A stretch of 46,077 bases of DNA, taken from Silvanigrellaceae bacterium. GTDB lineage: Bacteria > Bdellovibrionota_B > Oligoflexia > Silvanigrellales > Silvanigrellaceae. The translations under genes and the position numbers were made by a program. The notes beneath the pieces are model-generated. The model searched no databases. It was given only the letters and a program-made list of their open reading frames with translations, and was not told the origin of the DNA. This document shows positions 1 to 46,077 of the stretch, one piece after another. The stretch lies in the NCBI GenBank assembly GCA_049423385.1, contig JBMSQQ010000015.1, forward strand, positions 1 to 46,077, read 5' to 3'. The number at the start of each line of letters is the position of its first letter. Positions within the stretch are counted from its first letter, which is position 1.

Positions 1-323
1 GGCTTTAATTTCCTTTTGTTTTTGTGTTTGGTGTTGAGAAAAAAAGACTTCCGCACGAGCGCAGCATGGAGACTCCGCAAGGCGTTGAGGAAGAGAGAAG
101 ACTGTTTTACGTGGCACTGACACGCGCGCAAAAGTTCCTCTTTCTCAGTCATTGTGGTTTTCGCGCTCGCGGAAATCGGTCTGCACGCGGTTCAGACGTG
201 GAACCATCCCGTTTTCTATCTGAAGTTCCCGATGGAAATCTACTTGTCAGCGAGACCGATCCCGAGGGCGAAGAAGCACTTCGTCTGGAAGCCGCCAAGC
301 GTCTCTTTGAATTGTTCAGGTAG
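1..323 (+). CDS. UvrD/Rep/PcrA-family helicase, C-terminal fragment (5' end outside window)
   Basis: Motif VI EEERRLFYVALTRAQ and terminal PSRFLSEV. The frame upstream reads (G)-L-*-F-P-F-V-F, matching the GLEFP of motif V with TAA at 6-8. Confidence 0.9.
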
Positions 324-327
324 TGCT

Positions 328-1824
328 GTGAATATTGTGGCTGGATTTCGAAAGTTTTTTTCGCTGTTCGGCAAAGGGTTTCTCGTTTTATTTCTGTTTG
401 TTTTTTTTGCAGGATTTTTGTTCTGGCTCGGTACCTTGCGCGGAGAAGATTATTACCTTCGCAAGGCTTTTCAAAACAATGCTGCATTCAGCCTGTGGCT
501 TCGCCCGAAGATTCAAAATGTATTCGAGCTGAAAGACGGTTTGACTCAGGTCACGCTCTCGGGTTGGTTGAATCCAAACCGCGTGGAACAAGCATTCGCT
601 CACTTTGACAAATGGATCCAGGAATACAATCTGCTCCTTGATGAGACTGCCGAATCTGCAGAGAACGATGCCCATGTTCTTCCACCTTTTCCTTTGCCAC
701 CAACTTTTGAAGATGACTCCGAGGGCGAAAGTGTCCCGGAGGTGGATCCTTACGACACTGCACTCGCAGACTTGCTTGGTGATTTCTGGAGCTCTGGCTT
801 TGTAACCTTGCTTGGATCAGCGCATTTGAATGTCCCGATCATTGCAAAGCCTGTATCTGGCTGGATGGTGGCATTGGCACATTCGCGCTTTTCTTCAATG
901 GTGCTGGAAGCTATTGTCGAAGGTCTTCCGCTCCGAGCCGATCGAGGTGACATTCCGAGCTGGTTGCAAAGCGTTCCATTTGCACAGGTGGACAACGATC
1001 CCGGTGAAAGCCTGGTCCATGAAATGGCAATCGACCTCGGAGGTCGCGAAATAGGCGAGCTTTTTGCGCGTCTCTGTGAGCTTGAGAATCTTTCCGAAAG
1101 ATACTGCGAGTCTGAGGGGCAAGGGGAAAATCCGTTGCTGCCGATCTTCGCTGCGAGTGAACAATTCAAGCTTCAACTGATGGTTTATTGGTCGTTGCGC
1201 GGACAGCATTTTGTCTGGTCAAACCAAAAAGAATGCTTGTTGAGCGCGATTTCCGGGGCACGGTACGAGGAGTCAATGTGTGGTGGGCGTGTTTCGCGCA
1301 ACACCAGATTGAATTTTCGCGACTCGAGACAATTGATCGGCTTCAAGGGAGCAGTGCCGGGTGGTCAAAATCAAGGTGCCGGCATGTGGCTCAATCAGTC
1401 GGAATTGAAAAACTCGGTGGAAAAGACAGTCGATTTGTTGGAGCATCAGGAAATTGAAGGCGCTTCCTGGTTGCAGGACTATTTTCACACGGCGCGCGGT
1501 GAAAACGGAAAGCGTGAACTTTTGGGTATGTTTCAAGAATGGCAACAAACCTGGCCCCTATGGGGCGCTGAAATCGGCTATACCGACTCGCAATCGGGTC
1601 GATTGTTGACCTATGCACGTACGCCCGTTCGCCCTGGGTCTGAGGATGTTTTGGATCCACCTGCCGCGCTTTTCCAATTTGAATTTCTGAATGGCATAAT
1701 GGGGGCCTGGATTGGGCTCCCGCGTGCAACCGTGAGATTGTCGAAATCGATTCCTTGGCAACAAGTCCGGGACTTTTGGCGAGCCGAGTCGGTCTATCAA
1801 ATGGGTTGGAGTGATCAGCGATGA
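328..1824 (+). CDS. Hypothetical protein with an N-terminal membrane anchor
   Basis: Long ORF (154..1824). The likely start is GTG at 328, just after the helicase stop. Hydrophobic segment FLVLFLFVFFAGFLFWLG; ATGA overlap with the next gene. Confidence 0.75.
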   Translation: MNIVAGFRKFFSLFGKGFLVLFLFVFFAGFLFWLGTLRGEDYYLRKAFQNNAAFSLWLRPKIQNVFELKDGLTQVTLSGWLNPNRVEQAFAHFDKWIQEYNLLLDETAESAENDAHVLPPFPLPPTFEDDSEGESVPEVDPYDTALADLLGDFWSSGFVTLLGSAHLNVPIIAKPVSGWMVALAHSRFSSMVLEAIVEGLPLRADRGDIPSWLQSVPFAQVDNDPGESLVHEMAIDLGGREIGELFARLCELENLSERYCESEGQGENPLLPIFAASEQFKLQLMVYWSLRGQHFVWSNQKECLLSAISGARYEESMCGGRVSRNTRLNFRDSRQLIGFKGAVPGGQNQGAGMWLNQSELKNSVEKTVDLLEHQEIEGASWLQDYFHTARGENGKRELLGMFQEWQQTWPLWGAEIGYTDSQSGRLLTYARTPVRPGSEDVLDPPAALFQFEFLNGIMGAWIGLPRATVRLSKSIPWQQVRDFWRAESVYQMGWSDQR

Positions 1825-2672
1825 AGTTATACAGCCTTGAAGGAAACAGTCAGAAGCTGGACGGCGGTGCAATGTATGGAAATGCACCGAGAGCAATGTG
1901 GGAAAAGTGGTCCGCTCCTGATCATCTGAACCGGATTGCGTTGGCCTGCAGAAGTTTGCTGGTGGTGACGGATGAAGGTCAAAAAATACTTTTTGAAGCT
2001 GGAATTGGTGCTTTCTTCGAACCGAAGTTGCGTGAACGATTCGGTGTACAGGAAAGTGATCACGTCCTGGTCAAAAGCCTGGCTACCTTGGGATTGTCCC
2101 CTTCCGATATCGACGATGTGGTTTTGTCTCATCTTCACTTCGATCACGCGGGTGGCATCCTGAGTCGATATGAAGATGGCCCACTTCGAGTTCTTTTCGA
2201 TCGTGCCCGGTTTCATGTGTCCCGGAGGAACTGGGAGCGTTCAAATGCCCCCCACTCACGCGACAGGGCTTCTTTTGTTCCGGAGCTCAATCGACTTCTT
2301 CTTGAGAGCGGGAAGTTGATCCTTGTTGATGAAGCGCCTGACCGTTCGATTGCCGACATCGTGAAGTTTCACTTCTCGGATGGACACACTCCAGGATTGA
2401 TGATGTCGGAAATCAAAACCAATGGAGGTCCTTTGGTTTTCACCTCTGATCTGATTCCCGGGGCGCCCTGGGTGCATGTGCCCATTTCAATGGGCTACGA
2501 TCGGTATCCGGAGTTGGTGATCGATGAAAAAAGGCGTCTCCTCGAAAATCTGACTCCGCGCGGTGGGATGCTTTTTTTCACTCATGACCCCAAGGATTGT
2601 TGTGGAGTTTTGAATATTGATGGTCAAGGTCGTTATTCGACGCGACCTTTGGATTTGATGAAGCTTCATTAA
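1821..2672 (+). CDS. MBL-fold metallo-hydrolase (YtnP-like)
   Basis: SHLHFDHAGG metal motif, N-terminal LDGGAMYG, GHTPG, MGYD and FTHDP. Confidence 0.92.
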   Translation: MKLYSLEGNSQKLDGGAMYGNAPRAMWEKWSAPDHLNRIALACRSLLVVTDEGQKILFEAGIGAFFEPKLRERFGVQESDHVLVKSLATLGLSPSDIDDVVLSHLHFDHAGGILSRYEDGPLRVLFDRARFHVSRRNWERSNAPHSRDRASFVPELNRLLLESGKLILVDEAPDRSIADIVKFHFSDGHTPGLMMSEIKTNGGPLVFTSDLIPGAPWVHVPISMGYDRYPELVIDEKRRLLENLTPRGGMLFFTHDPKDCCGVLNIDGQGRYSTRPLDLMKLH

Positions 2673-3453
2673 GTTCGTGCACCATTTGTTTGACCCAATG
2701 GGCATATCGCGCGAGATCGACGAATTTTACCAATCCCTTTTCGCAGTTTGCCTGCACGACAATTCCTAAAAGTCGACGATGAGGACTTTGAAAATCCCAC
2801 ACGGGAGCGCCCGAGTCTCCCGGGCATGCTGCCGGAGTGCCGGGACTTGAGGCGGTGGCTTCAAATTTTCCTTCACGAATCAAATTCGACCGCACGTTCA
2901 CGGGTGACCATGCCTTCTGTGATTCCAGAAGTTTTTCGGGTTCCGTCATTTTCAGTCGACCTGGGCTGAATCCAAGAATCCAAAGTCTGCCGATGGAGGG
3001 ATCAATGTTGATCCTGAACGAAGGCTCAGGGCGGTCGGAGCCCGGTGCTTCTTGTAAGGCATTTTCGGTTTCGAGAATGGCAACGTCGAAATCTTCACGG
3101 TTTGCCTGTGGCAAGGTTTTATATTGAGGGTGAATGAGCCAGCGACTGACCCTGAATGTTTTCGAGGGATGTTTGTGTCCTCTCGACATAATCGAGAAAG
3201 ATCTGGTCTGGATGAATTTTGCTGATTGTGCTGCCAGGCAATGCGCGGCAGTCAAGATGATTTTCGAGTCTATTGGCACTCCGCTGCAAATCACTTGAGA
3301 AGAGTCGTCTGTTGTCTGAAGGATCGCGACAGCAGTTGGCAATGTTTGCAATGGTGTTTGTGGCATGGCAAAGAGCGGCAGCATGAAATGACCCGGACGA
3401 AGAGTATTTTGATGAATGCAATACTCTTGTTTTGTCGGCTGATTTTCAAACAC
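2578..3453 (-). CDS. Trypsin-like (S1) serine protease; start uncertain
   Basis: Catalytic triad motifs LTAAHC, DVAIL and CPGDSGAP; CSG motif upstream. Confidence 0.88.
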   Translation of the reverse strand: MFENQPTKQEYCIHQNTLRPGHFMLPLFAMPQTPLQTLPTAVAILQTTDDSSQVICSGVPIDSKIILTAAHCLAAQSAKFIQTRSFSIMSRGHKHPSKTFRVSRWLIHPQYKTLPQANREDFDVAILETENALQEAPGSDRPEPSFRINIDPSIGRLWILGFSPGRLKMTEPEKLLESQKAWSPVNVRSNLIREGKFEATASSPGTPAACPGDSGAPVWDFQSPHRRLLGIVVQANCEKGLVKFVDLARYAHWVKQMVHELNEASSNPKVASNNDLDHQYSKLHNNPWGHE

Positions 3454-3470
3454 CGTTCTGTTCAGGAAAC

Positions 3471-3499
3471 AAAAAAACCACCCCGACAGGGGTGGTTTT
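3471..3499 (-). terminator. Rho-independent terminator downstream of the HU gene
   Basis: Perfect stem AAAACCACCCC-gaca-GGGGTGGTTTT (3474-3499), with a T-run at its 3' end on the minus strand. Confidence 0.85.
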
Positions 3500-3547
3500 C
3501 AAAATTGGTTCACAGCCCCTCTCAACGAGGGAAAGGCGAATCCGGAA

Positions 3548-3892
3548 TTACTTCTTGCGAGCTGGAGCCTTCTTTGCAGCAGTTGCCTTCTTCTTGATGC
3601 CAACTGCTTCCTTGAGGGACTTGGCAGCGCGGAAAGCAACTTTCTTGGAAGCAGGGATGCGAATTTCTTCGCCAGTTTGTGGGTTGCGGCCCTTGCGAGC
3701 TGCGCGCTCTTTGACCTGGATGATGCCAACTTTGTCGAGACGGATCTTCGATTGATGGCTGACGAGCTCGGACTCGATTTCAGCGAGGAACTCAACGATC
3801 AGTTCCTTCGTGACTTTCTTTGGGAGTTCGTCGTGCTTGCTGGCAACAGCGGAAATGAGTTGACTGGTGGAAACGGTCGTTACCTTTTTCAT
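3548..3892 (-). CDS. HU/IHF-family DNA-binding protein with a short Lys/Ala-rich tail
   Basis: RAARKGRNPQTGEEIRIPASKKVAFRAAKSLKEAV; AGGAA RBS upstream. Confidence 0.95.
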   Translation of the reverse strand: MKKVTTVSTSQLISAVASKHDELPKKVTKELIVEFLAEIESELVSHQSKIRLDKVGIIQVKERAARKGRNPQTGEEIRIPASKKVAFRAAKSLKEAVGIKKKATAAKKAPARKK

Positions 3893-4120
3893 GTGCAGTG
3901 TTCCTTTCTTGAAAACCTGAAATGACCTTACAGTGCCTGTTTCAAACTGACAAGATCCTCACGCAAGAAAAAGCAAAAAAAAAACAGCGACACGAAAATC
4001 TGAATGAGTCAACTGCCCCAAGGGTAAAATGTCGAACTCGATTCGTTGCTCCGAGCTTGGTACACTCTCCCAACGCCGATGCGACGGCTCTCAAACTGTG
4101 TTGAAAAAGGCAAGAAACCT

Positions 4121-5632
4121 ATGACAATTCCGAATTTTCCTGCACGACCCGTGGTCTGTAGAAACCTGGTGGGTGGCGTCTGGCAAGACAGTGGAAGCTT
4201 GCCGACACGCGACATCATGAGCCCTTACAATGGTCAATTGGTCGGAAAGGTTCCGATGTCTTCCGCGCAGGAAGTCAACCAGACAATCGTTTCGGCACAT
4301 CAAGCCTGGTTGAATTGGCGCAGGACACCCTTGCGGACACGCTCAGAAATCCTGATGAAGTTCAGGAATCTTGTTCTGGAGAACATGTCCCGTCTGGTGG
4401 ATTCCGTTTCCGTGGAGTCCGGCAAAACCCGTATCGAGGCAGAAGCGGGCTTGCAAAAAGGAATTGAGATTATCGACTTTGCGGTGAGCCTGCCGAATTC
4501 GGAAAACTTGGCTGCAGCTGAAGTGAGTCAAGGAGTCACTTGTCAATTCAGGCGAGAATCATTGGGCGTCGTGGTCGGGATCACGCCGTTCAATTTTCCT
4601 GCCATGGTTCCCTTGTGGATGATTCCTCTGGCTTTGGTTGTCGGCAATTCTTTTGTTTTGAAACCGTCTGAAAAAGTGCCCATGACGCCGCAGATTCTTG
4701 GTGAGTTGTTGATTCAGGCCGGACTCCCGGCTGGGGTGTTTTCAATTATAAATGGCGGAGCCGACGTGGTGGACGCCCTGTTGGCTCATGATGATGTGAA
4801 AGCCATCGGGTTTGTTGGATCCACCTCTGTGGCTTCCCGGATCTATAAAAAGGGTTCGGCCTCCGGAAAGCGGGTGCTGGCTTTGGGCGGGGCAAAAAAC
4901 CACATCATCGTCACATCAGACTGTGAGCCGGAATCAACCGCACGTGGAATTCTTTCGTCGTTCACGGGTTGTGCTGGTCAACGCTGCATGGCTGCCAGTG
5001 TTCTTGTTGCCGTCGGTCAGGTTGACCATGTTCTTGCCAGGGTTGTCGAACTTGCGAAGGCGCAGGTTCTTGGCAAGGACATGGGAGCCATCATTGACGA
5101 AGCTTCTTTTCGGCGCATCGAAGCTGCAATCAACAATGCCATTGCTGAAGGCGCGAAGCTTCTTCTCGATGGTCGCGGCAAACAGGTTGGATTGCCGGGG
5201 TGTTCGGCTGGGCATTGGCTGGGTGCAACGATGATTGATGAAGCCAAGTCTTCGATGGAATGTGTGCAGCTGGAAATTTTTGGCCCGGTATTGACCATCA
5301 TGAGAGCCAACACGCTTGAAGATGCAGTGAGAATTTCAAATGAATCGATTTATGGAAACGCCGCTGCCGTGTTCACCACCCGGGGTGATGTCGCACAGTA
5401 CGTTGCCACCCATTCGAATGCCGGCATGATCGGAATCAATATAGGAGTGCCAGTGCCTCGTGAGCCGTTTTCATTTGGTGGTACAAAACAATCCCGTTTC
5501 GGCCATGGCGACATCACTGGCAAGAGCGGCTTGGATTTTTGGTCGGACCTCAAAAAAATCACAACAAGCTGGCCCACTGTGCAGAGCGATAAAAATTCGC
5601 CTTCGGGTCAGTTCCTGCTTCACACAACATAA
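4121..5632 (+). CDS. mmsA: CoA-acylating (methyl)malonate-semialdehyde dehydrogenase
   Basis: ITPFNFPAMVP, KPSE, FVGST, GGAKNH, catalytic AGQRCMA, EIFGP, NIGVPVP. Likely start is ATG 4121. Confidence 0.92.
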   Translation: MTIPNFPARPVVCRNLVGGVWQDSGSLPTRDIMSPYNGQLVGKVPMSSAQEVNQTIVSAHQAWLNWRRTPLRTRSEILMKFRNLVLENMSRLVDSVSVESGKTRIEAEAGLQKGIEIIDFAVSLPNSENLAAAEVSQGVTCQFRRESLGVVVGITPFNFPAMVPLWMIPLALVVGNSFVLKPSEKVPMTPQILGELLIQAGLPAGVFSIINGGADVVDALLAHDDVKAIGFVGSTSVASRIYKKGSASGKRVLALGGAKNHIIVTSDCEPESTARGILSSFTGCAGQRCMAASVLVAVGQVDHVLARVVELAKAQVLGKDMGAIIDEASFRRIEAAINNAIAEGAKLLLDGRGKQVGLPGCSAGHWLGATMIDEAKSSMECVQLEIFGPVLTIMRANTLEDAVRISNESIYGNAAAVFTTRGDVAQYVATHSNAGMIGINIGVPVPREPFSFGGTKQSRFGHGDITGKSGLDFWSDLKKITTSWPTVQSDKNSPSGQFLLHTT

Positions 5633-5652
5633 TTCAAGCGAGGAACAACATC

Positions 5653-6903
5653 GTGTCACAGCAGCGTCCTGGAACCCACCACATCGTTCTGACTTCGCAT
5701 CCCAACCACTTTGGACCAAAGCCGCCCGCCATCCAGTGGGGCGGCAAGGATGCTCTCGAGCGTGGTCCCGTGATTGCAACCGTTGCAAACGCAGCTCATC
5801 GGAATTCAATCGGCACCCATTCGGGTTCTTATGCAATCTATCGTGCGCTCGCCATTGCGACAGGCTCTTTGCAATCACTGCACAAGCCTGACCTCACAAA
5901 CACCGCGCCTGCAGAAAAAATAGGACCATTCGACAGTTGGTTTGATGCAGACAAGATTGTCTCGCTCGACCCTTGGGGGGCGTTGGTTTCGGATGCATAC
6001 AAAGACTTTCTTGAAAAAGGATATGATATTCGCCCGACCATTGCGGTCACCAAAGCCCACATCCATATGCCGGAAATCGCCGATGCCGTGTTGAAGGGAA
6101 GGCTGAAGCCGGATGGAAACATTGTCACTGAGGAAGGCATCTGCAGTGTCACCAAGGCAGCGATTGAACCGGTTTGGTATTTGCCGGGAGTCGCCAAGCG
6201 CTGTGGCATCGACGAGGGGATTTTGCGCAGGACCCTGTTTGAACAAACGGGAGGAATGTTTCCCGAGCTCATCACCCGGCCCGACATCTCCATGTTTCTG
6301 CCGCCGATTGGCGGTTACAGCATCTACATTTTCGGCGAATTGTCTGCAATCGATGATCCCAAGAAACCGATTGCGGTTCGTATTCATGATGAATGCAACG
6401 GTTCAGATGTTTTTGGTTCTGATATTTGTACGTGTCGACCCTACTTGACCCATGGCATTGAAGTTTGTGCCCAGGCTGCGCAAGAAGGTGGACTGGGAGT
6501 GATTGTCTATTGCCGAAAAGAGGGTCGGGCATTGGGTGAAGTCACTAAATTTCTTGTCTACAACGCCCGCAAGCGTCAAGAGGGAGGAGATCGGGCAGAG
6601 AAGTACTTCGCCCGGACGGAATGTGTGGCCGGGGTGCAGGACATGCGCTTTCAGGAGTTGATGCCCGATGTATTGCACTGGCTCGGAATCAAGAGAATCG
6701 ACAGACTGGTTTCAATGAGCAACATGAAATTCAATGCCATCGTCAATTCGGGAATTGTGGTCCACGATCGTTTCGAGATTCCGGATGATTTGATTCCTGC
6801 CGATGCACAGGTCGAAATGGACGCCAAGAAGGCGGCCGGTTATTTCACCGATCACATTCCGGATGACATTGAACTCAAGAAAAAGAAGGGGCGAGAGCTC
6901 TGA
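5653..6903 (+). CDS. GTP cyclohydrolase II-like protein, URC1/urg1 family
   Basis: N-terminal IVLTSHP...WG...RGPVIAT...RNSIGTHSGSY extension, then RIHDECNGSDVFGSDICTC (three Zn-ligand Cys) and RKEGRALGEVTKFLVYNARKRQ. GAGGAA RBS. Confidence 0.92.
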   Translation: MSQQRPGTHHIVLTSHPNHFGPKPPAIQWGGKDALERGPVIATVANAAHRNSIGTHSGSYAIYRALAIATGSLQSLHKPDLTNTAPAEKIGPFDSWFDADKIVSLDPWGALVSDAYKDFLEKGYDIRPTIAVTKAHIHMPEIADAVLKGRLKPDGNIVTEEGICSVTKAAIEPVWYLPGVAKRCGIDEGILRRTLFEQTGGMFPELITRPDISMFLPPIGGYSIYIFGELSAIDDPKKPIAVRIHDECNGSDVFGSDICTCRPYLTHGIEVCAQAAQEGGLGVIVYCRKEGRALGEVTKFLVYNARKRQEGGDRAEKYFARTECVAGVQDMRFQELMPDVLHWLGIKRIDRLVSMSNMKFNAIVNSGIVVHDRFEIPDDLIPADAQVEMDAKKAAGYFTDHIPDDIELKKKKGREL

Positions 6904-8147
6904 TGACCACTGAAAAAAATTCCTCGTTGAGCGAGCTCAGGAGTCTGACAACCGTCAGATCACAATGCCGTAAGTTGTATCAACTTGGACTGGAAAACAA
7001 GCTGTCACATTTCTCAATCGATGAAGCTCGACTGACCGCGGTGGTCGACTACATTCATAAAATCATCGTCGTCGATTATCCAACTCTCGACATTCCATTT
7101 CACAGCCGATGGCGTCATTTTGAAGCGGGTGGACATCAGCGGCAATTCAAGCTGCAACAGCTTTGGCACGACGCAGATGTTCTTGAAATTCTCCGCCGCC
7201 ACGTTGATCTTGTCGTTGTCAGTGTTCTCCTGGATGCGGGTGCGGGTGCAGACTGGAAGTATCATGAGAAGGAAACCGGGCAGACACACGGACGCTCCGA
7301 AGGACTCGGCATTGCCAGTCTCAAGATGTTCTCGGATGGTGTTTTTTCTTCGGATCACAAACAACCCTTTCAGGTTGATGCGGATGCCTTGTTAAAGCTT
7401 TCCCTCGATGATCTCAGGGCTGGATTTCAGGTGCTCGACAGCAATCCCATGCTGGGTTTGGAAGGACGAACCTCGCTGTTGCAAAAGCTGGGCCAAGCCA
7501 TGAAAGAGAAGACAAGCTACTTTGCCCGTGGATCTTCATTGCGACCGGGAAACATGATGGATTGGTTGTTGAATGGAGTCGTCGACAAACAGGTCGAATT
7601 GAATAGACTTTGGCAGGTGGTGATTGAGGGACTTGAAGAGATCTGGCCAACAGATCATCGAATCATTCTTGATGGCAGAAATTTGGGAGACGCATGGCGG
7701 CATGGAGCACTTGCGACCTCTGGCTCTTCCCCGGACATCGTTCCATTTCACAAGTTGTCCCAATGGTTGACCTACTCGCTTCTGGAGCCAATCCACGCAG
7801 CCGGGTTCGAAATTCATGGGCTTGAATTGCTGACAGGCCTTCCTGAATACCGAAATGGTGGATTGTTTCTCGATTTTGAAGTTCTGCGGCTCAAGGATGC
7901 CAATGCTGTGCTGCAAAAGCATCCAGTGGATTCGGAACTGATTATCGAGTGGCGCGCACTGACTGTTGTTCTGTTGGACAAGACGGCAGAGCTTGTGCGG
8001 CGAAAGTTGAAAATGTCCGAGAGCGATTTTCCTCTTGCCAAAGTTCTTGAGGCAGGAACCTGGAAGGCAGGTCGAAAAATTGCCGCCGAGAAGCGTTCGG
8101 GGGGATTGCCTCCACTCCAGGTCGTGAGTGATGGTACCGTTTTCTGA
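6903..8147 (+). CDS. URC4/urg3-family protein (DUF1688)
   Basis: IPFHSRWRHF, VSVLLDAGAG, RSEGLG, FHKLSQWLTYSL, LTGLPEYRNGGL, EWRALTV, terminal SDGTVF; TGATG coupling to URC1. Confidence 0.92.
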   Translation: MTTEKNSSLSELRSLTTVRSQCRKLYQLGLENKLSHFSIDEARLTAVVDYIHKIIVVDYPTLDIPFHSRWRHFEAGGHQRQFKLQQLWHDADVLEILRRHVDLVVVSVLLDAGAGADWKYHEKETGQTHGRSEGLGIASLKMFSDGVFSSDHKQPFQVDADALLKLSLDDLRAGFQVLDSNPMLGLEGRTSLLQKLGQAMKEKTSYFARGSSLRPGNMMDWLLNGVVDKQVELNRLWQVVIEGLEEIWPTDHRIILDGRNLGDAWRHGALATSGSSPDIVPFHKLSQWLTYSLLEPIHAAGFEIHGLELLTGLPEYRNGGLFLDFEVLRLKDANAVLQKHPVDSELIIEWRALTVVLLDKTAELVRRKLKMSESDFPLAKVLEAGTWKAGRKIAAEKRSGGLPPLQVVSDGTVF

Positions 8148-8164
8148 ATTAAGGAAAAATATTC

Positions 8165-8809
8165 ATGAGCAAGACTGAATTCAAAAACACTTTTCTGATT
8201 GAACATCCACTAGTTCAGCACAAGCTGACAATCATGAGAAAGCAAGAGACCAGCACACACAAATTTCGTGGTCTGTTGCAAGAGATCAGCATGTTGTTGG
8301 CCTATGAAGTGACACGTGACATGCCCCTGGCACTCACTGACATCAAGACGCCCGTCTCTGAAATGAAGGCTCCAATGCTCGAAGGAAAGAAAATCGTGCT
8401 TGTCTCGATTTTGAGAGCTGGACAGGGAATCGTCGATGGCATGTTGAGAATTCTTCCGTCCGCAAGGGTGGGTCACATTGGATTGTATCGCGAACCCAAG
8501 ACACATGTGGTCGTTGAATACTATTTCAAAGTGCCACGTGATATTTCCGACCGTGATGTGATCCTCGTTGATCCCATGCTGGCAACTGGAAACTCGGCCG
8601 TTGCCGCAGTTCATCGCCTGAAGCAAACGAGCCCGAGATCGATCAAGTTTGTGTGTTTGCTGGCTGCGCCGGAAGGACTCAGGCAGTTGCAGGAAGAGCA
8701 TCCAGATGTTCCTGTTTACACGGCAGCAATCGACAGTCATCTCGATGAACAAGGTTACATCGTTCCAGGTCTTGGCGATGCTGGCGATCGATTGTTTGGC
8801 ACAAAATAA
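8165..8809 (+). CDS. upp: Uracil phosphoribosyltransferase
   Basis: [17 protein letters not shown] motif [27 protein letters not shown]. Confidence 0.97.
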
Positions 8810-8847
8810 AAAAATGATGACCTGCGGTTGCGGCGGGAGATTTTATT

Positions 8848-9495
8848 GTGGGTGATCGAAAAGTGATTGTGGGAGTTTCCGGCGGTTCAGGGAGCGGAAA
8901 GACAACGTTTTGTCGTCAGTTGGTGAATCGACTTGGAGAGCATCAGGTTGTTCACCTCAAGCAGGACAGCTACTATCGCGACTTGAGTCATCTGTCTTCG
9001 GCTGAGCGTGATGCGGTGAACTTCGATCACCCGCAAGCCCTCGAATTTGATCTTCTCTGTGAACATTTGAAGGCGTTGAGGGGTGGGGTGGGTGTAGAAG
9101 TTCCTGTCTATGACTTTGCAACCCACACACGTTCAGCAGACAGCATCAGAACAGTTGCCAAGCCCATCATTGTCATCGAAGGAATTTTGATTCTTTCCCA
9201 ATCCAGGATTCTCGAGCAGTTGCAATACAGTATTTTTGTTGATGCACCCCAGGATGTTCGTCTTGCCAGAAGAATTCGGCGTGATATTGCCGAGCGAGGG
9301 CGAACAAAGGAAAGTGTTGAACAGCAGTTTTTTGCAACGGTTGCTCCAATGCACGACTTGTTTGTTGAGCCGTGTAAACAAAACTCGACGCGCATCATTT
9401 CGGGAGAGCAGCCATTCGATGACAGTATTGAACAACTTGTACGGCATTTGATGCGCGATGTCGCGTCGCGCCAGGACTCTTCCCAGGATAATTGA
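8848..9495 (+). CDS. udk: Uridine kinase
   Basis: P-loop GGSGSGKTT, DSYY, NFDHPQA, PVYDFATHTR, IEGIL, RRIRRDIAERGR. Confidence 0.95.
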   Translation: MGDRKVIVGVSGGSGSGKTTFCRQLVNRLGEHQVVHLKQDSYYRDLSHLSSAERDAVNFDHPQALEFDLLCEHLKALRGGVGVEVPVYDFATHTRSADSIRTVAKPIIVIEGILILSQSRILEQLQYSIFVDAPQDVRLARRIRRDIAERGRTKESVEQQFFATVAPMHDLFVEPCKQNSTRIISGEQPFDDSIEQLVRHLMRDVASRQDSSQDN

Positions 9496-9508
9496 ATCTG
9501 AAGAGGGA

Positions 9509-9582
9509 TGGCTGGGGAACTAGGACTCGAACCTAGACTAACGGAGTCAGAATCCGTCGTCCTGCCATTAGACGATTCCCCA
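9509..9582 (-). tRNA. tRNA-Gln (anticodon CTG), CCA encoded
   Basis: Minus strand TGGGGAATCGTCTAATGGCAGGACG-ACGGA-TTCTGAC-TCCGT-TAGT-CTAGG-TTCGAGT-CCTAG-TTCCCCAGCCA folds as a full cloverleaf. Confidence 0.97.
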
Positions 9583-9602
9583 AGGAAAAGGCAGAGATGA
9601 CT

Positions 9603-9631
9603 TTGATAACCGAGCGGATTTCGCTTGGCAA
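9603..9631 (-). promoter_or_regulatory. Putative sigma70-type promoter of tRNA-Gln
   Basis: Minus strand TTGCCA-17 nt-TATCAA, ending 20 nt upstream of the tRNA. Confidence 0.5.
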
Positions 9632-9648
9632 GAGGCGGAAGCTGGATT

Positions 9649-11076
9649 TCAGAGTCCTGCCCTGTCCAGAAGATTGTTCAATCTTTCCGTTGCCTCACGG
9701 CGGGCTGCCTTGTAATCGGATGAGCCCAGGACAGACCTCCGCACATCACCGATGGTGCCACGCCATCGGCCCAGGGTCATCAGACCCTTCAATGCGGGTT
9801 GAATATCGCTGAAAATCATTGAATGCAGCGGAGCATGCCCGGGCCAAAACACAGGATCTTCCCAATTCCAGACAACAAGATTCGCCAGGGATCCTGGCGC
9901 AAGACCCCGTGAACGTTCCCCCGCGATGGGTCCGTTTGCACAGCCAAAGAACAGAGCATTCAAAATCATTTCTTCAGAAATTGTGCGTTGTGCCTCGTCA
10001 CAGAGTGTGTGTCGCAGGGCATTGAGGCCTTGGGCCTGAATGGTGCTGGGCGCTCGCCTGAATTCGTTGAATTCGAGCGAATGTGAAATCGATGCCATGG
10101 GCCAGGTTGCCAGAGTTCGCATTTCCGCCTGGACGCGCAATGAATCGTTGCTGGCGGCGCAGTCGGTGCCGACAGCCCAGTTCAAGTTGTTTCGCCACCA
10201 GTCGAGGTAGGCCGCCGGGAACTGAAAGATGAGTTGGGAATGTGGACATGCGACAAGTCGCACATCCGGTGATTTGCAGTGGGCCAGATCTTTCTGGCTC
10301 ACATAGATCATGTGAACAAGATGTTTGATCGATCGGCTCTCAAAAACACCAGCACGACGCAAAAAATCAACAGGCGTGCAGCCGTATTGGCTTTGAATTC
10401 TGTTGAATTCCTCGGGAGACTGGGCAACATGACAGTGAATCGGCAAGTTGAGGTTTTCACCCAAATCAAGAATCTTGCGCCAGAGTTCTTCACTGACGGT
10501 GTCGGTGGCGTGGGGACCCATTGCCGCAGTGATTCCAAGTTGAGCATGGTACTCGCTGCCCTGAAGCGCTTGAGTAAATGCCAGGTTGGTTTCCCAGTCG
10601 CTTTTTCCGGGTCCGGAGATGTCCTGCAGTGTTGCAGCCACCGTGCCCGTCAGACCCACTTGTATCATCGCATCGGCGACGGCATCTCCGTGGTAATAGT
10701 GATCCCAAACTGCTGTCGTGCCCGACAGCAGGCATTCATAGGCACCCACACGTGAAAATGCGCCAACATCTGCCGGAGTGATCTTCTCCTCAAGCTTGAA
10801 AAAAACATCCTCGACAAGGTTTCCGGATGCCTGACCAGATTTTCCCGTGCGTCCTCTGATGAATCCAAGTGCCAGATGTGTGTGGGAGTCGACAAACCCG
10901 GGGGTGACCAGATCGTCACCGAACCAGTGTGATGTGGCTGTGATTTGTTCTGCGTTTGGATGCGTCTTTATTCCGCGAATTGTTGTTCCGTCGATCTGGA
11001 CTATGGCGGGCTCAAGACTCCAACCTTTTTCCCCTGAATGAAGCAGTACCCGCTTGGATCCAACGCTCACCGGCAT
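9649..11076 (-). CDS. Amidohydrolase-family metal-dependent hydrolase (MtaD/GuaD/AtzA-like clade)
   Basis: PGFVDSHTHL, GTT, PHATDT, HCHVAQ, VH, GTDCAASND, LAPGSLANLVV. Confidence 0.88.
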   Translation of the reverse strand: MPVSVGSKRVLLHSGEKGWSLEPAIVQIDGTTIRGIKTHPNAEQITATSHWFGDDLVTPGFVDSHTHLALGFIRGRTGKSGQASGNLVEDVFFKLEEKITPADVGAFSRVGAYECLLSGTTAVWDHYYHGDAVADAMIQVGLTGTVAATLQDISGPGKSDWETNLAFTQALQGSEYHAQLGITAAMGPHATDTVSEELWRKILDLGENLNLPIHCHVAQSPEEFNRIQSQYGCTPVDFLRRAGVFESRSIKHLVHMIYVSQKDLAHCKSPDVRLVACPHSQLIFQFPAAYLDWWRNNLNWAVGTDCAASNDSLRVQAEMRTLATWPMASISHSLEFNEFRRAPSTIQAQGLNALRHTLCDEAQRTISEEMILNALFFGCANGPIAGERSRGLAPGSLANLVVWNWEDPVFWPGHAPLHSMIFSDIQPALKGLMTLGRWRGTIGDVRRSVLGSSDYKAARREATERLNNLLDRAGL

Positions 11077-11141
11077 GTTTTCATCTCTCCCAAGTATGCG
11101 TTACTATACTGGCGTGATTTTTGATCGGGGAGAAGCTTTTT

Positions 11142-12953
11142 ATGTCAGATAATACAACAATGCTGCGCAGGGTTGGTCCTGCCGGGAGAATTTCGCTTCT
11201 TGCGGTCGTGGGTGCCTGCCTTTCGCCCTTGTCTTGTGTCAGCAAAAAGATGCCCACAGATTCGTCTCAGGGTGGAAGCGTCAATCCCGCTCTCGATAGT
11301 TTGCACAAGACGATTATCAATGGTGGTCCGGTGCTTGCCCGTGCGGAGGCGGGCCAAGGTTTGCTGTGGTTTCCTTTTGTCTGGAGCCCGATACTCGGCG
11401 GTCTCGACAAGTCTTCCGGCGTGAATGCGGTCGATACACTTTATTTCCAGCAGCCCAGACTGGTGCTTAAAAACTCCGCGACCAAGGCAGAGATTCTTGT
11501 TGATCTCCGCGAGGAGAACGGTTCTGAAAATCGTCGATTCCAAATCTCCCAGTCCGAGCCTCAAAAAATGCTTCGATTCTATTTCCCGCGGTTCATTGCG
11601 CTCAGTCAAGGCGATTACACAATTGAGGGCATCCGCACGGAGATCAGCACATCGGCTCAAGAGCGCGGTACGCTGGTGAGCATGCCCTTCGTCAATCCGT
11701 TCCAGAGCGCATCGGCCAAACCGTTGCAACTCAAGATTCGCGAAGGTCGTGTTGCAATGGTTGCGCGCGTCGTGCAGACCACGTCCATTGCCGAAACGGT
11801 TCAGGGCTTGAGCCTGAAAACCACTTCAGAAAATCTTGACAGCGATGTTGTTCCTGTGGGCCTTGTCTTGAAACAGCTGGGCAAATACTCAGCAGATGCT
11901 CTGGCAACTTTGGCCACTGCCTCGGATGATTTTCCCCGCACCCGATTGGATTTGACAGATCTCACTGGCAACACGGTTCAATTTGGTGATCAGGTGGCAC
12001 GTGTCGGCTTTGTGGTCGATGCTCCATGTGAATCCAAGGGGAGTGTAAGGCTCGTCTGGAAACGTCAAAATGACGATCGCGAGTATCTGACGCAATTTCC
12101 AATCACCGAAGCCAAGACGGATTGTAAAGACAAACATTCTTTTGGTTTCAAGTTCACGGTGCCTGCCGGTGACTGGGTTTTGAAATCTACGATGCTTTCT
12201 CCCGCGGGAACATTCCAGCCGCAAATTCAAACGTCTTGGCTCAAGTCGCCCAGTCTTTTGTTGAAAGAATATTTTTCGCTCGAGGAACCTCAGTTCCAGT
12301 GGACCATGGAAACCCACAAGGAACGCGAAATTCGCAAGGCATTGGTCATTCCGGTTGACTCTGCAAGCCGTCGTTTTGCAGAGCTGCGCCGAAGCAAGGA
12401 CGTTTATCGTGCGAATTCACTCAGCCAAAACTCGGATATTCTTTTTCTGGGGCATTTTGACATCCGGACAAGCGAAGCCAAAAATGACAAGGTGGCGATT
12501 TGGGATTTTGTCTTGAAGTCGAGTTTTGATTTGACACGTGCGCAGGACTTGTTGGGCGCTAAAGATGTCTTCAATGCCTACACGCTCGAGAGGCTCAATT
12601 ATGGCCGTTCCAACAATGCAAGCATCGTGTTGCGAACCGCTGCCGACAAGGACGACAGGCCAAGCGTCGCACCTGTTGCGGCCGAGCTTCAGGGCGAAGC
12701 AAAAAAGGCATATTCATCCTGCGTGAAAGAACGCGAAGAGACCGATCCTCTGGTGAATCTGGCAGGACTTTTGCAGTTCACGGTTCTCAAGGGGAGTGAC
12801 AGTGTCAATTTGAAGAGCCAACGAGCATCAGGTGATGCGATTGTGGAAAATTGGCTGGAGTTGTGCATGAAGAAAAAATTCATCGGATTCCGTTTTTCCA
12901 GAAAGGCACCGGTGAATTTTCAGGGTGAACTCAAGTTTGGCAAAGAAAACTGA
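11142..12953 (+). CDS. Hypothetical lipoprotein, possibly with a C-terminal AgmX/PglI (TonB-C-like) domain
   Basis: About 600-aa ORF with GGGGAG RBS before ATG 11142, a basic plus hydrophobic N-terminus ending LSPLSC, and a two-Cys C-terminal module. Confidence 0.75.
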   Translation: MSDNTTMLRRVGPAGRISLLAVVGACLSPLSCVSKKMPTDSSQGGSVNPALDSLHKTIINGGPVLARAEAGQGLLWFPFVWSPILGGLDKSSGVNAVDTLYFQQPRLVLKNSATKAEILVDLREENGSENRRFQISQSEPQKMLRFYFPRFIALSQGDYTIEGIRTEISTSAQERGTLVSMPFVNPFQSASAKPLQLKIREGRVAMVARVVQTTSIAETVQGLSLKTTSENLDSDVVPVGLVLKQLGKYSADALATLATASDDFPRTRLDLTDLTGNTVQFGDQVARVGFVVDAPCESKGSVRLVWKRQNDDREYLTQFPITEAKTDCKDKHSFGFKFTVPAGDWVLKSTMLSPAGTFQPQIQTSWLKSPSLLLKEYFSLEEPQFQWTMETHKEREIRKALVIPVDSASRRFAELRRSKDVYRANSLSQNSDILFLGHFDIRTSEAKNDKVAIWDFVLKSSFDLTRAQDLLGAKDVFNAYTLERLNYGRSNNASIVLRTAADKDDRPSVAPVAAELQGEAKKAYSSCVKEREETDPLVNLAGLLQFTVLKGSDSVNLKSQRASGDAIVENWLELCMKKKFIGFRFSRKAPVNFQGELKFGKEN

Positions 12954-12956
12954 GAG

Positions 12957-13006
12957 CAGATGAAAGCCAGTTTCAGATGAAAGCCAGTTTCAGGTGAATG
13001 CCAGTT
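12957..13006. repeat. Tandem 17-bp repeat, about 3 copies
   Basis: CAGATGAAAGCCAGTTT at 12957-12973 and 12974-12990 (identical), then CAGGTGAATGCCAGTT at 12991-13006. Confidence 0.9.
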
Positions 13007-13014
13007 GGACCCGC

Positions 13015-13584
13015 TCAACTCGCTTTGGGCGGGTTTTGCTCATTTGGCGGATCACTGACCACCACAACACCGTCTTCGAAATCGCGCAGACGCTCATCCA
13101 GGCTGTCCATGCCTTGTGAGGGTGAGCTGTGAGCAGGCACACCATGTCGTTTCTGAAGTTCGCCGGCGAGCGCGTTCAATTCCGAGACAAAGTTTTGAAA
13201 ATCGTCGCGCTCGCGGATATTGATCCGAACCGCATAATTTCCGCGCTTGAGTTCCGAGACGAAACGCATCATCGAGATCATTGGGCCGTACATGCGATGC
13301 GTGCGGCGGACGACAACGAACAAGGTTGTCCCGATAAAAGCAAGAAGCGCAAGCGAGATTTTCAACTTGTGCTTGAGAAAAACGTTGTTCTCCAAAAGCT
13401 CGCTCATGTCGGCAACCTGAAAGATGCCTTTGACCTGCTCGTATTGCTCGCTGAATGCATCAAGGAAAAGATACGCAAAGATACCGGCAAAAGTTAATGA
13501 AACAGAGACAACGTGGAGACCGAACCGTATTTGCTTGAACGGCTCAACAAGATAGGCTCTCAGTGTACGTCTTTTTGCGCGCAT
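13015..13584 (-). CDS. Two-TM membrane protein with a HAMP-like domain and no output domain
   Basis: RR..YLV.PFKQIRFG N-terminus, two hydrophobic helices, THRMYGP...LKRGNYAVRINIRERDDFQNFVSELNAL. Confidence 0.8.
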   Translation of the reverse strand: MRAKRRTLRAYLVEPFKQIRFGLHVVSVSLTFAGIFAYLFLDAFSEQYEQVKGIFQVADMSELLENNVFLKHKLKISLALLAFIGTTLFVVVRRTHRMYGPMISMMRFVSELKRGNYAVRINIRERDDFQNFVSELNALAGELQKRHGVPAHSSPSQGMDSLDERLRDFEDGVVVVSDPPNEQNPPKAS

Positions 13585-13640
13585 CTTTAATATACTCCCA
13601 CACAGGGCCCAGGCACTTCGGGGTGAACGGAGCGTGAGTC

Positions 13641-14438
13641 ATGTCAGAACCGGTAAAACTAGGTTACCGCATCTTTCGATTTCGTGGAGCAGGGGAGGCA
13701 CTGAAATTCCCTGTTGTTTTGCTCCGGGGTCTGGGTAGATCGTCAGGATTTTGGCTCGAGTTTGCCGAAAAGCTTTCAGAGCACGCACAGGTGGTCTGTA
13801 TCGACCTGCTGGGCACAGGCCTTTCGGCATCAAAGTGGGGCAGGGGGAGTATTTCGGGCTTTGCCTCGGATGTTGCCTTCACGCTCGAGTCGTTGGGATT
13901 CAAGCAAGTTCACCTTGTGGGAATCAGTCTGGGCGGCATGGTGGCCATCGAGGTCGGTGCCCGCAGTGAAGTTGTTGCCAAGCTTGCAGTGCTTGCTTCG
14001 TCTTCTCGTGGCGGCAACGAAAAGCGCATCGAGAGCGAGGCACTTTTCAGATTGCTGTGGTCTTTGCGCAAGGGAACACCTGCCAATGCAGAACTCGCTC
14101 CGTTTTTGGTGTCGCAAGAGACACTAAAGTCGAGACCAGAATTGCCAGCAATTTGGGATGAACTGTGGCAGAGGGAAGGATTCCGCACGCTACCGGTTCT
14201 GCGGCAACTCCTCGCGGCGGCACTGTTTGACGCTGGGCCTGCGTTGGCCACAATGGCCAAGCCAATCATGTTCATGGTTTCCAAAGCCGACGCTCTCGTG
14301 CCTTGGCGAAACACGGTTGCGCTCTGTGAAAAATCAAAGAATTGTGAGCTGGTTGTTCTGGAAGGCTACGGTCATGATTTTCCAACAGAGGCACCAGATT
14401 TGGTGATAGGTCATCTCCTGGAGTTTTTTTCCCGCTAG
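13641..14438 (+). CDS. Alpha/beta-fold hydrolase
   Basis: LLRGLG, DLLGTGLS, nucleophile GISLGG, DALVP, GHD. Confidence 0.9.
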   Translation: MSEPVKLGYRIFRFRGAGEALKFPVVLLRGLGRSSGFWLEFAEKLSEHAQVVCIDLLGTGLSASKWGRGSISGFASDVAFTLESLGFKQVHLVGISLGGMVAIEVGARSEVVAKLAVLASSSRGGNEKRIESEALFRLLWSLRKGTPANAELAPFLVSQETLKSRPELPAIWDELWQREGFRTLPVLRQLLAAALFDAGPALATMAKPIMFMVSKADALVPWRNTVALCEKSKNCELVVLEGYGHDFPTEAPDLVIGHLLEFFSR

Positions 14439-14444
14439 TTTTTT

Positions 14445-14831
14445 TCAGGAAGGCCGATGCGCAATGCACTCGATTTCAACGAGAACATCGCGTGGCAAAC
14501 GCGCGACTTCCACTGTCGATCGTGCTGGCTTGTTCGTGCTGAAAAATTCTTCGTAGATTTTGTTCATGGCCTGAAAGTCGTTGAAGTTCTTTAAAAACAC
14601 AGTTGTCTTGACAACGTGCTCCTGGCTTGAGCCTGCGGCTTTCAGCACGCCATCCAAATTCTTCAGAACTTGAGCTGTTTGTGCTTCAACTTCTGTGCCA
14701 ACGATCTGCATTGTTTGAGGGTCGAGGGGAATTTGACCAGAGCAGAAAATCATGTCCCCCAGGAGGATGGCCTGGGAATAAGGACCAATGGCTTTGGGTG
14801 CGTTTTCTGTGTGAATCACGGATTTTTTCAT
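14445..14831 (-). CDS. ridA: RidA/YjgF/UK114-family enamine deaminase
   Basis: APKAIGPYSQA, SGQIPLDP, VKTTVFL, PARSTVEVARLP, VEIECIA. Confidence 0.95.
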   Translation of the reverse strand: MKKSVIHTENAPKAIGPYSQAILLGDMIFCSGQIPLDPQTMQIVGTEVEAQTAQVLKNLDGVLKAAGSSQEHVVKTTVFLKNFNDFQAMNKIYEEFFSTNKPARSTVEVARLPRDVLVEIECIAHRPS

Positions 14832-14872
14832 GGCAAGACCTTTTCAGTGGTTTGAAAAAAGCTCTGCCTGGC

Positions 14873-15658
14873 TTATCCGACTTCACCGATCTTCTGAGCC
14901 GACAATTGCATCGTGTTGTCGTACGATTTGACTGCTTTCTGCAGAGCTTCATATGTTCGATGTGCAATTATCATGTTCGTCATGTTTTTCATAGGATTCA
15001 CGTTGCTGTTTTCGATAAATCCCTGGGTCGTTTCTCCCTTGTGCGCCACGATATTCTCAGGTGGTCCGTCGTGGACAAAGAGGTTGTCTCCGAGTCTTTG
15101 CAGAAGCTTGTTGTCATTGAAGGCAACCACCTTGATTTTGTCGATGAACTTGTCGCCGTTGTACACCTCGCCATCCGGCAAAACGCGCATCTGCCCTTCG
15201 CTGAGTCCTGTGATGGGCCCTTTTTCGCCGACTACGGAAGCGCCGTTTTTTGTCACGAGAGTGCCGTCTGGTGTGAGAGCAAAGCTGCCATCGCGGGTGT
15301 AGCGTTCGCCAAAGGGAGTGTTTATTGCAAAGAAGCCATTCCCCTGGATTGCCAAATCCGTGTTTGTACCGGTGCGCTTGAGGCCACCTTGAATGTGGCT
15401 CGTTTCAACGTTGGCGAGGGTGACGTAGCCCATTTCGTTGCCATGCAGCGGATACAGGTCGCGCATGTCCAGCTTGAATTGCGCTGGTGGGAGCTCGCTG
15501 GAATATGATTTCCACGGATTTGCTTCGAGTGCCGAGAATGTGACCTGTTCTTCCTTGAAACCGGTGGTGTTCATGTTGGCAACGTTGTTTGCCAAAACTT
15601 CCAGGACACGTTCCTGAACGATGCCACCCGACAGAGGAGCGAAAATATTCTTCAGCAT
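14873..15658 (-). CDS. flgF: Flagellar basal-body rod protein (FlgF/FlgG family, most like FlgF)
   Basis: ANNVANMNTTGFK, TGTNTDLAIQGNGFF, YTRDGSF, QGFIENSNVN, MIIAHRTYE. Confidence 0.88.
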   Translation of the reverse strand: MLKNIFAPLSGGIVQERVLEVLANNVANMNTTGFKEEQVTFSALEANPWKSYSSELPPAQFKLDMRDLYPLHGNEMGYVTLANVETSHIQGGLKRTGTNTDLAIQGNGFFAINTPFGERYTRDGSFALTPDGTLVTKNGASVVGEKGPITGLSEGQMRVLPDGEVYNGDKFIDKIKVVAFNDNKLLQRLGDNLFVHDGPPENIVAHKGETTQGFIENSNVNPMKNMTNMIIAHRTYEALQKAVKSYDNTMQLSAQKIGEVG

Positions 15659-15709
15659 GTCCGATGCCCTCTTTTGCAGAAGGGTGCTGAAGTCTCCCTG
15701 TCAGCGCCC

Positions 15710-17662
15710 TCACAGCTGCAAGTTTAACACCAGATTTTCATGACCTTGGGGGATAATAATTTCCCGTTTGCCAAGGATGCTGCCATTCACCAGGGAACTT
15801 ATGACCAACTCATAGGAGCCTGGGACAAGTCTGACTGTCCGGTTTGACCCCACGCTGATTTGAAATTCCATTTCTGTCTGGAGGATATCTCGACGGAAAG
15901 ATTCAAGTTCACTTTGAGCCGCAGTCGTCAGTTCTCCCGGCGCACGCAGGACAATTTCGCGGCAGGCAGGATTTGCCGATGCACGTCGGGCAAACTGGCG
16001 GATGAGCTGGACCCGTGTCGATTCGTCCCAGACGCCCCGAACAATGGTTGAACTGAACAAATCATTGGGGCTGTTGCCAAGGTCAAGACCGATGCGTCCC
16101 TGATAACTTTCACACAATGGCGAGAGAGTTTGAAAGTCTCCCTTCGCAAATGATTGTCCGTTGACAAATTCAAATGGCGGAATGGATGTTTGCTTTGCTG
16201 TCGTCTTCAGCACCGGACTCTGTTGGGAAGTCTGGTTCAAGGCAACTTTCAAAGGCTGAGTCAGCACCGTCGGCAAACTCACATGGCTCGATGGCTTCAG
16301 TGGTTGATTGCCCGCACTTTCCACCTGATGACGCATCAGCAAACGGCCCGAACGAAGCATACCCTTCACGACAGAGCCTCGGGCCATGCTTTTGGCACCC
16401 ATTTTCACAGAGACGTTGACCTTCTGGGAGTCTTCAATGGCCAGAACCTGGCTGAGCTCTTCGCTGGTCTGACTGAGCATGTTTGAAATGATTTTTGCCC
16501 ATTGCCATTTCTTGGCATCATCGGCCAGGACTTCAAGCTCGGGTGAATTGACCAGAGAGCGCGGCAATTCTCGGTGGTCTTCTGCAAGGCTGTTGCGAAC
16601 AACCCAGCCGATTTGCATCAATACCTGTTCGGCCGAGAGTCTGCGTGATTGTCCCATTGCAAGCTCGAATGTGATTCGATCACTCAGCTTTGCAAAATTG
16701 AACAGCTTGCGATGGAACAGATAAGGAAGTTGTGGGAAATCCTTCCGGATCAGTTTCTCTGATGACTTGGAGAATTGAACCGCCCTGATTGCAATGCTCT
16801 GCAGTGTGCGCAAATCATCCTGAATGGTCGCCGGATTGCTGAACCAGGCCAGTTCCAGAGGGGTTTGCGACATTTGGCTTGGCAGCGATTCGATCATGTC
16901 TGCGCTGTCCCTGACGAACTGCAGTGAAGTTCCACCAAACCAGGGCAAATTCAATTCGTCAGCGACACCGTCCGTTGCATATTTGACAGAAAGATCCGCT
17001 GTGGAAATCGCCAGACCATTCAGTGGATTCAAAATGACCGGATCACTGGAATTGTCGGTTTTCTTGAACGCGTAGAACGGCAGACTGAAACGAATATTTT
17101 TGTCTGTCGATGAAATTTTCGTCTTGCCCGTGCTTGGCCGCAAGCCAAGACGCAGAAGGTGTTCTTCAGGATTTCCCTTCGTCACTTTGAGAATATCTGC
17201 GGAGTCTTTTCTCCATTCACTCTCTGAGTTGAACACCACCGAATCCAGATGCTGAACGGAAATGCTCTGGTCTGCCTTGGCGAGGATTCCATTTTCACTA
17301 TGTCCGGTCATTTTGATATTCGAGAGAAGTGGAGCGTAGCCAAGTCGGTGGGCGATCTTGAGCTCGAGCACCAAATCCTGTGATGGTTCGGTGGAGCTCC
17401 TTCCGACAACCGCACTTCCCAATAAAATTCCTTGGACCAACACCCTGTAGTAGGTGACATTGCTGAAACCTGAAGGAGCCTTCACGACGGGTGACTCGGG
17501 CTGGGGATTGCCGATTGCGAGTGCAACCAGGCCGGGAGCTGGAAATGCGCCGCGAACGGAATTTCCGCTCGAATTGCTGCAAGCCCCGCAGATCGATAGA
17601 AGGGTCGATGCCAGAAGGATTGACGTCAGTGTTCTTTGGTCCTTCATGCAGAGATTCCTCAT
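15710..17662 (-). CDS. Hypothetical lipoprotein (start 17662 or 17647)
   Basis: 650-aa ORF; signal peptide with lipobox-like LLSICGAC followed by a Ser-rich tether. Confidence 0.75.
   Translation of the reverse strand: MRNLCMKDQRTLTSILLASTLLSICGACSNSSGNSVRGAFPAPGLVALAIGNPQPESPVVKAPSGFSNVTYYRVLVQGILLGSAVVGRSSTEPSQDLVLELKIAHRLGYAPLLSNIKMTGHSENGILAKADQSISVQHLDSVVFNSESEWRKDSADILKVTKGNPEEHLLRLGLRPSTGKTKISSTDKNIRFSLPFYAFKKTDNSSDPVILNPLNGLAISTADLSVKYATDGVADELNLPWFGGTSLQFVRDSADMIESLPSQMSQTPLELAWFSNPATIQDDLRTLQSIAIRAVQFSKSSEKLIRKDFPQLPYLFHRKLFNFAKLSDRITFELAMGQSRRLSAEQVLMQIGWVVRNSLAEDHRELPRSLVNSPELEVLADDAKKWQWAKIISNMLSQTSEELSQVLAIEDSQKVNVSVKMGAKSMARGSVVKGMLRSGRLLMRHQVESAGNQPLKPSSHVSLPTVLTQPLKVALNQTSQQSPVLKTTAKQTSIPPFEFVNGQSFAKGDFQTLSPLCESYQGRIGLDLGNSPNDLFSSTIVRGVWDESTRVQLIRQFARRASANPACREIVLRAPGELTTAAQSELESFRRDILQTEMEFQISVGSNRTVRLVPGSYELVISSLVNGSILGKREIIIPQGHENLVLNLQL
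17504..17536 (-). repeat. 33-bp imperfect inverted repeat, copy 1 (encodes PGLVALAIGNP)
   Basis: Minus strand CCCGGCCTGGTTGCACTCGCAATCGGCAATCCC; 28/33 identical to 19717-19749. Confidence 0.7.
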
Positions 17663-17685
17663 CGTCCCTTGAGAGGTTGCGAATC

Positions 17686-19929
17686 ATGTGCTCCGATTCC
17701 ACTTTAAAGTCTCCCTCGCTGCCGCCTCACTGGTGGCTGCAAAAGGTGCGGACAAAGTGGAATATCTTGCTCATTTTGTGCTGCACTCATCCTGAACCGG
17801 GCAAGGCTCAAAGTCAAAAGTCCCAAATTTGGCGGATTCCTGTTTCGCCCTTATTTAATGCAAATGATAATGAATTGGAGAGCGCCGCAATTCTTCGGCC
17901 AAACAGCAGCCGTTCCAGGGACTTCGACGAACTGCTCGACCCCCTTCAGGGCGATGAGATTTCACCCGCTGAAAAGCGATTGCCGGCCGAGACAATTCGC
18001 AATTTGTCCACCACAGGCGATCTGCTGAGCCGCATGGGATTGCTTGGAGCCGGCAAGGAATCTGGACGATGGGGTGGTGGTCGTTTGTCTCTGCGGGGCC
18101 ACCCCGGTGACGAGCCCGTCGTGTCATTGGGTGGTGTTCTTTTGAGTTCCGGGTTCTCGGGCGCTCATGCCGAAGACCTCGTTCCTCCCATCGCGATTGA
18201 ACGACTGAGGGCGTATCCTTTTTTTCCAGCGCTGAATTTGCCTCAGATGAGCGTTTCTGGTGGCTACGACATTGAACTTGTGCGTGAGCGTCAGGATGCG
18301 GGTCGAGAAACTTTTCTCAAGTTGGAATTACCGGCGGCGTATCACCTGGCAAATCGGACAGAAAAGTCTTGTTCGGAAGCAGAATGTCTTCAAATTTCCT
18401 GGGCGGGGAGTTTTTTTCGGGGAACGTCGGAAGTTCTCGACGATCGAAACACACCTCAGGATCCGCGCGATGACACAACTCAAACGATCAATGACCGTGA
18501 CCTGAGTCGATTGTCGGCCGTTGCGCAATATTTTTCCGAGAGCGGCAATGGCACCCGATGGGATTCCACATTTTTGCTTGGGGCAGAGTCGCGTTCCACT
18601 TCGGGCTTGCCTCTTTCGAGTGCTTCTGAGTTCAACAGATTGAAACGTCGCCTGGTTTTCGTTTCGCAAAAGTACTCACATTTTTCCCCGAGCGATGGTT
18701 TGAAAGCGACGGTTCGCTTTGCAGGAAGACAGGAATCTGCTCACCATGAGCAAGACCTGATGAACAATTCAGGACAAATTCGTGCAGACCAACGGGATGA
18801 GAAATTCATCTCCGCTCAGGGCAATCTGATGATTCCCCTCGGTTCAGGCGGACACGATGAACGCGTACTGTTGCACACCTCACTGGAGGCCAATTCGTTT
18901 GGCAGCGAAGTCAATGTGGCCCGGAAATTGTTGGATCACGCAAATACGAATGACGACAATTTCCGCAGTACAGTGACCAATGGCCACCTGTACAGTCTGA
19001 CTGCGGGGGCGGGATTTGGCATGGCGCTGGGAGGCACGGATTCACTCAAATCATTGCTGAATTTATATTCCAACAGGTTTTCCGTTGAACGAGTATGTGG
19101 TGTTTTTTCACCGCAGGTTTTGTGCTCGGAAAGCAAGAACGAAGCCTCGGGAAATTCTGTTGGCGGCAATTTGGAGTGGAAGCGGACCATTGGCAGGGAC
19201 GCCTTGATTTATGCACTTGCCGGACAATTGCATCGTCTTCCAAGACCACTCGAGGTGGCAGGTCGGTCCGATGGCGTCGTTGCCAATCCAGAACTCAAGT
19301 CCGAGTCGACGCTGGCGACGGAGTTGGGATTGGAGAGTCGATGGGGGAGGTTGAGCTTCTTTTTTGCACGCGACCAAAACCTGATTTCCGCGCAACAGGT
19401 CAGTCCATTTCTTTTGCGATATGACAACACGGCAAGCGTTCAGCGCGCTGGAGTGGGTGTTGATTCGCGAGTTCAGGTCTTCGGTTTTGATGTTTCAGCC
19501 GATGCCGAGTGGTTGCAGGTGCGTATTTTGAAGGGTCAGTCAGGTCAGCGGGTGCTGCCATTTGTCGCGGCAAGTCGATGGTCGACTGCCGTGGAAAGAA
19601 ACTTTGTTCTTTTGCCTTCCATCGGGGCCTGGAGCGGACGCTTCTTGTCTGAAATCAGGTATGACGAGAGTGGTTCCTACTGGCTGGACTTTCAGGGCGT
19701 CAGTCGACTCAAGCCACCTGGCTTGGTTGCACTCGCCATCGGCTCTCCCTTTCGGGTCGCAAATAGCCAGTTGGAAACCCGTTTCGCTGTTCGAAACCTT
19801 TTTGATGAACCTGCGTCCCGATTGGGACTTGCTGGTCAGCCCGAGAGACGAGTGCCATGGAGTTTGTCCCCCGTCCTCCCCATCGAAAGGCGGACATTTG
19901 AGGTCGGATTCCGCTTGCTTGACCCTTGA
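17686..19929 (+). CDS. Divergent TonB-dependent receptor-like outer-membrane protein
   Basis: Plug-like LSLRG...VSLGGVLL...IERL, amphipathic beta-strands, RLPRPLEV, ANPELKSE (cf. GNPxLKPE), VRNLFD, terminal RTFEVGFRL. GAGAGG RBS before ATG 17686. Confidence 0.75.
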   Translation: MCSDSTLKSPSLPPHWWLQKVRTKWNILLILCCTHPEPGKAQSQKSQIWRIPVSPLFNANDNELESAAILRPNSSRSRDFDELLDPLQGDEISPAEKRLPAETIRNLSTTGDLLSRMGLLGAGKESGRWGGGRLSLRGHPGDEPVVSLGGVLLSSGFSGAHAEDLVPPIAIERLRAYPFFPALNLPQMSVSGGYDIELVRERQDAGRETFLKLELPAAYHLANRTEKSCSEAECLQISWAGSFFRGTSEVLDDRNTPQDPRDDTTQTINDRDLSRLSAVAQYFSESGNGTRWDSTFLLGAESRSTSGLPLSSASEFNRLKRRLVFVSQKYSHFSPSDGLKATVRFAGRQESAHHEQDLMNNSGQIRADQRDEKFISAQGNLMIPLGSGGHDERVLLHTSLEANSFGSEVNVARKLLDHANTNDDNFRSTVTNGHLYSLTAGAGFGMALGGTDSLKSLLNLYSNRFSVERVCGVFSPQVLCSESKNEASGNSVGGNLEWKRTIGRDALIYALAGQLHRLPRPLEVAGRSDGVVANPELKSESTLATELGLESRWGRLSFFFARDQNLISAQQVSPFLLRYDNTASVQRAGVGVDSRVQVFGFDVSADAEWLQVRILKGQSGQRVLPFVAASRWSTAVERNFVLLPSIGAWSGRFLSEIRYDESGSYWLDFQGVSRLKPPGLVALAIGSPFRVANSQLETRFAVRNLFDEPASRLGLAGQPERRVPWSLSPVLPIERRTFEVGFRLLDP
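19717..19749 (+). repeat. 33-bp imperfect inverted repeat, copy 2 (encodes PGLVALAIGSP)
   Basis: CCTGGCTTGGTTGCACTCGCCATCGGCTCTCCC; matches the reverse complement of 17504-17536 at 28/33. Confidence 0.7.
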
Positions 19930-19989
19930 AATTCGAGGTATTCCAGCACTCCGTGCAGCCCCGAATGGACGGGCAGAGGAAGTCGCTCC

Positions 19990-21201
19990 ATGAGAAAATC
20001 AGTCTTTCCGCTACTTACGCTTTTGATTTTCTTTTTCACCGGCTGCTCGTCCGCAGAGCGGTCCGGGAATTTGGGCGATTTCTGCGGAGGGGCGACTGGC
20101 AATGCAAGGGTGGCTGGCTTGGCCTGGCTGGCAGGTTCTCCAACTCAAGCAAATGGCTTGTGCTCAATTGATTCAGACGGCAAGGCGAGCTTGAGTTTCA
20201 GTTTGGATCCCGAGAGTCGGGACCCGCTCCTTTTCCGCGACAACGCGACATCAGTTCAAATTCTTGTGGAGCGTTTTGCCGGCCGCCAGGCAAGACCCTC
20301 GCGTATCACCTGGTTTTCTGGCACCAGCGAAAAATTGGGGCAACGAGGAGATTGGCCTCGAAATGTTTATGGGATTAATTTGTTGAGTGCATCCGAGGCT
20401 GTCGTTACTGGATTTGATCATGCCGAAATTCAAATTGTGAATTGGCAGTCCAACGTTTTTGCTTCGCCCGCAGCCCTCGTTTCCCCGGTGTCCCAGGAGG
20501 TTGTGATTCATCCAATCCAAACCCTGTTTTCCAACGATTGGTTTGCGGCCATCGACAATGGGTATGATCTTGTTCAGTATGCTGCGAAAGAATCCAGGGC
20601 ATTTGTCGTCGATAAAATCAAACAACGGCAACCGCCTGTCATGGACGTTGTGATTGCCGACAAACTCACTGGGGGAGTTTGTTTGAATGCATTTCAAAGT
20701 CTTTCAGTGTCTCCCTCATCGGTTCTCTTGAGTTGCAATCCACAATATTTCGGAGCCGCCGCGGGCAATCGTGTGTCCTTGTTTTTGGTCGAGTTGAATT
20801 CCGAAGGGCAAATTTCGTCTCGTGAGCTGGTGCATTTTGATGGGGATGAAATTCAGCGGATTGACCTCTGGGGTTTGGATGAAACTTCTGGAAAGGTTTT
20901 TCTCGGATACAAAAAAACAGCAATCAATGATTTTGAAGGTGTTGTGGTTCAATCTGGCTGGCTTGATTTGCGCACTGGCAGCTGGCTGCCCGAAGCAAGG
21001 TTTGCGGGTCCGTTGCAGCATTTGGCGAACGGGAATGGAACTGTTGTATTCTGCCAGGCCGATGCAACGCATTGTTCGAAGAGTCAGTTTGCGTTTATTG
21101 GCGGCAGCTCGCCCACAACGGATGCCTCAAGCGTTATTCGCCTCGAGTTGAATCCCTCACTTCCGTTTTTGTCATTTGCGCATGAATTGAGAAGCAAATG
21201 A
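19990..21201 (+). CDS. Lipoprotein, beta-rich (possible beta-propeller partner of the receptor)
   Basis: MRK + hydrophobic core + FFTGC lipobox; GAGGA RBS; several paired Cys. Confidence 0.75.
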   Translation: MRKSVFPLLTLLIFFFTGCSSAERSGNLGDFCGGATGNARVAGLAWLAGSPTQANGLCSIDSDGKASLSFSLDPESRDPLLFRDNATSVQILVERFAGRQARPSRITWFSGTSEKLGQRGDWPRNVYGINLLSASEAVVTGFDHAEIQIVNWQSNVFASPAALVSPVSQEVVIHPIQTLFSNDWFAAIDNGYDLVQYAAKESRAFVVDKIKQRQPPVMDVVIADKLTGGVCLNAFQSLSVSPSSVLLSCNPQYFGAAAGNRVSLFLVELNSEGQISSRELVHFDGDEIQRIDLWGLDETSGKVFLGYKKTAINDFEGVVVQSGWLDLRTGSWLPEARFAGPLQHLANGNGTVVFCQADATHCSKSQFAFIGGSSPTTDASSVIRLELNPSLPFLSFAHELRSK

Positions 21202-21938
21202 GATTCGGTTCTTTCCCGATCTTCACTGCGCTCGCTGTTTCCCTTTCCGTTCATGCGACTTTTCTTTTGTCAGTCGGATTGACTGACTCTTCGTCACGTC
21301 TCCCGATTCAGACGGGCCAATCCCAACGGGTGGTGGTGAAATTGGCAAACAAGCAGAGGGAATCCGATTCAAAAACCACGCCAGCCGCTCGTTCAAACTC
21401 CAAAAAATCAACATCCTTGCCGCCTTTGAACAGAACATCTGAGCGACGAGCAAGCGATGAAAAACACTTGATTGATGGTGAACAGCCGACGCCGGAGTCA
21501 ATTCACAACGGGTCCGACAGTGACTTCTCGGGCATTGTGTCCGAAAAGACGCAATCCGAAACGGAAATTGACGCTGTGTTGAAAGGAGTCGTGCAAAAAC
21601 TGGCTGCGCCATGTCGATCGATATCCCTTCCTTTGCATTGGATACGCCTCAAGGAATTTTGGCCGCGGAGATACCGCGCAGAATTCGAGTTTCGTGGAGT
21701 CCAGAAAGACAATCCCATCAAACTCACCCGACTGGTCCCCGAGGCCGAGGTATACCAGGCTCTGGACGATAGGATTTTCAAAAGCTTTTCATCCTGCCTG
21801 AATGAACAGTTCTCAAAGCAGGACTCCGGAACATTGGTTTTGAATGGAATTTTGACTCCGGAACATGGCGAGGCATACTCGGTACTCATGGAATTCAGCC
21901 CTGGCGACACACAAGTCGCTTCCCAACAAGGAATTTGA
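21198..21938 (+). CDS. TonB/TolA-like energy transducer (putative)
   Basis: N-terminal TM with SLSVHATF (SxxxH motif), then a low-complexity Ser/Pro/Lys linker and a small C-terminal domain; ATGA overlap with the upstream gene. Confidence 0.6.
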   Translation: MRFGSFPIFTALAVSLSVHATFLLSVGLTDSSSRLPIQTGQSQRVVVKLANKQRESDSKTTPAARSNSKKSTSLPPLNRTSERRASDEKHLIDGEQPTPESIHNGSDSDFSGIVSEKTQSETEIDAVLKGVVQKLAAPCRSISLPLHWIRLKEFWPRRYRAEFEFRGVQKDNPIKLTRLVPEAEVYQALDDRIFKSFSSCLNEQFSKQDSGTLVLNGILTPEHGEAYSVLMEFSPGDTQVASQQGI

Positions 21939-21941
21939 AGC

Positions 21942-23462
21942 ATGACAAGTCTCATCGACAGCGAGACCACACCTCTGACGCAAACAGCTCTTGAGATGCA
22001 GAATTGTTCGGTTTTCGTCGTCGGCGACCTTGTTCTCGATTGCTATATCCAGGGCAGCGTTTCGCGGTTGTCGCCAGAGGCTCCGGTTCCGGTGGTTCTT
22101 GAAGGCGAGCGTCGATATGTGCTGGGTGGCGCTGCCAACGTTGCTGCCAACATCGCTTCGCTTGGAGCGCGTGCTGTTCTCTGCGGTCGTGTTGGACGCG
22201 ATGCTGATGGTTCGCTTTTTCGGGACCTTTGTCATGAGCTTTCCATAGAGACGCAAGCGCTTCTGGAGTCCGATGTCTTGCCGACAATCAGAAAGACGAG
22301 AATCCTGGCAGGTTATCAGCAGCTGGTCAGAATCGATCGCGAAAAAAATGCTCCTTTGACATCCTCCGATGAGCAGAGGGTGATTCTGCAGTTTGAAAGA
22401 TTCATTGCTGCTGAAGGCAAGAAGGCGTTGGTTCTCTCAGATTATGGCAAGGGTGTTCTGGGGCATCATCTTTGCCGGAAATTGATCGAAATAGCAGGTC
22501 AGAATGGAATTCCGGTTGTGACGGATCCCAAATCGAACGATCTTTCGCGTTACCACGGGACGACGCTCATCAAACCAAACCTCAAGGAAGGCAGAGAACT
22601 TCTCCGCAGCTGGGAGCCCGGACTTTCAGTTCATCACCTCGAAGAGGAAGTCGACGTCATTTGCGATACCGTCTGCAAGCTTTCAGGTGCGGGCGCAGTT
22701 GTTTTGAGTTTGTCGGAACATGGCGTTGCGCTCAAGGATGCGAATCAAAAGCAAACACAGAGATTTGCGTCCCGTGCATTGCAGGTCGCTGATGTCTCGG
22801 GCGCAGGTGACACGATGGTTGCATTTTTGGCCATGGCCGTGGCTGCGGGAGCTTCCTTTGCAGCGGCCACTGAAATTGCAAATGCGGGTGCGGCGTTGGT
22901 TTGTGCCAAACTTGGAACGGCCACTTTGACGATGACTGAGCTTCTTCAGGCACTGACCTCTTTCACGTCTCAAAAATCCATCAGGCCATCACCCAAGGTT
23001 TTGTCCCAGGATTCTCTGGCGGCGTTGGCTCAAACACTTCACCGGAACGGTAGAAAAATTGTTTTCACAAATGGCTGTTTCGATCTTCTCCACATGGGGC
23101 ATGTGGATATTCTTGAGCGTTCGCGTGGCTTGGGTGACGTTCTGGTTGTTGGTCTCAACTCAGATGCTTCCATTCGCCGGCTCAAGGGACCTGATCGTCC
23201 GGTTCAGACGTTTGAAAGCCGTGCACGTGTTCTCGCCGGACTTGCGGCGGTGGATTTTGTCGTTGGATTTGAGGATGACACGCCTGTCGAGCTGATTAGA
23301 ACCTTGGCTCCCCATGTGCTTGTGAAAGGCGGAGATTACACCCCGGCTGGAGTTGTTGGTGCGGAGTTGGTGACGGCTGCCGGCGGGCGGGTCGAAATTT
23401 TGCCGCTGGTTGCCGGGCACAGCACGACTGGTCTTGTCGACAAGGCACGCACCCGCAGTTGA
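21942..23462 (+). CDS. hldE: Bifunctional heptose-7-phosphate kinase / heptose-1-phosphate adenylyltransferase
   Basis: RLSPEAPVPVV, GGAANVAANI, SDYGKG, DVSGAGDT; then FTNGCFDLLHMGH, GLNSDASIRRLKGPDRP, KGGDY, HSTT. Confidence 0.96.
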   Translation: MTSLIDSETTPLTQTALEMQNCSVFVVGDLVLDCYIQGSVSRLSPEAPVPVVLEGERRYVLGGAANVAANIASLGARAVLCGRVGRDADGSLFRDLCHELSIETQALLESDVLPTIRKTRILAGYQQLVRIDREKNAPLTSSDEQRVILQFERFIAAEGKKALVLSDYGKGVLGHHLCRKLIEIAGQNGIPVVTDPKSNDLSRYHGTTLIKPNLKEGRELLRSWEPGLSVHHLEEEVDVICDTVCKLSGAGAVVLSLSEHGVALKDANQKQTQRFASRALQVADVSGAGDTMVAFLAMAVAAGASFAAATEIANAGAALVCAKLGTATLTMTELLQALTSFTSQKSIRPSPKVLSQDSLAALAQTLHRNGRKIVFTNGCFDLLHMGHVDILERSRGLGDVLVVGLNSDASIRRLKGPDRPVQTFESRARVLAGLAAVDFVVGFEDDTPVELIRTLAPHVLVKGGDYTPAGVVGAELVTAAGGRVEILPLVAGHSTTGLVDKARTRS

Positions 23463-23472
23463 TTCTGGCCTT

Positions 23473-24930
23473 TCAAACAAAATCGTGGGGCATGTAGTCT
23501 CGGGTGCTGCGAAAGCTGAAATTGGGAGAATAATTGATCAGGTTCGTCAAGCGGCTCGTGTAGAGGCAGGCGTAGTTTTCCACCTGGGCGGCGAACCTGG
23601 AATTCTGGTGCCCCGTTTTCATCAGCTGTCCCCAGATGGGATGAAAATTCTGATGATATTTACGCATGCTCCGCCTGAGCGATTCACGGGTTGTGTCCCG
23701 CTTTCCCGAAATGGATTCGATGGATGTCCTGAGTTGCTCCAACCGTTCGTTCTTGGCGCTGCGGGGTTTGTCTGCTGAGGACGATTCAAGATTATCCATC
23801 TCGATTTGCATTCTCTGGAACTCGTCGTCCAGATCATCCTTGAGTTCCAGAAGTTCCTCATAGCGTCTGAATTCGTCCTTGAATTTTGTCAGGGTCCCGA
23901 GCTCAGCCTCGAGCTCATTGATGACCAGCATGGTTCGCCAGCCAAGTTCTTTTTTACTGCGCAAAATATCGCCGTAGATATGGTCACCGACGTAGAGGAT
24001 TTCAGGACCCGAACGGATTCCCAATCGCTCGTGCAATTGCTTGAAATTGCCGCCTTGAAAGATCTTCGATTCGGTGTTGCGGATGTCATCCAGGTTTTTA
24101 AGAAGTCCGGAATGAGGGTCAACCTCATACAGTGGATTCAGCGACATGAAAAAAGAAGGTTTTGCAGCTCCAGTGACGACAACATCGAAATATTCGAGCC
24201 AATCCATGCTCAATTTTCGAGACTCATTGCCAAAGATGTAGTTCATGACGACATGTGTGTAATCCCAGAGACTGTTCGTCACGATGAAAACCTTGCGTCC
24301 CGACTGGCGAAAACGATTGAGGGTCTCCTTCAGGAGAGGGTCTCGTTGAATGTATTTCGACGGTTCGCTCGCCACTTTGAGTTTGATGCTTCCATCCCGA
24401 TGGCAAAGGTCTATCGAGTTTCTGACATCACGATAGATTTCCAAAGGTGATTTCGTGATCCGCGTGGGGCGCTGTGATTTGAGATCAATCAATTGCGCAA
24501 AGAGATATGCATCAGCCAAAGTGAACAAGGTGTCTATAAGCGCATAATCCGGTTCTTCATAAGATTGCATCAACGATGCGTCATAAAGTGCGCGACGTTC
24601 CTCGCGAGCCAATTCCTTGAAGCCATGATAGGCCACCTTCACATAGCGATGACGGTCAAGCTTGATGATGTTGCCACGCTGTTTGTCGATTGCCAGGCCC
24701 CGGATCATGTGATCGATATCGAATTTCCATTCGAGAATATCTTCAGGATAGCCAACGTTAACCAGTTTTTTAAGGGTCTCATTATAGGCCAGGACTTCGA
24801 AGGCCTCAGGTTTGTACAACGCAAGCGTGTAATCCATGTCGAACCCAACGGCCCGAATGTTACGCATGTTCAGCGAGCGGTTGCAATAAATTCTACGTGC
24901 TGCCTCGATGTCTGAAACTGAAATATGCAT
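23473..24930 (-). CDS. HAD-IG family cN-II-type 5'-nucleotidase
   Basis: IYCNRSLNM, GFDMDYTLA, IDTLFTL, VTNS, AAKPSFF, LYVGDHIYGDIL, WRTML, ACLYTSRLTN. Likely start is ATG 24930. Confidence 0.93.
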   Translation of the reverse strand: MHISVSDIEAARRIYCNRSLNMRNIRAVGFDMDYTLALYKPEAFEVLAYNETLKKLVNVGYPEDILEWKFDIDHMIRGLAIDKQRGNIIKLDRHRYVKVAYHGFKELAREERRALYDASLMQSYEEPDYALIDTLFTLADAYLFAQLIDLKSQRPTRITKSPLEIYRDVRNSIDLCHRDGSIKLKVASEPSKYIQRDPLLKETLNRFRQSGRKVFIVTNSLWDYTHVVMNYIFGNESRKLSMDWLEYFDVVVTGAAKPSFFMSLNPLYEVDPHSGLLKNLDDIRNTESKIFQGGNFKQLHERLGIRSGPEILYVGDHIYGDILRSKKELGWRTMLVINELEAELGTLTKFKDEFRRYEELLELKDDLDDEFQRMQIEMDNLESSSADKPRSAKNERLEQLRTSIESISGKRDTTRESLRRSMRKYHQNFHPIWGQLMKTGHQNSRFAAQVENYACLYTSRLTNLINYSPNFSFRSTRDYMPHDFV

Positions 24931-24943
24931 ATTTTTTTCCGGT

Positions 24944-25546
24944 TCAGGATTGACGAATAAACTGCACACCCACTTGATAGAAGTGGTGTCCATTCTCTTC
25001 AAAAATCTGTTTGACGTATACGACTCGCCCCTGTCTGACCAATTCGGCGCTGCCCTTTGCTTTAATCGTCATGTTCGAGAAAACGCGTCCGGTTTGCATC
25101 AACTTGGTTGGGATACGGCCCCTGAAGCTGAGTCCTCCGGTCGACAAATCGTACAATCTTCGTCTGAGGATTGTCCCTGAGTCGAAAGGGTGGGTGATGA
25201 GTACAATCGCTTCTTCACTGTTGGAAAAAACCTTTCGATCATCAGCTCTTGATTGCGGGAGCAAACTGATGTGATGCATCGGGAAGCGAATGTCTGTGCC
25301 GTGTGCAAACAAGGCCGCACTCATGAGTTGAAAATCCCGACAAATAAGCGAGAACTCGGTGCTGCTCACCACGTCAGGCAAGACGTCCACGGGAATCGGA
25401 TTCTTGAAAACAACGGACTCATCGATGATTCCGACTGGGGTGCAGAGGAAAGAAACCGACCTGCCACGAGGATTCAGAATCAACGGTTGTTTTTTTTCAA
25501 CGAGATCCGCGAAAACCTTTTCAAATTCATTTTTGGATACAATCAT
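24944..25546 (-). CDS. PilZ-domain (c-di-GMP-binding) protein
   Basis: RADDR (RxxxR) and DLSTGGLSF (DxSxxG); GRVVYVK; GVQF. Confidence 0.85.
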   Translation of the reverse strand: MIVSKNEFEKVFADLVEKKQPLILNPRGRSVSFLCTPVGIIDESVVFKNPIPVDVLPDVVSSTEFSLICRDFQLMSAALFAHGTDIRFPMHHISLLPQSRADDRKVFSNSEEAIVLITHPFDSGTILRRRLYDLSTGGLSFRGRIPTKLMQTGRVFSNMTIKAKGSAELVRQGRVVYVKQIFEENGHHFYQVGVQFIRQS

Positions 25547-25548
25547 GG

Positions 25549-26961
25549 TCAGTTTTCCTCGGCAGCAAGAGTATCGTTGAATCTGTCGAGACGTCGCAGT
25601 ACGGGTCTTGTGAGTGGCCAGCTGTAGGTGAATCCGCCATTGAAACCTATTTTTGATCCTGAAAAATCACTGAGAGTCGATTGTGTTGATTCGAAGTTCA
25701 AATTGAAAACAAAGCGCCAATTGCGCGACATATCAAGATACGCCTGACCACCGCTTCCGATGATGCTGTCGGTGCGCTTGACCAAGGTTGCAGAACCATC
25801 CGTGATGTTGTTGATCTTGATTCGCTGAATGATGAAGTCTTCCCTGTCCAGACGCAAATAGGGTTGCAGACGGATGTTCCAGGCGATCGGAAAATCCATT
25901 GAAAAGCGGGCCCCCAGTCGCGAAGAATCATTTTGAATCGAAGCCGATTTTTTATTCAACCAGTTCAGGGTCACGTTCGCTGTCGAGGCAATCCTTGTCA
26001 AATAAAACAGATTGTCCTGGATGGCGCTAAAAAATATCCCTCTTCCTGCCTGGCGAACAGACCAGGTGGTGAAGGAGTTGCGGGGATCTTCCTTGTTGAT
26101 CTCTGTCCGCAGCGGGGAATATAGCGTCGCAATATAAGTTCCGGGAATTCGCCATTGAAACCATGGCACCAGCTGCTCAACATTGCGAACGCTGTCAGAA
26201 ACCTCATTGGGCGCGCCCAAAAAGTTCTGACTGGAGCCAACTCTCTCGAAGTCGAGCATGGCATGAACGCCAAACTGCCAGGGAGTTGCTGAATATCTGA
26301 TTTCACTGGCGAGCTCGTGCGAACGCAGCATGTCCCTGGTCGGGAAGATGAAGTCGGCAGATTTGAATGTTTTGAACCACTGACCAAATTTCGCAAGTTG
26401 ATCCTCGTTGGTCCGCAAGTTCTGCGTGTACCGGTAATGAGTCACGAATGAAACATTGTTTCGCTTGATGGGACCCCAGCCCGCGGCACCGTTCAGGATC
26501 AGCGCCCAGCGCGGTTCCTCGATTGTTTTCTGGCAAGCATTGTTGCACTCGGCAACTCCAGGGTTTGTTCGGGAAATACTTTCATATCCCCAAATCGCAC
26601 CTGTCGAGCCGAACCAGTTTTTCGTTCCTGAAAAATCATCCCTTGGTTTGAGATGAGGTGGTGCTGCCGCAGGTTGGCCGTATGGGTTTTGATTCCGTGC
26701 GCCACCCGGAGTTGGATTGAATACTGCAGGCGGCGGAGCGGGCGGAACGATCACGTTCGGCTGCTGTACCGGATAAGGTGGAGGAGCGGGCGGCCACGGC
26801 TGCCTTTGAGGTTGTGATTGTGGAGGATATGAATTTCGGGGCGCTGGCCTGATTTGCCGGGATGATTGAGCAAAGCTGGTGCTGCTTGTTGCGGATGCAA
26901 CAAAAACACAACACAGCGCTGTCCTCGAATGGCAGAACATCAACGTCAGAGAATTCTCCAA
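25549..26961 (-). CDS. Secreted protein, probable outer-membrane beta-barrel with a Pro/Gln-rich N-terminus
   Basis: Signal peptide ending SFA|Q, PPAPPP-rich linker, alternating aromatic beta-strands ending GFNGGFTYSW. Confidence 0.7.
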   Translation of the reverse strand: MENSLTLMFCHSRTALCCVFVASATSSTSFAQSSRQIRPAPRNSYPPQSQPQRQPWPPAPPPYPVQQPNVIVPPAPPPAVFNPTPGGARNQNPYGQPAAAPPHLKPRDDFSGTKNWFGSTGAIWGYESISRTNPGVAECNNACQKTIEEPRWALILNGAAGWGPIKRNNVSFVTHYRYTQNLRTNEDQLAKFGQWFKTFKSADFIFPTRDMLRSHELASEIRYSATPWQFGVHAMLDFERVGSSQNFLGAPNEVSDSVRNVEQLVPWFQWRIPGTYIATLYSPLRTEINKEDPRNSFTTWSVRQAGRGIFFSAIQDNLFYLTRIASTANVTLNWLNKKSASIQNDSSRLGARFSMDFPIAWNIRLQPYLRLDREDFIIQRIKINNITDGSATLVKRTDSIIGSGGQAYLDMSRNWRFVFNLNFESTQSTLSDFSGSKIGFNGGFTYSWPLTRPVLRRLDRFNDTLAAEEN

Positions 26962-27073
26962 TTTAAGATTTCTTCAATCAACTCGCCTATGCTAACCCCG
27001 ATTTGGAAGAAGTGAAACACGACACCACGGCTTCTGCACCTATTCGCAGCGAAGGGATCCCAAGGGAGGCTCC

Positions 27074-27631
27074 ATGCGTCAATTTTTCGGAATTGTATTG
27101 ATTTTCTGTCTGATTGCTTTTGTCAGTCCGCTTGCCGAAGGCAAAACCCCTTGCATCACCCGCCAGGAGCTGACGGCCCGTTCAACAGGAATTGTTCAGC
27201 GCTATCATGCTTCCAATGGGGACATTATTCGCAAGGGTGACCCTGTCATCGAATTTGACTCGCGGCTTTTGCGCGCCGGCTACAAGGAGGCGCAAGCTGC
27301 GGTCGACGCGGCCAAGGGGAATGAGGAACTTGCTGCGGACGCACTTCTGCGTCTTGAAAAACTGCAGGGCAGCGAAGCGGTGACCGCCCAGCAATTGGCC
27401 GAGGCAAAAATCCGGGTCAGCCAGGCTCGCGCTCTTCGGCGGCAGGCCGAAGCGGCAGCCGAGCGCGTCAAGGTTCAGCTGGATGACACCATGCTGCGGG
27501 CTGAGGTTGGCGGTCGGGTTCAAGGCCTGCCAACCATTCTTGGTATGGTTGTTCAGGTTGGTCAATCACTTGGCAGCATCGAAGTGGTTGGCGCAGGTTG
27601 CTCCGCTGTTGCTCCATCGAAAAACAACTAA
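27074..27631 (+). CDS. RND efflux periplasmic adaptor, short form
   Basis: Signal peptide, lipoyl half ARSTGIV...GDIIRKGDPVIEFD, coiled hairpin, second lipoyl half LRAEVGGRV...GMVVQVGQSL; GGGAGG RBS. Confidence 0.85.
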   Translation: MRQFFGIVLIFCLIAFVSPLAEGKTPCITRQELTARSTGIVQRYHASNGDIIRKGDPVIEFDSRLLRAGYKEAQAAVDAAKGNEELAADALLRLEKLQGSEAVTAQQLAEAKIRVSQARALRRQAEAAAERVKVQLDDTMLRAEVGGRVQGLPTILGMVVQVGQSLGSIEVVGAGCSAVAPSKNN

Positions 27632-27642
27632 GGAGCTTCGCG

Positions 27643-30600
27643 ATGAATCTTGCGCGCTTCTCCGTCAAGCGGCCCGTGACTTCAGGAATTATCAGTCTCG
27701 CACTTTTTATTCTGGGTGTTTTTTATCTCATCAAGATGCCGGTTTCCTTGTATCCCGACGTCTCCATTCCGTTCATTTCCGTCACCGTTCCCTATCCGGG
27801 CGCATCTCCGGAGCAGATTGAATCCGCAATCGTGAAACCCATCGAAGCCGAAGTCGCAGGACTCAAGAAAATTTCGCGGGTGATTGGTGTTGCCCGGCCA
27901 GGCTACGGGCAGTTGATTCTCGGCTTCAAAATGTCTGCCGATGAGCAGGAAGCTGCCGATTCGGTGCGCGAAAAGGTGTCGATCGTCAAAGGTCGTTTTC
28001 CACAAGGTGCCAAAGAACCAATTGTCGCGAGAGTTGATGTCGGGGCCACGCCGATTCTGATTTACGGGGTCGAGACGCAAAAATCAGCCGAAGAAACGCA
28101 GCGCATTCTCGATGACGTTTTACTGCCTGAGCTTCGCCGCACCGAAGGTGTCAACGAGGCAAAAGTTCTGGGTATTGGCGACGAGAGGGTCCAGCTCACT
28201 CTGGATGCGCGCAAGCTCTCGGATCTTCGCGTTGCTCCTCTCGATATTTTCGAACAACTCTCTGCCAAGATGGCAGTCATACCCTGGGGCGAAGTCACCC
28301 AAGACAGCCAGGTGATGTCGGTTTCCCGTAGCCTTCTCCCAGCAGATCTCAAATATTGGGAAAGTCAACGTGTCACATTGCGTGATGGACGAACCGTCTT
28401 CCTGGCGGATGTTGGTGAGCTGAAAATTGTCCGCGACGAGACCGCTTCCAGCGTCTTCATCAACGGCAAGCGTGGACTGGGTTTGGTGATCACAAAGCGG
28501 GCCGATGCCAACACCGTCGGAAGTGTCAAAGCGGTCAAGAAAACTCTGTCCCGCATCACTCTCCCAGACAATGTCAAGCTGTTCAGCATCGTTGATCAGA
28601 GCTCATTCATCCAGGAAAACTCAAAAGAAGTCTGGATCGCACTTTTTGCGGGTGGTGCCTTTGCGGTTTTGATTATTTTGTTGTTTCTCACTGATATCCG
28701 CAGTGCACTTATTTCAGCTACGGCATTGCCAGTGAGTATCGCAGGCTCATTTATTTTCATGAGCTGGCTCGACTTCTCGGTCAACATGATGAGCCTTTTG
28801 GCGATGGCTTTGGCGATTGGACTTTTGATCGACGACGCCGTGGTGGTGCGCGAGGCGATTTACACTGAACTCGAACATGGAGCCACTCCGGCCGAGGCTG
28901 CGGTGAAGGGAACGGATCGTGTTGCCGCAGCCGTGATGGCGACCTCTTTGGCGGTCATCGCCGTGTTTCTTCCGGTGGCAGGCATGGAAGGAATGGTCGG
29001 GCAATTTTTCAAGCAGTTTGGCGTGACAATCTGCATTGCCGTTGCGATTTCGACTTGGGTTGCGTTTACGCTTGATCCGATGCTGTCGGCCTATTTCGCT
29101 GGCAAACCGCGTCCTTTTCAAGGTGCTTTTTGGGACAAATGGCGCTCGTGGCTTGTGCGCACCGAGCAGGTCATTTCTGGTTGGGCAGTGGCTTCTTTCA
29201 AGCGACCTGTCACGGTCTTGATTCTCGCGGTTGTGACATTGTTTGCAGCCACAGGCCTGAGTCTTTCCCGCGGCTCCGACTTTCTTGCGTTTGAAGACCG
29301 TGGCCAGTTCATCATCAACATCCGTGGAAAATCTGGTTCCACCCGTGAAAAAAGCGAGAAGCTTGCCGAGCAAACCCTTGAGAGAGTCAAAGACTTCGAG
29401 GGATTGCAGGAAGTTTTTGTCACCGTTGGTGAACGTGGCGACGAGACTCTTGTGCAGATGAGATTGGTTTTCAACGCCAAAACCAAGCGCAAAACAGGGC
29501 TCTTGCAGATGCAAAAAATGGCGCGTGAACGCTTGAAGGATATCGATGGCGAAGTGCTTGTGATGGATCCACCACCCATCGAAGGCATTGGTGGCGAGGC
29601 GCCATTGAGTGTCTACGTCTATGGAGAAAATCTCGCTGAAACACGCAAAGCTGCCGAGGATCTTCTTGCCAAAATCCGCGCTCTTCCTGGCGTGGGAAAT
29701 GCGAGGCTCGAGACGGCAGCATTCGCAAAAGGTTTGGATGTTTCTTTCAAACCACTGGACCTTGGTTTTGCAGGTTCGGCAACCCAGGCAGTGGAACTCA
29801 CTGGTCGGCTGGCGCTCACTGGCGTCGAGGCCGGATTCGTTGGCGACAAAAACACTCCTTTTGTTCTGCGCCTGGCCGACAAGGATCGCACGATCGAAAA
29901 TCTATGGAACAATATCTATGTGCCCAGCATGCGCGGGCCAATGGCGTTGAATCAATTTGCGGATCTGCAGGAATCGTATCGCCCGCGCGGCATCGATCGC
30001 GAACGTCGCTCGCGCAAGATGGTCATTTGGGGAACACTCGACCGCACGCGCACCTATGGGGTCGTGCTCGGTGAAGTTCAGAAACTTGTTGATGCGGTTC
30101 CTGCGCCATTTTCAGCTGAAATCCAAGGCGACAAGGAAGTCTTTGAAGAGATGGTGGGCAGTTTCACTCTGGCCATTGTCGGCAGTTTGTTTTTTATCTT
30201 CATCATCTTGGCTGCGCAGTTTGAAAACCTGTTGCGTCCGTTCGTGATTCTTTTGTCGCTTCCACTGGCAGTGATTGGTGGATTCGCCGCACTTTACGTC
30301 GCCGGGCATCAATTGGCCCTGGGCGCACTCATTGGAATGGTTTTCCTTATCGGACTCGCGGCCAAGAATGGAATCCTTCTTGTGGACGCTGTTGGTGTGA
30401 AGGAAAAAACGATGCCACTCTCAGACGCAGTTCGCGAGAGTGTGAAAGAGCGTTCGCGCGCGATTCTGATGACGTCCATTGCAATGATTTTCGGAATGAT
30501 TCCCACCGCGGTCATGCGTGGTGGAGGATCAGAATTCCGCTCGCCGATGGCACTGGCCATCATTGGCGGTGTGCTCTCGAGTACCTTCTTGTCGTTTTTT

Positions 30601-32058
30601 GTGGTTCCTGCAGTGTTTGGAATCATCGATCGCTTGCGATCGTCCAAAAGTAAAGCAACTTCTGCCGTTGGTGCCATTACCGCAGGGGTCATCCTGGTTG
30701 CGTTGGGTTGGAATCTTCTGGCGAGCGCAACAGCCAATGCGCAGACATCTTCGACATCCTTTGCGGGCGTTTCGGCCACCGATTCCAGTGCGGTGGGTCG
30801 AGAATCACTTGTTGCCCAGAAAGCCAATATGTCAGCGGTCCTGCGACTGATCAACGAACTGAAGAAAGATGGACCAGACGAGATCCAAATCGAAGGGGCG
30901 GATCATGCTGCAGCCCAGGCGTCGCGCTCTGCAATTGAGAGTGTGTTTGGCGGCGCGCGTCTTGAGTATGGCCAGGAATGGTTCAAGCCAGGCTATTCGC
31001 AATCGTTCACTCTTCCTCCACCACCTGTCGGACCAGGTGCGATCAAGACAGTGATTGTTCCCCAACAGCAGCGCGTTACCAGTGTTGGCTGGCAGATCCC
31101 TGTTCTGAACATCCAGGCGATTTACGGCTGGGTGATGAGAAATGCGTTGCGCGTGCAGGCTGATCGCATTCGTGAAGCACGCTTTGAATCGGGTACCCTG
31201 GGAGCTGCACAGCTTCTGTTGCAGACAGAACTGGCGGTGCAAACCGTACGGGTCAACAAGGGATTCGTCGAGATCAGCAAGGCTCGTGAGACTATTGTTC
31301 GTCAACGCCTTGCCGCAGGACTTTCGACCCGACTGGAACTCAATCAGGCAGAGGCAAGCACGCTTGCCGCAATCGCCCAGTGGGAACAAACCAAGGCGGA
31401 AGAACTCAAGGTGCGCCAACAGTTCCTGCAGCAGGTTGGCAAGAGTTTCCCGGACGACGGAGTTGGTGTTACGGCCTTCCCTTTCGTGGGTGAAAGACCA
31501 TTCCAGTCGACCGCTCTGGAAGCCATGAAGTCCGTGCACAATGCGCAAGTCAAAAGCACCGAACTGACGGATGCGGCATTTTATCCCACTCTCAGTGTAG
31601 AGCTCGGCTACTCAAACAAATCCTTCGACACCTCACCACCCGCGCAGAAATTTGCTGCGCTCAAGGCTCGTTGGGATATTCTCGATGGCGGTGGACGCTC
31701 TGCGATGCGTGGACGCAACATGCAGATGGCCAACGATTTGTTGGCCCAGGCAAGGCAGCTGGAAATTCAACTCCGGAGTTCCCACGAATCACTGAAAACG
31801 CGGCAAGAGGCTTTCCAGCGCGCCCGCAGTGCGGCGGAGTTTGGTCAAAAGGCGGCAGCTTCTGCTCAGCATCAGGCATTGCAGGCTTTTTCGGCTGGTT
31901 TGGCCCGTGCGGTGGACGTGCGTGCTGCCGATGAGGCAAAGCTGAAGGCGGATTTTGCCAAGTTGCAATTGGATTTCGCGTTGCAGGGTTTGGCACTCGA
32001 AAGTTTGGCTCTCACCAACAGCTGGAACAGTTTCATCCGTTCGAATGGTCAGCCGTAA
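27643..32058 (+). CDS. RND efflux permease (AcrB/HAE1-like) fused to a C-terminal TolC-like outer-membrane factor domain
   Basis: AAGGAG RBS; SVKRP, YPGASPEQIE, IGLLIDDAVVVRE, AAKNGILLVD, RSRAILMTS. After residue ~1000 an extra hydrophobic segment, then OMF-like repeats RLAAGLSTRLELNQAE, FYPTLSV, WDILDGG, FSAGLARAVDV. Confidence 0.92.
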   Translation: MNLARFSVKRPVTSGIISLALFILGVFYLIKMPVSLYPDVSIPFISVTVPYPGASPEQIESAIVKPIEAEVAGLKKISRVIGVARPGYGQLILGFKMSADEQEAADSVREKVSIVKGRFPQGAKEPIVARVDVGATPILIYGVETQKSAEETQRILDDVLLPELRRTEGVNEAKVLGIGDERVQLTLDARKLSDLRVAPLDIFEQLSAKMAVIPWGEVTQDSQVMSVSRSLLPADLKYWESQRVTLRDGRTVFLADVGELKIVRDETASSVFINGKRGLGLVITKRADANTVGSVKAVKKTLSRITLPDNVKLFSIVDQSSFIQENSKEVWIALFAGGAFAVLIILLFLTDIRSALISATALPVSIAGSFIFMSWLDFSVNMMSLLAMALAIGLLIDDAVVVREAIYTELEHGATPAEAAVKGTDRVAAAVMATSLAVIAVFLPVAGMEGMVGQFFKQFGVTICIAVAISTWVAFTLDPMLSAYFAGKPRPFQGAFWDKWRSWLVRTEQVISGWAVASFKRPVTVLILAVVTLFAATGLSLSRGSDFLAFEDRGQFIINIRGKSGSTREKSEKLAEQTLERVKDFEGLQEVFVTVGERGDETLVQMRLVFNAKTKRKTGLLQMQKMARERLKDIDGEVLVMDPPPIEGIGGEAPLSVYVYGENLAETRKAAEDLLAKIRALPGVGNARLETAAFAKGLDVSFKPLDLGFAGSATQAVELTGRLALTGVEAGFVGDKNTPFVLRLADKDRTIENLWNNIYVPSMRGPMALNQFADLQESYRPRGIDRERRSRKMVIWGTLDRTRTYGVVLGEVQKLVDAVPAPFSAEIQGDKEVFEEMVGSFTLAIVGSLFFIFIILAAQFENLLRPFVILLSLPLAVIGGFAALYVAGHQLALGALIGMVFLIGLAAKNGILLVDAVGVKEKTMPLSDAVRESVKERSRAILMTSIAMIFGMIPTAVMRGGGSEFRSPMALAIIGGVLSSTFLSFFVVPAVFGIIDRLRSSKSKATSAVGAITAGVILVALGWNLLASATANAQTSSTSFAGVSATDSSAVGRESLVAQKANMSAVLRLINELKKDGPDEIQIEGADHAAAQASRSAIESVFGGARLEYGQEWFKPGYSQSFTLPPPPVGPGAIKTVIVPQQQRVTSVGWQIPVLNIQAIYGWVMRNALRVQADRIREARFESGTLGAAQLLLQTELAVQTVRVNKGFVEISKARETIVRQRLAAGLSTRLELNQAEASTLAAIAQWEQTKAEELKVRQQFLQQVGKSFPDDGVGVTAFPFVGERPFQSTALEAMKSVHNAQVKSTELTDAAFYPTLSVELGYSNKSFDTSPPAQKFAALKARWDILDGGGRSAMRGRNMQMANDLLAQARQLEIQLRSSHESLKTRQEAFQRARSAAEFGQKAAASAQHQALQAFSAGLARAVDVRAADEAKLKADFAKLQLDFALQGLALESLALTNSWNSFIRSNGQP

Positions 32059-33149
32059 TATTTTCCAAACCTGTTCTTGAGAAACAATTCCAGCGGCACA
32101 TCTTCTTGTCGCACAAAGCCGCTTTTCGGTATTTTACCTTCGTGATGCAAGTCAAGAACCGCACAAATTCCAGCTGCGGTTGTGATCTGGATGGCTCCCC
32201 AGTGCTCACCATCAATGTCCTGGTGATAAATCTTGTGCGCGTAGCTTTCCTGACTCAACACGCCGTTGCGGTTGCCTTGAACAGTCACAATGATGATCAC
32301 AACATCCTGTTTGGTTGTGGGGATTGCCCGTTCAAAAATCTTGCGCAGGTTGTCCCTGTCCTGGTTGAGCTTCAAATCATTCATCAGCAGAGCGATGATG
32401 TCGCGGTGACCCGGATAGCGGACGCTCTTGTAGTCGAGTGATTTGGCTTTTCCCGCAAAAGTTTCGGCAAGTGTGCCCAAGCCGCCCGAGGTGTTGAACG
32501 CCTCGTATTCCAATCCATCGAGGCTGAATTTTTCGAGTCCTTCAAGCGGCTGAAGCAGTGTGAGTTTGCCGTTCACCACGGCTTCGCAGGGGTTGCCGTA
32601 TTCGTTGATGAGACCTTCGGTGCTCCAGGTCAGGTTGTACTTCATCGCGTTGTGCGGATATTTTGGCAGCGCACCCACGCGCATCTTGATGTGCTCGATG
32701 CTCTCGAAAGATTTTGCCAGGCCGTTGGCAACAATCGAGATGAATCCAGGAGCAAGTCCACACTGTGGGATGAATGCCAGTTTGGAATCCTCTGCCAACT
32801 TTCGTACTGCCTTTGTCGTGGCCACGTCTTCGGTCAGGTCGAGATAGTGCACTCCGGCTTTTTTTGCGGCGGTCGCGATTCCCACATTGCAGTGGTATGG
32901 AGCGCAGCTCACAACGTAACTGTGCCCTTCGAGAGCTTTCTCTACAGCGCCTGTGTCGTTGAGGTCCAATCCTAGGAATGATGTATTTTTGAGCATCTTG
33001 CCGTCTGCTGTGAACGTGGCTGATCGGGCCACATCGAGCTGCACATCTGCAGCAGTGACCGCGTAGTCGCCTGATTTGGACAAAAGGGAGACAACCAGCT
33101 TGCCTATCTTTCCGCAGCCCAAGACCAGTATTTTCGCTTTGTTTGCCAT
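32049..33149 (-). CDS. Saccharopine dehydrogenase / lysine 6-dehydrogenase family protein
   Basis: GCGKIG, HYLDLTEDV, CGLAPGFI, MRVGALP, YNLTWSTEGLINEY, EAFNTSGGLGTL, RYPGH, AIQITTA; GGAGAG RBS before ATG 33149. Confidence 0.92.
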   Translation of the reverse strand: MANKAKILVLGCGKIGKLVVSLLSKSGDYAVTAADVQLDVARSATFTADGKMLKNTSFLGLDLNDTGAVEKALEGHSYVVSCAPYHCNVGIATAAKKAGVHYLDLTEDVATTKAVRKLAEDSKLAFIPQCGLAPGFISIVANGLAKSFESIEHIKMRVGALPKYPHNAMKYNLTWSTEGLINEYGNPCEAVVNGKLTLLQPLEGLEKFSLDGLEYEAFNTSGGLGTLAETFAGKAKSLDYKSVRYPGHRDIIALLMNDLKLNQDRDNLRKIFERAIPTTKQDVVIIIVTVQGNRNGVLSQESYAHKIYHQDIDGEHWGAIQITTAAGICAVLDLHHEGKIPKSGFVRQEDVPLELFLKNRFGKYYG

Positions 33150-33265
33150 TATTTTCTCTCCATCTGTCTGTTCTTCAATAGAGGGTGCGACTGGCTTTTT
33201 GTCCGTCACTCATGCTAGGTTTCCGCTCAACAACTCAGCTGAAAAGTGAGTTCCAAGGAGCAGTC

Positions 33266-34687
33266 ATGCTGAACAATGAGTCCGACTCGACACTTTCGTC
33301 TGCTCGGAAGCCGTCCATTCCAAGGAAGCCCCGGATTTCTGAAGAGTATCGCATCCACAGCAATTTTCGGTATGTCGATGGACAAACGCAACCCGACCGC
33401 GTCGGGACTGTTGACGAACAACAAGAGTTTGGCATCGGGGTGACTTCCGAAATTGGAAGATTGCGAAAAGTCTTCGTCCACTCTCCTGGTCCGGAAGTTG
33501 AGCGCATGACGCCCAAAACCGCATCCGAACTGCTCTACAATGACATCATCCATTACTCTCGCGTGCGAGAGGCACACGGGCAGCTGAAAGGTGTCTTGTC
33601 TTTGGTTTCCGAAGTTCTCGAGGTTCGAGATAGCCTGGCCGACGTGCTTGAAATCGCCCAAGCAAAGAGCGAACTGCTCTCGCGCATCACCCAGGCCCAG
33701 AATTGCAACCACCTCTTCTCCGAACTACTCGAGGTTCCCTCGACCGAGCTTGCCGAACTGCTCATTTCCGGTCTTCCGCTCAAGCGCGATTCGCTGGAGA
33801 GCTATCTGTCGAGCAAAAGTTTTTCATTGGTCCCTTTGCCAAATATGTACTTCATGCGCGACTCCAGCATGGTCATCGGGCCCCGCCTGATCACCGGCGG
33901 CATGGCGAGCTCTGTGCGCGACACCGAATCCCTCATCATGCGCACGATTTATGAGTTTCATCCTTCGTTGCGCGGACGCGGAATCTTGCTCGACGCTTGC
34001 ATGAGCGACGATCGCTCGAAAATGACCATCGAAGGTGGTGATGTTCTGGTTCTCAGTGAAGATGTCCTGCTGATTGGAATCAGCGAGCGCACGACGCCGG
34101 TGGCTGTCGACAAGCTGGTGGACGCCTATTACAACGCTCGCATTGAAGACGGGATCGATCGCCCGTTTGATGTCTTCTGTGTCATTCTTCCCCAGGAAAG
34201 AAGCACCATTCATCTCGACATGGTCTTCACCTTGGTCAACACCGAGCAGGCTGTGGTGTCGTCACCCTATATCATGGGACGCAACCGGGCCCGCATTGTT
34301 CGCATCAAGGTTCGCGAAGAGGGGCGCAAGCGGTTTTCGGACGTCGACGATCTCTTGCTCGGTTTGCGCAGTCTGGGAATTCGCATCGAACCCATCATGT
34401 GTGGTGGCGATGAACCACTGCATCAGCAGCGGGAGCAATGGAACAGCGGTGCCAACATGTTTGCCTTTGCTCCAGGCAAAGTCATCAGCTACGACATGCA
34501 CGAGCACACCGTCAGGGCGTGCGAAGGGGCCGGTTTCAGGGTTGAATCGGCTCTTAATATTCTTAAAAATCCGCATCTTTTGGAATCTTCCAAGCCCTTG
34601 GTGGTCACACTGGATGGCACTGAATTGGCCAGGGGTGGTGGCGGACCTCGCTGCATGACCTGCCCCGTCAAGCGGGATCCTGTTTGA
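33266..34687 (+). CDS. arcA: Arginine deiminase
   Basis: GVTSEIGRLRKVFVHSPG, LLYNDI, PLPNMYFMRD, IEGGD, GISERT, IHLDMVFT, ELARGGGGPRCMTCPVKR; AAGGAG RBS. Confidence 0.92.
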   Translation: MLNNESDSTLSSARKPSIPRKPRISEEYRIHSNFRYVDGQTQPDRVGTVDEQQEFGIGVTSEIGRLRKVFVHSPGPEVERMTPKTASELLYNDIIHYSRVREAHGQLKGVLSLVSEVLEVRDSLADVLEIAQAKSELLSRITQAQNCNHLFSELLEVPSTELAELLISGLPLKRDSLESYLSSKSFSLVPLPNMYFMRDSSMVIGPRLITGGMASSVRDTESLIMRTIYEFHPSLRGRGILLDACMSDDRSKMTIEGGDVLVLSEDVLLIGISERTTPVAVDKLVDAYYNARIEDGIDRPFDVFCVILPQERSTIHLDMVFTLVNTEQAVVSSPYIMGRNRARIVRIKVREEGRKRFSDVDDLLLGLRSLGIRIEPIMCGGDEPLHQQREQWNSGANMFAFAPGKVISYDMHEHTVRACEGAGFRVESALNILKNPHLLESSKPLVVTLDGTELARGGGGPRCMTCPVKRDPV

Positions 34688-34834
34688 ATCGTTTCCCATA
34701 TATGAATTTGCGTCATCTTCTCGACGGAAATCTTTTGCAGTCCAACCCGTCAATGGAAGGATGTTTCAGGGTGGAATTGTTGAGTTCCCACCCCGAAAAT
34801 CCGATACGCCCATTGAAAGTCTTTGAGGTTGAAC

Positions 34835-36820
34835 ATGCACGAGCGCGATGGTCGATTCGAACCACGTCCATACCTCAGCCGCAGCCTTGCTGCGGTATCG
34901 TTGGGCTTTGTTTGTGGCCTGATTCAAACTGCTCAAGCGATTCCGCTTTCCATCGATCCACCGGACACTCGTTCCTTCATTCATGAAGACACGCCCGCGC
35001 GTTCAGCGGTGCAACAAGCGACTCCCGTGGCGAACCAGATTCTTGCGCCCCTGAGCTCGGATTCCAATTCAGTATCGATGCCTTTGAGTCGCTATAAAGC
35101 TCCTTCCGAACTTGTTCTTCTGCATGAAGTTGGTCTCGAGCCAAGCTCGCAGGTCGATTCTGCGGTCGAGCAGGCCATGACTTGGGTCAATCAGACCATG
35201 TCTGCATCAACACGTGCTGATTTCTCCATGCGCTGCGAACAGCATTTCTCCAACATGAGCCAATCGATGCAATTGACGGAAGGGGCATTGGCTTGTGTTC
35301 CGTGGGCAATAGAGAAATTCAACACATCTTCTTACAGCAAGCGGGAAAACAGGGTTGGAACGCGTCCCAGTGGGGGAGGAAGATTGCGCAGTGAAAATGA
35401 TTGGCGCAATCATCTCAAAGGCGTTGGATTCCTTGATGCGTTCTGGCGAATTGATCCGCAAACAAATGCCGAGTTGGTGGCCGAGGCAAACATCGCTGCC
35501 AAAATTGGCCAGGATTGCCAGTACCGAGGCGCACTGGCTGCATTTATCGCACGTGCTGAAGCTTTTTTTCCGGAACAAGTTGCCGTATCGGCCATCGAGA
35601 AGGTTTATCCGATGGCCTTCACATGTCTTGAACCGGACGACGATGGGTTTGAACGCACACATTTGCGCACCGGACTTTTTCGCCTGATGCAGGGCGAAAC
35701 GCAAAAGGCCAAACAAAGTTTTCTGTTGGCAGCCCATGCGGAAAATCCTGAAGAAGAGTTCCGCTCTTTGTTTTGGCTTGGAGTGTTGGAGGAAGGCGCT
35801 TCCAATCGTACAGCCAGCAACGTGACAAATGAACATTGGGAATTGCTGCGCCGTCGTTATCCATTGACGATCCATTCGGTGGTCTCTTCCCACAGTCTTG
35901 GAGTCGATCCTCTTTCGGCAGCTGTTTCCAGCAAAGAGGCAAATGTATCGAGAAGAGTTGGAGTGAGTTGGAGCGAGTACAACCTTGCCGCTTTTTTTCT
36001 TGAACTTTTGATCGCACGCAAAGAGGCAAGCAGCCTCACTGCTTTTTCGAAATTTGCCGCAAGGACGGTCGATGCTCCAAATCCTGATGCACTGTTGTTT
36101 CTGTCCAAATGTTACAGCACTGCCCAAGCGCACAAGATTTCCATCGGCACCCTGACGCGCTACTTCAAGGAAACACAAAGCCAGGGACTGACCATCGAAA
36201 CGATGAACATGTTTTTCCCGCGGGCATATACAGACCAGATTCTGAGTTCGACCGGTCTGGTCGACCCCGTGATCGTCCTCAGTTTGATTCGTCAGGAGAG
36301 TGCTTTTGATCCTTTCGCCCGCTCCGGTGCCGATGCACGTGGACTGATGCAGTTGTTGCCTTCAACAGCGTCCAAATGGCTTGCAAATTCGAGGCAGGAA
36401 TTGTTTGATCCCAGCCAGAACGTTCGGGTGGGCGTCAAGTACATGGAAACGCTGTTCAAGCGCTACGATGGCAACGTCGAACATGTGTTGGCTGCCTACA
36501 ATGCGGGACTCAAAAACCTCGACAAGTGGCGTCAACGTTTTCCGAACACAAACACTTTGATGTTCATGGACTTGATTCCGTTCAAGGAGACCAGAACCTA
36601 CGTCGCCATCATTTTGCGGAATGCCTATTGGTATGGGCGCCTGATGGCAATGCAGCGTGACAATTTGGCAGACACAATCGTGCGCAAGAGCACGCAGGCA
36701 AAATGGCGGTCTGTCACAGTGCAAAATCTCCTGCGCCTTGCATGGTCACAGGATTCTCAAAACCCGGCATCCCGCACCGCGCTTTCCCAGTTGTATTCCT
36801 TGCCGCTCGGTAATCAGTGA
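34835..36820 (+). CDS. Lytic transglycosylase (Slt-like) with helical N-terminal region
   Basis: IRQESAF, ARGLMQL, LAAYNAG, IPFKETRTYV; signal peptide ending AQA. Confidence 0.9.
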   Translation: MHERDGRFEPRPYLSRSLAAVSLGFVCGLIQTAQAIPLSIDPPDTRSFIHEDTPARSAVQQATPVANQILAPLSSDSNSVSMPLSRYKAPSELVLLHEVGLEPSSQVDSAVEQAMTWVNQTMSASTRADFSMRCEQHFSNMSQSMQLTEGALACVPWAIEKFNTSSYSKRENRVGTRPSGGGRLRSENDWRNHLKGVGFLDAFWRIDPQTNAELVAEANIAAKIGQDCQYRGALAAFIARAEAFFPEQVAVSAIEKVYPMAFTCLEPDDDGFERTHLRTGLFRLMQGETQKAKQSFLLAAHAENPEEEFRSLFWLGVLEEGASNRTASNVTNEHWELLRRRYPLTIHSVVSSHSLGVDPLSAAVSSKEANVSRRVGVSWSEYNLAAFFLELLIARKEASSLTAFSKFAARTVDAPNPDALLFLSKCYSTAQAHKISIGTLTRYFKETQSQGLTIETMNMFFPRAYTDQILSSTGLVDPVIVLSLIRQESAFDPFARSGADARGLMQLLPSTASKWLANSRQELFDPSQNVRVGVKYMETLFKRYDGNVEHVLAAYNAGLKNLDKWRQRFPNTNTLMFMDLIPFKETRTYVAIILRNAYWYGRLMAMQRDNLADTIVRKSTQAKWRSVTVQNLLRLAWSQDSQNPASRTALSQLYSLPLGNQ

Positions 36821-36826
36821 AGTCGT

Positions 36827-38179
36827 TCAGGAACGGTTCAGGTTCGTAAAGTAGATTGCCCGGATATCAAGTCCGCCGAGCGTCAGGTGCTCGCAAATTT
36901 GCCTGAGTTGTCGAAGTTCCTTTTGAATGGCGCGCCAAGTCTCCTCGCTGGGACAAAGTACAACACCGCATGCTTTGCCATTCTTCCTCGAGAGAGAAAG
37001 CATCATATCGGCGAGGCGTGATCCAAACTGTTGATAGAGTTTTTCACTGCCGCCGCGGGACTCATTCGACATGCGGATTCCAAACGGGGGGTTCGCAAGA
37101 ATCCAAAGGCAATCACCTGAGGAAACTTTCGCAAGATGCATGTTTGGCTTGCACGAGTCGACCAGAAAGCTCGCGGCCTCCGCCTTTATCGGGATTCTTG
37201 CTTGTGCCTCGGCAAACCATTTGGCCGTCGCTGTGCAAAGAGCGGGATCAAGGTCTTCTCCGAAAAATGAAACACTTTTAACGCTCCCGCTCATGGCCTG
37301 TTCCAGGTTGCCCAGCTTTTTTTTACGCACATGAGCAAATGACTTTTCCTTGAAAAATGGCAAGCATGGATAAGACCAACGCGAGATTTCGGATAACAAT
37401 TGCGAGCATTTTGTAATGGAAAGCGCAGACTCATGCAGAAGGGTTCCGGTACCGCAAAATGGATTCAACACGTGTGATGGAGTTTCAATTCCGAGTTGTT
37501 CCTTGCTGATTTCCGCCAGGCGTTGCACGAGGCATGATGCGATGTCTTCGCGCAGGGGCGCTGCATGCTGAAAGGTTTGCTTGTGTCCACGCTTCCAAAA
37601 CGAACGCCCACCAAGGGAAACAAAGATTTCCAGGACCTCTCTTTCAAGAGTGATATCCAGAGCAACGGGCTCTCCTTTTTCACTTCGAGCAGTTTCATTT
37701 TTTCCCTGAAACTTGATTTTGCTGAGGGCATCCAAAAACAATCTTTTGATGCGGCCTTCGTGATAAAGCTGACTGTTGAGTGAATCGACACGCACATCCA
37801 ATGATTTCCCGTCAACGACTGGCAACCACAACTGCCAATCGGTTTCGGAGACAATTTTTTCGAGTTTTGATTCAGCAGAGCATCGTGATCTCAGTATCCT
37901 GATTTTGATGTCCGAGAACACGAGGCCTTCGAACAGCAGCTCATGAACCGCATCGAATGGCAGATTTTCAATCCTCACATTGTTACCGTGGATTTCGACC
38001 TTTGTCTGGGCCTGCGGATCACTTGAGGTGTGGCCCGTGAGAAGTGTCTCGACAAAGCGTTTGCCAAGCTCGACAAATCCTGGAGGAATTGAACACTCCA
38101 CTGTGTGGAGCTGCGCGTGGATGTGTTTTTTGATTCTGCGTTCAAGTGCCTTGTCTGCCAAAATCGCATTCCCTTTCAT
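36827..38179 (-). CDS. THUMP-containing RlmL/YpsC-like RNA m2G methyltransferase
   Basis: KRGHK...APLREDIA, NPFCGTGTLLHE, GEDLD, ANPPFGIRM, LGGL. Confidence 0.85.
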   Translation of the reverse strand: MKGNAILADKALERRIKKHIHAQLHTVECSIPPGFVELGKRFVETLLTGHTSSDPQAQTKVEIHGNNVRIENLPFDAVHELLFEGLVFSDIKIRILRSRCSAESKLEKIVSETDWQLWLPVVDGKSLDVRVDSLNSQLYHEGRIKRLFLDALSKIKFQGKNETARSEKGEPVALDITLEREVLEIFVSLGGRSFWKRGHKQTFQHAAPLREDIASCLVQRLAEISKEQLGIETPSHVLNPFCGTGTLLHESALSITKCSQLLSEISRWSYPCLPFFKEKSFAHVRKKKLGNLEQAMSGSVKSVSFFGEDLDPALCTATAKWFAEAQARIPIKAEAASFLVDSCKPNMHLAKVSSGDCLWILANPPFGIRMSNESRGGSEKLYQQFGSRLADMMLSLSRKNGKACGVVLCPSEETWRAIQKELRQLRQICEHLTLGGLDIRAIYFTNLNRS

Positions 38180-39459
38180 TTTCGTTCACCGATTCTTCGA
38201 TTCTGGGAATCCGCGATTCTTGCTGTCAATTGTTCCCAGTCTTCTCCAACCGAGACGCTCAGTTCCAGAGATTCTCCTGCCGCGGGGAGTTTTCTCAATG
38301 GAACGATGATGGGACTCCAGTGGTCACATTGGTCTGCCTCACCTGGGATATTTGAAATCGAAATATTTTCTGTCAAATGCGCACGGAATCCAAGAATGAG
38401 AACCGGGCAACGCAACGATTGGTTCACATCGAGCCTTGATTTGCCTACAGGCGCACTTTTTCCAGCAGCAGGCGGTGGTGCCAAGGGGACTGTGAACATT
38501 GATTTCGGGCGGCTCACTGCTTCGTAATCGCCAGCGCGAACTGGATGTGCGAAAGAAATATTGGAGAAATCCAGCTGCTCGCGAATGCGCAGCACCGGCT
38601 TCAGCCAGTCGGCATCGTTTTTACCTGACACCTTGTTCAGCAGTTCAATGCGGTTCTTCAAGGGGCCTTGCTGAAGGTCGACAAGTTGAGCAAAAATTTC
38701 CACGGATTCAGGTATGCCTTTCACCTTCTGTTTGCCCAGTCGGGAAAAAACATCGCGCAGGGTTGGCACGACCCCTTCCTGGAAGGGGTCGTTTCCAAAC
38801 AATTCGCTTACAACGTGGGTTATACCCACCGGAAGATTCACATCGGATGAATTGTTGTGATGCACGATCAGTTTCTGTTTGTCCTTTGCCGGAAGCGAAT
38901 CCCTGACCTTTTTCAGAATTTTGACCGAACCCGTTTCCTCGACGGCATCAACTTGCTGCGCGCCTGCCGCCAAAGCGTGAAGTGCCAGCAATCCGGTTCC
39001 GGAACCCACATCCACGACCTTTGATTTCTCATTGACCGATCGTTTGATCGCTTTCTCGTAGGCTGCGCAGCGCGGCGCGTCCGCGAGCATCGCCCATTGG
39101 ATCCACGGGTCGCCAAAACCATCCAGAATACCGTCGTTGGTCTGCTCCCCGGTCGAGGTTTCAACCAGGCATTGGGCAGCCTTCATTTCCATGATGAGCT
39201 GATCGATTTCTTCCTGATGAGGCAAGCCGGAGACAATTTCCCGGAAGTCCTGGCGCAGACGACCCGACAATGCCGAAGGCTGGACCCCTTGCTGAACAAG
39301 GCAAAGAAGTTGAACAATTTCAGGCGTTAGATTGAATTCTCCAGCAGATGCGGAGACGCGAGCCCTGAGCAATCCCTGCTCGTCGATTCTGAGCCGCAGC
39401 GCGGACGAAGGTCGCACTGAGGCTTTTTTGCTGGTTTTTTGCGGGTTTTTGGAAGTCAC
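38176..39459 (-). CDS. PRMT-like class I SAM-dependent methyltransferase
   Basis: MLADAPRCAAYEKAI, VVDVGSGTGLL, VDAVE, VVSELFGNDPFQEG, GIP, GFRAHL, DHW. Confidence 0.82.
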   Translation of the reverse strand: MTSKNPQKTSKKASVRPSSALRLRIDEQGLLRARVSASAGEFNLTPEIVQLLCLVQQGVQPSALSGRLRQDFREIVSGLPHQEEIDQLIMEMKAAQCLVETSTGEQTNDGILDGFGDPWIQWAMLADAPRCAAYEKAIKRSVNEKSKVVDVGSGTGLLALHALAAGAQQVDAVEETGSVKILKKVRDSLPAKDKQKLIVHHNNSSDVNLPVGITHVVSELFGNDPFQEGVVPTLRDVFSRLGKQKVKGIPESVEIFAQLVDLQQGPLKNRIELLNKVSGKNDADWLKPVLRIREQLDFSNISFAHPVRAGDYEAVSRPKSMFTVPLAPPPAAGKSAPVGKSRLDVNQSLRCPVLILGFRAHLTENISISNIPGEADQCDHWSPIIVPLRKLPAAGESLELSVSVGEDWEQLTARIADSQNRRIGERK

Positions 39460-39560
39460 AAAGATCTCCCCGGGTGTCTTTGCCCATCGTGGTAAATCGG
39501 ATATGAAGCCCCGGAAGAAGACAGTGTCCGAACAATGCTATCCGGGAGCTCATCCAAACC

Positions 39561-40565
39561 ATGAAACTAGACAACATTCTACAGGCCATCGGCAAGACCC
39601 CCCTCGTGCGAGTCAATCGCCTTTTCAAGGACAGTCCTGTGGAAGTGTGGGCAAAATGCGAATTTCTCAATCCCGGGGGCAGTGTCAAGGATCGCATCGG
39701 GTACAGAATGGTCATCGATGCCCAGAATGCCGGTCGCATCAAGCCCGGTGACACGCTCATTGAACCAACCAGCGGAAACACAGGTATTGGCATTGCACTC
39801 GCAGGCGCCGTTCTGGGTTATCGAGTCATCATCACCATGCCCATGAAAATGTCCCGTGAAAAACAGGTTGCTCTCGAGGCATTGGGAGCCGAGATTGTCC
39901 GCACTCCCACAGAGGCAGCATTCGACTCGCCCGAAAGTCACATCTCCATAGCCAAGAAGCTCAACCACTTGATTCCCAATTCGCACATTCTCGATCAATA
40001 CGGCAATCCATCCAATCCACGTGCGCACGAAGACGGAACGGCCTTGGAAATTGTTGAAGACATGGGTGGTGTGCCAGACGTTGTTGTCATGACGGCCGGA
40101 ACGGGCGGGACAATCACGGGCGTTGCCCGCAAGCTGAAACAACTGCGTCCGGATGTGCATATTGTCGGTGGAGACCCTGAGGGCAGTATTCTTGCAGGTG
40201 GCACGGAAGTTGGCACTTACCACGTTGAAGGTATTGGCTACGACTTTATTCCCGATGTATTGGACCGCAAGTTGATCGACACATGGGTCAAGACCAACGA
40301 CCGCGAAAGCTTCACATGGGCTCGCCGGGCGATGCGTGAGGAAGGTTTCCTGTGCGGAGGCAGCTGTGGTTCTGCACTGATGGCCGCTGCAAAAGTCATT
40401 CCGACGCTCAAACGTGGCAGTCGGGTGGTTGTTCTTCTGCCCGACGGAATCCGCAACTACATGAGCAAATTTGCCGACAACAACTGGCTCAACGCCCATG
40501 GCTTTGAAGGTGTTGCACCCACAGTGCCAACTTATGCTGCCGATCTGTTGCAGGCGAATTCATGA
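39561..40565 (+). CDS. PLP-dependent cystathionine beta-synthase / cysteine synthase family protein
   Basis: [69 protein letters not shown] (CBS-type). Confidence 0.93.
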
Positions 40566-41050
40566 AAACGCGGGTGCTTTTGTTCTGCAGAGAGACCGTT
40601 GATTCAAGCCCGACAGGCGGACAGATACTGTTTGCCCGTTTATCCGAGACGTTGCTGCTCGACTTGCCCGATCAAATGGGCGTTGAAGACTTTGCCCTTA
40701 AACTTGGGCTGAAGCGTCATTCAAAGTTCGATTGGTCGGTTGGTGAAATGGGTCGAAAGGCGACGCTGCTGGAGTGCCTTGGTGCCCGCACCTCACGGCT
40801 TGAATTGGATGCGCAACATTCATGGTCGCTGACGTGGGACAGTTTCCGCAACACTGCAGCGGCCTTCAAGGATGGAACTGATCGACGATTCCTTCAACTG
40901 GCAGTCCAGTTTCTGGCATCAGGTGCCGAGGTCGATGACTCCGTTGTGGCTGCCGATTACGACGCTGAATTTATACAGTCGCTGCAAAAGACTCTGGCAG
41001 ACAAGAATTCAGCCGAGAACTCGTCGGGTCAGGAGCCCGACAAAAAGTAA
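40562..41050 (+). CDS. Hypothetical protein
   Basis: 162-aa ORF coupled by an ATGA overlap to the CBS-like gene; fills the gap to the convergent gene. Confidence 0.7.
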
Positions 41051-41065
41051 TCACATTTTTTTCTT

Positions 41066-43420
41066 TTACTTGCTTTTCATCACCCAGATGCCATCCCAAC
41101 CCGCGTCGACAGGATGCTCGAGAAAATACTCGCAGCGTTCCAGAAAGATGGAGGAAGGGCCGTCTTGCGGAGACATCTGGAGGACCTGCATGAATAGTGT
41201 CTGAGCCGAGCGAAAATCCCGGTTCCTGTATTTTTCCAATCCGTCCTGAAAGAGCACACGGACCTTTTCTGTTTCTGCTTTCTTTTCAGGTGCAAATCTC
41301 ATGACTTCATGGATGGTGACAGGTTCGTTTTTGCCTTTGACCTTGATCCAGTCCAATTCACGGAGGATAAACTTTTCTGGATTTTTGAGCGATTTTTTGG
41401 TCTGCCCGGAGCAAACAATCCTCACGCCATATTCTTTCGTGATGCCTTCAAGTCGCGAACCGAGGTTCACCGAATCGCCCAGCACGGTATAGTCGAAGCG
41501 CAAATCGGAGCCCATGTTTCCAACAACCATTGGCCCTGTATTGATTCCGCAGCCAATATCAATCGCTGGAAGGCTGCGCGGCTTCCAGCCTTCGCGCAAC
41601 ACATCCAGGGCATCGAGCATCTTGAGGGCCGATTCAAGTGCCTTGTCTGCATGATCATCCATTGGAAGTGGAGCACCCCACACCGCCATGAGTGCATCGC
41701 CAATGTACTTGTCGAGAAGTCCTCCTGAATCGAGAACGATATTGGTCATCGGAGTGAAGTATTCATTGAGCAGCGAAGCCAAAGCCTCGGGCGAAAGCAC
41801 TTCGCTGATGGTTGTAAAGCCGCGCACATCCGAGAAGAACACGGTCAGTTCACGCTTGTCGCCGCCAAGTTTGAGTCCCTCCGGAGAGGCAAGCACCTGT
41901 TTGATGACCGAAGGATTGAGATACCGCTGGAATGCTCCTGTGAGTTCTCGTTTTTCGCGTTCTTCAATGAAGTATTTGTATAGAATAATGCTCAGAAAAA
42001 TCGATGCGTTTTGAATGTGAATCAAGGCAAAGTTGTAGACATCATTTCTTCCAAAGAGGAAATTACGATCAATCATCTCGAGTGCAATGTGGCTGGCGAC
42101 AAGTATCACCAGCGAAAGCAGAGCCGATGCCCGTTGTAGAAGGAAAACCAGCAGCAGACCTGCAATCAAGGCCAGGCCGAGTTCGTTGATGATGAAATAG
42201 GTTGGCCTGTTCAAGAAGTCATTTCGCAAAATGTTTTCGAGAATGGCGAAATGATGCTCCACTCCACTGGCTTGACTATCCAGCGGAGAGGGACGCACGT
42301 CGTGCGCGCCCGTGGCTGTCGACCCCAAAATCAAAACCGGGGGAACGTTTTTTTCCAGATTGTTTTCCGCCGCGTCAGCAAGTGAGATGATTGTCGGAGT
42401 GATTCTATTCTCGGAGTCAATGCTGCGGCCGTAGTGATTGATCAGCATGTGTCCATCCTGGCCCGAGAGTGGCAGTCTTGTCAGATTGCCAGCATCATCA
42501 ACGAGAGACACAGCGTTGATGAAATTTCCATATTCAACCGCAATCTTTTTGTTCAGGTATCGGGAAGCCAGTTGCAGAGCTAGACTGACTGCAAATCGCT
42601 TCGGCTTGCTTTCGTCCATTGCGTTTTCTGCTGGGATTTCCCGGATGAGCTGATATCTGCGCGCAAGTCCGTCATTGTCGGCATCGTTGTTTATGAAGCC
42701 CAGAATTGGTTTTTCACCTGCGATAGCGGGTATATTGACCAACGGGTAATCCGAAGCCACGAGCCTGCCTTCTGCGCCTTGACTTTGCTTGACGAGCTCA
42801 ACAGAGCTGTTGAGCAGCATTTGGTTTGCGGATTTCCAGTCTCTTTCCACTCCTTCGACTTGTTCCGCAGACACAAACATGAATGCCTGAACCACGTTTT
42901 GAAATTCTGCGATGCTGTTGCCGAGCAATTTGTCATTTGGACTGTCCTTCACGAGTCCAGCAATTCCGGCAACAAAGGTCCGGGGGTCGAGCACGCCCTG
43001 CGGAGAGAGACTTTTTTGGAGTATTTCCTGCATGGGATCGAGAGCATCGTTGAGAGTCAATTGCTCGGATTCAAGGAAAAGAACGTCCATGCCTATCCAT
43101 TGCACACCTGCTTTTTTCAGGTTTTTGAATGCATCAACATAAGCAGAGCGTGAGAATGGCCAGCGACCGAATTTCGCGATGCTCTTTTCGTCGATGGCGA
43201 GCAAGCCCACCTTTTCCGATGTTTTACGCGCACCTCTCGACTTGATTCTGTAGTCAAAAACAGTTCGCTCAAGAACGCCAAAGATTCCATTTTGCTGTCC
43301 ATCATGCGAATTGATTGCAACCTTGAAATATTGGATGTTGAAGATGAAAAAAAACAAGGTCACGATCAGGCCGATGTGCCAGGCCTGCAGCCGGATTTTT
43401 TTCGATGATTTTTTGGCCAT
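41066..43420 (-). CDS. CHASE2-domain membrane class III adenylate cyclase
   Basis: AIDEKSI.KFGRWPFSR, D.DGLARRY, GVEHH, TM helices, FFSDVRGFTTISE, LDKYIGDALMA, DYTVLGDSVNLGSRLEG, VKGK. The Lys/Asp pair points to ATP specificity. Confidence 0.93.
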   Translation of the reverse strand: MAKKSSKKIRLQAWHIGLIVTLFFFIFNIQYFKVAINSHDGQQNGIFGVLERTVFDYRIKSRGARKTSEKVGLLAIDEKSIAKFGRWPFSRSAYVDAFKNLKKAGVQWIGMDVLFLESEQLTLNDALDPMQEILQKSLSPQGVLDPRTFVAGIAGLVKDSPNDKLLGNSIAEFQNVVQAFMFVSAEQVEGVERDWKSANQMLLNSSVELVKQSQGAEGRLVASDYPLVNIPAIAGEKPILGFINNDADNDGLARRYQLIREIPAENAMDESKPKRFAVSLALQLASRYLNKKIAVEYGNFINAVSLVDDAGNLTRLPLSGQDGHMLINHYGRSIDSENRITPTIISLADAAENNLEKNVPPVLILGSTATGAHDVRPSPLDSQASGVEHHFAILENILRNDFLNRPTYFIINELGLALIAGLLLVFLLQRASALLSLVILVASHIALEMIDRNFLFGRNDVYNFALIHIQNASIFLSIILYKYFIEEREKRELTGAFQRYLNPSVIKQVLASPEGLKLGGDKRELTVFFSDVRGFTTISEVLSPEALASLLNEYFTPMTNIVLDSGGLLDKYIGDALMAVWGAPLPMDDHADKALESALKMLDALDVLREGWKPRSLPAIDIGCGINTGPMVVGNMGSDLRFDYTVLGDSVNLGSRLEGITKEYGVRIVCSGQTKKSLKNPEKFILRELDWIKVKGKNEPVTIHEVMRFAPEKKAETEKVRVLFQDGLEKYRNRDFRSAQTLFMQVLQMSPQDGPSSIFLERCEYFLEHPVDAGWDGIWVMKSK

Positions 43421-43476
43421 GGCGACTCCCCAGCTCAAACGGCAACAAAGTACCCAGGGATTATAAAGCCAAAAGC

Positions 43477-44262
43477 CTATTGTCGGGTCTGGGTGAGAGT
43501 ATTTTGGCAGCGAACGATTTGAATTGTCGTTTTGCGGATGTTGGGATTGACGACGCCGCTTTGGCTTGCCTCTTCAGGCGAGTTTTCAATCGTCGTTGTG
43601 TGGATCTGCAGGTTATCGAAGGTGCCTTTGAGTTTTTCAAGCGCGGTTGTGTAGCGGAAGCGCTCCGGGTCAGCGATCAGCAAAATTCCTTCCGGCTTGA
43701 GAAGCTCCCTTGCGATGCGCGGCACGCTGTCCAGGTGTGAATCATCGTAAAAAACGTCGCAGGCGATGATGAGATCAAATTTATGGCGCAAATCAGCTGG
43801 CGTGGGCTCACACCAATCGAGGGTTCTGAACGGAACTTTCCCAACCCCCTGCAATTCACAATTTGCATGCAGATAGTCTTCATAAGCGGGTTCATAGTCG
43901 GATGCGGTCAGGTTCCATTGGGTTTGACTCGCCAATAGAGCGGAAAAAAATCCCACGCCGGAACCCAGTTCCAGTGCAGTGACAGTGGCATCCGATTTGT
44001 CTTTTGCGACGGATTGCCAGCGGTCCTCTGCGGCCATCAGCCACTCCCAAAGTGCACGCGCACTGGGCCAAAGAACTGCGCCGAAAGGACAGCGCCGCTC
44101 TTGGTTGAGTTCGGTGTCCGCGTCATTGGCTTCAATAAAACTCTCAAGCAATTTGTCGATGTCGGGCGCCATCCATACAGGCACATTGAGACCCGCCAGT
44201 TTCACCATTCGCTTTTGAGCGCCAGCGAAACTCAGGGCGGGGTGTGGACGTTTGCTTTGCAT
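43477..44262 (-). CDS. Class I SAM methyltransferase (METTL21/Methyltransf_16-like)
   Basis: PFGAVLWPSARAL, ALELGSGVG, SDY, LDW, DLIIACDVFYD, ADPER. Confidence 0.88.
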   Translation of the reverse strand: MQSKRPHPALSFAGAQKRMVKLAGLNVPVWMAPDIDKLLESFIEANDADTELNQERRCPFGAVLWPSARALWEWLMAAEDRWQSVAKDKSDATVTALELGSGVGFFSALLASQTQWNLTASDYEPAYEDYLHANCELQGVGKVPFRTLDWCEPTPADLRHKFDLIIACDVFYDDSHLDSVPRIARELLKPEGILLIADPERFRYTTALEKLKGTFDNLQIHTTTIENSPEEASQSGVVNPNIRKTTIQIVRCQNTLTQTRQ

Positions 44263-44298
44263 GTGTTTTGTCGCGTTCCTGCTGTATTCCCGGGGGAC

Positions 44299-46077
44299 TC
44301 AATTCAACGACACCTGAGCGCTGCTCAGGATGGCTACAGGTACGCGGTAAGGTGAACAGCTGACGTAGTTGACACCCACTTCGTTGAAGAATTCGATCGA
44401 ACGTGGATCTCCGCCGTGTTCACCACAGACACCAACCTTGAGGTTGGGTTTGCGGGCGCGACCTTTTTCTGCGGCCCATTTGATCAACTGACCGACGCCC
44501 TCGGTGTCGACAACCGCGAAAGGGTCGTCGTTCAGAATGTTTTCCTTGGCATAGACTTTCAGGAACGGTGCGCTGTCGTCGCGCGAGAATCCAAAAGTCG
44601 TCTGCGTGAGGTCGTTGGTTCCGAAACTGAAGAAATCCGCGTGTTCGGCAATCTGATTTGCAGTGAGGGCAGCGCGCGGAACTTCAATCATGGTGCCAAA
44701 CGGAATGGCTTCCGATTGTGGTGTGATGTTCAAGGCTGACATCGCCGCGGCGTAGGTTTGATTGGCGAGAGACTCGAGGCGGTCACGAAGCCACTTCAGC
44801 TCTTGCGCATGTCCCACCAGCGGAATCATCACTTCAGGCTTCGCATCAATACCTTGGGCATGCAGTTGCGCTGTGGCCTCGGCGATGGCGCAAACCTGCA
44901 TCTCGTAAATTTCGGGATGACTGATTCCCAGGCGGCAGCCGCGATGTCCGAGCATTGGGTTGGCTTCATGCAGTTGGCCAACGCGTGCACGGATTTCTTC
45001 TGCTTTCATTCCAATTTGCCCTGCCAGCGCCTGAATGTCGCGGTCGGTTTGCGGCAGGAATTCATGCAATGGCGGATCAAGCAGGCGAATGGTGACGGGA
45101 AATCCAGCCATGGCTTTGAGAATTTCGATGAAATCCTCTTTTTGAAAGGGCAGCAGTTTGGCGAGAGCACGCGAGCGTTCTTCACGGTTTTGCGAAAGAA
45201 TCATTTCGCGAACAACCGGAAGACGTGTTTCGTCGAAGAACATGTGTTCAGTGCGGCAAAGGCCAATGCCCTCGGCACCAAACTCGCGGGCAGCAATTGC
45301 ATCACGGGGAGTGTCTGCATTTGCACGAACGTTCATTTCTCCCAGCTCTTTCGCCCATGCCAGGAATGTTGTGAACTCCGGACTGAGGTCTGCTTCGCGG
45401 GTATTGACTTTGCCGAGCATCACTTCGCCGGATGAACCGTCGAGTGTCAGCCAGTCGCCTTCAAAAACCTCGAGTTTACCGACGCGCAGATATTTCTCCC
45501 GTGCATGTATTTGAAGCGCACCACAGCCGGCAATACAGGATTTGCCCATTTGGCGTGCCACAACTGCAGCATGAGAGGTCATGCCTCCACGTGCCGTGAG
45601 GAAACCCTTGGAAACATGCATCCCGCCAATGTCTTCCGGAGATGTTTCATCGCGCACCAGAACAACCGATTCACCGCGCGCAGCCCATGCCTCAGCGTCC
45701 TTCGAATCGAACACGACCCGACCCGAGCAGGCGCCTGGAGATGCGGGCAACCCCTTGGCGATCACTTGTCGATGCGCCCTGGGATCGAGTGTGGGATGCA
45801 GCAGTTTTTCGAGTTCGTTTGGCTTGACCCGCAGGATGGCTTCTTTCTTGCTCAAAAGTCCTTCGCCAACCATATCAACAGCAATCTTCAATGCTGCCTG
45901 GGTAGTGCGCTTTGCATTGCGGGTTTGCAGCAGCCAAAGCTTGCCTTGTTGAACGGTGAACTCAATGTCCTGAACATCCCGGTAGTGGCCTTCCAGAATG
46001 CGTCTCACGCCATTGAGTTGTTCATAAACTGCGGGCATTTCCTTCATCAATGTCGGCAGCGGCTTTGGAGTCCGGAT
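44299..46077 (-). CDS. ppdK: Pyruvate, phosphate dikinase (5' part outside window)
   Basis: DIEFT, LQTR, GLPASPGA, phospho-His motif GGMTSHAAVVAR, GIGLCRTEHMFF, IRLLDPPLHEF, FSFGTNDLTQ, GVCGEHGGDP. Confidence 0.97.
   Translation of the reverse strand: MRTPKPLPTLMKEMPAVYEQLNGVRRILEGHYRDVQDIEFTVQQGKLWLLQTRNAKRTTQAALKIAVDMVGEGLLSKKEAILRVKPNELEKLLHPTLDPRAHRQVIAKGLPASPGACSGRVVFDSKDAEAWAARGESVVLVRDETSPEDIGGMHVSKGFLTARGGMTSHAAVVARQMGKSCIAGCGALQIHAREKYLRVGKLEVFEGDWLTLDGSSGEVMLGKVNTREADLSPEFTTFLAWAKELGEMNVRANADTPRDAIAAREFGAEGIGLCRTEHMFFDETRLPVVREMILSQNREERSRALAKLLPFQKEDFIEILKAMAGFPVTIRLLDPPLHEFLPQTDRDIQALAGQIGMKAEEIRARVGQLHEANPMLGHRGCRLGISHPEIYEMQVCAIAEATAQLHAQGIDAKPEVMIPLVGHAQELKWLRDRLESLANQTYAAAMSALNITPQSEAIPFGTMIEVPRAALTANQIAEHADFFSFGTNDLTQTTFGFSRDDSAPFLKVYAKENILNDDPFAVVDTEGVGQLIKWAAEKGRARKPNLKVGVCGEHGGDPRSIEFFNEVGVNYVSCSPYRVPVAILSSAQVSLN

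Follow-up and report, generated by a model that had tools for sequence, protein, structure and literature searches.

The mmsA-udk locus

Within the window, i.e. the whole stretch of 46,077 nucleotides analysed here from a Silvanigrella-like freshwater bacterium, five plus-strand genes follow one another: mmsA (4121..5632), a two-domain cyclohydrolase homologous to URC1/UrcA (5653..6903), URC4/DUF1688 (6903..8147), upp for uracil phosphoribosyltransferase (UPRT; 8165..8809) and udk for uridine kinase (8848..9495). The core of a URC cluster (adjacent URC1-type cyclohydrolase, DUF1688/URC4 and UPRT) is thereby present. The first-pass annotation had listed these as co-oriented genes with gaps of 20, -1, 17 and 38 nt, which the ORF list confirms, and its family identities for all five agree with the scores against Pfam and NCBIfam-type models. 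The mmsA ORF spans 4046..5632; starting at the ATG at 4121, as same-genus homologues do, it encodes 503 aa. The unit is bounded by an HU-like gene with its own terminator (3548-3892) and, at the other end, by a tRNA-Gln (9509-9582), both on the opposite strand. The divergent HU-like gene and mmsA have the 5' region 3893..4120 in common, where an AGTCAAC(T/G)GCCCC element is conserved in an alignment of 13 same-genus upstream regions and no Rfam family reached its gathering score. Shine-Dalgarno-like motifs (GAGGA, AAGGA, GGGAG) occur at the junctions, URC1 and URC4 overlap in a TGATG stop/start, and a consensus scan within the unit found only short terminator-like stems of 5-6 bp. The unit is most likely a single operon, whose five genes would be co-transcribed.

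The URC1 homologue matches PF12471 (282 bits) and PF00925 (57 bits), scores 735.2 bits with NF005536 (cut-off 403) and aligns over its full length (residues 9-416, E 4.5e-180, 602 bits) with PDB entries 7EJ3/7EEV of the bacterial enzyme UrcA, for which the primary paper is said to be Zhang et al., ACS Catal 2021. The CNGSDVFGSDICTC motif (Cys-x10-Cys-x-Cys) of the cyclohydrolase II domain, which we take to supply the zinc ligands, is identical in this protein and 7EJ3. PMC9499338 presents UrcA as a UTP cyclohydrolase, with UTP as the substrate. The chemistry of URC1 had been treated as open in the first-pass annotation, which the match to UrcA supersedes, and the gene context had been read as support for UMP as the substrate of ring opening; given the description of UrcA, UMP is the entry point to the route rather than the compound whose ring is opened.

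URC4 hit PF07958 (524.5 bits) and no other Pfam family, PF10343 included, and a profile search of PDB sequences returned no Qng1 match. Its structural model, however, has a Qng1-like fold with a helix-hairpin-helix and an N-glycosidase-like active site, and URC4 is a structural relative of Qng1 that lies outside the PF10343 family. Compared with six PF10343 proteins by hhalign it gave a weak match (E 0.0021, probability 13%), and in this low-probability alignment Lys284 falls on the invariant Lys of Qng1 and Glu315, a Glu in 116/116 URC4 sequences, on its invariant Asp. The C-terminal residue is Phe in 114 of the 116 (DGT[VIL]F), and residue 414 of the model is paired with chain residue 323, at which StQng1 ends. 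In Qng1, according to PMC9881137, the helix-hairpin-helix Lys, a catalytic Asp and an aromatic C-terminal carboxylate entering the active site have functional roles. URC4 differs from Qng1/DUF2419 (PF10343; PDB 7UK3, 7UGK, 7U91) in being only 14-17% identical and about 90 residues longer, in having Glu at the position of the nucleophilic Asp and Phe at that of the terminal Tyr, and in the expected leaving group, urea instead of a deazapurine. Proteins in which URC4 and URC1 are fused also occur, an Atlas cluster with 81 members carrying PF07958, PF00925 and PF12471. The reaction proposed for URC4 is the release of urea from ribosylurea 5'-phosphate by an N-glycosidase.

The product of mmsA exceeds the TIGR01722 cut-off by a narrow margin (462.3 against 448.5 bits), canonical methylmalonate-semialdehyde dehydrogenases (MMSDH) from five other genomes scoring 566-712 bits, and matches MMSDH entries in the PDB at E 1e-99 to 5e-109. 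Its alignment contains the Arg-Cys motif GQRCMA, and ALGGAKNH replaces the LEMGGKNP of two outgroup aldehyde dehydrogenases, with Leu instead of the Glu of E-x-GGKNP. An Arg before the catalytic Cys and the missing general-base Glu of the GGxKN motif are, we assume, marks of a CoA-acylating MMSDH. This is the sole MMSDH-family gene of the window's genome, and in 5/5 other genomes with the mmsA-linked form the URC-linked gene alone exceeds the TIGR01722 cut-off. Upp is well above its threshold (TIGR01091, 275.1 bits, cut-off 208.35), and a tblastn search of the window's genome found no second upp. Udk passes NF004018 (235.7 bits, cut-off 180) and falls slightly below TIGR00235 (217.7 bits, cut-off 220.3); a paralogue 50% identical to it lies at C10:27132-27725, making the operon udk a second copy.

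Conservation of gene order and the MmsA clade

Of 44 loci from relatives in the window's class, 36 have mmsA immediately before URC1-URC4, and in same-genus loci it precedes URC1 in 12/12. The gap between the two genes is 20-142 nt in relatives and the adjacency spans three phyla, the arrangement being found also in Myxococcota and Holophagae. All five genes in the same order occur in 13 of the 44 relatives' loci and in six of eight more distant loci found via mmsA, a recurrence that argues against chance; they reappear in Bacteriovoracales, a Bdellovibrio MAG, Holophagae and Acanthopleuribacter pedis. When loci were sought by MmsA similarity alone, URC1-URC4 lay downstream in 16 of 17. The best 80 DUF1688 loci of all phyla, on the other hand, have URC1 upstream of URC4 in 69 and upp downstream of it in 61, but mmsA in only nine. 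The co-occurrence of mmsA with URC1/URC4 on which the first-pass annotation relied thus holds in the window's class and is not general. Its proposal that Udk provides a second entry from uridine has support from gene context, udk being near URC genes in two different arrangements (same-strand after upp in 13 of the 44 relatives' loci, divergent upstream of mmsA/URC1 in seven) and a second copy here.

In a phylogenetic tree, the MmsA proteins linked to URC genes group as a single clade apart from seven canonical MMSDH (SH-aLRT 100). With 77 further homologues added they still do (36 rows, local support 99; 31 URC-linked, three unlinked and two at contig ends), the members at L165, L212 and L213 having no URC genes nearby, and this clade is nested in a larger MmsA-like branch that is mostly unlinked. 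An alignment-based scan for MmsA relatives recovered 80 loci, close relatives being 45-52% identical, of which only one was URC-linked, and with 79/80 unlinked the protein type is evidently widespread without URC. Mapped onto a FastTree of 115 URC1 proteins, linkage to mmsA requires seven changes, three of them forced by supported branches, so it does not reflect one clean inheritance.

Proposed pathway and competing readings

The five-gene unit is real and is a variant of a known pathway. Our main reading, to which we give a probability of roughly 0.7, is that it encodes a URC route lengthened at both ends, by which uridine and uracil are degraded to urea, ribose 5-phosphate and acetyl-CoA. 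Udk (uridine + ATP) and Upp (uracil + PRPP) would both deliver UMP, to be raised to UTP by kinases encoded elsewhere than in the operon; a bacterial-type UMP kinase (pyrH), which would account for the UMP-to-UDP step, was not found in the window's family. The URC1/UrcA homologue would then open the uracil ring of UTP hydrolytically, the substrate being taken from the literature, and by analogy with GTP cyclohydrolase II we propose that C4-C5-C6 leaves as malonate semialdehyde while ribosylurea phosphate remains. URC4, as a Qng1-like N-glycosidase, would split the latter into urea and ribose 5-phosphate. For MmsA, family and gene context suggest the conversion of malonate semialdehyde, CoA and NAD+ into acetyl-CoA, CO2 and NADH. 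That gene context supports malonate semialdehyde as the URC product, as the first-pass annotation had argued, stands insofar as mmsA is linked, is the only MMSDH gene and lies in a genome in which none of the rival substrate sources looked for was found (see below), and is tempered by a linkage that is not general.

It is hardly credible that the cluster is not catabolic and that its URC1-like gene simply encodes a GTP cyclohydrolase II for making riboflavin. The title of NF005536 and the identical molecule name given by the depositors of 7EJ3/7EEV do read 'GTP cyclohydrolase II', but RibA models reach just 49-60 bits, far under their cut-offs, a separate RibA-like gene, 31% identical over the cyclohydrolase domain, is present on contig C14, DUF1688 and upp are constant neighbours of URC1, and UTP is the reported substrate of UrcA (PMC9499338). 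An unlikely reading would place URC4 at another step, for example freeing ureidoacrylate from the nucleotide or processing the triphosphate, with urea and malonate semialdehyde arising differently or spontaneously. This would be compatible with UrcA products that are deduced by analogy, with a fold that shows just an N-glycosidase-like active site and with a URC1 fusion that would suit any two consecutive steps. Against it, ribosylurea reportedly accumulates in yeast urc4 mutants, a result ascribed to Bjornberg et al. in 2010, and the conserved neighbourhoods showed no RutB-type partner.

In another reading, MmsA could be a general (methyl)malonate-semialdehyde dehydrogenase for valine, beta-alanine or propionate that does not take the URC product, as might be expected of the sole MMSDH-type gene of its genome and of 5/5 other linked-form genomes, and of a protein with 79 of 80 close relatives unlinked. 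We find this quite unlikely: the adjacency is retained in 36/44 relatives and across three phyla, the linked copies are a clade of their own, and in the window's genome (G000) and two others (G001, G026) the rival substrate sources HIBADH, RutA and IolB gave no match and dihydropyrimidinase none above cut-off. The operon could also scavenge nitrogen, the role of yeast URC according to PMC7530994, or balance pyrimidine pools, with urea used by an unrecognised route and acetyl-CoA incidental. Urease is indeed carried by Vitiosangium, which has the linked form, and by 4/5 genomes with unlinked URC clusters. In the GTDB phylum of the window, however, urease alpha is found in seven of 104 genomes and allophanate hydrolase in two, compared with DUF1688 in 69; within the family the counts are 0/26, 0/26 and 22/26, and no urease alpha or urea-carboxylase-specific match was obtained in G000 (90.6% complete), G001 or G026. 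We regard the nitrogen role as improbable here. With neither urease nor urea amidolyase found in the family, urea is probably excreted as waste, and the operon would accordingly serve carbon and energy and not nitrogen.

A broader scenario, to which we give somewhat less than even odds, is that Silvanigrella-like, Bdellovibrio-like, myxobacterial and Holophagae lineages have rebuilt URC from nitrogen scavenging into a carbon and energy route for RNA pyrimidines, discarding urea and keeping ribose 5-phosphate and acetyl-CoA. A dedicated MmsA clade would take the malonate semialdehyde, and URC4 would be a ribosylurea-5'-phosphate N-glycosidase that relies on Glu315, Lys284 and the carboxylate at its own C-terminus, which would give the Qng1 fold its first activity unrelated to queuosine. 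If this is true, URC4, the last unassigned URC step, would receive a concrete reaction and candidate residues, and malonate semialdehyde would have independent gene-context support as the C3 product of UTP cyclohydrolase. A group of bacteria, many of them of predatory lineages, would be able to recover acetyl-CoA and ribose phosphate from RNA pyrimidines and discard the nitrogen as urea, and 'GTP cyclohydrolase II' and 'DUF1688' annotations would be corrected in hundreds of genomes.

Comparison with known pyrimidine catabolic systems

Homologues of URC1, URC4 and UPRT stand together in the window as they do in the URC system of Lachancea kluyveri (URC1, URC4, URC6, URC3,5, URC8) and in urg1-urg2-urg3 of Schizosaccharomyces pombe. 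The yeast URC8 is reportedly responsible for reducing the C3 fragment to 3-hydroxypropionate (Rasmussen 2014), whereas in the window the place of a C3-handling enzyme falls to MmsA, for which a CoA-acylating oxidation is proposed. Yeast URC also includes a urea amidolyase (URC3,5); in the window's genome and family neither this enzyme nor urease was found. A uridine kinase within the operon is a further difference from yeast, and the cell would probably gain carbon and energy from the route instead of nitrogen. Common to both are the entry at UMP and the expectation of urea plus a three-carbon fragment (PMC7530994, PMC2174524), and in S. pombe the URC1, UPRT and DUF1688 homologues are induced by uracil (PMC2174524).

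Among bacteria, the URC1 homologue resembles UrcA (7EEV, 7EJ3) along its full length, and the URC1-URC4-upp core that they share is widespread. A reductive pyrimidine route to acetyl-CoA via beta-alanine and a malonate-semialdehyde dehydrogenase is said to have been described in Bacillus megaterium by Zhu et al. in 2020. That route and the one proposed here both bring uracil C4-C6 to acetyl-CoA through an MMSDH-family enzyme; unlike the reductive route, the ring opening proposed for the window would be hydrolytic, would take place at the nucleotide level and would proceed without reduction or a transaminase.

A lineage-restricted operon around URC1 and URC4

The operon represents a five-gene version of a known pathway that is confined to certain lineages. 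Its layout as five co-oriented genes separated by gaps of 20, -1, 17 and 38 nt, as described in the first-pass annotation, was borne out by the ORF listing, and families were assigned to the five ORFs with Pfam and NCBIfam. All lie on the + strand: mmsA (ORF 4046..5632; TIGR01722 (MMSDH) 462.3 bits, cut-off 448.5), a gene of the URC1 type (5653..6903; PF12471 and PF00925, NF005536 735 bits), URC4 (6903..8147; PF07958, i.e. DUF1688, 524.5 bits), upp (8165..8809; TIGR01091 275 bits) and udk (8848..9495; NF004018 235.7 bits). The ATG at 4121, which gives an MmsA of 503 aa, agrees with the start of the aligned same-genus homologues. The junctions are marked by GAGGA, AAGGA and GGGAG motifs and by a stop/start overlap of sequence TGATG, and the terminator-like stems inside the operon are all short. 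An opposite-strand HU-like gene with its own terminator (3548-3892) borders the operon on the 5' side and an opposite-strand tRNA-Gln (9509-9582) on the 3' side. This tRNA was the sole Rfam match of the window, no riboswitch family reaching its gathering score 5' of mmsA. The interval that separates mmsA from the divergent HU-like gene (3893-4120) holds a conserved AGTCAAC(T/G)GCCCC element with flanking blocks, seen in 12 of 13 aligned same-genus sequences, which may be an operator or a piece of a shared promoter.

With the DUF1688 protein as query, no fewer than 594 relatives were confirmed, from which the best 80 loci were kept for counting. URC1 was upstream of DUF1688 in 69 of these (another 5 end at contig ends) and upp downstream in 61; mmsA preceded URC1 in nine (one same-genus MAG, six Myxococcota, one 'Deltaproteobacteria' MAG and one Bdellovibrionales MAG) and udk followed upp in three. 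Closer to the window, DUF1688 was present in 43/61 relatives' genomes, including 12/12 of the genus, and in 69/104 genomes of the GTDB phylum. We inspected ca. 8 kb on either side of all 44 DUF1688 matches outside the window's genome and found mmsA directly upstream of URC1 in 36 (two of the remaining eight end at contig ends), upp in 30, and udk on the same strand after upp in 13 and divergent upstream in seven, with the complete five-gene order in 13. One genus of the window's family keeps mmsA-URC1-URC4 without upp. Linkage of mmsA is thus common among the relatives (36/44) but not general (9/80 of the best loci of the wider scan). On a FastTree phylogeny of 115 URC1 proteins, seven changes in mmsA linkage were needed, three of them forced. 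The literature covered, with the primary URC and UrcA papers falling outside it, yielded no account of mmsA or udk in URC clusters.

The window's MmsA alone as query returned 17 loci, 16 of them with URC1-URC4 directly downstream, and the five-gene order was seen in a Bacteriovoracales MAG, a Bdellovibrio MAG, a MAG labelled Bacillota, a Holophagae MAG and Acanthopleuribacter pedis. In the last of these (locus L171, ~4500-5400) a HIBADH-like beta-hydroxyacid dehydrogenase (NAD_binding_2 and NAD_binding_11; TIGR01692 198 bits, below cut-off) stands directly upstream of mmsA, and may act on 3-hydroxypropionate or malonate semialdehyde. When 1,921 crude ORFs of 132 loci were clustered, no recurrent reductase or dehydrogenase emerged that could handle the C3 fragment in lineages lacking mmsA; single-lineage neighbours were ABC transporter parts, phosphopentomutase, pyrimidine-nucleoside phosphorylase and amidohydrolases.

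Three genes that follow the operon, encoding a TRZ/ATZ-family amidohydrolase (9649-11076, -), a 610-aa ORF without family (11121-12953, +) and a RutD-like alpha/beta hydrolase (13641-14438, +), were left out of the system because their order is syntenic within the genus only. At a distance of 14 kb lies a second gene of nucleotide catabolism (23473-25002, -), whose 509-aa product matches the eukaryote-type cytosolic 5'-nucleotidase family along its whole length (PF05761, E 6.2e-166). Further on, a 1486-aa ORF (27598-32058, +) combines a complete transporter of the AcrB type (ACR_tran, 652 bits) with a match to the outer-membrane efflux protein family (OEP) at residues 1324-1458, and may represent either a fusion or the read-through of a gene pair.

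A URC-associated clade of MmsA

In the window's genome (3.47 Mb in 183 contigs, 90.6% complete) the operon's mmsA is the sole MMSDH-type gene, the next aldehyde dehydrogenase being 30% identical. The same applies to five other genomes in which mmsA is linked, i.e. located beside URC1-URC4, where the linked gene alone scores above the TIGR01722 cut-off (449-498 bits). Canonical MMSDH copies (566-712 bits), with 36-39% identity to the window's MmsA, occur in five genomes whose URC clusters are unlinked. The linked proteins retain the Arg-Cys catalytic motif and, as in canonical MMSDH, the Glu of the E-x-GGKNP motif is absent.

In a first tree of 68 rows (52 linked copies, locus L165, 7 canonical sequences and 8 other aldehyde dehydrogenases, 14 further ones being omitted), the linked copies and L165 formed one clade (SH-aLRT 100). 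A less biased test, a scan with the alignment of the linked MmsAs, altered this picture: it returned 80 loci, 37-52% identical, from Bacteroidota, Myxococcota, Gemmatimonadota, Verrucomicrobiota, Planctomycetota and others, of which a single one was URC-linked. This ruled out that every close relative of this MmsA is URC-linked, and the claim was therefore narrowed to a clade. A second tree (FastTree, 120 rows) contained 30 of the 52 linked copies after thinning of near-copies, 78 of the 80 new loci (two partial ones were dropped), L165, the 7 canonical sequences and 4 outgroups. Here the linked copies fell in a 36-row clade (31 linked, 3 unlinked and 2 at contig ends; local support 99), sister to eight unlinked Myxococcota sequences, and both were nested inside a 92-row branch whose other members are all unlinked. 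Together, the trees and the scan argue for a URC-associated MmsA clade within a protein type that is itself widespread and mostly without URC linkage. Members of the clade without URC1/URC4 nearby are L165, from a MAG labelled Pseudomonadota, in which a divergent udk is kept beside mmsA, and L212 and L213, from Bdellovibrionales MAGs.

Substrate, energetics and fate of the products

The first-pass annotation had read the operon as URC-type uracil catabolism apparently extended to acetyl-CoA, a main inference that we judge probably right, its URC1 part being outdated. It regarded the URC1 chemistry as unresolved, whereas the window's protein matches PDB 7EJ3 and 7EEV (E 4.5e-180, residues 9-416), 423-425 aa structures titled 'GTP cyclohydrolase II' that reportedly represent UrcA, a UTP cyclohydrolase (Zhang et al., ACS Catal 2021). 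It also named UMP as the substrate; UrcA is reported to act on UTP in a 2022 paper (PMC9499338), so that the UMP formed by Upp and Udk would first have to be phosphorylated to UTP. Upp and Udk would thus supply UMP and, once converted to UTP, this would be opened by the UrcA homologue. The products would be malonate semialdehyde and a ribosylurea phosphate, as we infer from the yeast pathway (PMC7530994) and the MmsA linkage.

The bacterial UMP kinase PyrH (TIGR02075) scored above cut-off in 71/104 genomes of the phylum, in 0/26 of the window's family, which include closed genomes with 96-99% completeness, and in 0/4 of a second family. The weak hits are truncated aspartate kinases. As no pyrH was found in the window's family, it was set aside as the kinase acting on UMP in this route. 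An additional and divergent ORF of the adenylate-kinase family, 320 aa long (L293; contig C139 of the window's genome, 186-1148), is present in the genus and is a candidate that might replace PyrH.

The route spends PRPP and two kinase steps, and by textbook energetics it would not pay unless the C3 fragment were oxidised. Rival sources of substrate were sought in the window's genome and in two relatives' genomes (G001 and G026, the latter 99% complete): none of the three had a HIBADH match, a RutA (best 42 bits) or dihydropyrimidinase above cut-off, or an IolB. Urease alpha was absent from the same three genomes and present in 7/104 of the phylum and 0/26 of the family, allophanate hydrolase in 2/104 and 0/26, and the urea-carboxylase matches span the biotin-carboxylase and biotinyl parts only. 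Given the lack of these enzymes, urea is probably a waste product in the window's family. Urease occurs in 4/5 genomes with unlinked URC clusters; Vitiosangium has the linked form, yet urease is present.

URC4 as a predicted N-glycosidase

No function for DUF1688 was found in the literature covered (the primary URC and UrcA papers lying outside it), and no solved structure matches URC4 by sequence; a sequence-only link to Qng1 was discarded after PDB sequences, searched with a profile, returned no match. We modelled URC4 with AlphaFold2 from 31 sequences (pLDDT 93, pTM 0.91), and all eleven significant Foldseek hits of the model (E <= 0.001) were Qng1/DUF2419 chains, the ten shown having E values of 7e-9 to 6e-8 and TM scores of 0.73-0.78 by target. 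The next match was at E 0.38. An Atlas search likewise pointed to Qng1, and in it 81 proteins in which DUF1688 and URC1 are fused came up as one cluster.

Qng1 hydrolyses queuosine 5'-monophosphate at a site composed of a helix-hairpin-helix Lys, an Asp-Tyr-Lys stretch (nucleophile, ribose stacking and phosphate contact) and the carboxylate of an invariant terminal Tyr, and Qng1 constructs tagged at the C-terminus lacked activity (PMC9881137); DUF1688 and URC4 go unmentioned in the main text of that paper. An hhalign comparison of the URC4 alignment with an alignment of six PF10343 proteins from Actinomycetota, found in 6/201 genomes searched, gave a weak match (E 0.0021, probability 13%, 249 columns). 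In this low-probability alignment the invariant Lys is paired with K284, and the invariant Asp and its next residue with E315-Y316. Among 116 distinct DUF1688 sequences K284 is kept in 115, E315, Y316, R317 and D324 in all, and the last residue is Phe in 114. On the strength of the fold likeness of the model and these conserved residues, we propose that URC4 may be an N-glycosidase that would split ribosylurea 5'-phosphate and release urea. This agrees with yeast urc4 mutants, in which ribosylurea reportedly accumulates. URC4 would then have its fold, as predicted by the model, in common with Qng1 but differ in the leaving group, which is the base of queuosine 5'-monophosphate in Qng1 and, as proposed here, urea in URC4.

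Follow-up and report, generated by a model that had tools for sequence, protein, structure and literature searches.

The window, i. e. the whole stretch of 46,077 nucleotides that was analysed, comes from an uncultured freshwater bacterium of the Silvanigrellaceae. On its forward strand an RND permease and a TolC-like channel (OMF) are encoded in a single frame, which is preceded by the gene of a small periplasmic adaptor. The features of the locus are as follows, in window coordinates:

25549..26961, minus strand: divergent neighbour gene, 470 aa, with a Pro-rich N-terminus (conserved near the module)
27074..27631, plus strand: mini periplasmic adaptor gene, 185 aa (partial TIGR01730 match, AF2 model, Foldseek)
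27350..27385, plus strand: RLS motif of the adaptor, R93-x3-L97-x6-T104, at the predicted hairpin tip (conservation)
27643..32058, plus strand: RND-OMF fusion gene, 1471 codons plus TAA
27643..30630, plus strand: RND permease part, residues 1-996, HAE1-like (ACR_tran, 652 bits)
30631..30654, plus strand: basic n-region RLRSSKSK, residues 997-1004, predicted on the cytoplasmic side (sequence)
30655..30720, plus strand: uncharged stretch ATSAVGAITAGVILVALGWNLL, residues 1005-1026, which holds the hydrophobic core (h-region, predicted 13th membrane span; hydropathy)
30721..30741, plus strand: c-region ASATANA, residues 1027-1033 (sequence, pattern statistics)
30742..32055, plus strand: OMF (TolC-like) part, 438 aa (AF2 model, Foldseek, OEP)
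31312..31329, plus strand: predicted first periplasmic tip of the channel, AAGLST (conserved AGL at a helix turn)
31891..31908, plus strand: predicted second periplasmic tip of the channel, SAGLAR (conserved AGL at a helix turn)

The fusion gene and its distribution

The fusion gene starts with the ATG at 27643, 7 nt downstream of an AAGGAG. The frame is open from 27643 to 32055 (1471 codons), ends with the TAA at 32056-32058 and encodes first the full-length RND permease and then the 438-residue channel part. An earlier note on this DNA had reported an uninterrupted frame of 1471 aa, and this observation is confirmed: the fusion of RND permease and OMF in a single frame is real.

The fused gene was found in 18 protein clusters, whose members have 1464-1498 residues and are 49-92% identical over the C-terminal part. 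It is present in 17 of the 34 genomes of the order and in 20 of the 131 genomes of the phylum, across three families. In all 20 genomes the fusion lies in a frame of 1387-1666 aa or is cut by a contig end, and even where the channel parts are only 32% identical the fused form is retained. Look-alike clusters with both ACR_tran and OEP also appear in the Atlas. For the earlier statement that CusA/CzcA-TolC fusions occur in Bacteroidota the only support here is an automatic cluster label. No publication on RND-channel fusions came up.

A fusion of this kind could be an artefact or a decaying gene, if a stop codon was lost, the reads were misassembled or an error was made in sequencing; the channel part would then be non-functional. 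In favour of such an origin, the genome assembly is fragmented (183 contigs) and the OEP score is low (44-49 bits). However, the same architecture recurs in the 18 clusters and 20 genomes, and in the homologue alignment 9 columns of the channel part are invariant and 48 nearly so; this part also gives a confident full-length TolC-like model. Furthermore, independent contigs from other runs span the junction and show neither indels (0) nor stops (0) there; the stop codon or misassembly that the earlier note had named as fatal to its reading is thus not seen in them. In one bridging contig 22 of the 32 listed base changes are silent. By the cluster, genome and independent-contig evidence we judge this explanation refuted and give it a negligible chance.

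In 10 loci, and in 4 further ones that are more distant but belong to the same family, the divergent 470-aa neighbour adjoins the module; it was not found in the 3 loci of other families. It matched neither Pfam nor NCBIfam. The Atlas leads from it to beta-barrel clusters at 0.95, which is a lead only; possibly it is an outer-membrane beta-barrel.

The permease and channel parts

Pfam ACR_tran matched residues 4-995 with 652 bits and over profile positions 2-1020 of 1021, i. e. in full length. The scores against NCBIfam NF033617 (593 bits, cut-off 1250) and TIGR00915 (432, cut-off 940) were below the subfamily thresholds. Thus the permease part is a divergent member of the RND proteins for which a subfamily name is not justified. 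The nearest solved structures are HAE1 pumps (E 1.5e-90), which agrees with the HAE1-like pump proposed earlier. LLIDDAVVV (D397, D398) and LAAKNGILL (K908) align with their counterparts in 8f3e, the nearest RND pump of solved structure, and the motif ERSRAILMTS was found by inspection of the sequence. By AcrB numbering the proton relay consists of the Asp pair in TM4, the Lys in TM10 and Arg/Thr in TM11. The reading of this part as a complete permease with its proton-relay motifs therefore holds.

In the channel part, the two OMF-like repeats described before were recovered as two Pfam OEP stretches (43.9 bits with the whole protein and 49.1 bits with the C-terminal part alone; cut-off 22), located at 30961-31419 and 31564-31971. 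The AF2 model of this part, residues 1034-1471 as a single chain (pLDDT 84.5, pTM 0.74), begins with about 27 disordered residues as an N-terminal tail, after which come two helix-strand-strand-helix-helix repeats. Foldseek placed it on TolC, ST50, VceC, CmeC, CusC and OprM with TM values of 0.65-0.72 (E 2e-17 to 1e-13, 12-17% identity). Each chain of a TolC fold contributes four strands and two long helices, together with two pairs of shorter ones. Judged by its model, the channel part is a complete OMF fold with full TolC topology and four beta-strands per chain, as the earlier note had expected of these residues. Its sequence had no match in the PDB and just 14 matches among 1.84 billion representatives.

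The two periplasmic tips lie at helix turns of the model, the first between helices 124-191 and 197-232 and the second between helices 351-384 and 390-424. Of 32 alignment rows, 30 retain the A, 32 the G and 27 the L of the AGL triplet, with the same counts at both tips (A192, G193, L194 and A385, G386, L387; channel-part numbering).

A profile search gave no further OEP match on the window's contig, in accordance with the earlier remark that the window has no separate tolC gene; three separate OMF genes are present elsewhere in the genome, on other contigs. The N-terminal signal peptide on its own gene product, which is a criterion of the OMF family, is absent from this channel; its signal-like segment lies inside the long chain, at residues 997-1033.

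The junction and the fate of the fused chain

The junction was found exactly at 30631-30744, where it had been placed before. It shows the traits of a Sec-type signal, i. e. a basic n-region, a hydrophobic h-region and small residues at -3 and -1. The predicted cut by signal peptidase I would lie after A1033, between 30741 and 30742, in front of Q1034 (codon 30742-30744). A crude hydropathy scan of the fusion gave the 12 membrane segments of the RND part, one extra segment at 1005-1029 and none thereafter, which supports the proposal that the linker is a 13th transmembrane segment.

The junctions were compared in 35 distinct versions from related homologues, so that the counts given here are not independent. 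The net charge of the n-region was at least +3 in 33 of the 35, and the best 9-residue hydropathy was 2.2-3.4 in all of them, i. e. each one has a hydrophobic core. In most homologues the uncharged stretch measures 12-24 residues. A-x-A was present in 21 of 35 junctions (14.2% of 45,972 background windows) and [AVS]-x-A in 29 of 35 (30.9% of the background). Six junctions had no [AVS]-x-A in the defined window; four of these (P0017, P0018, P0024 and L041) have other small-residue sites, as judged by eye. The loose -3/-1 rule was uninformative, being satisfied in 35 of 35 junctions and in 83.5% of the background. Across the 35 junctions this is the least conserved stretch of the protein, yet the n-h-c layout is kept. 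Hence the linker drifts in sequence while its pattern is held, and the layout of an internal signal peptide put forward earlier (basic stretch, hydrophobic core, A-x-A-like site) was recovered across this set. Genes for signal peptidase I (G000:C35) and BamA were found in the genome.

We consider it probable that the locus is a two-gene efflux module in which the fusion is a polyprotein, cut by signal peptidase I to give a pump and a channel. This interpretation is supported: each of its steps that is open to computational testing agreed with it. The first gene would give rise to a secreted mini adaptor with lipoyl and alpha-hairpin domains only. The second would yield one precursor, of which residues 1-996 would insert as a 12-helix proton-driven RND permease with its C-terminal end in the cytoplasm. 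The basic stretch would then remain inside, and the hydrophobic segment, as the 13th span, would start the Sec export of the 438-residue channel part. Signal peptidase I would cleave past the A-x-A site, here after A1033. BAM would place the released OMF in the outer membrane, where it would trimerise; the 13th span would stay on the RND as a stub. The RLS hairpin tip of the mini adaptor would bind the tips of the channel and the adaptor would bridge channel and pump, although the two domains with which adaptors bind the RND in solved pumps are missing from it. One chain from one message would provide pump and channel in equal numbers, and this fixed 1:1 ratio may be the benefit of the fusion.

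Alternatively, the chain could stay uncleaved and run from the inner to the outer membrane, with the 13th span anchoring the channel to the pump. The uncharged stretch of 19-24 residues in many homologues could indeed be a stable membrane helix, the linker of the window itself measures about 35 residues from the core to the first helix, and a covalent link could offset the RND-binding domains that the adaptor is missing. However, the end of the hydrophobic core and the first conserved channel helix are only 11 residues apart in L039, and from the A-x-A-like site to this helix there are 4 residues in L039 and 6 in L040, which is too short for an uncleaved tether from the inner membrane. By TolC topology the helix presumably lies at the equatorial belt. 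It is one 25-residue helix below the beta-barrel in the model and would thus be far above the top of the RND head, an argument that uses secondary-structure lengths and general dimensions of TolC and AcrB in place of measured coordinates. A tether would also leave the A-x-A enrichment without explanation, and BAM is not known to insert barrels that retain an anchor in the inner membrane. On balance we regard a lasting covalent link as unlikely.

Another way to obtain a separate channel would be an internal translation start, here at the TTG 30637-30639, with the read-through fusion as a by-product. In the window, L009 and L010 this TTG is situated exactly where the basic stretch begins, and initiation there would yield a textbook N-terminal signal peptide. 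Yet the residue aligned with the TTG-encoded Leu is Phe in 11 of 19 homologues, and therefore a start codon is impossible at that position in these. Ahead of the core, ATG, GTG and TTG are all absent from L011 and L013, and L040 has a single start-type codon in that stretch, just two residues from the core. Of 16 junctions (the window and 15 loci), only 3 show a Shine-Dalgarno-like site in front of a candidate. Ahead of the hydrophobic core neither an in-frame start codon nor a Shine-Dalgarno-like site is conserved. Finally, the RND frame is never ended by a stop codon in the 20 genomes, and therefore the fused chain would be made regardless. This makes separate initiation very improbable, even more so than the uncleaved chain, although in this genome, which has the TTG, a separately started precursor may be made; cleavage of a polyprotein remains the reading that we prefer.

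The mini adaptor and comparison with known systems

The mini form of the upstream adaptor is a feature that the earlier note did not contain. The stop codon of its gene is 11 nt upstream of the ATG of the pump, and a mini adaptor was found immediately upstream of the fusion in 17 of the 17 loci with upstream DNA. Residues 1-23 (about 27074-27142) are an N-terminal signal peptide. The match to TIGR01730 covers only positions 19-166 of 322 and reaches 88.4 bits (cut-off 94.9). The AF2 model (pLDDT 87) has strands at 30-61, helices at 64-96 and 105-137, and strands at 140-170; Foldseek superimposed it on AcrA (5v5s_D) with an rmsd of 1.5 A over 145 columns, with less than half of AcrA covered. 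Of the four domains of an adaptor (membrane-proximal, beta-barrel, lipoyl and hairpin) the modelled protein thus appears to have only the lipoyl (barrel-sandwich) and alpha-hairpin domains. In solved pumps the two others, the beta-barrel and membrane-proximal domains, are the ones that bind the RND.

The short form is typical of the family: 46 of 47 homologues have 143-206 aa, and among longer relatives there was one weak match only. C27 and C176 are invariant. All 33 of the 33 sequences compared carry R93 and L97 of the RLS motif and have T or S at position 104. The spacing of R93/L97/T104 is the same as that of the MexA residues R119/L123/S130 given in an excerpt of PMC4446572.

The module resembles AcrAB-TolC and MexAB-OprM in its HAE1-like RND permease with proton-relay motifs, its OMF of TolC fold with conserved helix-turn-helix tips, and its adaptor with lipoyl and hairpin domains and the RLS motif. 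In contrast to these systems, which have separate genes, pump and channel are here in one frame and are joined by an internal signal-like segment, and the adaptor is modelled without the beta-barrel and membrane-proximal domains. A polyprotein with a similar layout is reportedly FbcH of Bradyrhizobium japonicum, a cytochrome b - cytochrome c1 precursor whose internal signal sequence is cut to give two proteins. FbcH is likewise reported to consist of a polytopic inner-membrane protein followed by an exported protein in one frame. It belongs, however, to a respiratory complex and not to a transport system, and its second product is said to stay at the inner membrane, whereas the channel described here would go to the outer membrane.

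Natural adaptors that are short of one canonical domain are described in the same excerpt of PMC4446572: BesA has no hairpin and EmrA no membrane-proximal domain. The adaptor of the module is likewise a domain-reduced natural adaptor. Compared with these two examples, however, it would miss two domains, both of which contact the RND in solved pumps, while the RLS hairpin is kept. An adaptor without both RND-contacting domains is not named in that excerpt.

Taken together, polyprotein and mini adaptor could represent a different build of RND pump, with a lipoyl-hairpin sleeve, a C27-C176 disulfide staple and none of the beta-barrel and membrane-proximal contacts that are considered necessary for engaging and activating the RND. 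We put this forward tentatively, as a possibility that is rather doubtful at present. If it were true, the role of the adaptor in channel opening and sealing would be separable from its role in pump binding, and the 13th span, as a remnant on the RND, may have a part in assembly too.

Current models of tripartite efflux assume three separate proteins and an adaptor that grips the pump with its beta-barrel and membrane-proximal domains. The lineage departs from both assumptions, and does so in a conserved manner: proteins of two membranes are encoded as one chain, and the adaptor appears reduced to its channel-binding half. In an uncultured bacterium from fresh water, the module is of interest for its mechanism and evolution and not for medicine. 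To learn what the adaptor domains are required for, one could use the mini adaptor as a naturally occurring minimal construct. If cleavage is confirmed, the fusion would be a clear bacterial polyprotein with products for different membranes and would show a way for cells to fix the ratio of pump to channel.

Frame, reality and spread of the fusion

The earlier note had described one uninterrupted frame with a complete RND permease, its proton-relay motifs intact, and two repeats resembling outer membrane factors (OMFs), with no separate tolC gene in the window. This observation is confirmed. Positions 27643-32055 (+) form an open frame of 1471 codons, closed by TAA, and the ATG lies 7 nt after AAGGAG. 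In Pfam, ACR_tran covers residues 4-995 with 652 bits (profile positions 2-1020 of 1021) and OEP matches two stretches; the channel part alone, i. e. the C-terminal 438 residues counted from Q1034, reaches 49.1 bits, where the cut-off is 22. In the closest solved RND pump, 8f3e (E 1.5e-90), the corresponding motifs align with the Asp pair D397/D398 and with K908; the pump part also contains the ERSRAILMTS motif. On the window's contig OEP matches occur solely within the fusion frame; elsewhere the genome has three ordinary OMF genes, on contigs other than this one. A crude hydropathy scan found 12 RND membrane segments, none in the last 440 residues and one extra at 1005-1029, in agreement with the 13th segment that had been proposed for the linker.

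The fusion is real. Misassembly or a stop codon at the junction had been named as a possible objection, and contigs of other runs bridge the junction with neither indels nor stops. One of 38,961 nt spans all 801 bases with 5 changes and no indel, all five silent; another, 20,249 nt long, extends over 30300-31016 and shows 35 changes, again with no indel, and 22 of the 32 changes listed for it are silent. When the listed base changes were applied, 0 stops arose in either contig. No RNA runs containing the junction were listed.

A search limited to residues 1000-1471 yielded 18 protein clusters, all of 1464-1498 residues and 49-92% identical over that part. Counting one genome per species, the order has the channel part in 17 of its 34 genomes, and across the 131 genomes of the phylum a profile made from the channel part only (A3) has a match in 22. 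Twenty of these 22 matches are strong (E at most 3e-68) and represent three families; their frames measure 1387-1666 aa, except for those truncated at a contig end (1059 and 734 aa). The other two matches are weak (E 1e-9 and 2e-8); each sits in a 422-aa frame and resembles an ordinary OMF. The channel part is absent from one genus of 13 genomes, several of which are in 1-3 contigs. The fused architecture is already present in databases: look-alike Atlas clusters of 1436-1477 aa carry both ACR_tran and OEP, one of them labelled Bacteroidota on two records.

Sequence and predicted fold of the channel part

The channel part is very divergent: of 1.84 billion representatives, phmmer matched only 14 proteins with an E-value of 0.001 or lower. 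The best seven of these 14 are three full fusions (1462-1477 aa), two partial fusions in which the RND C-terminus is still present (725 and 885 aa) and two fragments (433 and 360 aa). A distant stand-alone relative of 425 aa has its own N-terminal hydrophobic start (E 3.6e-25, 28% identity). Searching the PDB by sequence returned nothing relevant, the best match being aequorin (E 1.5).

The AF2 model (32 alignment rows; pLDDT 84.5, pTM 0.74) has a first repeat of helix 45-69, strands 71-80 and 109-122 and helices 124-191 and 197-232, and a second repeat of the same pattern with helix 257-278, strands 283-294 and 302-310 and helices 316-384 and 390-424. In Foldseek it matches TolC, ST50, VceC, CmeC, CusC and OprM over the full length (TM 0.65-0.72, E 2e-17 to 1e-13, 12-17% identity). 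This full-length match to the TolC family argues that the channel part, as modelled, is a complete OMF with membrane strands and not a mere helical remnant, which bears out the earlier claim that the C-terminal part folds as an OMF. At both periplasmic channel tips the sequence is A-G-L; of the 32 rows, 30, 32 and 27 keep A, G and L, respectively, at each tip.

Between the first two barrel strands lies a strongly conserved loop of 28 residues (30982-31065, channel residues 81-108), PGYSQSFTLPPPP, in which W80, P83, G84, Q87 and P107 are nearly invariant and which is modelled at low confidence (pLDDT 50-59). The outer loops of TolC are short. In the channel part this loop could act as a cap or plug.

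The junction as a probable internal signal peptide

The sequence and coordinates of the junction proved to be exactly those reported before:

Features of the junction
residues 997-1004, + strand: basic stretch RLRSSKSK
residues 1005-1026, + strand: uncharged stretch
residues 1027-1033, + strand: ASATANA
30742-30744, + strand: Q1034

Aligning 19 proteins shows two well conserved blocks with the junction between them, where conservation is lowest. We gathered 39 junctions, giving 35 distinct strings, which are related sequences and so not independent trials. The net charge before the hydrophobic core is at least +3 in 33 of the 35; the core itself is present in all 35 (mean hydropathy 2.2-3.4 over 9 residues), and the uncharged stretch measures 12-24 residues in most. 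Within a 14-residue stretch starting at the end of the core, 21 of 35 junctions contain A-x-A, versus 14.2% of 45,972 background windows elsewhere in the same proteins, and 29 of 35 contain [AVS]-x-A, versus 30.9%. A loose -3/-1 rule was dropped as evidence: it matches 35 of 35 junctions but also 83.5% of the background. The middle residue of A-x-A varies widely (ANA, ARA, AWA, AHA, AEA, AFA, APA, ADA, AKA), suggesting that selection maintains the pattern. Four distant members (32-46% identity) keep the site pattern, with AFA before E, SQA before A, ARA before Q and IAA before E. A lipoprotein signal was rejected, as the junction alignment contains no conserved lipobox Cys. Among the homologues the sequence of the linker thus drifts and its n-h-c pattern of charge, core and A-x-A-like site persists in 35 distinct junctions; judged by this pattern, the junction behaves like a signal peptide.

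Such a signal could also belong to a channel precursor that is initiated separately inside the long frame. In the window a TTG (30637-30639) does stand at the start of the basic stretch. However, the residue aligned with it is Phe in 11 of 19 homologues. In two homologous loci, L011 and L013, the stretch before the core contains none of the start codons ATG, GTG and TTG; in a third, L040, one stands just two residues ahead of the core. Of the 16 junctions read, only 3 have a Shine-Dalgarno-like site ahead of a candidate start. Since neither a start nor a Shine-Dalgarno-like site is conserved before the core, the fused chain must be the normal product.

That this chain stays uncleaved, as a tether between pump and channel, is hard to fit. 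From the A-x-A-like site to the first conserved helix there are only 4 residues in the homologue at locus L039 and 6 in that at L040. In the channel model this helix is followed by a 25-residue helix running up to the barrel. Given its position below the barrel, the fold would start at the equatorial belt, which from the dimensions of AcrB and TolC we take to lie well over 100 A from the inner membrane.

The earlier note had read the junction as an internal signal cut by signal peptidase I at about Q1034. The signal-like pattern in 35 junctions, the lack of a conserved start, the short linkers and the presence of genes for signal peptidase I and BamA in the genome all speak for this polyprotein reading, in which the cut itself is our inference. 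As far as sequence and models go, the reading is supported, and cleavage at the junction seems likely.

The reduced adaptor, neighbouring genes and known systems

Directly upstream of the fusion, a gene (27074-27631, +) that ends 11 nt before the pump ATG encodes a mini adaptor of 185 residues. It is found at this place in every locus that includes upstream DNA, 10 of 10 from close relatives and 7 of 7 distant ones. The mini adaptor covers only positions 19-166 of 322 of the RND adaptor profile TIGR01730. In its AF2 model (pLDDT 87) a signal helix is followed by three strands, by two 33-residue helices that form a hairpin, and again by three strands. The model fits onto AcrA at the lipoyl and hairpin domains (rmsd 1.5 A, 145 columns), which make up less than half of that protein (TM 0.73 by query, 0.41 by target). 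In a near-length search 46 of 47 relatives had 143-206 aa, the remaining one being weak and 307 aa long; among longer proteins the single match was weak, an ordinary 396-aa adaptor (E 4.5e-4).

Two cysteines are invariant (33 of 33 sequences): C27, which follows the predicted signal cut by four residues, and C176, close to the C-terminal end. A disulfide between them would close the lipoyl domain at the point where a beta-barrel would otherwise come next. The RLS motif at the hairpin tip (R93, L97, T/S104) is likewise kept in 33 of 33, with the same spacing as the MexA residues R119/L123/S130 quoted in the available text of an adaptor review (PMC4446572). Complex prediction for channel part and mature mini adaptor scored 0.00 against a mark of 0.32 and gives no verdict either way.

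The same genome also encodes ordinary adaptors on other contigs, in frames of 363-418 aa. The possibility that the adaptor is split was rejected: all TIGR01730 matches elsewhere in the genome (90.6% complete) lie in frames of 363-702 aa, and no orphan second half was found. Another adaptor (G000:C17:34572-35321, on contig C17 of this genome) matches TIGR01730 positions 1-61 and 137-321 only, in a 363-aa frame. It may have no recognisable hairpin, and would then represent the reduction opposite to that of the mini adaptor.

Divergent from the efflux module lies a gene (25549-26961, -) whose 470-aa product is Pro-rich at the N-terminus and matches nothing in Pfam or NCBIfam. Fourteen loci of the same family have this neighbour next to the module; in the 3 loci of other families it was not found. 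The Atlas links it weakly to outer-membrane beta-barrel clusters. The 3' end of the fusion overlaps by 10 nt (32049-32058) that of a convergent saccharopine-dehydrogenase-like gene (32049-33209, -), which is kept downstream in 11 related loci. At 23473-25002 (-) there is a full-length member (553 bits) of the 5'-nucleotidase family PF05761, a mainly eukaryotic family. Long open frames (246-650 aa) with no Pfam match at E 1e-5 are located at 154-1821, 11121-12950, 15713-17662, 19990-21935 and 38179-39459; one adjoins a weak TonB-dependent-receptor-like frame (17491-19926).

The module is predicted to function as a tripartite RND pump, and its parts belong by fold to the three known families of such pumps; it departs from them in gene fusion, internal signal and reduced adaptor. 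The nearest precedent is FbcH of Bradyrhizobium, where one gene reportedly gives two membrane proteins through an internal signal. Our literature search found no description of a natural RND-OMF fusion, nor did a term search in the first 300,000 characters of a Chem Rev 2021 review. Among adaptors, BesA has no hairpin and EmrA no membrane-proximal domain; the available text of the adaptor review names no form without both RND-binding domains (PMC4446572). By its sequences and models, the module is a variant built from known RND system parts, combining a fusion, an internal signal and a reduced adaptor.
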